From assembly GCA_039621445.1 (NCBI GenBank), contig CP154954.1:41967572-42031571 (forward strand): a stretch of DNA of 64,000 bases, in the 5' to 3' direction. The notes beneath the pieces were generated by a model. It had not been told where the DNA came from and searched no databases. It was given only the letters and a program-made list of their open reading frames with translations. Position numbers and translations under genes: made by a program. This document shows, piece after piece, positions 1 to 64,000 of the stretch; position 1 is the first letter of the stretch; the number at the start of each line of letters is the position of its first letter. Source of the stretch: Euglena gracilis. Taxonomy: Eukaryota.

Positions 1-3000
1 AGGCCCAGGCCAAGAAGGAGGCGGTAGAGCCGGCGGGGCGAGTTGGCCTGCTGGGCAGGCACCGACAGTTGACCAGCCCCGACCGTTGCCGACTACCCAG
101 AGAATGGCAACTGGAAAAAGTGACAAATTAATACGGATATATAGCGTAGTAATGACAATGATAATGATCCAACAAGAATTATAAAATAATAGCAATAGCA
201 ATGGCAAAGATAACAATGATATCAGTAATAATCAGAATAAATAACACCTGCAACTCGGAAGGCCGGCAAGTGCTATGAATGTCTATGGATGCTTCACCTC
301 CAGCAAAAACAGCTAAAATTGGCCAAACATGGCCAACTCCATCAAGAATACATGCTCAAAAATGCACGAAAATTGCCACACTGACCCAAAATAACCCTGA
401 GAAAAATTGAAGTGTGTTGTGTGGTCATGGTATATGATTATTATCACTGTATTATATTGTTTTCCATTCCCGTGCCCCCCCCCCCCGACAATTGACGTCC
501 CCGGGCAATTGACGCCCCCAGGCAATTGACGCCCCCGGGCAATTGTCACCCCTGGCTGTGCCAGCCAATTTGTCACCCCAGGAAATTTTCGCCCCCTTCC
601 GTGCTGCCCAATTTGTCACCCCCATTTGCAGTATTGCTCTGTGAACTTTCTTTTCGCCGCATGACTCGATTGATCTTCTACTTCGCTGCAACGCGCTGAG
701 AATTTTCGCATACCAAACGCTCTGCACAATATCACGACCATAGATTATTTTTCCTGCATTCACTTGTGTTTCAGATGGTGTTCTTGGTCATTTAGTTCAA
801 ATGTGGCTGACATTGGTGGGCAATTGACGCCCCCGGGCAATTAACGCCCCCGGGTAATTGTCATCCCTCTCTCTCTGTGCCGGCCAAATTGTCACCCCGG
901 GAATTTGTCACCCCCCTCCGTGCTGCCCAATTTGTCGCGCGACAATTGCCCCGGGGGGGGGGGGGCGGGTATGACTTATTTTTATTTTATTTTTATTTCT
1001 ATGACTTATTTTTTATTTTCTTTTACTGGCATGCACCCTAACTGCAGCCAAGTATTTGCCGGCCAGGGCCGACCACGCCGACCAGAGCACCAAAATGACA
1101 AGTGACCGTTGGTGCCTGCTGCTGGGGGCCCAGCGGTTCGCCAACACCCCGCAGACTGCCATCGGCTCCACCAGCGTGGCCTCCGAGGTGCCTCCAGTCC
1201 CCCCCCCCCCTGCTGTCTGCCCTTCTTCTTGTGATGATGCATTTTCTGCGGTATTTTCCGCATTTCTCAACCATTGAGCATTGTGCTCTTCTCAGGTTGG
1301 TGCTTTCTCAATTGGGGTATGATTTTGTTTATTTTCATTGTGTCAAAAATTCCAGATTCCCCCAGGTGCCACCGCTGGAAAATTGTGAAAACCACCGAGT
1401 GGAGTTCCAACACGTCACGGGCAGTTCAAAAACCTGGACATCAACCCTCCAAAGATAAAAATTGCGTCGGTGTGCACAAATATGCGCACCGACGCAATAC
1501 AGCTCCAGTGCGAGTTTGGCCGCATAAGTGGATGTTTTCCACTACCCCACAGAATCTCATTGGAATGAAATGGACTCTGCCCACGCAACTTCTGTCTCTG
1601 CATTGCCTCCATAGATTTTGGCTGGGAGTGATCTTTCACGGTCAAAAAAAAATGCATGAAATGACAACGATCAACGCCTTGCGGGCAAAAAAGAACAGAA
1701 CGCTGTCACGACATGCTGTCTGGCCTGCTGAACGAACTCGTCGACGTGTGAAACCATCGGGACTCACCCCCCCCTCCCCAAAGAGAGAAATTTACTAAAA
1801 GGACACAAAACTCCACTTTTACACCCCCCCCTTCCTGTGTGACAACTACCACCTGGTGGCGTTCTGGAGGTGGGGTGGCAGGTTTACCTCTTTGCTTGCT
1901 TTCTGAACCTATACTGCGGTGTGGAGGTTTTTGAAGTTGGTTACAAAAGGAGTGGATTTTCACATTCAACAAATGAAAAAATATAAAATAATAGGTTGAA
2001 ATGGGCTGTTAGAGAACTCTGCCGCTATTGGTTGATGAGGTGGGAACAAAGAACACAGGAGGATTGCTACCTGTCACCTGTTGAGTTCGGCGGCAAGTTG
2101 TTTTTCACTACCCACCTACCCACTGATGTTTAAGACTCTGTCACACCCACAAAGCAGCAAAAACAATGTCGGTGTGCGCAAGTGCGCACATGGACGATGT
2201 GTGCATTGCCCGCAACACCCATGTTTATAACCAGCCAAGACCCCTTACGTTGGCGTTTTTGGAGCTGGAAATTGAATGTGATGAAATTGTTGTATTTTTT
2301 TTATATTCTTATGGTGCTGGACCCAGCCCCAAGAGCATCGCCAGTATATTTGGGTGGTTGGTGTGCGCAAATGTGTAAATATACTGGCGATTCAAAAGGT
2401 TGATTTGTGCAAATGACTAAAACTCATTTTAATTTTGCTTGACCACAAGAGAAAAGTGAAAACAGGAGGAGAGTGTGAGGGGTGTTGTGTTCAAAGTGGA
2501 GGTTCTGTGTGATGTGTTTGAGAAGGTCAGATAAAGTGTGTTATTGTAAACCCTCCCCCAAATAATACCCCCCCCTCTCGGGGTCCGACTTCGGTCACCG
2601 AATTAATACCCCCCCCCCAATTTCGGGCCGAACCTGAAAAAGTTGGTAAAAATCACCATCTCTGATAATAAATCACAGAAAAAGGTTGATTTTTCTGATC
2701 ATCTGGTCTTCAAAAATGCTCAATTTCATGAGAAAGTGCAAAAATGACCCCAAAGGGGGGTTTTTGGGTGCTATTTTGGGTACCATGGGAGACTTCGAAA
2801 AATTTCGAAACTTTTGGGCAGCTATTACCCCCCCAATAATCATTTTGGCTAAAATGCTGGAGGGTAAAGGCACCTTTAAACTCAATTTTCAGGAGAAAAC
2901 CTCGAAGTGCCATTTATTTTGATGTTTCAGGGGTCAAAAAAAAAGGTTTTAACAGGCTCAACAGCTATGCCCAAATTCAGGCCAGAAGTCTGGTCTCTTT

Positions 3001-4720
3001 GTTGTATTTAAATATTTAAATGCTACAAAAATAAATTTGCATTTGCGGAGTTTCAAACTGCAGTGATGTGGAACCCTCTAAATGATATGTGTGTGACGTT
3101 GTACAAGTAATTGGTGCATGCCATAGACCCAGTTTGCGCCACGGTGTTATGTACCCGGGTGTTATGCCTGGACCTCCAAAAGGCGTAAACTGTCAGCTGC
3201 CCCCCCCCCCGTTTGCTTTGTTTGCTTCGTTTTTTTTTTATTTCGAGCTTTCTTTGCCTTTTTATGCCGAGGTCCATTCTGGCTCACCCCCTGTGCCTCC
3301 GCCATCGTCCTCTCAGGACCGCGTCGTGTTCCCGGTCTACTTCGCCCCCGAGATCGCCGTGCCCCCTCCCAGGGCCCGGCGGCGGGCCCGGGGTTGGGGA
3401 AGGGGGGGCGTGTTTGAGCCGTTAGGGTTGCCCGCCCTCCCTCTCCTCCCGCCTTGCCTCGCCCGGCCCTCCCGGCCCTGGCCCCGTGCCACATGTACTT
3501 CAGCCGGCGGTGGGTGGTGGGCAAAGTGGTGGACCAGGTCTGCGCCCAAGGTGTGCCTCGGCCTGCTCGACGTGGGGATTTGGGCCGCTGGGCCCGGGGG
3601 AGAGGGCATTCTCAGTTTTCGCGGATTTCGATGGCCATTTTTTACCGTGACGAATCTTTTGCAGTCATGCCTCCCAGAAAGGTATTGCCAATCCTGAACC
3701 TGCTGATCTTTCACGTAACAACCTGGAGGGATAGAGGGCAGTGGGTGAGTCACCGAAGTTGTCAATTGGTCACCTGGGTGCCAATGGTGGCCACATTGGT
3801 TTGCCATCTGTCAATTTTTTCACATTTGTCTCAACCTGTGTATCTCTCGCCAATGTATGTGTGCCTCTAGGAGTGAGGAATGAGTTTCCAGAGGTCATGG
3901 CAGCATGAAAAGGCAAACGACTGAAACCACATTCAATGGGAGTTGTATAATGCATTCAAGGAAAGAGTGTCATGCACAGGACACCACGGGGTTCTGGACC
4001 CCCCACATCCACCTGGAAATGTTTTGTATTCCCTCAACACCTTTGGGTTGGAGGATCACAAATGTGCGGTTACACCTGTTTTCGCTCCTGTAACCCCCCA
4101 AATAAACTAGTTGGGTCCTTGCCCCTGGCAAATAACTTGGCGGGGGGCAAGCCAAAATGATGGTTCCAGGAGTTGGGCGCCCTGCCAGGTCATTTGGGGG
4201 GGGGGGGGTTGTTTCATTTCAAGAGGAAGCTACCCAGAGAAAATAGAATGAGGCTTCTTTCTTTGCGCACTTTTGCAATCATTTGGACATAATTGTTGCC
4301 GCCGCTCTGTGCAGCCAAACTCAAGAACGAGAACAACCGCGTGCCAGAGGAGGAGCAGTACCGGCTGTTCAACCTGAAGTTCTGCGTGCCACTGCCGGGC
4401 AAGTGTGTCGCCCCCCCCCCCCATAGCCCCATCGGTCTGGGCTACCTTCCTTCTGCCTCTCACCTCCAACCCCCCCCCGGGCCAGTCCAGCCCCCCTCCC
4501 CCTGTAACCGCCAGCGGAACCCGGATGGCCTCGACCGGTCCGCCACAGTGCGACGCTTGCCTCGCTGGCGCCGGAGCTGCAGCCGGGGGACCCCCTCATG
4601 CTGGCCCGCGGCCTGGCCCTGCCCCCGGCGGTGGCGGAGGAGGTGCAGGCGGCGCTGGCCAAGGGCGGGCGGACTTCTGACGGGAAGCCCGGGCGGAAGG
4701 GCGACTGCACCGTGTGCTGA
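1..4720 (+). CDS. ZFAND1/Cuz1-like AN1 zinc-finger protein, 3' part (ubiquitin-like C-terminal domain, ends in CaaX-like CTVC); 5' end lies outside the window
   Basis: Exons <1-52, 1124-1187, 3317-3366, 3486-3550, 4315-4402, 4549-4720 join in frame: ...VGLLGAQRFANTPQTAIGSTSVASEDRVVFPVYFAPEIAVPPCHMYFSRRWVVGKVVDQVCAQAKLKNENNRVPEEEQYRLFNLKFCVPLPGNATLASLAPELQPGDPLMLAR...GDCTVC*. The motif MYFSRRWVVGKVVD...LKNENN resembles the ZFAND1 C-terminal domain (recognised from memory). Three GT-AG and two nonconventional introns. Confidence 0.8.
53..1123 (+). other. Nonconventional intron = TIR element 56-1118 plus one copy of an 8-bp TSD
   Basis: TIR caggcaccgacagt / accgttggtgcctg. The identical 8-mer CTGCTGGG occurs at 48-55 and 1119-1126. 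Removal leaves ...GRVGLLGAQRF... in frame. No GT/AG ends. Confidence 0.85.
488..955. repeat. Two arrays of ~19-bp subrepeats (gggcaattgacgccccc / aattgtcacccc), probably a nested MITE
   Basis: Arrays at ~488-630 and ~818-955, bracketed by a poly-C run on the left and a poly-G run on the right. Confidence 0.65.
3367..3485 (+). other. Nonconventional intron (119 nt)
   Basis: CAG at 3370-3372 (+4..+6) and CTG at 3478-3480 (-8..-6). The ends pair (ccagggcccgg / ccggccctgg). Removal restores the frame EIAVPP-CHMYF. Confidence 0.85.
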
Positions 4721-4735
4721 CCCATGGGTGTATGC

Positions 4736-5134
4736 CAGGGAATTTCTGAAGCCGGACCCCACCCTACCCCCAGAGGGGGCAGGGGGAATGGTCCAGCCAG
4801 CAAGCCAGCACTTTTTTTCCAGCCATCTCCCAACTGAGCTGAGCTGTGGAGCCCCCTTTATTCATGTAAATAAAGTTTGTAGCCCGGACCGAAGAACTTT
4901 CGATGCAAAGCATTGAATTTTTTTTTCAAAAAAGGGTCAAATAGCCATCGTCATCTGAAAATTTTGCTGAAGAAAACCCCAGCTGGATTTGGGCAGTTTT
5001 CGCCCCCTTTTCGGGGACCAGCTGGGTGCCACACGGCAGCCATAGGACTCGCCCCCCGGACCACTGATCCAGCCAGCCAGTACCTTTGTCCAGCCGGCTG
5101 GCTGGACCCTCCTGGGTCCTGAAGCAATTCCCTG
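4736..5134. mobile_element. hAT-like MITE just downstream of the ZFAND1-like stop codon
   Basis: TIR cagggaatt / aattccctg. Flanking 8-mers gtgtatgc / gtaggtgc match at 5/8. Confidence 0.55.
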
Positions 5135-5474
5135 GTAGGTGCATGTTTGTAGTCCCTTTGATGCAATGTTGCCTGCTGTGGTGTGCGACGGTTCGATGCA
5201 CGACAGCACAGCACAGTACAGCATGCGGGTTCTTTTTGATTCCTCCTTTTCATCATGTTGCCTCTTCTGGTCCGTATCGATGGCTGAAGAGATCTGCTCC
5301 AGGGGTGAGGTCTGGGAAGGAGGTATTTTTGCCTGAGATATGTGCCCTGTGAGGCAATGCACATTTTCCCTCGGACCAATTGAGCATTTGAGGTTTTGGT
5401 GAGCAAAAAAAAATTGAATTGAGTTTTCTCCAATGAGTTTATGTTCCGTTTATTTTCCGGATAGATGACTAGCT

Positions 5475-5502
5475 AGCTAGATAGACAGACAGATAGACAG
5501 GA

Positions 5503-5578
<76 letters not shown>

Positions 5579-5615
5579 GTAGATAACAGATAGATAGATA
5601 GAATAGATAGATGGA
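5475..5615. repeat. (AGAC)n/(AGAT)n microsatellite
   Basis: Seen directly. Confidence 0.95.
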
Positions 5616-5992
5616 TGGGTTCTCAATGAACAGATTGTTGAGAAGCATGTTTACACCCTTGAATATTAGCAAGTGTCGGCTATTTCAGAAGACTGCTGAA
5701 TGTGCAAGATTTGATTTGTGTGGATTGTATGTGTCTGAGTTTTCATGCATTTTCCCGATTGCCAGTTGCCCCCGGCACAATCAGAAAGAACCTCTGGGTA
5801 GTGTGCATTCTTGGAGGTGCTTAGCCAACCAAAACAACAGTGTTTCTCCATATTTTGTGGTTAGGTTGCAAACACAAAATTTGTGGTTAGGTTGCATCTG
5901 CGGCTTGGGGGGGGGAGGCAGGGTGGGTGCTGACCCTTGTGATATCCCACGTCATGCGTCAGGTGCCCCTTTCGTAGGGGGGCGAATGCCCC

Positions 5993-6704
5993 CCTATGGC
6001 CACCCCTGTGGCCAGAAGGGAAAATGGGGGGAGCGAGGGGAAGAAAGAGGGAACCGCTGTGGAGACCAACAGCTGAAAACGCGACTCCGATGCCTCTGTC
6101 GGGGGGGCATGGCGCTTCGTGCGACCGCCCGGGGGATATGGCAGGGGGTCTTCGGGCTCACCGGCCTAGGAGGAGCACACCCCCCAGCAACCCAACCCCA
6201 AAGGGGAGCCAGCAGAGAGGACCCACCCGCGAGGCAGTGGACCGCCCAAACCAACCCCAGACAGGGCATGGAGCGCGGGTACCAGAACGTAAGGAACTAC
6301 TGGTACCCAGCGGCACACTACCCACCTGCCACCGGCCCTAAGGCCGAGACTTGGTAACCCGGGTTTACCGAAACCGCGGGACCGTGAGGCCACACTGGAA
6401 TTTTCAAGTCATGGCGTTGTTCCCGCGCCATGCATCCCCCACACAGAAAAGTGGGAAGAGGGCAGGAGGCAAGAGCAGCACCGGGGCGCAAGGGTGTAGA
6501 CCCACCCACAGGAACCACACCAACCACACAAGGTGAGTGTATGTCCCTACAGTGCTGGAATTACACCAGAGTTGCTCACCCGGCCAGGCGGAGCAACAAA
6601 AGAGCACTGGTATAAGGGGTCCTTGGCCACTCACCACACAGCAAACTGGGCCAGAAGCGAAGTTAGCGCCAGCCATAAACAGACGAGAAGCCTTAGTGCA
6701 ACTA
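5993..6704 (+). mobile_element. Non-autonomous non-LTR retroposon (SINE-like) with 17-bp TSD
   Basis: Direct repeat aggggggcgaatgcccc at 5976-5992 and 6705-6721. The last ~120 bp recur inverted at ~9595-9708. Confidence 0.6.
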
Positions 6705-7497
6705 AGGGGGGCGAATGCCCCGGGAAGCCCTTTGGTATCGAGGCAGGTGGTGGGGAGTCCTGACCCCCCCCCTGGGGTCAAGGTGGTCGGGGGGGGGTCC
6801 AGGCTAACCCCCCAGAAGTTGAAGGGGGCTCCGGACCCCCCACCCTCTCCTTGGCGGGTTTTAAAAAGGCGAATCTTCCGTGTGCAAAAAGGACAAAAAA
6901 TGCCCCCCCCCCCTCACTTAAAAGCATGGTGCACTTTTTTGCTTGCTTTTTTGCTTGATATTTGGGTATATTCCATTTATGTGTATATATTCTTTTATGG
7001 CAGGTGGGAATTTTAGTACCCCCCAGGTGGTACTAAAGTTCACCCCACGATGGCCACCCGGGTACCCTGGGGTTAGTGAAGGGCGTAACCCCCCCCCTAA
7101 TAGTGCTGCGGGGCCAATAGAGCTGCGGGTCCAAATAGTGCTGCACCCCCTGCCGGATGAAGCGAGCGTCCAATAGTGCTGCACCCCCCCCAAATCACAG
7201 CAATGTGAAATGGGTAGAAGCTGGTGCAGCCTACTGCAGGAACCTTTTTTAATCCACAGAGATGGGAAAGGGGGCAAATTCCCACCCGAGCAACTCACAG
7301 AAGTCGTCCGAAGATGAACCACACGACCTCACTGCCTCAGAGAAGGACATTGAGCAGACAAAAAGGGTGCCTGTGGTGATAGGCCGGGACTAAGAGGCAC
7401 CCAGTCCAATAGTGCTGCGGGTCCAAATAGTGCTGCACCCCCCCCCCCCCGGCGGAGGCGGCCGTCCAATAGAGCTGCGGGTGCAATACTATTTGGG

Positions 7498-7517
7498 GGG
7501 TTAGGGTTAGGGTTAGG
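7498..7517 (+). repeat. Short interstitial (TTAGGG)3 telomere-type repeat
   Basis: gggttagggttagggttaggg. Similar short tracts occur near 27860 and 58573. Confidence 0.7.
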
Positions 7518-7559
7518 GTGAGGTCACCCATTTTTGTATTTTTGGATTTGGAGCAATTT

Positions 7560-7684
7560 TTGAATATTTTTTTTCATTTTGGCAATTTTTGCTTTTTTTC
7601 ACTCAGATTTTTTGCGCATTTCTGCACACTTTCCAAACTGCGCATTTTTTTGTGCTTTTTTTTGCTCATTTGTGCTCATTCGAG
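7560..7684 (+). promoter_or_regulatory. T-rich tract with AG, candidate spliced-leader trans-splice acceptor region for the kinase gene
   Basis: Polypyrimidine runs ending in ...cactcag and ...cattcgag upstream of the ATG at 7810. The function is inferred from euglenozoan biology. Confidence 0.35.
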
Positions 7685-7809
7685 CCCGGCTGGCGCATTT
7701 TCCTCCCTGATCAAGGCTGTATGGAATCTAAGCCCAGCAGCCCAAGGACCATTTCTGTCCCATTGTTGCCTTCCTGCAGCCCTTAGCATGGTTTTGCCAC
7801 TCCGCTCAC

Positions 7810-28894
<21,085 letters not shown>

Positions 28895-31800
28895 ATGTCT
28901 CGGCGCTGGCAAAATGCTCGCATTTCCCGCCCCCCCCCCATTTTTCAAGAAGGCCCCTCCCGAGTCGCTGGCCTGCGCTCAACTTGTGAAACGTCAGAGC
29001 CATTTGTGTTTCCCAACTCCTGGTCAACTCTCTCAACCATTCTTCGGATGCAACTCCTTGGAGGGTGCTGCGCCCTTGCTTTATTCGGCCACCATCTGCA
29101 TTTGTGACTTTTGATTTGAGCACGCACAATTGCCATCTTCAAAGTCAGTGAGGCACCGGCTGCTTCCTGAACAACAGTGTCACTTGACTGGCAACCACTC
29201 CCACTTCTCTGCTGCTCCTCATCGGGTGGGGGATGGTCCGGGAGGTGATATCAACAACAAAAATCAGCCGAAAAATCACCACAAACCACAAATTTTCCGA
29301 ACAATTCGTCCGATTTTTGCCAGTTCTCACCAAATCAGACCCTGGTCCGACTTTTCGAGGTACTTTTTTTATTATTTTTGTTTTCAGCCAACCCTGCCCC
29401 CCCCCCACCCAATCCATCATTTCATTTCCCAAAAGTATATTTTCCTCATGGGTGTTTTGTACCATGTGAAATTGGTGTGAAAAAAGGAACCTCAGAAGTT
29501 TCATTACTGTGCCTGGAAATAGCATTTCCAGTGAATTCTACCACCACTCACCTTCAGGGGGTCTTAAATATGGGCGGTGTTGTTGTTGCTGCTGCTGCTG
29601 CTGCTGTTGTTGTTATTGTTGTCGGATGGGGTGGGAGGGCTTATTATGGTTTGGTTTCGTAGAAACATTTGAAGGAACACGCCACCATCCCCTGTCGGGC
29701 GAAATGCCCGGGCTGCGGCTAGGCTGACCCGTGTCCCAAAGGCCATTCCCACCCACCCCTCACCCCAGGGTCGGCCCGCAGCGGTCCCTCGCGAGGGGTC
29801 ACTGTTGATGTGCGGGAGGACGCCGGTGGGTGGAGGTTTTCTTTTGGTGTCTGCATTGCTTCGCTGGTTGGTGTTCTGTCATTGGACCATGTCGCTGTTT
29901 TGCACTTCTGGCACCGGGGAATGGGGCACACCCAGGCTGGCCCTTTTCCGCCTTCTTCCCCTGACCTTCGCCTAACCACATGTAGTGCACCACGGCCTTG
30001 TAGTGTGCGGTGCGGAATTTCTCATCTCTCTGACGCCACCGGGGAGTTGCACACGCATCACTATTTCAGAAGGTATTCACATTTGATTTCAGGGTAGTCT
30101 GGTCAATGTTGTTGTTTTTTAAACCTCAGAGTTCTCACTCGATGCCCACCGCTTCCGGGGCGTCGCGCACCTTTTGTTCTCGTTTCATTCACCCCTCTGG
30201 GGAGAATTGGGTGTAGGGATGCGGAAGTGGGTGACTGGTTCCCGAAAAGTGAATGACTGGTTTTTTGAAAGTGGAAAGTGACCCCCCGGGATCGGTAATA
30301 ATGGTCTGGACCCCCCCCTCCCACCTCCTGAGGGCTACCTTGGTACCAAGAAAATCCTCCCTAGCACTTTGCACCAGGGAAGTTGCTTTGCACTAGGGAA
30401 CATGTGTTTTGCACCGTAAAACTCATGTTGTTATTATCTGCTTTGTCAATACGGGGGGAGAAAACTTGCGTGAAAATGCAGTGTGGGGCACTTTTTGAAG
30501 CCCCTCAAAAATCTTTCCATTTTTCGGCCACTTTTGGCCATTTTTTGCCAGTGTTTGTTGCTTCTGGCTCCTTCTTGCTGCTTTTCGCTGTCTTTGGCAA
30601 TTTTTTTGCTGCTTTGTCTTTGTCACTTTTAGCACCCTTTTTTCCCACCTTTGGCTATTTTTGACCACTATTGGCCTTTTTTGGCCACATTTGGCCATTT
30701 TGACCATTTTTGACCATTTTTTGCCATTTTTTGGGGATAAGCTCGAAAATCTCCCTTTCTCAGCAATCTCGAGGGGGGATTCCTCAAGAATCTCGATTTT
30801 CTCAGACCCCAGATCAAGACCCACCTTGATGCAAATAAGTGAGGGGAACGCATTTTTGACACCGGAAAAATTTTTTATCCCCCAATGTCTGCCCTGGACG
30901 ACCCCCTCCGGGGTGAGAGCACCCCCTGGGGGGTGGGAGCATCCCCTGGGCAGTGCTCCCTCCCCCCGTCTGAAAACATCCCTTGTCCCAACCATACCAT
31001 TGCTTAAGTTGTGTCTGACCCCCCCCCTTGGAGGCAACTGACTGGTTTTTGCAGTGTGGCTGACTGGTTTTTGGCTCCGGACCCCCCCGGGTTGGCCAGG
31101 AATGGCTGAAGGTGGCCACCTGGCACCGAAGGCACCAGGAAATTTTGGGGGGGGTTTGGCCAGAATCCATTGACAAAGTGAAAGTGAGATTGATTGGCTG
31201 GTTTTTGAAAGGAAAGTGACCCCCCCCCGTGGTTGGTAAGCAATGGCATGTTCCCACCCCCCCAGGGTCATCCATACATCATCCTCATTCATATGTCCCT
31301 GATGGGGGGGATGGAGGGATGGCTGGATTCCATTCAACGCATCCATTTCACATGTTTGTGAAGGTGAATGATGAAAGTTTCCGTCAATTGTGCCCATCCT
31401 TCATTCGATGCCACACTCCCTCTTCTTCTCTTTCTTCTCCGTCTGTGATGCACTTTTTCGTCCACGGTCATTGTAAATTATTCTGGTCCTTGAGTGGGGC
31501 TCTTAATTGCTTTTGCCCCCCTCCCCCGGAAAATAATCGGAATGGATGCCCCACAGGTTTTTCAATCACAAAATCGACACAAAACCTCGGTTTTTAAGGA
31601 GGAAGGGGCCCTCCCTCCCCCCTGGGTGCCGTGTCTAGGGAGGGCAGGCACTAAAAATTCCCTAAATATTCAACCTGAACCCAACCTGTCTTTGGCAACT
31701 GAGGGGAGGGTTTCGTACTCCCTCGAGGCAGACCGAGAAGGGAGGAAGGGACACCGAGGGCGAAGCACAAAGACATTGTGAGGCCATGCCTTGCTCGCCG

Positions 31801-32179
31801 GGGGTTTGTTGTGTGATTGTTCGCTGCGCTGGGTGAGGAGGTCCCGCTTAGTGCCGCCTCGCCGGAGTTGGCTGCATTGTCTCCGACGTGGCGACCATGG
31901 CGCTGTCTTTTCCCCTGGGGGGGTCCCCCCCCCTCTGCCCCCCCCTGGCCCCCATCTTCTGACCGAGGGCGTTTGAAGACAAATTTTCGTATGTGGGTGG
32001 GGGGGTCGGGCTCACAATGTCTTTGTGCTTCGCCCTCGGTGCCCCTTCCTCCCTTCTCGGTCTGCCTCGAGGGAGTGCGAAACACCTCGGGCTCCGCACT
32101 TTGCCATTGTGAGGCCAGATTGTGCACTGAAAAAAGGGGGGCCAGGGAAATCTCCAAAGAACCTTGGGCACCAAGTCTT

Positions 32180-33060
32180 TGATAGTGGGCTGTGAAAGCC
32201 TCCACCCCCTTCCATTGACCAATTTCACAAAGTTCTTGGGCAGAAAGACCCAGTTTTTTGAGTAAACCAACCCCTGCCCCTCTGGTGGAGTGGGGTCCCC
32301 AAACCTGGGGGGGGGTACCTCCTGTTTGGTCAAAAATTCTTTGGTGATAGAAGCAATGGTATCTGCCTTAATGGCTTTGTAGGGGGGTTTTAACGTAATT
32401 AGCAGGGGGCCCCAGGTTTCATAAAGAAACGTGTTGCTGCCACATAAGCCATCATTAAATGAAAGGGGCTGATTTGGGGGCACTGGGGAATGGAGACAAC
32501 TCTCTCCCACTTATGGAGCTTTTGCCCTTTACGTTTAATTTTGATGTAGGGTGCCCCCCCCCAACACACTGGTGGTTCTTTGGACCTGTGCCAAATCTGA
32601 ACTTCTGTATAAACAGAGGATGCGTGAACAGAAAATGAGTTGTGTACGCAATGTACAAATATCAGAGGGCAGGGGGGACTGTGCCAGCCCCAGGAGGATT
32701 GGGAGGGGATCCCAGAATGCACCATATTTCTCCAGGTTTTGGTTCCAAAGCCTTTTATAAGGTGCTAACATGGTATGGAACCTCAGGCCCCCAAAGCCAA
32801 GGATTAATAGCATAGCACTGTATGCATTGCGTGCTTGGGGCTTTGAAAATTGAAACAGTTGAATTGAAGCGTCAACCACTTGGTCAGTGGTGGCTTCAGG
32901 GGGGGGGTACCCCCATTTTGTCCAAAATCACCCATAAAAGCGTAAAAGCGCTTTGATAACGCTTTAAACTGGGGTTTCTGCCCAGGAAATCGTTAATGGA
33001 TGTATTTTGTATTTGTTTCCCCTCCAGAATTTGCCTGAGCAAACCATGCAAAGTAGGGGC
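32180..33060 (-). pseudogene. Tyrosine recombinase of DIRS copy A (frameshifted)
   Basis: LYRSSDLAQV (catalytic R), HSTRGAG across a frameshift (HxxR), IGQW, AFTAHY (catalytic Y). Confidence 0.85.
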
Positions 33061-33069
33061 CACCTGGGG

Positions 33070-35039
33070 GGTGGCATTTCTTCCCCCCTGCAATTGGTGA
33101 ACATACCCTTGTAAGGGGTGATTTTCAGGCAGGGGGACCCTGGTATTTTCATTTTTATTAACTGGGGGTGAATCCCAACGGGTAGAAATTTCCCAAAATC
33201 CCATGAATTAACATGTGGCTGAATCCCAGTAGGGGGTGACCATCAAAACTTTGGCTTGTGGAAACCTTCTTAATCTGGGGAGAAAATTTTGAATTACAGA
33301 CCAGGGGGGATTTGCATAAAGGCCCCCCATGTTGTCCAGTGGACATTGCAATGCATCCACTGCTGTGGCTTCCCATGGTGAGGCAAAAAGGTCTGTTTTC
33401 AGGCTTATGTAATTTTTGAACTGCTGCCTCAGCCATTGAAAAAGTTGGGGGTCTAGGGAATAATCCCCCCTGTCCATTTCCCACCTGCTTATGGGGTCTG
33501 CCAGGCATTCTTTTGAGGGGACCCACTTTACTTGCAGGTTTATGTTGTGTTCCATGCACCATTTGAAGAAGGGTCTTAGCATGGAATTGAAGGGGTCTTT
33601 TCTGCCCCCCCCTTTTGTTAAGTAATAGTAAATTACTTGATTGTCCACGGATAGGGACACAGTTTCCCCTGGCTGGCTGAGGCTTTGAACTGTGCTTATT
33701 GCTGCACCTAATTCTTTGACATTTATGTGCAGAATGGAGTTTTCCCTCCAAAATTCTTGCACAATTTTTCCTGTTCGAATGTCCAGCCCCCCCCCCCCCA
33801 GGCATGGGGCTGCTGTCTGAGTGCAACTCTCTGGTTGCACTTTGGGGGAAGGGTCTGCCCCCCCAGGTGTCCAGCAGGTTTTTTATTTCTCTTAATTGGT
33901 CCTTTATTCTTTGGAAGATGGGGTGTTTTGAGTCCCATGGGGCTGTGGAATTTTCCACTAAAAAATTTGCCAGGGCATCCGTAAAGGCCCTTAGAAAGGG
34001 CAGGGCCATGAGATTGCATCTGATTTGGCCCAAAATGGCAGCCAATTGCCTTTTTGACAAGTAATATTTTTTCACCATTTTTCCCAGCTCCTTTTTTACT
34101 GTTTTTATTTTCTGGGGGGGCACCTGTAATTTTCCCTCTTGGAAGTTTAGTTGAAATCCAAGATGATTTACGATTTGGGTGGGCTGCAGGGTGGACTTTT
34201 TTACATTGATTTTGTTTGAACCCTGATTTGATTAAATCCCTGACCACTGTGTTCAGGTGATTTTGTAAGATGATTTGTGTTGGGGCCACCAGCAAAATGT
34301 CGTCCAGGTAAATAAATACCTGGATGCCCCTTTTCCTCCACAGCTTTTCGAATGTTTTCATGACTGACATGAAAATTTGGGGCATTACATTCAGGCCAAA
34401 ACAGCCTGTCTGGAATTCCCAGGTCTGCCCCCCCACCTGATGCCTTAAAAATGGCCTTAGGCCTGGACTTACTGGAATATGAAAAAAGGCGTCTTTCAGG
34501 TCTATTTTGGCTGCCCAGTGGCCCTTTTCCAAAACTGGAAAAATGTGCTGGATGTGATCCAGCTTGAAAGGTTTCACTTGAAACTGCTGATTTAATTCTC
34601 TGCAGTCGCTGATCATTCTCCATTTGGTTGTTCCCCCTTCTGGTTTCGAAATTAGAAACCATGGGATTAAATGCTGGGTTTCTGAATCCCAAACTCGTTT
34701 TATTGACCCAGTTTTTTCGTAATCCAACAGGATTTTTTCTGCCTGGTTCAGGTCCAGGTTGGCTCTGGGTTTTGGGTGGGTGGACAATTTTGGTGGGCTG
34801 ACCCAGGGGGGTTGAATGCCATCCCTGATGAGTTGACATGTTGTTGGGGGGGCATTTTTTGTCCACCATTTTAGGCTGTTTTGCAGCCTTTGATGGAGGG
34901 GGGTGTCTCCCCATTTTTCCTCCATGGAATTTATTTCTTGGATCAGATGATTTTGGGGGGGCTGGGCTGGGGGTGTTGGACATTTTAGGCTTTTTTGCAA
35001 CCTTTGATGGAGGGGGGTGTCTCCCCCTCTTTCCCCCAT
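33070..35039 (-). pseudogene. Reverse transcriptase - RNase H - DNA N6-adenine methyltransferase-like polyprotein of DIRS copy A (frameshifted)
   Basis: RT: KIDLKDAFFH, CFGL..MPQIF, YLDD. RNase H: HSDSS, HINVKEL, VDN, WVPSKECLADPISR. MTase-like: DLFAS, YANPPW. Confidence 0.92.
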
Positions 35040-36209
35040 TTAATTTATTTTCTGGATAAGATGATTCTGGGGGGGCTGGGTTGGGGGTGTTGGACATTGC
35101 ACCCCTAGGTCCCCTAGGGCTTGGGCCCTTGGAAAAAGAAATTTTTTCTGGGGGGATGTGCATGCACTCTCTCCCTCTCTGCTCACCTCTCTGGATGATC
35201 TTGTTGTTGGAAGACATACCATAGGGCTTAATGCCCCTGTTTGGCCTGTCTGGTCTTCTCCAGGTTGACGTGGTTGGTTCACATACCATAGGGGGGCCTC
35301 TGTGGGTCCCCCCCTTGATTGAATCATTGGGAATTGAGGAATAATTGTTGGAGGGGTTCCTGCCCCTCCCTCCATAAGGGCCACTGTGGGTCCCTTTTCC
35401 TCCTGGGGCTGGGTCAATGAAAGGGCCACTGTGGGTCCCTTTTTCCCCCATTTTTGGCAGAGGGCCTCTGTGGGTCCCTCGGGGGATTTCTCCAGCAGCT
35501 GCCTTAGCTTCTTGGTGGCCACTGTGGGTCCACCCTGCTGGTGCTTTAGCTTCTTGGTGGCCACTGTGGGTCCACCCTGCTGGTCTCCAAGGTTTCCATG
35601 TATAAATTTTTTTCCATAATCCATCTTGTGGTCTTCCAGGCCTTGATTTCTTCTTGGCCTCCAACCCCATTGGAAATCTGGGGGGGCTGCTGTGGCCCCC
35701 CCTTGTCCCCTTGAGAGGGGCTGTTGTGATAGATGAATTGGGGGGGTTGGACAGACCTTTTCTGCCCCTTCCTGAGGGGATTTGCTTGAAAAACTGGCCC
35801 CCATGGCCCCTGTGGTGTTGACCTCCTTGGCCTTGATTCCATCTCCCCATCTTCTGGCCAATTTGTGCCCAGGCTGCTGGGCGCCTTTGGGGGAGATGCC
35901 CCTGATTTGTGGGCTTTGATTGGCCAAGCATTTTGCATTTGAAGCATTTTGGGCCCCCATGGCCCATTCTTTGCCCACAAAGGGCTGGTGCTGGCTTCTG
36001 TCTTCTTGGCCTTCTGGCCACTGTGGTCCAAGGACTGTGGCCGTCACTGGGGGGGGTTTTGGGCTGGGAAATTTCTGGGGTGGGGGGCTGGGTGGGAAGA
36101 ACGGCCACGGTTTGCCACGTGATGACCGCATCTCCAAGTTCTCCAGCTGCTGCGGCATCTGCTCCAGGACGTCCGCGGCCGTGAAATTCCAATTTCTTCT
36201 CAACTGCAC
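35040..36209 (-). CDS. Putative gag-like ORF1 of DIRS copy A
   Basis: 389-aa ORF upstream of pol, Pro/Gly/Gln-rich with GGPTVA repeats. Assigned by position only. Confidence 0.5.
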   Translation of the reverse strand: MQLRRNWNFTAADVLEQMPQQLENLEMRSSRGKPWPFFPPSPPPQKFPSPKPPPVTATVLGPQWPEGQEDRSQHQPFVGKEWAMGAQNASNAKCLANQSPQIRGISPKGAQQPGHKLARRWGDGIKAKEVNTTGAMGASFSSKSPQEGAEKVCPTPPIHLSQQPLSRGQGGATAAPPDFQWGWRPRRNQGLEDHKMDYGKKFIHGNLGDQQGGPTVATKKLKHQQGGPTVATKKLRQLLEKSPEGPTEALCQKWGKKGPTVALSLTQPQEEKGPTVALMEGGAGTPPTIIPQFPMIQSRGGPTEAPLWYVNQPRQPGEDQTGQTGALSPMVCLPTTRSSREVSREGESACTSPQKKFLFPRAQALGDLGVQCPTPPTQPPQNHLIQKIN

Positions 36210-36582
36210 TGTTCATTGAAGTCAAATTTGAAATTTGATAATTGACTTTTGATTTGATATTCGTCTGGTTCGTGTCCTTCTGGATATTGAAATGATATTG
36301 ACTTTTTTTCCCTTGGTTCTTCTTCGTTCGTGAACTCTTTTCCTTTCTTCTGGGTGTCGAAGGGCAATTTAGGAATCAGCCAACTCCGGCGAAAAAAGGC
36401 ACTAAGCGGGACCTCCTAACCCAGCGCAGCGAACAATCACACAACAAACCGCCGGCGAGCAAGGCATGGCCTCACAATGGCAAAGTGCGGAGCCCGAGGT
36501 GTCGGACAAAAAAAACAATGCCGGGAGGAGCAGGGCATTTGGCCGAAAGTGCGAAGGTGCCAGACACCTCGGGCTCCGCACG

Positions 36583-39500
36583 ACACCTCGGGCTCCGCAT
36601 TTTGCCCTTGTGAGGCCATGCCTTGCTCGCCGGCGGTGTTCTTTGGATTGTTCGGGTGCGCTGGGTTTGGAGGCCCCGCTTAGTGCCTTTTTCCGCCGGA
36701 GCTGGCTGATTCTTCATTTGCCCTTCGAAAACCCAGAAGAAAGGACCTTCAATTCAAGAACCTTGAAAAGTGAATTTGACAGAGTAAAGTCATCGAATTA
36801 TTCGGAAAGTGACGCTCGCCGAGAATATCAAATCAGAATTTGTTGGCATATTCCAGCCTTCAATGAAAAAAGGAAATTGCCAGCGTGAGGAAGAGCGTTG
36901 CTGAATAACAAGAACTGGCTGCCGCTACAGCTGGGCGACCTGACTTGCACCGTGGCGATCCCTGGCTGTCCCATCCCCCCAGAAAAACTTTCTGAAAACC
37001 CACCCAGTGACAGCCACAGACACAAAAGCCAAGACAGCTGTCATGCCACTACGGAAAGGGAGGCATGGAGGCCCGCAACCCAGGTACGCCAACACCTTGT
37101 TCAAGCTGGGCCATGGAGGTCGCAATAGCAATGGCCATGGTGGCCGATGGAACAAAGGCCGGGGTGACCAACAATACCAAGGCCAGGGAGGCCGCTTCCA
37201 CAAACAGATGCCCAGTGGCAGGGGCAGGACAGGTCCACAACACCCCCCCAACCATTTCTTCATCTCAAACCCTATCAGGAGTAAAGGATTGGCCCCCAGA
37301 GGCCCGCCAAGGTTTTCAATGGACATGGCGTCCCATATCAAAGAGAAGTCAATGGGGACTGTCAAATTTTTAAGAGGGCCAGTGGAGCCAACATCAAGAG
37401 GGCCAGTGGGGCCAGAATTATCATCAAGGCCCCAGTGGCCTTGATCATCTTTATTATCAAGGCCACTGGGGCCATCGGATATCAGAAGGGGGAAAACCCA
37501 GAAGCTAGAAGGCTGTCCCCCAGCAGGGGGTTTCAATGTACTGTGGCAGCCCCAGGAGGATGCCCCCAAAGGGGCAGTGGAGGACAAGGGGGCAACCCCC
37601 CATCAACTTTATTTGTCAATGCCCATGGCAGGGGCAAGCCAAAACAAGGGGGAGACCCAAAAAGTGGCCCCTATGGTATGTCAATCGACAACACCAATGA
37701 CAAAGTAGAAGATCAGAAAACCCGTGCGCAGAGCATGCACCCCCCCAGCCACCTTTAGAAAATGCTCAATCCCCAGGGGCACCAGGGGTGCAATGTACAA
37801 CAGCCCCCCAACCAGCCCCCAGCAAATCATCTAGTTCGGAAAATACATTCCATGGAGGAAAAATGGGGAGACACCTCCCTGTACCAGAGACTTCAAAAAA
37901 GTCTAAAATGGTGGACAAAAAATTCCCCCCTAGCAACATTTCAATTAATAATAATAAAAAATGGAATTAAACCCCCCTGTACAAATCCCCCAAAATTGTT
38001 CACCAACACAAAACCCAGAGCCAACCTGGACCTGAACCAGGCAGAAAAAATTCAGCTGGATTACGAAAAAAACTGGGTCGGTGAAACGAATTTGTGATTC
38101 AGAAACCCAGCATTTGATCCCATGGTTTTTAATTTCAAAACCAGAAGGGGGAACAACCAAACGGAGAACGATCAGCGACTGCAGAGAAATAAATCAGTAA
38201 TTTGAAGTAAAACCTTTCAAGCTGGATCATATCCAACACATTTTTCCAGTTTTGGAAAAGGGCCACTGGGCAGCAAAAAAAAACCTAAAGGATCTATTTG
38301 CATATTTCAGTAAGTCCAGGCCCAAGGCCTTTTTTGAGACATCAGGTGGGAGGGCAGACCTGGTAATTTCAAACAGAAACAGGCTGCTTTGGCCTAAATG
38401 TAATGCCCCAAATTTTCGTGTCAGTAATGAAAACTTTCGAAAAGCTGTGGAGAAAAAGGGGCACCCAGGTGTTTGACAACTGTGTTCAGGTGTTTTTGCA
38501 AAGGGTTTTGGGTGGGGGCCACCAGCAGAAGGTCGTCCAGGTAAACAAAGATCTGCTGGATTCTGGGTTCAAAATCAATGTGGAAAAGTCCGCCCTCCAG
38601 CCCACCCAAGTAACCCATCTGGGTTTTCAGCTGAACTTCCAGGAAGGAAAGCTACAGGTGCCCACAGCCACAGCAGTGTCCACAGCTCCATCCGATTCAA
38701 AAAATCCCATTTCACAGCAAATGAAAGCCATTTGAGAGAAATAAACGTTCTGCTGGACCCCTGGGGGGGAGACCCTTCCCCCAAAGTGCAACCAGAGAGT
38801 TTCACTCAGGCAGCAGCATCCATGCCTGGGGGGGGGGGGGCTGCACAGCCGCACAGGAGAAATTATGCAGGAATTTTGGAGAAAGGACTCCATTTTGCAC
38901 ATCAATGTAAAGGACCTCAGTGCAGCAATCAGCACTGTGAAAAGTTTAAGCAAACCTGGAGAAACCGTTTCTTTGTCAGTGGACAACCATGTGATTAAAG
39001 ATTTCTAAACAAAAGGAGGGGGCAGAAAGGACCCATTCAACAAAACGCTGAGACCATTTTTCAAACGGTGCATGGAAAAACAACTGAACCTCCAAGTCAA
39101 TTGGGTACCTTCAAAAGAATGCCTGGCAGACCCCATAGGCAGATGAGAAATGGACAGGGGGGGATTATTCTTTAGACCCCCAAATTTTTCAATGGCTAAG
39201 AAAGCAATTCAAAGGTTTCATAAATTTGGAAACAGACTGATTTGCATCCCCGGGCAACAAAAAACTGCCCAATTTGGTGGCCAGGTGGCCCCACTGGGAG
39301 GCTACAGCAGTAGACGCATTACAACGTCCACTGGACAACATGGGGGATCTTTATGCAAACCCTTCCTGGTCAATAATTCAACAATTTCTACCCAGGCTGA
39401 AAATGTTTCCCCAGAGCAAGAGTTTCGATGGTCACCCCCTACTGGGATTCAGCACATGGTGGCCCCAATTAATAAAAATGAAAGTTCCAGGGACCCCCTG

Positions 39501-40894
39501 CCTGAAAATCACCACCTACAGAGGCATGTTCACCAATTGCAGGGAGGGGGGGAACAAATGCCACCCCCCCCAGGTGGCCCCTGTTTTGCATGGTTTGCTC
39601 AGGCAAATTTTGAGGGGAAACAAATTCAGGTTCAGACCATTAACGATTTCCTGGGGAGAAACCCCAGTTTAAAACGCTATCGGAGTGCCTTTGCACTTCT
39701 GTGGGTAATTTTGGAGCACATCGGGGTATCTCCAATGAAGCCACCACAGACCAAGTGGCTGACGCTTTAATTCATTTTTCAGTTTCCCAAGGCCCAAGCC
39801 CGTAATGCCCACAGTGCTATGCTTTTGATTCCTGGGTGTGGTGGGCTACGCTGTTAACCCCCTACAAGAGGCTTTGGAACCAAAACATGGAGAAGTATGG
39901 GGCATTTTGGGATCCACTCCCAATCCTCCTGGGGCTTGCAAAGGCGCCTATGCCGAATGCTATTTGTACACTGCGTACACAACTGATTCTTTGCTCACGA
40001 ATCCTCTGTTTATACCGATCCTCAGACTTATCACAAGTCAAACGAACCACCAGTGTGTTGGGTAGGGCACCCTACATCAAGATTAAGCGTAAAGGACAAA
40101 AATTCCAAAGTGGGAAAGGGTTTGTCCATTCGCCAGTGTCCCCAGATAAGCCCATTTCATTTAATGATGTGCTATGTGGCTGCTACATGTTTATTCGTCA
40201 GCCGAGGGGGCCCCCCCCTAATTTCGTTAAAAACCCCCTTCAGGGCCATAAGTGCAGACACAATTGCTTCCATCACAAAAGACTTTTTGGCCAAGCAAGA
40301 GGTACCCCCCCAGGTGTGGGGGGCCCACTCCACCAGAGGAGCAGGGGTTGGTTTACTCAAAAAATTGGGCCTTTCTGCCCAAGAAGTTTTGTGAAATTGG
40401 TTAGTGGAGGGTGGTGGAGGCTTTTACAGCCCACTATCAAAGAGTTGGTGCTCAAGGCGCCCTGGAAAATGCCCTGGCCACCCTAATTTCAGTGCACGAG
40501 GGCAACGTCCGGAGCCCGAGGTGTCTTGTACTCCTTCGAGGAAAATACGACAAGGGAGGAAGGGACACCGAGGGCGAAGCACAAAGACCTTGTGAGCCCG
40601 ACCCCCCCCACCACCCGTAAACGAAAGTTTATTTTCAAAATCCCTTGGTCAGAGAGTGGGTACCATGGGGGGAGAGGGGGGGGGACACCCCCCAGTGGCA
40701 AGAAGCCACATCGCTCAGTCAGAGCAGCATCATCAGCCAACTCCGGCGAGGCGGCACTAAGCGGGACTTCCTAACCCGGCGCACCCAAACAATCCAAACA
40801 ACACCGCCGGCGAGCAAGGCATGGCCTCACAAGGTCTTTGTGCTTCGCCCTCGGTGTCCCCTCCTCCCTTGTCGTTTTTCCTCGAGGGAGTAGA
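36583..40894 (+). mobile_element. DIRS1-like retrotransposon, copy B (more decayed, opposite orientation to A)
   Basis: ITRs at ~36608-36708 and ~40734-40833, ICR at ~40495-40596. Fragmented pol (GHWAAKKNLKD, HINVKDL, YANPSW) and YR (LYRSSDL, AHSTRGAG, AFTAHY). Confidence 0.9.
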
Positions 40895-41449
40895 ATTTGC
40901 TCTTGTGAGGCCATGCCTTGCTCGCCAGCGGTGTCGGACTCCCACGACACAGGAAGGAAGAGGAAGGGACCAAGAGGGCGAAGCAAGAAGATGGTGAGGA
41001 CCACCATCTCGCTGTGCCCCCACAATTAAACAGAAAGTAGCAGCCGGCGCAAAGAAGTAGGTCCCATCTTGGTTTTGTGCTTCACCAGTGAGGTCCATCC
41101 GTCCTAGGTCAGGGGGGCTATTCCCAAGACTTCTGATGCGGCTCCCGAGGTGTCCAAACAAGACCATTCGGGCTCCGCACGGGGCTCCCTCTTACTTCTT
41201 GAGGTTCGACGACAGTTGGCTGCAGATGTAAACTGAAACTTGGCTCCCCCCTCCGCCCCTACTGGCACACTTTGGGAGGGGGGGTTGGGCCTATCTTGGT
41301 TTTGTGCTTCGCCAGTGAGGCCCATCCGTCCTAGGTCAGGGGGCTCTTCCCAGGACTTCTGGACATCACTTGCTCAGCACTGCACCAAGATGGGACACTG
41401 TGCACCAAACGTTGCGCTAATTTTTTTCCGCCGAAAGGGCGGCACCAAT

Positions 41450-41930
41450 TCCCAATAGTGATTTGATAAATCTTCAAAGTTTTTCCAAGGCTCCAATTCA
41501 CACCATCTCCGAAGATAAACCCAGAGACATAAACATTTGCACCGCTGCACCTCAGGTGCTGTGAGCCCCAAAAAAGCAGATGTCAGAATGCCATGGCTTT
41601 GCAAAACTTTTTTCGCTGTCCTCCCAATTCTATTGGCACTGAAGGGGGGGGTTGAAACCCAGAAAAAGTGTGCCATCTTTCTTTCCCACAGATGCAGTCA
41701 GTGCAACGTAGTGATCGAGCAGATGTGCAGGGGACAAAGTGGGTATGGAGGGTAGGGTGAGCAATCGTTCGAACTTCATTGTTCTGGCTCCTTTCCTCTG
41801 CAGGGCCCAGTAGTGAGCATCACCTTGCACCCACTTCTTTCTGATGGATCTGGCCACGCCTATTGACCTGCAAAGGTGAAGAAACCTCAAAAAAGTCCCA
41901 TCTTGGGGAAGTGTTGAGAAAGGGAGTCCA
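41450..41930 (-). pseudogene. Tyrosine recombinase remnant of a third, divergent YR retroelement
   Basis: LHLCRSIGVAR...LQRKGARTMKFERLLTLPSIPTLSPAHLLDHYVALT...ANRIGRTAKKVL...AHST*GA aligns by eye with the YR of copies A and B. Confidence 0.75.
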
Positions 41931-43734
41931 GTAGTCCAGGGGGGCCTACTGGCATAGGACGGAGGGACCCCCCTCGCGAAGCACAAAGCCAAGAGAGGCC
42001 CACCCCCAACCCAAAAGACAGGCTCGCTCACAAGGGGGAGGTCACCCCAGACTGTTCCACTTCAAGGCGTCAGCCCACTGGGGGGGGGGGTTCTTCACGG
42101 GGTTTTTTTTTTTAGCCTCTGTCGGACCTTCCCCAGCCAAAATAGGGGAAAATATGGCCGCGGGCCGACTGAGAATGAGCTGGGGCCCAGGCGGTGGACT
42201 TGGGAGGGGTAGGGGGTGGTCGGCCGACTGCCCAATTGGTCGGCTGACTGAGCGTAGTCAGTAGCAAGTCGGTGAGACAGGGCTCGGGGGGTGACCATTA
42301 TGCACTAACGTCAATATCGCCGACCTTTAGCCCCCTGAAAAATTGTCCAGACAGGGTGAAACCAAACAAAACGGACACCCACCCAAATGGCTTGGGAACT
42401 CCCCCAGTCGGGGGCGAATATGCAAGCCAAAGCGGGGGGAAAATCTCCGTTTTTTGGCGGTTTTTTTTTGGACAAAAATTCCCCGCCCCCCTGCCCATTT
42501 TATTTTCATGGCAAAAAAAACCTCACGGCGGATCAAAATGACCCACAAAAAAAAACTTAGCCCCCCAAACCATTTTGCAAACATAAAGGTATTTTATCAT
42601 TCGAGGGGTGGGTGCTGGGGAGAACTTCCTCCTAGAGCTTCGTAGAGTGTCCGTAGGCCGACTGGGACCATGGCAAAATGGCCAGCAAAAAAAGGACCCC
42701 CCACGGAGTAATTTGCCACACATTGCCAAGGCTTTTTTCCCCCACCGCGAGGATTTCTGTGGCCAACTAATTTCGCCTTCTCAGCATCGGAATATAGCCC
42801 AAATTGGAGGCCAGGTGGAGGGTATTTCACCGACTGTCCTCATAACCCCGAGGCAAATAGGAACGGTCGGGTGGTCGACCCCCCCCCTTGCCCGGGAGGT
42901 GGGTCGACTCACCAATTTTGGGGAAACGAGGATTTTGGCCAAAGAAAACTGTTGATTCCCCCCCGGAATGAACCAAAAATGCATGGTTTTGATGGCAAAC
43001 GCCACATTTTTTTCACAAAAACTTCTGGTTTTAAAAAATGGCAGTTTGAAGGGGGCGAAAAAAACGAGGGTCGAAGAATTCTAGGCCAAAATTAAGCACA
43101 TTTTTACCGAGACTTTTTCTCGTGGAATTCCCCCCCTATTTTCAATGGCACTTTTTGCCTGAAAAATAAATGGATTTTTTTTGGAAACCGTTGATTACAC
43201 CCGGCGCCGGGAAACGTTTTGGGGTCCAAAAGTTGGTGCTGCAGAAGTACGGGGCGGGGGGGGTCAACCCACCCTCTACCCTGACTGATCGGCTGATTCC
43301 CTTCCCGGCCCTACCTCCCCGTAAAAAGACCCCCCCCCCCAGCCCCACTCGGCCGATCCAGAAAAAATCCCAAAATAAGACGGCCCGTGGCGGTGCGAAG
43401 CACTGGGGGCGGTGAAAATTTTTCCTGGAGAATCAGCACCGGCCTCAATTCCACACAAAAAAGACAAAAAAGATTAAATTTCAAAAAAAATTCAGATTTT
43501 CCGTGTAAAAAAAAGCTCTAAATTTCAAATTGCACAAATTTACACGTGGCGCGATGCGCCGAAGGAAAATTTTGAGAGCCTCAAAAACATTGTTTTTTTC
43601 AGCCTGGGTCGGTCAAGAAAAAATGCAAAAAGACCCCCCTGGAAGTTTCCAGTGACAATATGACCCGGGTCATTTTTTGGGGGGGCGGGGGGTTTACCCC
43701 CCCCACCCCATCTCGCCCATGGGCTTCCGACGGC

Positions 43735-44400
43735 CTAGTCGGCCCCGAGCGAGAAATTGGTGATGGACTTTTTGGTGGTCGAGCCGACTAGTCGGCCGAC
43801 CATTGGTGGTCGGGCCGACTAGTCGGCCGACCACCAATTTTAAGTCCACCCCCCCTTTCAAAAAAGTTTTTGAGCCCCCCCCTCGGAAAAAAATTCATTC
43901 AAATTTGCAGGAAAATGACTCAGAACCCACCCCAATGCCTTCCAAACCCTCCATTCGGGGGTCAATTTGCCAAAAAAAAATTGATTAATATCTTCTCTTG
44001 GCGCCTGTTCTGCGAAACCATAGCCATAGCGACTTATATCTTTACCTTGCACACATCAGACTGCACTCATTACGGATTTTGTTATTTTGGGCGGGGGGCG
44101 GTCCGGGGGGGGGGTGGCCGGAGGTCGCCGTAGGCCGACTAAGTCAGCACAAAAGGAGTTTGTTGGGGGGGCGCCCGAATTCATTGAAACCCGAATAGAA
44201 ATTTGGGAAGGCATTTTGGATATAATTTTTTTTTGGGGGGGGTCTTTAAAAATTTTGGATGGGGGGGCGGACTTAAAATTGGTGGTCGGCTCGACCACCA
44301 ATGGTCGGTAGGATTGGTCGCTAGCGACTAGTCGGCCCGACCACGAAAAAGTCCATCACCAATTTCCCGCAATGAGCCGTTGAGCCGGCCTAGTCGGCGG
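43735..44400. mobile_element. Foldback-like element with ~100+ bp inverted repeats containing gccgactagtcggc palindromes
   Basis: gaaattggtgatggactttt...ccaccaattttaagtcc is mirrored by ggacttaaaattggtgg...aaaagtccatcaccaatttc. Confidence 0.7.
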
Positions 44401-47400
44401 ATTACCTACCTAGTCGCCGACCACCCTCCACCCCACCAGTCTGCGCCATTGCGCAATGAGGGGAATACTCATTCTGGGGGGGGGGGGTTGGCAATTTGAT
44501 TTTGACTTTTCCGCTTTAATGCTGAGTTGGTTTTTGAAAAATTGCCTGGCATCCTTGCTGAAACCAAATTCTTTCAGCAGGGGAAATTGTGTGCCGGAAA
44601 TATTTCCGGCCCTGTTAGGGAGGGTTTCTTGTGCGAACCATAGGCTGTGTGGGGATTTTGGGGGGATCGTTGCCTGCGTTCATGGTGCTCGTGGGGCGAT
44701 TTCCTGAGAGCGGCCACTTGGAGGGGGAGGCCAGCAAACTGACTGTCCACTGAGAGAAACCTTTCACTGAGAAAAACCTACTGCTTTTTGAACAACCTCC
44801 AAAAAATTCTGTTTGATGGTATTCCATTGTACAACACTTCCTTTTTGGGGGGAGATGGTGATGCGATGTTTTCATTCATTCCAGGTTTGATTTCAGACTG
44901 GTGGCCACAATCAATGGCACTTGTCCCTATCAAAGTTTGGGATACTGGGGTGTTTGTATTTCACATTGAAGATACCTTTCATTTTGATTTAATTAATGTA
45001 ATTTTCATTAAATATTTCCTTTCATTTTTGTTCATATTATTTTAACAGAAAAAATGCGTGCGGTGTCAGCAGCAACAATGCAGCGACAACGACAACGGGC
45101 CTGGACCTTTGGGGCATGAATTCCTGAAAGTTGGCAACCAGGATGAATTCAAACAACCCAGGGGAGGGGGTCTCAGCCGTGAACCAAAAAAACCAAAAAA
45201 AAGCCAAAAATGGGCTTTTCTTGGCTTCTGGCAGACCCACCCGCCATCCACCAAGGCACCACGCAAAGAAAAATTCCTTCCAAAGGCGCCGAAGGAAAAC
45301 TTTGACCTAAAAATTGGCGCCTCCAAAAACACAGGAAGGGGTGGTGGAGGGTCGACCCCCACCCACCACACATGGTGTGGTGCCTTGGGCTCCGGAAAGG
45401 CCTTGGCCGAGTGCCCAAGCACTTTTGGCCATGTGCCCCTCAGAAAACCACTCAACTACCTTACCCATTGTTGGCCTCTCATCCATGGGGGAAAAAAACA
45501 GGGAACCAAACAGCCCCCCCCCCCAAAGGCCCATGTCATGTGGTGTTGCGTTGTGGATGCGGATCACTTGCCAAGGCCAGGCGGGCTGTTGGAATCAACC
45601 ACATTGGGGGGGGGGGGCAGCATCAACCCTTCCCCCATTTTGAACCCCTGGGCATGAAACGCCCGTTTGCTTGAGCGGTCGAAGGGGTGGGGTTGACAAA
45701 AGAACCGCCCTCGGGGCGGTTTTTGGGCATTGTGGCAAAAAAAACCAAATCCTGTCGCATATTTGGGGAGGGGGCGACCAATGCTCCGAAAATGCAATAA
45801 TCGATGAACTTTGGGCTCAGGTTTCAACCCACCAGACCACCTTCACCCCCTCTAAAAATGGCTGTCCCACAAGAACATAAACCCCCCTCCCAAATAACCC
45901 CCCTCCCAAATAACACCCCACCCAAATAACACACCCCCCTCGGGGGCCGATTTCGAGCGCCCAAATAACACACCCCCCTGTTTTCGTTTGGTTTTCCATG
46001 AAAAAAATAACACCTCCCAAATAACACCCCCCCCCCTGGGGGCCCATCAAAAGCCCCAGAGAATATGCTCGCAACGTGCACAAACACACACACACACACA
46101 CACACACCACCCACCCACCCACCCACCCACACACACACAACTGCATTGGCAATCCAAAAGCCCAGCCCTGGCCCAGATGGCTGTCAGCAGCTGGGGTCTA
46201 TCAATGTGGGCTGCATTGGCCCCAGCCAAAACCAAGGGGATATGTTGACCACAACAAGATAATTGTGGGGGTCATTCAATCGGAGGGGATTGGGGTTGGG
46301 GGTTCAATCCCAACAACGGTTTTTAAACTCTGCTCACACACTGGCGCTCTGACACTGCATCCACCCCACACCTTCGCCACTCACCCCATGGCCAGGCCAC
46401 CTGGGTGTTGCATGGTGCCGCTGTCGCCGCCATCAAAAAACAACGCAACTGCATCCATCTCCCCATGGCCAGCAGGTCTGGGGGCCACCCCCGCACATGG
46501 CTAACCTCTCGGCACTGCACTGGACCGGGGGGGGGGGGGCTTCACACGCACCCCTGCCACAGCAGTGCCGAGGGCAGCACGGACCGAATGCGGCGGAACG
46601 CAACGGTCCCTGTGAGAAAGCAACGCAAAGAATGCAATTCTGAAAGGTTCAAATATAAAATTCGTCAGGAGCTCCCAGAGGAACCCTGGGCTCCAGCATG
46701 AACCCCACTGAACCCCCCCCCCGCACTGGTGGGTGGGTGGGCCATCCCAAGGGTCTTGAAAGGCCTGGCTTTAAGCGGGAGGGAGCTGTTGTTTTCTATT
46801 GAAACGGGGGGGGGGGCGGCTAGGGGCAGGCACCCCATAGCACCTCATCCCTGACCCCCCCAGGGGGGGTCGGGGTTTTGGGGGTGCCTGCCCATGGACG
46901 CCCCCCCTCTCTGACCCCCGCACCGAAGGCACCGGGGGCCTGGAAAAGGCCATTTTCAATGAAAATTTTCTGGGTGTGCCTGCAGGCAGGCAGGCAGGCA
47001 GGCACCCTACAGCACCCCCCCCCCCCGGTGGGTTGAAAAAAGCCTGGGCCTGAGTATGGGTTTCGCGGCGAAGCTCCAAAAACGTTTTTGGGAAATGGCC
47101 TCAGACGCCCGATTTTTGTGGGGTCCCCCAGGGGGTCCAGCCCTGGTCTTGTGACTTAAAAAGAAGCCTGGCGGGACACTTTTCTGCTGGAGAGGACATA
47201 AAAACGTTGACCTCCTCTGAAAAATTACTACGCTTTGCGCGAGGTTGGTTTGCTGGATGTTTTTTGGAGGTTTGTTGGATGAACAAAAAAATGTCTACCA
47301 AAAAAATGCCACACCAAAACAAGATGCACATTTGCAAATTGCCATGGTTGGTTTACCCAATAAAAAATTATATCATTATTCAATACTGTAATTGTGTTGT

Positions 47401-50219
47401 ATGCACATGTTTGTCCAAAACACACTCCAAGGGAAATTCAGGGGGTAAGAGGGCCAAAAAAGTCTTATTTTGGGGGTAAACCGGTTGACATGAGGGGGAA
47501 AATGATTTCTGGTTTTGTTGCACCATCGTGAAGACTGCCAAACCCTCAAAAAATGGGTTCTGCAAATACGACCCCATTCGAAACCCAATTCAGCCTTTTG
47601 CCAGCCCTTGGGCAGGTGAGAGATCCCAAAGCAGAGGACCTTGATGAGAAAAAAAGGAAAAATCCAACCCACTCTGAACAACCCAATCCCATCTTATTCC
47701 TTTCAAATTATGGACCAGAGTGCACTGCCAACACATAATTCGGGATTCACATTCCAGAAGACCACCCCTCCAAAGACGGCATCGCCACACCTGCAACGCA
47801 ACCGTTCTTTGGTTGCAGGTGCTGCACCGGGAACGCCTGGAAGACCTTCCCAATTCCCAGGGGCTTGGCACCTTGCTGGCGAAAGAAGAGCATGTCCTGC
47901 CCCCAGGGCAGAACGGGAAGGCCTGGTGGGGGGGTCGACCTCCCCCACCCACCACAGCATTTTCACCGATTTCGGGAAAACGGGGATTTCGGCCAGAAAA
48001 AAAATTGAAAATCTTTTTGAAAAATGACCCCAAAACACATGATTGTTTGATGGAAAACCACATTTTTAATCACAAAAAATCTCAAAAAATTCAGGGTTAA
48101 AAATTGGTAAACCCCCCCAAATAACCCCCCGGTGTGTTATTTGCGCACCCGAACTGGGGCCCCAGGGGGGGGGGGTGTTATTTGGGGGTGTCATTTGGGG
48201 GGGGGGGTAGTTTTTAGGAGGGGATGAAAAAAACAAAGGTCAAAAAAAAGTGGACCAAATTCTGAAAAAACCTCTCAAAATCAAAATTTTGAGAAAATGT
48301 TGAATTTTTGGAAGTTGTGAAAAAATGGGGTTTTGGGTGGTTTTTGGGGGATGGGTCCCCAAAACCATCCCCCTATATGTCCAATATATGTCCTATATGG
48401 GTCCCAAAAATGGGTCACAAAAACACCCGGCGCCGAAAAAAATTTTTCGGGTCCAAAAATTGGTGCTATCGGAAATACAGGAAGAGGTGGTGGGGGGGGG
48501 GTTCGACCCCCCCCCCACCCACCACCCTGGCTGTTCGGCCGATCTGCCCTGCCTGCCCCTATTCCATCTCCGCCGCGTCACCTGGGAATGGGGGGATGGA
48601 TGTGGGAACACCCGCGACGGGATGAGGTTTTCCCCCCCGGTCCAGCCCGCTTTGCGGGTTTTGGCCCCAACGGAGTATTTCAGCGGATGCTGAGGGTGGG
48701 TCCACAGCCCGGTTGGGGGCTCCTGGCTGGAAATAATGCAGGCATGCTTGGCTGGACCCCCCCCCTTTGGGAAATGGAATGGAGGGGGCGAATGCGGGAA
48801 CCCGTGTGAACGGGGGATGGAGGGACACCACAACCAAAACCGCATGCAAATACGTGCAAATGACCCCCCCGCTCCATTGCCAACCATTCCTAACCTCTCA
48901 AAAAAGGAAATCGGCCATTTTGTTGAAATGCAGTTGCTGCTTGTGAATTCAGGGGTTGGGGGGTGCTCGCTCTAGCCACACAAAAAAAAACAATTGACTC
49001 TGGCCATTTTTTCTGAGAAATATTCTGTGCTCTGTGTCCTTCTCAGCCTGTTCTTGGTGCAGTCCCAATCCGCGGGGGGTCAATGGGGGCAGATCAGACC
49101 CCTCTGAACTTTTCCAGCATGCAACACCAGAAATTGGGGGGGGGGATAAAAATACCCAAAATCGTGTTTTCATGCAGATAATTTTGAAACCCGGTGAAAA
49201 ACATACACCAGAAAATTCATCTTCCCAACCAAATCCCAAATGAAACGGCGGAGAATTTTTTTTGGTGCCAAGGGGTGCTTCAATTTAAAAGTAGGGGGGG
49301 GGCAGCTAAACAGTGGGACGGTCCGGTTTGGGTGTAGATTTCGGCCCGGAGCAAAATGCTGGGCGGAAAACTTCTGCCCCCCCCAGCGGTCAAAAATAGG
49401 GAATTTTGGGCAAAAATTTGCTCTGTCAAAGAGCAGAAGGAAAGCTCTGAACATTTTGGGGCGGTCCAGCACCGGGGTCGGTCCACACCAGGAGTTTTTT
49501 AAAAGACCGGGGGTCCGCCCCACCCATCCAACCCCCCGCGAGGGGCACCTCAGGGGTCCAGGGGGACCCACCCACTCCCCCCCCCCAAATGGCCGATGAT
49601 CGCGAAAATGCTAAAATAGCACCTTTTTCAAGTATTATCCCCTGGGGGATTGGGAGGGGGGGGGCTCGGTCCCTCGCTTGGTCCAATACTAAAAAAAAAC
49701 CCTGGACATCTCCCCACACAAACCCCGAACACCCTCCTTATATCGAAACACCCCATATCAAGTGGGGACAAAAGGGGAGTCAAACCATAATCTCACGTGT
49801 GACCCCCCCCACCCGAGGGGAGACTGTTTCCCAGGTCCTGACCCAACCGCATTTTTCAAAAAAAACCCACGCCGCCGGACACCCCCCTTCAGAGCCTTCT
49901 GAGCCGCCCCACCCACCAAAAAGCACCGAAAATTGGTGGACCGGAACCCCACCCCTTGAACGGATGAAAAATGCTTAAAGCAAACCGCTTGTGAGAGGGA
50001 GCGCATCATTTCCCTTTTGGAGGAGGTGCCCCCATCTCTCCGCTGGGCCAACACAACTGCAGTGTGGCACACACCTCTGCTGCCACCTGCCACCACCGCC
50101 ACAGCCACCGCTTCTTGCCGCCGCAGCTGCCATCTGGTGACCTCTCAGTAAGCCTCGATACAGCAAAACACTGAACCTCTCCATCCATGTGTTTGTGTGT
50201 GCTTCCGTGTCTGGGGTGG

Positions 50220-53200
50220 CCCGTTCCAGAGTGGGGGGGATTGGGGCTTTCCCCGGGAGGGGGGCTTTCTCTGGGACGGGGTGGTTTCTGTGTTGGGTTT
50301 GCCCTGGCCCAGTGCTGGCCGCCACCAAGCATCAGCACCCATGGGGGTGTATGAGTCAGTGGGATCAGGACACACGCGACGGCCAGGCGCCTATAGTCCA
50401 GCCCGAACCCTCACACAGGTGGCAAAAGGCCTGCTGGCCATTGCAGGTGTGCAGCCGCGGACCCAGTTGGTCCAAGAAACATGGCAGGACCACAACAGGC
50501 CCAGGGCAGGTCGCAAGCAAGAGCACAGGAGTTCCAAGCAAAGCAGATGAAGCACAATGGGGGAGCACGTTAGACAGCCCCAGCGAGCTGCAGCACCAAA
50601 GCAAAGGTGCAGCAAGACAGCAAACAGAGGCCTAGTCGGCATGTGCGGCCTACGGAGGAAAGAGGTCGGGGGCAGCCAAAGGATGGCGGTAAGGGGGGCC
50701 AAATGGCCAAAGCACCGACCTGGCCATGAGCGACCATCACACCGGATCTCACCGAACCCCTTTCCCGTCCCCTGCTGGCCTCCGACTATAAGTGCCTGGC
50801 AGGGTCATCATGTGCCTGGTGGCGGCCGCACATGGGCCGGCGGGACCCCGTGCTCTGCGGGTCAGGGGGGGGGGGAATACAACGGGCAGCAAAAAGCATT
50901 GCTCTCTGCATTTGCCTGCCGTGCACTGCCGGCCACGGTTTTGCACGGGCTTCCATTTTCCAAGAAATCAACTGGGGGGAGGTGAAGGAAAATTTCCCGA
51001 GATTGCCCCGTTGCTTTCGGCCTTTCAGCCCCCCCCCCGCACAAAAAAAATCGGGAGCACAGTGCCTGTCATTCGTGTTCATCCAAGGCGGGTTGTGGGT
51101 TGGATTGCGAAACCATTCGCACCACCAAAAAAAAACAAGTGGCCAGGCAGACCGCCGCGCTGGCACTGGCCTCCTTCCCCGCCGCACTGCCGGCCCGCCG
51201 CGCCGTCCCGGTGCTCCGGCGGCGGCGAAGTCTGGTCTGGGCCGACAGCATCCCGGGGACGTCCTCGCCCTGCACACCAATGAGAGATGCACACAAAAAT
51301 GACAAAAAAACACAAAAACCCCGCAAAAAATGCACTTGCCCCTGCAAAATGACAATTATGCAAAAACACAATTTCACCTTGCCAGCCCATTTTGGCCCAT
51401 TTTTTTGCACCTCCGAAAGCAAAGCGCTTGAAAACAATAAAACTTGCTTGATGGGCAAGGTCATGCAGGCATTTAATAAATCTACGGCCCTACCACTCCT
51501 ATGGCCAACCAGAGGAGGCTGACAATCTTGAGCTGGCTGGGGGGATAAAAAACTGCCACCTGGTCCCCAACCTGCGCCTGACCAGGGGTCGAACCGGGCA
51601 CCAGGGAACCCCGAAACCGCAAAAAGTGCACCAAAAACACTGCCAGAAATTTTAAACGACGGACCCGTTCCCACCCGTTTTCGGCCCATTTTTTTGCATT
51701 TCCAAAAGCAAAAAAATCCGGGGGGACGGAGACGGGGTCCACTTCGGCTGAAACGATACAATCAGTCACCCGGGGAAAGAGCGGCACCGCCCCCATGGAC
51801 CCCCACCTCACCCAGCAACCCACCTCACCTGCAAACGGCAGCCTCTGACAGGTGGGACCCCGGTCACTACACCCCCGCCATATCCTCGCCATTGCTTTCT
51901 CAGTGGGAGGCCCATCATTTCCCAGGGAGGAGGGGCCCCCATCTTACACCTCGCACATGGCAGAGAGGAGCACACCTCTCGCGCTCGTACTGCCATCCGC
52001 CTCTGCCGCCGCAGCCACCGCTTCCGGCAGCCGCCGCTGTCATCTGGCCACCGATTTTTTTTGAAGACAAATGCGGCCGCATCTAAGTAAACCCCCCCCC
52101 AAATAACACCCCCCCCGGTGTGTTATTTGGGCACCGAACTGGGGCCCCAAGGGGGGGGGTGTTATTTGGGGGGGAGTGCTATTTTTACATGCAAAACCAA
52201 AGGAAAACAGGGGGTGTGTGTTATTTGCGCGCTCGAATTCGGCCCCCAAGGGGGGTGCGTTACTTGGGGAGGGGTTATTTGGGGGGGGGTGCTATTTGGG
52301 AGGGGGGTTAAAGCAAAACACTGAATTTCCATCCGCCCGTTCCAGAATGGGGGGGATTGGGGCTTTCCCCGGGAGGGGGGCCGGGGCCGGAGGTGGTTTC
52401 TGGGACCGGGACTGTGCTGGGTTTGCCCGGGCCCAGTGCTGGCCGCCACCAAGCATCAGCACCCATGGGGGTGTATGAGTCAGTGGGATCAGGACACACG
52501 CGACGGCCAGGCGCCTATAGTCCAGCCCGAACCCTCACACAGGTGGCAGAAGGCCTGCTGGCCATTGCAGGTGTGCAGCCGCGGACCCAGTTGGTCCAAG
52601 AAACATGACAGGACCACAACAGGCCCAGGGCAGGTCGCAAGCAAGAGCACAGGAGTTCCAAGCAAAGCAGATGAAGCACAATGGGGGAGCACGTTAGACA
52701 GCCCCAGCGAGCTGCAGCACCAAAGCAAAGGTGCAGCAAGACAGCAAACAGAGGCCTAGTCGGCTTGTGCGGCCTACGGAGGAAAGAGGTCGGGGGCAGC
52801 CGAAGGATGGCGGCAAGGGGGGCCAAATGGCCAAAGCACCGACCTGGCCATGAGCGACCATCACACCGGATCTCACCGAACCCCTTTCCCGTCCCCTGCT
52901 GGCCTCCAACTATAAGTGCCTGGCAGGGTCATCATGTGCCTGGTGGCGGCCGCACATGGGCCGGCGGGACCCCGTGCTCTGCGGGTCAGGAGGGGGGGGG
53001 AATACAACGGGCAGCAAAAAGCATTGCTCTCTGCATTTGCCTGCCGTGCACTGCCGGCCACAGTTTTGCACGGGCTTCGGTTTTCCAAGAAATCAACTGG
53101 GGGGAGGTGAAGGAAAATTTCCCGAGATTGCCCCGTTGCTTTCGGCCTTTCAGCCCCCCCCCCCCCGCACAAAAAAAATCGGGAGCACAGTGCCTGTCAT

Positions 53201-53410
53201 TCGTGTTCATCCAAGGCGGGTTTGTGGGTTGGATTGCGAAACCATTCGCACCACCAAAAAAACAAGTGGCCAGGCAGACCGCCACGCTGGCACTGGCCTC
53301 CTTCCCGCACGCACTGCCGGCCCGCCGCGCCGTCCCGGTGCTCCGTCGGCGGCGAAGTCTGGTCTGGGCCGCCAGCATCCCGGGACGTCCTCACCCTGCA
53401 CACCAATGAG
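50220..53410. repeat. Local direct duplication of ~1.07 kb (50220-51290 and 52337-53410)
   Basis: The two copies are near-identical and give matching ORF translations. 49995-50140 also resembles 51905-52050. Confidence 0.92.
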
Positions 53411-53917
53411 AGGGGGGGGGATTGGGGGAGGGAGGGGGGGGGGCGGTGAGCGTCCTGGGGTGTCTCGTCCGCTGCCCAGAAAAAAAAAAAAAAAAAAGAC
53501 CAACCCTACCATAAAATAAATTAAAATAAAATAAAACAAAATAGAAAAAAAGAAAGCCACTGGCTGGCTGCCCTTGACGGGGTTCCAGGCAGGCTTCTGC
53601 TGATGGCGTCTTGTGGAGACACCGGAGAAAGCAACCATCTAGAGCTAAACCCTCCCCCTGTGGGGGGTCCGGTCCAGGGGTATCTCCGACTGGAAAATAT
53701 CAAAACAATACCATTCAAAAATCCCTGATATTGATTTGAAAATATACAAAACTGTATCCTTCACTTATTCTGCAACAGGAAATCCCCAAAGCCCCTCCTC
53801 AGAGAGCACGACAAAAAACAAACAGCAGAGCTCTTTGACAATGACAAAAAAATACAAAAGCTACCAAAGCGATTGGGGGCACATTTCTCTGTGTGTTCCA
53901 CGCCCATGGGTGAATGC

Positions 53918-53938
53918 ATGTGTGTGTGTGTGTGTGTC

Positions 53939-53973
<35 letters not shown>

Positions 53974-54031
53974 GTGTGTGTGTATGTGTATGTGTGTGCG
54001 GGTGTGTGTGCGGGTGTGTGTGTGTGTGTGT
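53918..54031. repeat. (GT)n microsatellite
   Basis: Seen directly. Confidence 0.95.
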
Positions 54032-56125
54032 AGGGGGGGGGGTCCGGGGCTGGAGGGGGCTGGGCTGGGCTGGGTCGATGAAAAACAAAATTTTCTAATA
54101 CATTTTTGCCATTTTCGACATTTTGATGAATGGAGCTTGGTCAAGGCTGGGGGGCTGTGACTGGGAAGCTGTGATGAGGGGAATAAATGCTGGCATAGGT
54201 GAGCTGGGCAGCCCAATTTGCTGGCCGGCCCGGCCTCCGGCCGGGGTGGACCCGACTTTATTTCACTCGACCCCCAGGGCGGGGCTCCCAGCCCGAATTT
54301 GGGCTTCTGGCTGGCTGGACCCCCCCCCCCCCGTGTGTGCACTGTGACCCCCCCCCCGGGGGGCCCTCCGGCTTAAGAAAACCCCTGATTGGGGGGGGTG
54401 TCGACCGCCCCTCCTCTGGGGGGTGTCGACCTCCCCTCCTCTTACAACCCACCGCGTTTCGGGGATTCTCGTGAAACCGTGTGGGGGGGGGGGGTTGGGC
54501 CAAAAAAAAACAACCGTTTGTTGGCAGACACAATCCCCTGGGTGCAGGGGGGTCGCCAATATGTTTTGGATCCTTGCTGGGAATTTTTCGACAATGCAAA
54601 ACTCCTCGGTTTGCCCCCGATCATCCCCCGATGCGGAAAATTTTGTCAATTTTGCTTTTTTGGGTCAAGAGAATGCTTATTTTTAGGCAAAAAAACAGGC
54701 AAAAAATTTTGGTATCAAATTTTCTGTATTGGGGAAATGGGGGCCAAGAAAACGAGGAATTTTGACAATCAAAAATTTTTCCCAGCAAAAAAATGCAAAA
54801 TTGCTGGGGGGGAAAAGGTGCAAAAAGGGCAAATTTTGCCAAACCAAGTGGCCAAAATGACCGACCCCAGGGGTAGGACCCCCCCAGCAGGGGGGAGAGG
54901 GGAACGCAATCTGGACCCTCAAAAAGTGCGACGCAAAAAAATCTAAAAAAAATCCCACAAAGGTAAGGAAACAAAGAACACAAAAAAACGCACACGCCCA
55001 AACACCCACCCACACGCGCGCACCTCATCTTCACCGTCGCGGCTGGGCGTATGCTGCTCCGGCCTGCCCGCCTCCGCCACTCTGCCGGCGGCTGCGGCGG
55101 GGCTGCCTTCTGGCAACCCCGGTGTTGCCCATCCCAGAGTGGAACGCATTGGTGCCGGTTTTCTCTGTGAACGGCTTCGGACCTCCTTTCAACCCATGCT
55201 GCCCCCACCAAATTGGACGGCCAAACCTTTGGTTGGCCGTCTGAAAAAAAGGCCCACCCAGACTAAACACACAGCCACCACTGAGAGCTCCTTTCCCACT
55301 GGGGACTGGGTTCTGATAGAACGAACTTTTTTTTGTTGTGGAAACGCATTGCCGCAAAAAAAGATAAAAAATATTCGGCGACCGTCAATGCAGCCGACAT
55401 TGTCTGCCCTGGCCCAATGCCACCCACCACCAAACATCAGGAGACACATCAACATTGGTCAGTGGATCAAATCAAATGCATGGCATGGCGAGGCACTTAT
55501 CATCCAATGCCTGAACCTAAACCTCATACAGTGGCCTTGTTTCTGGCACGACCCAAGAAACAAACAGGGTGGCCAAAAAAACAGGCACAAGATGTGAGGA
55601 GCAGATAAAGCATCGGTGGAACACCCAAGCTGGCCGAAGCACACCTTTTGGCTACCTTTGCAGCCAAAATATGGTGAGCAGGGCCCAATGCGGCCAAGGT
55701 GGCCGCTGCGGAGCGGAAAGAGGTCCAAAGCAGCCAAAGCTGAACCACAGCAAGTGCAGAGCCAAAGCCCTCAAGACAGGTCCAAGGTGGCAAAACTGCT
55801 TCAAAGCGGCTGAAGCGCTGCAGAACGACACAAGACCGTGTCAAAAGGAGGCGGCCAGAGTGACCAAAAGAAGAAGGGCAGAACGAGCAAAGCGGCTGGT
55901 GGAAAGCAGGCCATGAACACGGCCAGAAGCAGTTAGCCAGCGGCCACCACTAACCACCTTTCCCCCATTGTCTGGCTTGGGATTATAAATGTCTCGCCGG
56001 GATATCATGTGTCTGGTGGTGGGGCGGCATATGGGCAGGCTGCAACCCCGCCCATATGGGGAAAATCAAAGATCTTCTCAAAACTTGACAGAACTGAATG
56101 CCCCCCCCCCCAGTGTTGTGTTTGG

Positions 56126-56130
<5 letters not shown>

Positions 56131-56207
<77 letters not shown>

Positions 56208-56307
56208 GTTTTTTTTTTTTTTGTTTGTTTTTTGTTATTTGAGCCCCCTTACCGCTTCTCCCTGATACAACATTAAATAAAAATAATAAAAAAAAAAAAA
56301 AAAAAAA
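56131..56307. repeat. Poly-T tract followed by a poly-A tract
   Basis: Seen directly. Confidence 0.9.
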
Positions 56308-59300
56308 ATTAAATATAAACAATTCTTAGGTGGGATTCTGGGTTTTACCCAAAAATCTTCTCTCTTCTTCTTTCTTCTCCCTGAACACTCCACCAAGCCT
56401 GAGCCTTTAGTCGGGGGCACCTGCCCGGAGGGCATCGGTGGGATGGGACAAACTGAGGGATCGGTGTGCCCCCCCCCCCTGCACCTTGGTGACAAATTAA
56501 CCGCCTGACCCACCGTGGCCCTCACCACACCTCAGCAAATCAAACCAATCCTACAACGATGGGGACGCCAGGTGCGAAGCAAGCGGGAGGCACTGTTGCT
56601 CCTGCGCTCCTGTTGCTGCTGCTGCTGCCGCCGCCTGCCTTCAGTGCCCCTTGGCAACATACCCCACTGGGGAAAACCGCCAACCCTGGTGGACTGCATG
56701 TGTCATGCGTTGGACGTTGAACCTTCATTGTGCGTGAGTGTGTGTGTGCGTGAGTGTGCGAGCGTTCTCCGAAAACGTGCACATCTGCATGTCTGTGGAT
56801 TGTATGGCCACCTGAGGGAGGCAACAACACAAACAATGACCCTTCAGTGACCCCTGCTCACACCACGCTGGGGTTGAGGTGGGGGTAAAATGTGCTTCCA
56901 TTCCACCATCATATGCCCCCCACACACGTGTCCATCGCAAGCGTTCAGTGCACACTCCTGGGGGTGCGTACGGAAATCCAGAAACGGTGAGCTGCCGCGG
57001 GGGGGGGGGGGGGGAGGGGAGCAGGGGGCACTGAATTGGCGGGTGGGGAACGGGTCCTCGGTCGGCGATGGCAGCTGCAGCAGCACCATGGCTCCGAGGT
57101 GGACTGGAGGTGGTTGCTGAGTGCCAGGCCGGCCTGAATGCACCGAGGGGGAAAAAACAAAACAAAATTCGTAAAAAAAAGCTCTCGCCGTGACGCAGGG
57201 GAGATGGGCATCCGCAAATCCAAGGCCCCAGCGAGAGCCCAAGTCCGGCCATACATGATCCCCCTGGGTCACGAAACTCAAAAAAAAACTCTGGGCTCTG
57301 GGCTGAATTTGACTGTGGGGGGAGGGGGGGGTGGCAAAATTGCCTCAATGCCAGGAAAAGGGGGGGTGCCAAAAAAAACGCAAACAGCCCCCGGGACCAG
57401 GTCAGTGGTTCCCCACCCCCAAAAACTCCATTTACACCAGAACAACCACCTCGAAGAGAAAAATTTGGCAAATTTTAGGTATACCCAACTGACCTGGTCC
57501 CGGGAGCTGGTGGCACATTTTTGCCCCCCCCCGTTTCCTGGCATTGAGGCAACCTCGCCCCGAAAATCATGCCCCGCGCCCCGATTTTTACTGATGAAAT
57601 TGCCAAAATTTCGCCATTCCGAGGTTGTTGAGCAGTTGAGCAGTTGCTATGAATCTGCAGAAGGTGCGGAAAGAGCGTCACATGCACAGGGGGGTGGTTC
57701 GGGTCACGGGGGGGGGGGGGGACACCACATTTTCGGTTGCCCAATTCACCGAACCCAAGGTATGGGAAAATGATTTCCATAAATTAGAAATACCCGCTGC
57801 TGAAATTCAGTTTTGACACCGAATTAGGAACCGGCTGGGGAAATGGTGCTGCCTGGACCCCCTCCCCCCCCCAGGGGGTGGCAGGGATGATCAATTAACC
57901 GCCAAAGCGGGGACCAAGCACTGGGGGTCCCAGATTGATTAACCAAACTTCTCAAGGCAAACCCACATCATTGCGCCCCAGCCCGCCCCGGTTTGTACCG
58001 AAAAGCCATGAAGCCGGGGCCCCTAATACCCTAATCATACATCTCTTTAAGGACCCCGGGGAGGGGGGGTTGCTGGGCTAGGGCTAGAAATTTGGGCTGG
58101 CTAGCCCGCCCCCCCCCCGGGGGGGGGGGGCTGGGCCCTGGCTGGACCCGAACCGGGGCGAGCTGGACTGAAATCGGAAAAATGCCCAAAAATGACCCGC
58201 AAAACACAGTTTTGAAAAAATGATGCATCTGAAACCCCCAAAAAATGCCCCAAACGCCCCCCAAACCCCATTTTTGGCCACTTTTGAACACAATTAAATT
58301 TCGGCGCTTTGCGCCGAAAAATTTTGGGCTGGACCCCCAAAAAGGGGCTGGCTAGCTAGGGCTAGCAGCACCCCCCCCCCCCCGGGAGGGGGCTGCTGCG
58401 GCTGGGCTGGGCCCAAATCGGGGCTGGCTGCAGCCGCCCCCCCGGGGGGGGGGTCGCAAAACCTTAGAGAGATGTATGACCCTGATACCCAACAACTGGG
58501 TCCCATACCCTGGTTCGGATGTGAAACCAGGCACCCCTCAGGCAGCTGTCAAGGTGCTATTTCGCTATCTGACCCTAACCCTAACCCTACTCCTTCAATG
58601 ACGACTGAGAAAAAATTCAGTGTCAGCGGGATAGTGAAACAGAACCCCTCTCGAACGCCCTCGCTTGGAATTTTGCCATTTCGACCCAAGATTTTCCCCA
58701 TGAGGAAATGCCCCGGGACCCCTCCCCAAAACCTATTACTTCCCCAACCACTGGTTGCCCCCCCCCCCGAATAACAAAATTTTGGCAATCTTCAGGAATA
58801 AACTGGGAGGGGGGGGTTTCGGGGCCAGATTGCCTCGATGCCAGGAACTGGAGGGTGCCAAAAAAGTGGAACCAGCCCCCAGGACCAGGTCAGTGGGGTT
58901 CCCCACCCCCGAAAAACCCCATCAACACCAGAACAACCACCACTCAATTTGGGGTACCCGAATGACAAAATTTTGGCATTTTTGGGCATAATTCCGGGTG
59001 GGGCCCTTGCCCTGCAGTGCCTGGCCCAGCAGGCACTATGCCCCCAGGGAGGTTGCTGCCTGCCTGGTTGTGGGCTAAAATATGGGCTGCATTCGGTGTC
59101 AGAATTTTCAGCAGTGTAAGGGTGGTGCTGATGGGGTTTTTGGGTTTGGGGAACCCAACTGACTCCCAACTTTTTTTGGCACCCCCTTTTCCTGGCATCG
59201 GGGCAACCTTGCCCCGAAAATCTCGCCCCCCGGGGTCCAAGACTAAAAGAACTCCTGACAGCAAAACAACAAAGAGGCACTCTGGAGATAAAAAACCAGT

Positions 59301-59443
59301 CAGTCCTCCGACAGCAAAAAAGTGAACCCAGCAATGGGGCTGGCTAACTGGAATTCCCCCCCCCGCCCTCCTAATGAAATTAGAGCCCTTGACAGCATAA
59401 CAGCATTGCCACACCTCGGAGAAGAACCGTCCTTTGGGTGCGG

Positions 59444-59799
59444 CAGGAATGTATGGGAAGCCGAGGGGGAGTCCAACCCCCCCCCCCTCCGAACACGGGA
59501 GGGGGAGGGTCGTACCCCGCCTGCGACTGCGAAATGCAAATGCTCGGAAAATTTTCCATCATATGGACTGTCATTGGCTGGATGACAAACCAAAACTGTT
59601 CAAAAACACTGTTTGGTTCTTCTTTAAAATAAACACAAAAAATGCTCATTTGAATCCATTTTTTTTTTCATGCGGAAAACATCAAAGCATTGACAATGTG
59701 CAATGTCCTGAAAAATGAGGGTGGGAAGCAAATTTTTGCATGCTGGCAGAAAACTGTTCGATATTTTTGGAACCAAGGGGGGCTTCCCATACATCCCTG
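59444..59799. mobile_element. hAT-like MITE with perfect 8-bp TSD; candidate nonconventional intron on the minus strand
   Basis: 19-bp TIR caggaatgtatgggaagcc / ggcttcccatacatccctg. TSD gggtgcgg at 59436-43 and 59800-07. Confidence 0.85.
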
Positions 59800-60483
59800 G
59801 GGTGCGGGTACTGCACCTCCTTGTTGGCGAACACCCAGAACGTCTGGAATATCTCAATACGGGACTTGAAAGCCATCCTGCTGCAGCCACCAAGTTCCAG
59901 TAACTGCTTCTTGTGGGGGAACGAAAATGCACTTTCTGCCCCTCCTCCATCTGCCGTTTCATCACCTGAGAATGAAAAGATGTACAGTGGTGGACACCAT
60001 AAAAAACACATGCGAACACATGCACACCCACACAGCCACCCTCCCCCACCCCATACGTATGGTCACTTCCCCTCTTCCAAAAACCCTGGGGGGGGGAGGG
60101 GGACTGGACACAGGGCTTTTTTTTTAAAGACCGTGGGGAGGAGGGGTCCTCCAGCCCACTCCACACACTGGGACCCACACACTTTTCCGCGAAAATGGCC
60201 AAAAAATCACGAAAGCTCCTGTTTCAAAAATTTTCAGCGCCTGTGGCGCCGAAAAGTATATCCCCCAGCGCGGTGGGGGGGGGGGCTCGGCTGGACCCAC
60301 CGACCTACCCTACCCCCCCCCAGGGGTCCAAGACTAAAAGAACTGGGCAAAACAACAAACAATCACTCTGAAAAAAAAACCAGTCAGTCCTCTGACAGCA
60401 AAAGTGCCCCCCCCCCGCCCTAGAGCCCTTGACAGCATAACAGCATTGCCACACCTCGGAGAAGAACCGTCCTTTCGGTGCGG

Positions 60484-60937
60484 CAGGGATGATGGGAAGC
60501 CGAGGGGGAGTCCAACCCCCCCCCCTCCGAACACGGGAGGGGGAGGGTTGTACCCCGCCTGCGACTGCAAAATGTAAATGCTCGGAAAATTTTCCATCAT
60601 ATGGACTGTCATTGGCTGGATGACAAACCAAAACTGTTCAAAAAAAAAGTGTTCGGTTCTTCTTTAAAATAAACACAAAAAATGCTCATTTGAATCCATT
60701 TTTTTTTTCATGCGGAAAACATCAAAGCATTGACAATGTGCAATATCCTGAAAAATGAGGGGGGGAAGCAAATTTTTGCATTTTCTGAAATGCAGCGCTG
60801 GCAGAAAACTGTTCGATATTTTCGGAACCAAAGGAGGTCTGGACCCAACCACCCTACCCCATTGGGGGGCAGGGGGTTGGGACCCCCCCCCACCGCACCA
60901 TCTGCCCCAAAACCGAGGGGCTTCCCATACATCCCTG
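60484..60937. mobile_element. Duplicate, longer copy of the 59444-59799 MITE
   Basis: Same TIRs. TSD cggtgcgg / gggtgcgg. Confidence 0.8.
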
Positions 60938-63900
60938 GGGTGCGGGTACTGCACCTCCTTGTTGGCGAACACCCAGAACGTCTGGAATATCTCAATACGG
61001 GACTTGAAAGCCATCCTGCTGCAGCCACCAAGGTCCAGTAACTGCTTCTTGTGGGGGAACGAAAATGCACTTTCTGCCCCTCCTCCATCTGCCGTTTCAT
61101 CACCTGAGAATGGGGAGATGTACAGTGGTGGACACCATAAAAAACACATGCGAACACATGCACACCCACACAGCCACCCATCCGCCCACCCCCACCAACA
61201 CCCACCCCCACCCCCACCCCCACGTGCCACGACCACACTGGTGCCAACCAATGCTTTCAAATTTCAAAGATAAACAATCTGCCACTTTTTATTTGCAAAT
61301 CATTCTGCCCGTGGGAGCCAGCCGAACCAAGATGTCAGTCACGCCCATCAGTGGCTGGGTCGGCCCGTGTGACTGACTTCCGCCATTTCTCGCCCGCAAT
61401 GGGGCACACCTTTGGGCAGAACATTTCAACGCTTTGCACAATCCCCTCAAAACAGGAAACAAGACAAAGAAAAACACAACACTGCCCTTGCAATCACTGG
61501 CTTTCATTGCAAACGTTCATGGTGATCAGGCTTTTGCTTAAGGACGTACTGGCCAGCCAATCGGCTAGACACTGGAAAAAGTGGACTAGCTAGCCCCCGG
61601 GGGGGGGGGGGGGTCCGGGGGGTCCGGGGGTTCCCCGGACTGGGAAAAAAAAATTCCTCCAGCGCTGCGCGCCAGAGGAAAAACGAGGTTTTTAATCGGT
61701 TTTTTTTGGCTGATTTTGTTCCAAAAATTCCCAAAAATGGCCAAAAACGGGCATTTTTGGCCAGTTTTGGGGTCCCAAAAATTTTTTTGGTGCTTCGCGC
61801 CGGTCACTGGAAAATTTTTTTCCACTAGCTAGCCCTGGGGGGGTCTGCTAGAAATCCCACTAGCCAAATTTGGACTAGCTGCAGTCCAGCCCCCCCGGGG
61901 GGGGGGTTCTAAACAAAGTCTGATGGTGAAGCACAACAGTTTTTTGGTGATACACACACACACAACGCACAAAAAAGGCACTTTTCTTCACAAAATCGGT
62001 AGCCACGAGTCCAGAAACGAGGTTTTATGCGGTTGTATAAAAGAACAGGGTTAGGGTTTGACTCGCCGCGCCGAAAACTCAAAGCCCGCCAAACGCCACC
62101 CAATGCCAATTCACAGGGCGAGCAACCGAGGCGTCATTGTGGGGGTGGAGAGCTTTTCTTCGAATCAGGCCAAATTCAGACACATCTCCCCGTGTCTCAT
62201 CAAAGCGTCGGGGGCTTTACCTTCCTTTTTCCCTGCTCGACTTTGGGTTTCCCCGCGTGTACAAGGAACGGCCAGGCCCTGTCAAAACCCCAACGGAAAA
62301 AAGCTGAGACAGGTCCTAAAGACAGGACAGAAAATGACCCTGTCTGTTTTGGCCAAATTTAGCCAAATTTTAGGCTGGGCAAACCTAACCATAACACTAA
62401 ACCTTCCAATGACGCCACAAATCCTGCTCCCAGGGCTCAGGGCAACCGACTTGTAAAAAAAAAATGCAGGTCGAGCAGCAAACAAATCCAAAAAAAACTT
62501 TGATACACATGTGATACACAAAATTTTCGATATGATTCGCGTTTTTTTTTTACAATATCAAGCAAAATCGGATTGATCTGTTGACACCATGGCCACTCCC
62601 AGTGGACCTTTGCCCCGGCCAGAGGTTTTTTTAAAGCACCCGAGGTGGGGAGAGAGGAGGTCTGGACCATGGATTCACTTGGAAACACCCCCCAGGGGGC
62701 ACTTTTTTCCTTGGCCCAAACTCACCCACGACCTCCTTGCGGGGGTCAAGCACCCAATTTTGGACTTCTTTTTTATTTTGGACCCTGTTCGACGCCGGGC
62801 TTGTGCTCACCGACCGGGGGGGGGGGTGGGTGCTATAGGGTGCCTGCCCCTAGCAGGCACACCCCCCCCCGGGGGGGATAGGGGTCCGGGCCGGACCCAG
62901 AAAATTTTCATTGAAAATGGCGTTTTCCGGGCCCCTGGCGCCTTTGGCGCCGGGGGGTGCCTGCTAGGGGCAGGCACCCCCCAAAACCCTGTCCCCCCCC
63001 GGGGGGTCGGATAGGGTGCTATGGGGTGCCTGCCCCTAGCACCCCCCCCCCCCGTGGGGTAGGCACCCGACTAAGCGCAAGCCTGGCCGGGACGGCCCTT
63101 GGAACGCCCTTAAAAACTTAAAAACTTCTTAACGTTAAAAAATCCTAAATGCATCCCCCCTCGCAATGTCCAACAACTGGTGACCTCTGCCCTCCGACTG
63201 CGGGAGGATGGTTGCCGGTCACAAGACTGTGACCAAAAAGGTGTCCCCTTCCAAGCGGGTGGTCGGCAGACAAGGGGTCCAAAGAACTGGACTGGGGGGT
63301 TCCAATTCACACCTAAAGACTGCAAAAGCTTTGCTTTTTGGGGTGAAATGAAACAGTGGTTCTGGTGTTAATGGGAGTTTTGGGGGGTGGGGACCCCCCC
63401 CAAAACCCCATTAACACCACACCCGGGTAGCAAAATTTTGGCAGTTTCCAGGAATTAATCGGGCGTTATTTTAAGCAATTTCCACAATGCCAGGAAATGG
63501 GGTGTGCCCAAATGCAACCAATGTGTCCCCGGGAACAGGTCAGCTGGGTTCCCCACTGGGCCCAGCTGCCTGCTTTTTGCACATTTAATTGTGTGTGCCA
63601 CATGCCAGATCGCCGTGTGTTCAAACGTGGCAACGTGGGGGAAAAAAACAAAATGGGCCCAAAACCCAGAGCTGTGCGGGCCTGGGGCATGCAATTTTTT
63701 ACCGACCCCGGGGGGGGGGGAGGGGGGTCACTCCACTTTTCAAAAAACCAGTCAATCACTGTTTTTCGGGAAGCCAGTCAGTCACTACCCCCCGGGGGGG
63801 GGGGAGGTCGGCCACTCTAAAATCCAAAGGAAATTTGGACCCAAACATGAAAAAAAGCCAAAAAAAATTTCCGGCGCCTTCGGCGCCGGATCACCTTTGT

Positions 63901-64000
63901 GGTTTTTGCCGACTCCCCCCCCGGGGGGGGGAGGGGGTCCGGGCCAAAAACCAGACAGTCACTCTGAAAAAACCAGTCACCCACCCCCCTGTGTGTACTG

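Follow-up and report, generated by a model that had tools for sequence, protein, structure and literature searches.

A MITE-like insertion with exact 8-bp direct repeats in a ZFAND1-like gene of Euglena gracilis, probably removed as a nonconventional intron

The window analysed here, a 64-kb stretch of Euglena gracilis DNA, opens within a ZFAND1-like gene whose start lies upstream of the window and whose transcript-derived protein, P0001 (eukprot EG_transcript_17535), carries the Pfam domains zf-AN1, UBL_ZFAND1, and zf-C2H2_ZFAND2. Sequence inspection revealed a 1063-bp insert, E1, within the reading frame of this gene (Table 1). Its terminal inverted repeat is perfect over 8/8 positions and matches at 13/15 when extended (arms 55–69 and 1105–1119), and each terminus abuts one copy of an 8-bp direct repeat; the arrangement CTGCTGGG-CAGGCACC...GGTGCCTG-CTGCTGGG at 48–1126, described in an earlier note on this DNA, was confirmed base by base. 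Five of the six copies of the motif CCGAC found in E1 are subterminal, clustered within about 50 nt of both ends. An inner GC-rich block of the element contains 17-bp tandem repeats.

Table 1. Coordinates of E1, its host gene and the other CAG...CTG elements of the window.
Feature	Positions	Strand	Sequence or remarks
Upstream exon end, ZFAND1-like gene	3–52	+	P0001 codons 149 to about 165 (tblastn)
8-bp direct repeat, left copy	48–55	+	CTGCTGGG; read as target-site duplication
Nonconventional intron 1, 1071 nt	53–1123	+	GGG-CAG...CTG-CTGCT then G; set in the register that the published code requires; 9 positions are equivalent
E1, non-autonomous TIR element	56–1118	+	GC 0.47; no transposase ORF
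5' terminal inverted repeat of E1	56–63	+	CAGGCACC; its CAG is the intron +4..+6 motif
3' terminal inverted repeat of E1	1111–1118	+	GGTGCCTG; its CTG is the intron -8..-6 motif
8-bp direct repeat, right copy	1119–1126	+	CTGCTGGG
Next exon, ZFAND1-like gene	1124–1187	+	GAQRFANTPQTAIGSTSVASE; tblastn of P0001, spliced CDS
GT-AG intron, ZFAND1-like gene	1188–3316		directly after exon 1124–1187
Second nonconventional intron, ZFAND1-like gene	3367–3485	+	TCC-CAGGGCC...GGCCCTG-GCCCC; flanking 8-mers matched at 4/8
E6, 332 bp	13043–13374	+	TIR CAGGGTATT; flanks TCTTTGAC/TCTCTGAC (7/8); nested in kinase GT-AG intron 7
E2, 1698 bp, AT-rich	18219–19916	+	TIR CAGGCAC[T/C]TATAG; exact 8-bp duplication GTCCTGTG; nested in kinase GT-AG intron 14
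E4, 648 bp	47904–48551	+	TIR CAGGGCAGA; exact 8-bp duplication CCTGCCCC
E5, 356 bp, MITE-like	59444–59799	+	19-bp TIR with one mismatch; exact 8-bp duplication GGGTGCGG

With a direct repeat of exactly 8 nt, the intron can slide by -5/+3 and nine positions are equivalent (nine possible positions have also been reported for a tubB intron of Lepocinclis; PMC3935182). None of the nine (starts 48–56) has GT-AG or GC-AG ends, in agreement with the nonconventional nature that had been proposed for this intron, and E1 plus one copy of the repeat amounts to 1071 nt, or 3 x 357. The same note had called E1 an intact TIR transposon. The inverted ends and the exact 8-bp duplication bear out the transposon part, but "intact" was an overstatement, as E1 lacks a transposase ORF and occurs only once in the 64 kb. 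Neither did further copies turn up in metagenome contigs, where exact-pattern scans with a 20-mer from its 5' end and an internal 25-mer gave 0 matches each. The largest ORFs of E1 matched no Pfam family, and no transposase ORF was seen elsewhere in the window, either on inspection of the ORF list or when 9 proteins were scanned with Pfam. Scans of the window with Rfam (gathering thresholds) and ARAGORN returned nothing, and a codon-usage exon finder gave no convincing extra genes beyond 20 kb.

Comparison with P0001 revealed what is missing from the mature message. The protein reads ...GRVGLLGAQRF... (AGRVGLLGAQRFANTP context) with only one LLG, so the matching mRNA is short of exactly 1071 nt, that is, of E1 plus one copy of the repeat. 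Removal of 53–1123 together with the other four introns gave a CDS open to the stop codon and identical to P0001 residues 149–310 at 159/162 positions, without any indel, and the splice sites of the six exons of the window copy, all of them open up to the stop, are all intact. Splicing at GT-AG sites instead (from position 24 as donor to 1066 or 1133 as acceptor), which the earlier note had named as the outcome that would overturn its reading, is excluded by the P0001 sequence, since it contains the residues encoded by 25–55 and 1127–1133. The claim that splicing takes out the element with one copy of the duplication thus agrees with this transcript-derived protein, which retains one repeat copy and nothing of the element. 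However, three of the 162 residues differ between P0001 and the window exons (P180S, A201V, and D277A), whereas the CDS of the neighbouring kinase gene is identical to its transcript-derived protein P0003 over 549/549 residues; the ZFAND1-like transcript may therefore stem from another allele or paralogue, perhaps one without the insert, and the lack of E1 in P0001 is a protein-level absence from a mature mRNA that is possibly that of another allele.

The requirements of nonconventional splicing have been defined by knock-ins in E. gracilis as a code with a strict N3 spacer, an N5-6 spacer, an exon-start purine, and pairing behind CAG/CTG, and wholly synthetic introns built to this code are spliced in that organism (PMC12501133). 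Intron 53–1123 fits the signature 5'-N3-CDG...CH'G-N5-6 followed by exon R, with G at 1124, and E1 agrees with every item of the code, pairing of the ends included. In the predicted fold of 33–1146, the terminal stem was not part of the minimum-free-energy structure and its ensemble probability was only about 0.2; paired as a duplex, the two 40-nt ends reached -29.5 kcal/mol, versus -21.5 ± 4.2 for shuffled ends. According to the literature, euglenid nonconventional introns are excised as circular RNA and later than conventional ones. Eight of them were mapped in the window, and the seven other than that of E1 showed junction repeats of 0–4 nt. Introns 4 and 6 of the kinase gene match neither the code nor the TIR/duplication pattern, and the introns that fit the code have only the CAGGGCC...GGCCCTG tips in common. 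Among the introns that fit the code, the five older ones had an identity between flanks of 24/40 in register and the same 24/40 at shift +1, as a consequence of their C-rich flanks.

In addition to E1, four other elements with CAG...CTG tips and 8-bp flanking repeats, exact in three of them, were found in the window, two of them within introns of the kinase gene (Table 1). Element E2 and element E6 act as transposons, not only as introns: their duplications cannot be by-products of splicing, as both are nested in GT-AG introns of a host whose spliced CDS equals P0003. A second copy of E5 was located at 60484–60937 with identical flanks; it was consequently considered a segmental duplicate and a single event was counted. 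Parts of the interior of E4 recur elsewhere in the window. Pfam searches of the largest ORF(s) of E2, of one ORF over the 5' part of E4, and of one over the 3' part of E5 recovered no family. A further candidate, E3 (31729–32064, with the "duplication" CCTCGAGG), was rejected, its 8-mer being palindromic and the homology with a copy at 40548–40874 running through it.

The frequency of such repeats was assessed on the 1686–1688 CAG...CTG pairs of the window with terminal complementarity of at least 8/10. Six of them are abutted by an exact 8-bp repeat, corresponding to four independent loci (E1, E2, E4, and E5), the E5 duplicate, and the E3 artefact; thus, four independent loci stand against about 0.06 expected. 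Seven shifted controls gave 0, 0, 1, 0, 0, 0, and 0, and 50 far-shift controls a mean of 0.06. By repeat length, one pair was found for n = 7, five for n = 8 (in a run from which E1 was left out), and none for n = 9 or n = 10, versus 0.14, 0.06, 0.02, and 0.0 in the respective controls. When all 3-nt tips were surveyed, 51 of the 64 yielded nothing, and the matches to tips other than CAG were mostly poly-G/C, A/T-rich, or tandem-repeat sequences. Repeats of 7/8 identity showed no excess (3 versus 0–4 in shifted controls), and neither did the unrestricted search for any TIR beside any 6–10-bp repeat (7 versus 8–12 in controls), in which low-complexity and tandem sequence dominates. TIRs directly flanked by a duplication of fixed length were found at E1 and three other independent loci, with enrichment only at 8. 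The proposal that the spacers add up to the duplication (3 + 5 = 8) gained on two sides: the 3 + 5 spacing is an experimentally defined rule (PMC12501133), and 8 is the only repeat length enriched beside CAG...CTG tips in the window.

Taking these results together, we consider it likely that 56–1118 is a non-autonomous, MITE-like cut-and-paste transposon that is spliced out as a nonconventional intron along with one copy of its duplication. E1 was presumably inserted by a transposase: the element would have entered the exon that codes for the linker in the ZFAND1-like gene, duplicating the 8-bp target, and the predicted empty site before insertion would read ...GGCCTGCTGGGGGCC..., with a single clean copy of the 8-mer. 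The code N3-CAG...CTG-N5|R is satisfied by its inverted CAG...CTG tips, by the pairing inward of these, and by the G at 1124, and the pre-mRNA would accordingly be cut 3 nt ahead of the element and 5 nt past its end. The excised piece would then consist of the element plus exactly one copy of the duplication, and the pre-insertion frame would be restored, since 3 + 5 equals the length of the duplication. The copy of E1 in the window is probably itself spliced in this way.

Other explanations were weighed against this one. The gapC gene of E. agilis ACOI 323 has a newly gained intron 4, nonconventional like that of E1, and the 8-nt direct repeats at its junctions, the longest of any intron in that study, were taken by Milanowski et al. 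(2016) as the footprint of double-strand-break repair (PMC4770533). By analogy, E1 could be a fragment captured during repair, its 8-bp repeat arising from microhomology or fill-in. However, repair does not predict inverted tips that abut the repeat, nor that several elements unrelated to one another share a single repeat length (n = 8 alone and only with CAG...CTG tips, including in non-coding DNA), which makes such a capture very improbable. As for splicing, the window copy might be a disrupted, unspliced allele or paralogue, the transcript coming from another gene copy without the insert; this would agree with the three substitutions in P0001, whereas the neighbouring gene matches its transcript exactly, and the splicing of the window copy is deduced from P0001, a transcript-derived protein. 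Against it, the exons of the window copy remain open and its splice sites intact, the insert conforms in every respect to a code that is enough for synthetic introns to be spliced in E. gracilis (PMC12501133), and the 1071 nt of E1 plus one repeat are precisely what P0001 is missing. A disrupted copy thus seems quite unlikely.

The type of transposon was a matter of comparison as well. The tips read CAGGG in E4, in E6, at the 3' end of E5, and in four introns; E1 and E2 have CAGGC, and the 5' tip of E5 is CAGGA. The target consensus of hAT elements is nTnnnnAn, and the five duplications of the window show no pattern of this type. On tips and duplication length, the elements look hAT-like, an unproven assignment: the hAT origin claimed in the earlier note comes down to resemblance (8-bp duplication and CAG tip), as no hAT transposase or autonomous partner was seen among the window ORFs. 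Elements of the hAT superfamily produce 8-bp duplications, as found here, and carry YARNG tips, CAGGGG... and CAGTG... being among the TIRs listed for them; their non-autonomous members share with E1 the 8-bp duplication, the short TIRs, and, often, the CAG start (PMC3014272). In contrast, the CAGGC of E1 and E2 departs from YARNG at its fifth base. The same mechanism could instead involve Merlin or another superfamily with 8-bp duplications. The draft genome of E. gracilis has been described as containing two Merlin families, DNA transposons with near-perfect TIRs and with 8-bp target duplications like the elements of the window, and Merlin duplications measure 8 or 9 bp (PMC8101967); this range would also suit the tolerated N5-6 acceptor spacer. 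Yet Merlin TIRs are described as having a conserved terminal 5'-GG-3' (PMC8101967), whereas in all five elements of the window CAG follows immediately on the duplication, and the CAGGG starts match the hAT descriptions (PMC3014272), so we judge a superfamily other than hAT unlikely. Finally, the consensus of nonconventional introns shows Y at the upstream exon's end and at the intron's end, R at the start of the intron and of the downstream exon, and C at downstream-exon +3, together with C at intron +3 (CCAGG at +3..+7; PMC11170887). If an 8-bp duplication is split 5|3, the Y/Y, R/R, and C/C pairs are explained as its positions 5, 6, and 8. Alternatively, an enzyme that cuts symmetrically and recognises the two sites in the same way could have produced the paired Y|R (and C), with 3 + 5 = 8 being coincidental. 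There is a functional preference for a purine where the downstream exon starts (PMC12501133), and the older introns of the window lack register-specific flank identity, both of which favour the enzyme; on the other hand, the knock-ins placed no base requirement on the donor-side exon end (PMC12501133), and yet it has a conserved pyrimidine like its partner, and exact 8-bp repeats also flank elements in non-coding DNA. A coincidence of this kind appears improbable to us.

Returning to the transposon reading, the 3/5 spacing of the code probably mirrors an 8-bp duplication in general. We lean slightly towards the broader proposal that the code is matched to a single class of transposons, its 3-nt and 5-nt spacers adding up to the 8-bp duplication of CAG-tipped (hAT-like) elements, so that any exon insertion would be removed with one copy of the duplication whatever the GT-AG context or the target. 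Under this proposal, the paired consensus positions would be remnants of the duplication and most euglenid nonconventional introns decayed insertions, with E1 a young one bearing all the marks.

Euglenid nonconventional introns (Milanowski et al. 2014, 2016; Nomura et al. 2025) share with E1 the absence of GT-AG ends, CAG at +4..+6, CTG at -8..-6, pairable ends, junction repeats that blur their position, and the purine at the downstream exon start. Unlike most of those described, in which the repeats are shorter, the repeat of E1 is complete (8/8) and lies right beside an 8-bp inverted repeat free of mismatches, which lets the boundaries of the element be read directly. The introners and transposon-derived introns of Micromonas, Aureococcus, and dinoflagellates (reviewed in Mob DNA 2024) are likewise TIR elements inserted into exons and spliced with the duplicated target, restoring the mRNA (PMC11282704). 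However, introners, which are defined by their multi-copy status, rely on the GT-AG spliceosome and sequence-defined sites, whereas the cuts around E1 would be measured from a base-paired CAG/CTG stem. A MITE or transposon origin of nonconventional introns has already been published and repeatedly proposed, based only on inverted ends and short "TSD-like" repeats. In the main text of freely accessible papers, we found no link drawn between the 3 + 5 spacers and either hAT or a duplication of 8 bp; the distribution of repeat lengths may already be contained in PMC12501133 (Fig. 1B, SI) or in the Milanowski supplementary tables.

In conclusion, the origin and the removal mechanism of euglenid nonconventional introns, which make up 71.8% of the introns of E. 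agilis, have awaited an explanation since the 1990s. The E1 locus presents the full signature of an insertion and, together with its neighbours, indicates one fixed 8-bp duplication equal to the sum of the experimental spacers. With this, the hypothesis of a MITE origin becomes countable genome-wide, through a ceiling of flank identity with an excess at 8 and a position correlation from junction to junction, and it further predicts non-genic sister copies and a transposase whose elements have CAGG tips. A duplication equal to the spacer sum would also account for the tolerance of such insertions in exons.

The arrangement described in the earlier note, CTGCTGGG-CAGGCACC...GGTGCCTG-CTGCTGGG, was confirmed in the window sequence at 48-1126. 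The direct repeat flanking E1, the insert in the ZFAND1-like gene, is exactly 8 nt long, so that the intron can slide by -5/+3 into nine equivalent positions; none of the nine (0/9) has GT-AG or GC-AG ends, and the claimed lack of GT-AG ends therefore holds at all of them. The inverted repeat is perfect (8/8), with a longer version matching at 13/15 positions (arms 55-69 and 1105-1119). E1 measures 1063 nt, or 1071 nt (3 x 357) together with one repeat copy, and if retained it would bring a stop in frame 3 about 25 codons inside the insert. As its ORFs gave no Pfam match and the longest has at most 111 codons, the element is non-autonomous, and no second copy was found within the 64-kb window. 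E1 has six CCGAC motifs, five of them within ~50 nt of its ends. In addition, the AT-rich E1 contains a GC-rich inner block (465-973), edged by C12 and G13 runs and by an inverted repeat of 21 nt (arms 465-485 and 953-973), in which 17-bp tandem repeats, GGGCAATTGACGCCCCC, occur in two sets, at 481-545 and at 818-860. This block may be a nested insertion; no duplication was seen flanking it.

A search with the last exon of the ZFAND1-like gene matched a 310-aa transcript-derived protein, P0001 (eukprot EG_transcript_17535), whose zf-AN1, zf-C2H2_ZFAND2 and UBL_ZFAND1 domains bear out the name given to the gene. With five introns removed, the frame is open up to the stop codon, and the spliced product is identical to residues 149-310 of P0001 at 159/162 positions, without indels. 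At the E1 site, which lies in the linker that joins the second AN1 finger to the ubiquitin-like domain, P0001 reads ...AQAKKEAVEPAGRVGLLGAQRFANTPQ..., and L164-L165-G166 appears once in the protein and twice in the DNA (48-56 and 1119-1127), one repeat copy being kept and the element being absent. The GT-AG splicing that the earlier note had considered as an alternative (donor 24, acceptor 1066 or 1133) is excluded, because the amino acids coded for by 25-55 and by 1127-1133 are present in P0001. P0001 differs from the ZFAND1-like exons of the window at three residues, and the transcript of the kinase gene is identical to the window. Since the ZFAND1-like transcript may come from another allele, we infer the splicing of this E1 copy from its compliance with the splicing code and from its intact exons.

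Features of the ZFAND1-like and kinase genes and of the CAG...CTG-tipped elements (window positions)
Feature	Position	Strand	Description
Left direct repeat of E1	48-55	+	CTGCTGGG; window sequence
ZFAND1-like intron 1	53-1123		nonconventional
E1	56-1118		duplication CTGCTGGG
E1 5' terminal inverted repeat	56-63	+	CAGGCACC; window sequence
E1 3' terminal inverted repeat	1111-1118	+	GGTGCCTG; window sequence
Right direct repeat of E1	1119-1126	+	CTGCTGGG; window sequence
ZFAND1-like intron 2	1188-3316		GT-AG
ZFAND1-like intron 3	3367-3485		nonconventional
ZFAND1-like intron 4	3551-4314		GT-AG
ZFAND1-like intron 5	4403-4548		GT-AG
Protein kinase gene	7810-20115	+	match to EG_transcript_8566 (P0003); 15 exons, 14 introns
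E6	13043-13374		flanking repeat 7/8
E2	18219-19916		duplication GTCCTGTG
E4	47904-48551		duplication CCTGCCCC
E5	59444-59799		duplication GGGTGCGG

In the register 53-1123, the E1 intron reads GGG-CAG ... CTG-CTGCT before an exonic G, and shows all the items of the code that Nomura et al. (2025) derived from knock-ins into an E. gracilis gene, 5'-N3-CDG ... CH'G-N5-6 followed by R (PMC12501133). According to that text, the donor spacer is strictly 3 nt, the acceptor spacer 5 nt with 6 nt tolerated, the downstream exon starts with a purine, pairing behind CAG and before CTG is needed, and synthetic 50-bp introns following these rules are spliced. Folding gave moderate support for pairing of the E1 ends: the terminal 40 nt on either side were predicted to form a duplex of -29.5 kcal/mol vs -21.5 +/- 4.2 for 500 shuffles, and when 33-1146 was folded, the terminal stem (pairing 55-66 with 1108-1119) had an ensemble probability of ~0.2 and was absent from the minimum-energy structure.

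The decisive support for E1 as a transposon comes from its neighbours. The window was scanned for CAG...CTG pairs at a spacing of 30-4000 nt whose ends are complementary at 8/10 positions or more, yielding 1686 pairs (1688 under a looser edge rule), six of which have tips abutted by an exact direct repeat of 8 bp. E5 sits in a segmental duplication and so accounts for two of these hits with a single event, and candidate E3 (31729-32064) was rejected as an artefact, a palindromic 8-mer in a longer inverted repeat, in whose second copy (40548-40874) the alignment runs straight through the "8-mer", so there is no real duplication. Independent exact duplications are found at four loci (E1, E2, E4 and E5), and seven shifted controls gave 0, 0, 1, 0, 0, 0 and 0 matches. 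For repeat lengths of 4 to 10, exact abutting repeats numbered 10, 1, 1, 1, 5, 0 and 0 (E1 left out of this count by an edge rule), with far-shift controls of 5.0, 1.5, 0.7, 0.14, 0.06, 0.02 and 0.0; enrichment beside CAG...CTG tips is thus at 8 bp only. No exact 8-bp repeat was found for 51 of the 64 three-base tips, and those beside non-CAG tips were mostly poly-G/C, A/T-rich or tandem-repeat sequence. The five elements, E6 included, have unrelated interiors and sizes from 332 to 1698 nt, and share a CAGG tip and an 8-bp duplication (7/8 in E6). E2 and E6 lie within GT-AG introns of the kinase gene (14 and 7, respectively), and their junction repeats are therefore not explicable by splicing; both belong to the class of E1 and represent ordinary transposon insertions.

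Other repeats were also found in the window. Two inverted retrotransposon copies (33161-36375, minus strand; 38477-40483, plus strand) include one ORF with RVT_1 (E 4.6e-19), with RNase H-like and DIRS-like stretches recognized by eye, and are adjoined by the long inverted repeat at 31729-32064, which has a second copy at 40548-40874. A repeat family at 46800-47050 and 62800-63050, in opposite orientations and rich in GGGGTGCCTGCCCCTAGCAGGCACC-type palindromes, provides many of the 15 matches to CAGGCACC in the window (3.9 expected). Tandem segmental duplications are located at 50000-53500 (~2.1 kb) and 59400-61300 (~1.1 kb), the second with E5 in both units.

Regarding the superfamily, hAT elements are described with 8-bp duplications, YARNG tips and TIRs such as CAGGGG... 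or CAGTG... (PMC3014272). CAGGG starts E4, E6, the 3' end of E5 and four introns of the window, and CAGGC starts E1 and E2. Merlin elements that make 8-bp duplications are also documented in E. gracilis, their TIRs being said to end in GG (PMC8101967). No transposase was detected among the ORFs inspected or the proteins scanned with Pfam. We favour hAT, with fair confidence, over other superfamilies producing 8-bp duplications, as a reasonable lead and not as a finding.

The spliced kinase CDS is identical to P0003 at 549/549 aa, which identifies the window as nuclear DNA of Euglena gracilis. Eight of its introns are GT-AG and six nonconventional, four of the latter fitting N3-CAG/CGG...CTG/CCG-N5; over both genes, the code fits 6/8 nonconventional introns (ZFAND1-like 1 and 3; kinase 9, 10, 13 and, with CGG/CCG, 12), and no known code accounts for kinase introns 4 (10324-11234) and 6 (11753-12106). 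Nonconventional introns other than E1 showed nucleotide-level junction repeats of 0-4 nt. In-register 8-mer identities in the five older code-fitting introns were 4, 5, 4, 4 and 7 of 8, a sum (24/40) that the C-rich flanks also produce at shift +1, and these introns thus speak neither for nor against the 8-bp model. Four short nonconventional introns from the two genes share the tip CAGGGCC (3370, 15218, 15659, 17405), two of them also sharing the 3' tip GGCCCTG (3480, 17624); they may be one MITE family or reflect a preferred stem of the splicing code. Finally, kinase GT-AG intron 11 (15925-16968) presents a 6-nt junction repeat, GTGCAG, with 7 equivalent positions, and a (CAA)35 microsatellite at 16768-16872.

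For GT-AG introners, removal of a TIR element along with its duplicated target is already known (PMC11282704), and a MITE-like transposon origin of nonconventional introns has been proposed in print (Milanowski 2014, PMC3935182; 2016, PMC4770533). The text and Fig. 3D legend of the 2024 Mobile DNA review (PMC11282704) propose the same origin, the CAG/CTG ends being viewed as TIRs with "TSD-like" repeats at the junctions, as do the discussion of Nomura 2025 (PMC12501133) and a diplonemid paper. Our search of the running text of open papers did not find the sum of the spacers (3 nt and 5 nt) equated with the duplication length, 8 bp named as the fixed duplication of CAG-tipped Euglena elements, or the paired junction consensus explained by duplication of a single target; the distribution of repeat lengths may already be given in Fig. 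1B and the SI of the 2025 paper.

If the 3+5 spacers and a tip-abutting 8-bp duplication both hold, any exonic insertion of such a CAG/CTG-tipped element would be excised together with one duplication copy. This removal, proposed in the earlier note, is supported at the E1 locus by P0001 and across the window by the 8-bp signal. In the model register, the duplication is split five and three across each junction; its position 5 would be the last base of both upstream exon and intron, position 6 the first base of both intron and downstream exon, and position 8 the +3 base of both. According to Milanowski et al. (2014), both sites of the first pair are pyrimidines, both sites of the second are purines, and downstream exon +3 is C (PMC3935182); an E. 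gracilis survey gives CCAGG at +3..+7, hence C at intron +3 (PMC11170887), so that, against the published consensus statements, 3/3 conserved flank positions fall in predicted pairs. Published repeat ceilings agree with the 8-bp model, including the "as many as nine positions" of the Lepocinclis tubB intron (PMC3935182) and the 8-nt direct repeats of a recently gained E. agilis gapC intron, the longest of any intron in its study (PMC4770533). E1 is a previously undescribed example of an unusually well-preserved transposon-like nonconventional intron. As the knock-ins revealed no need for a particular base where the donor-side exon ends (PMC12501133), conservation at that position is more readily explained by passive copying or by a preference for certain targets.
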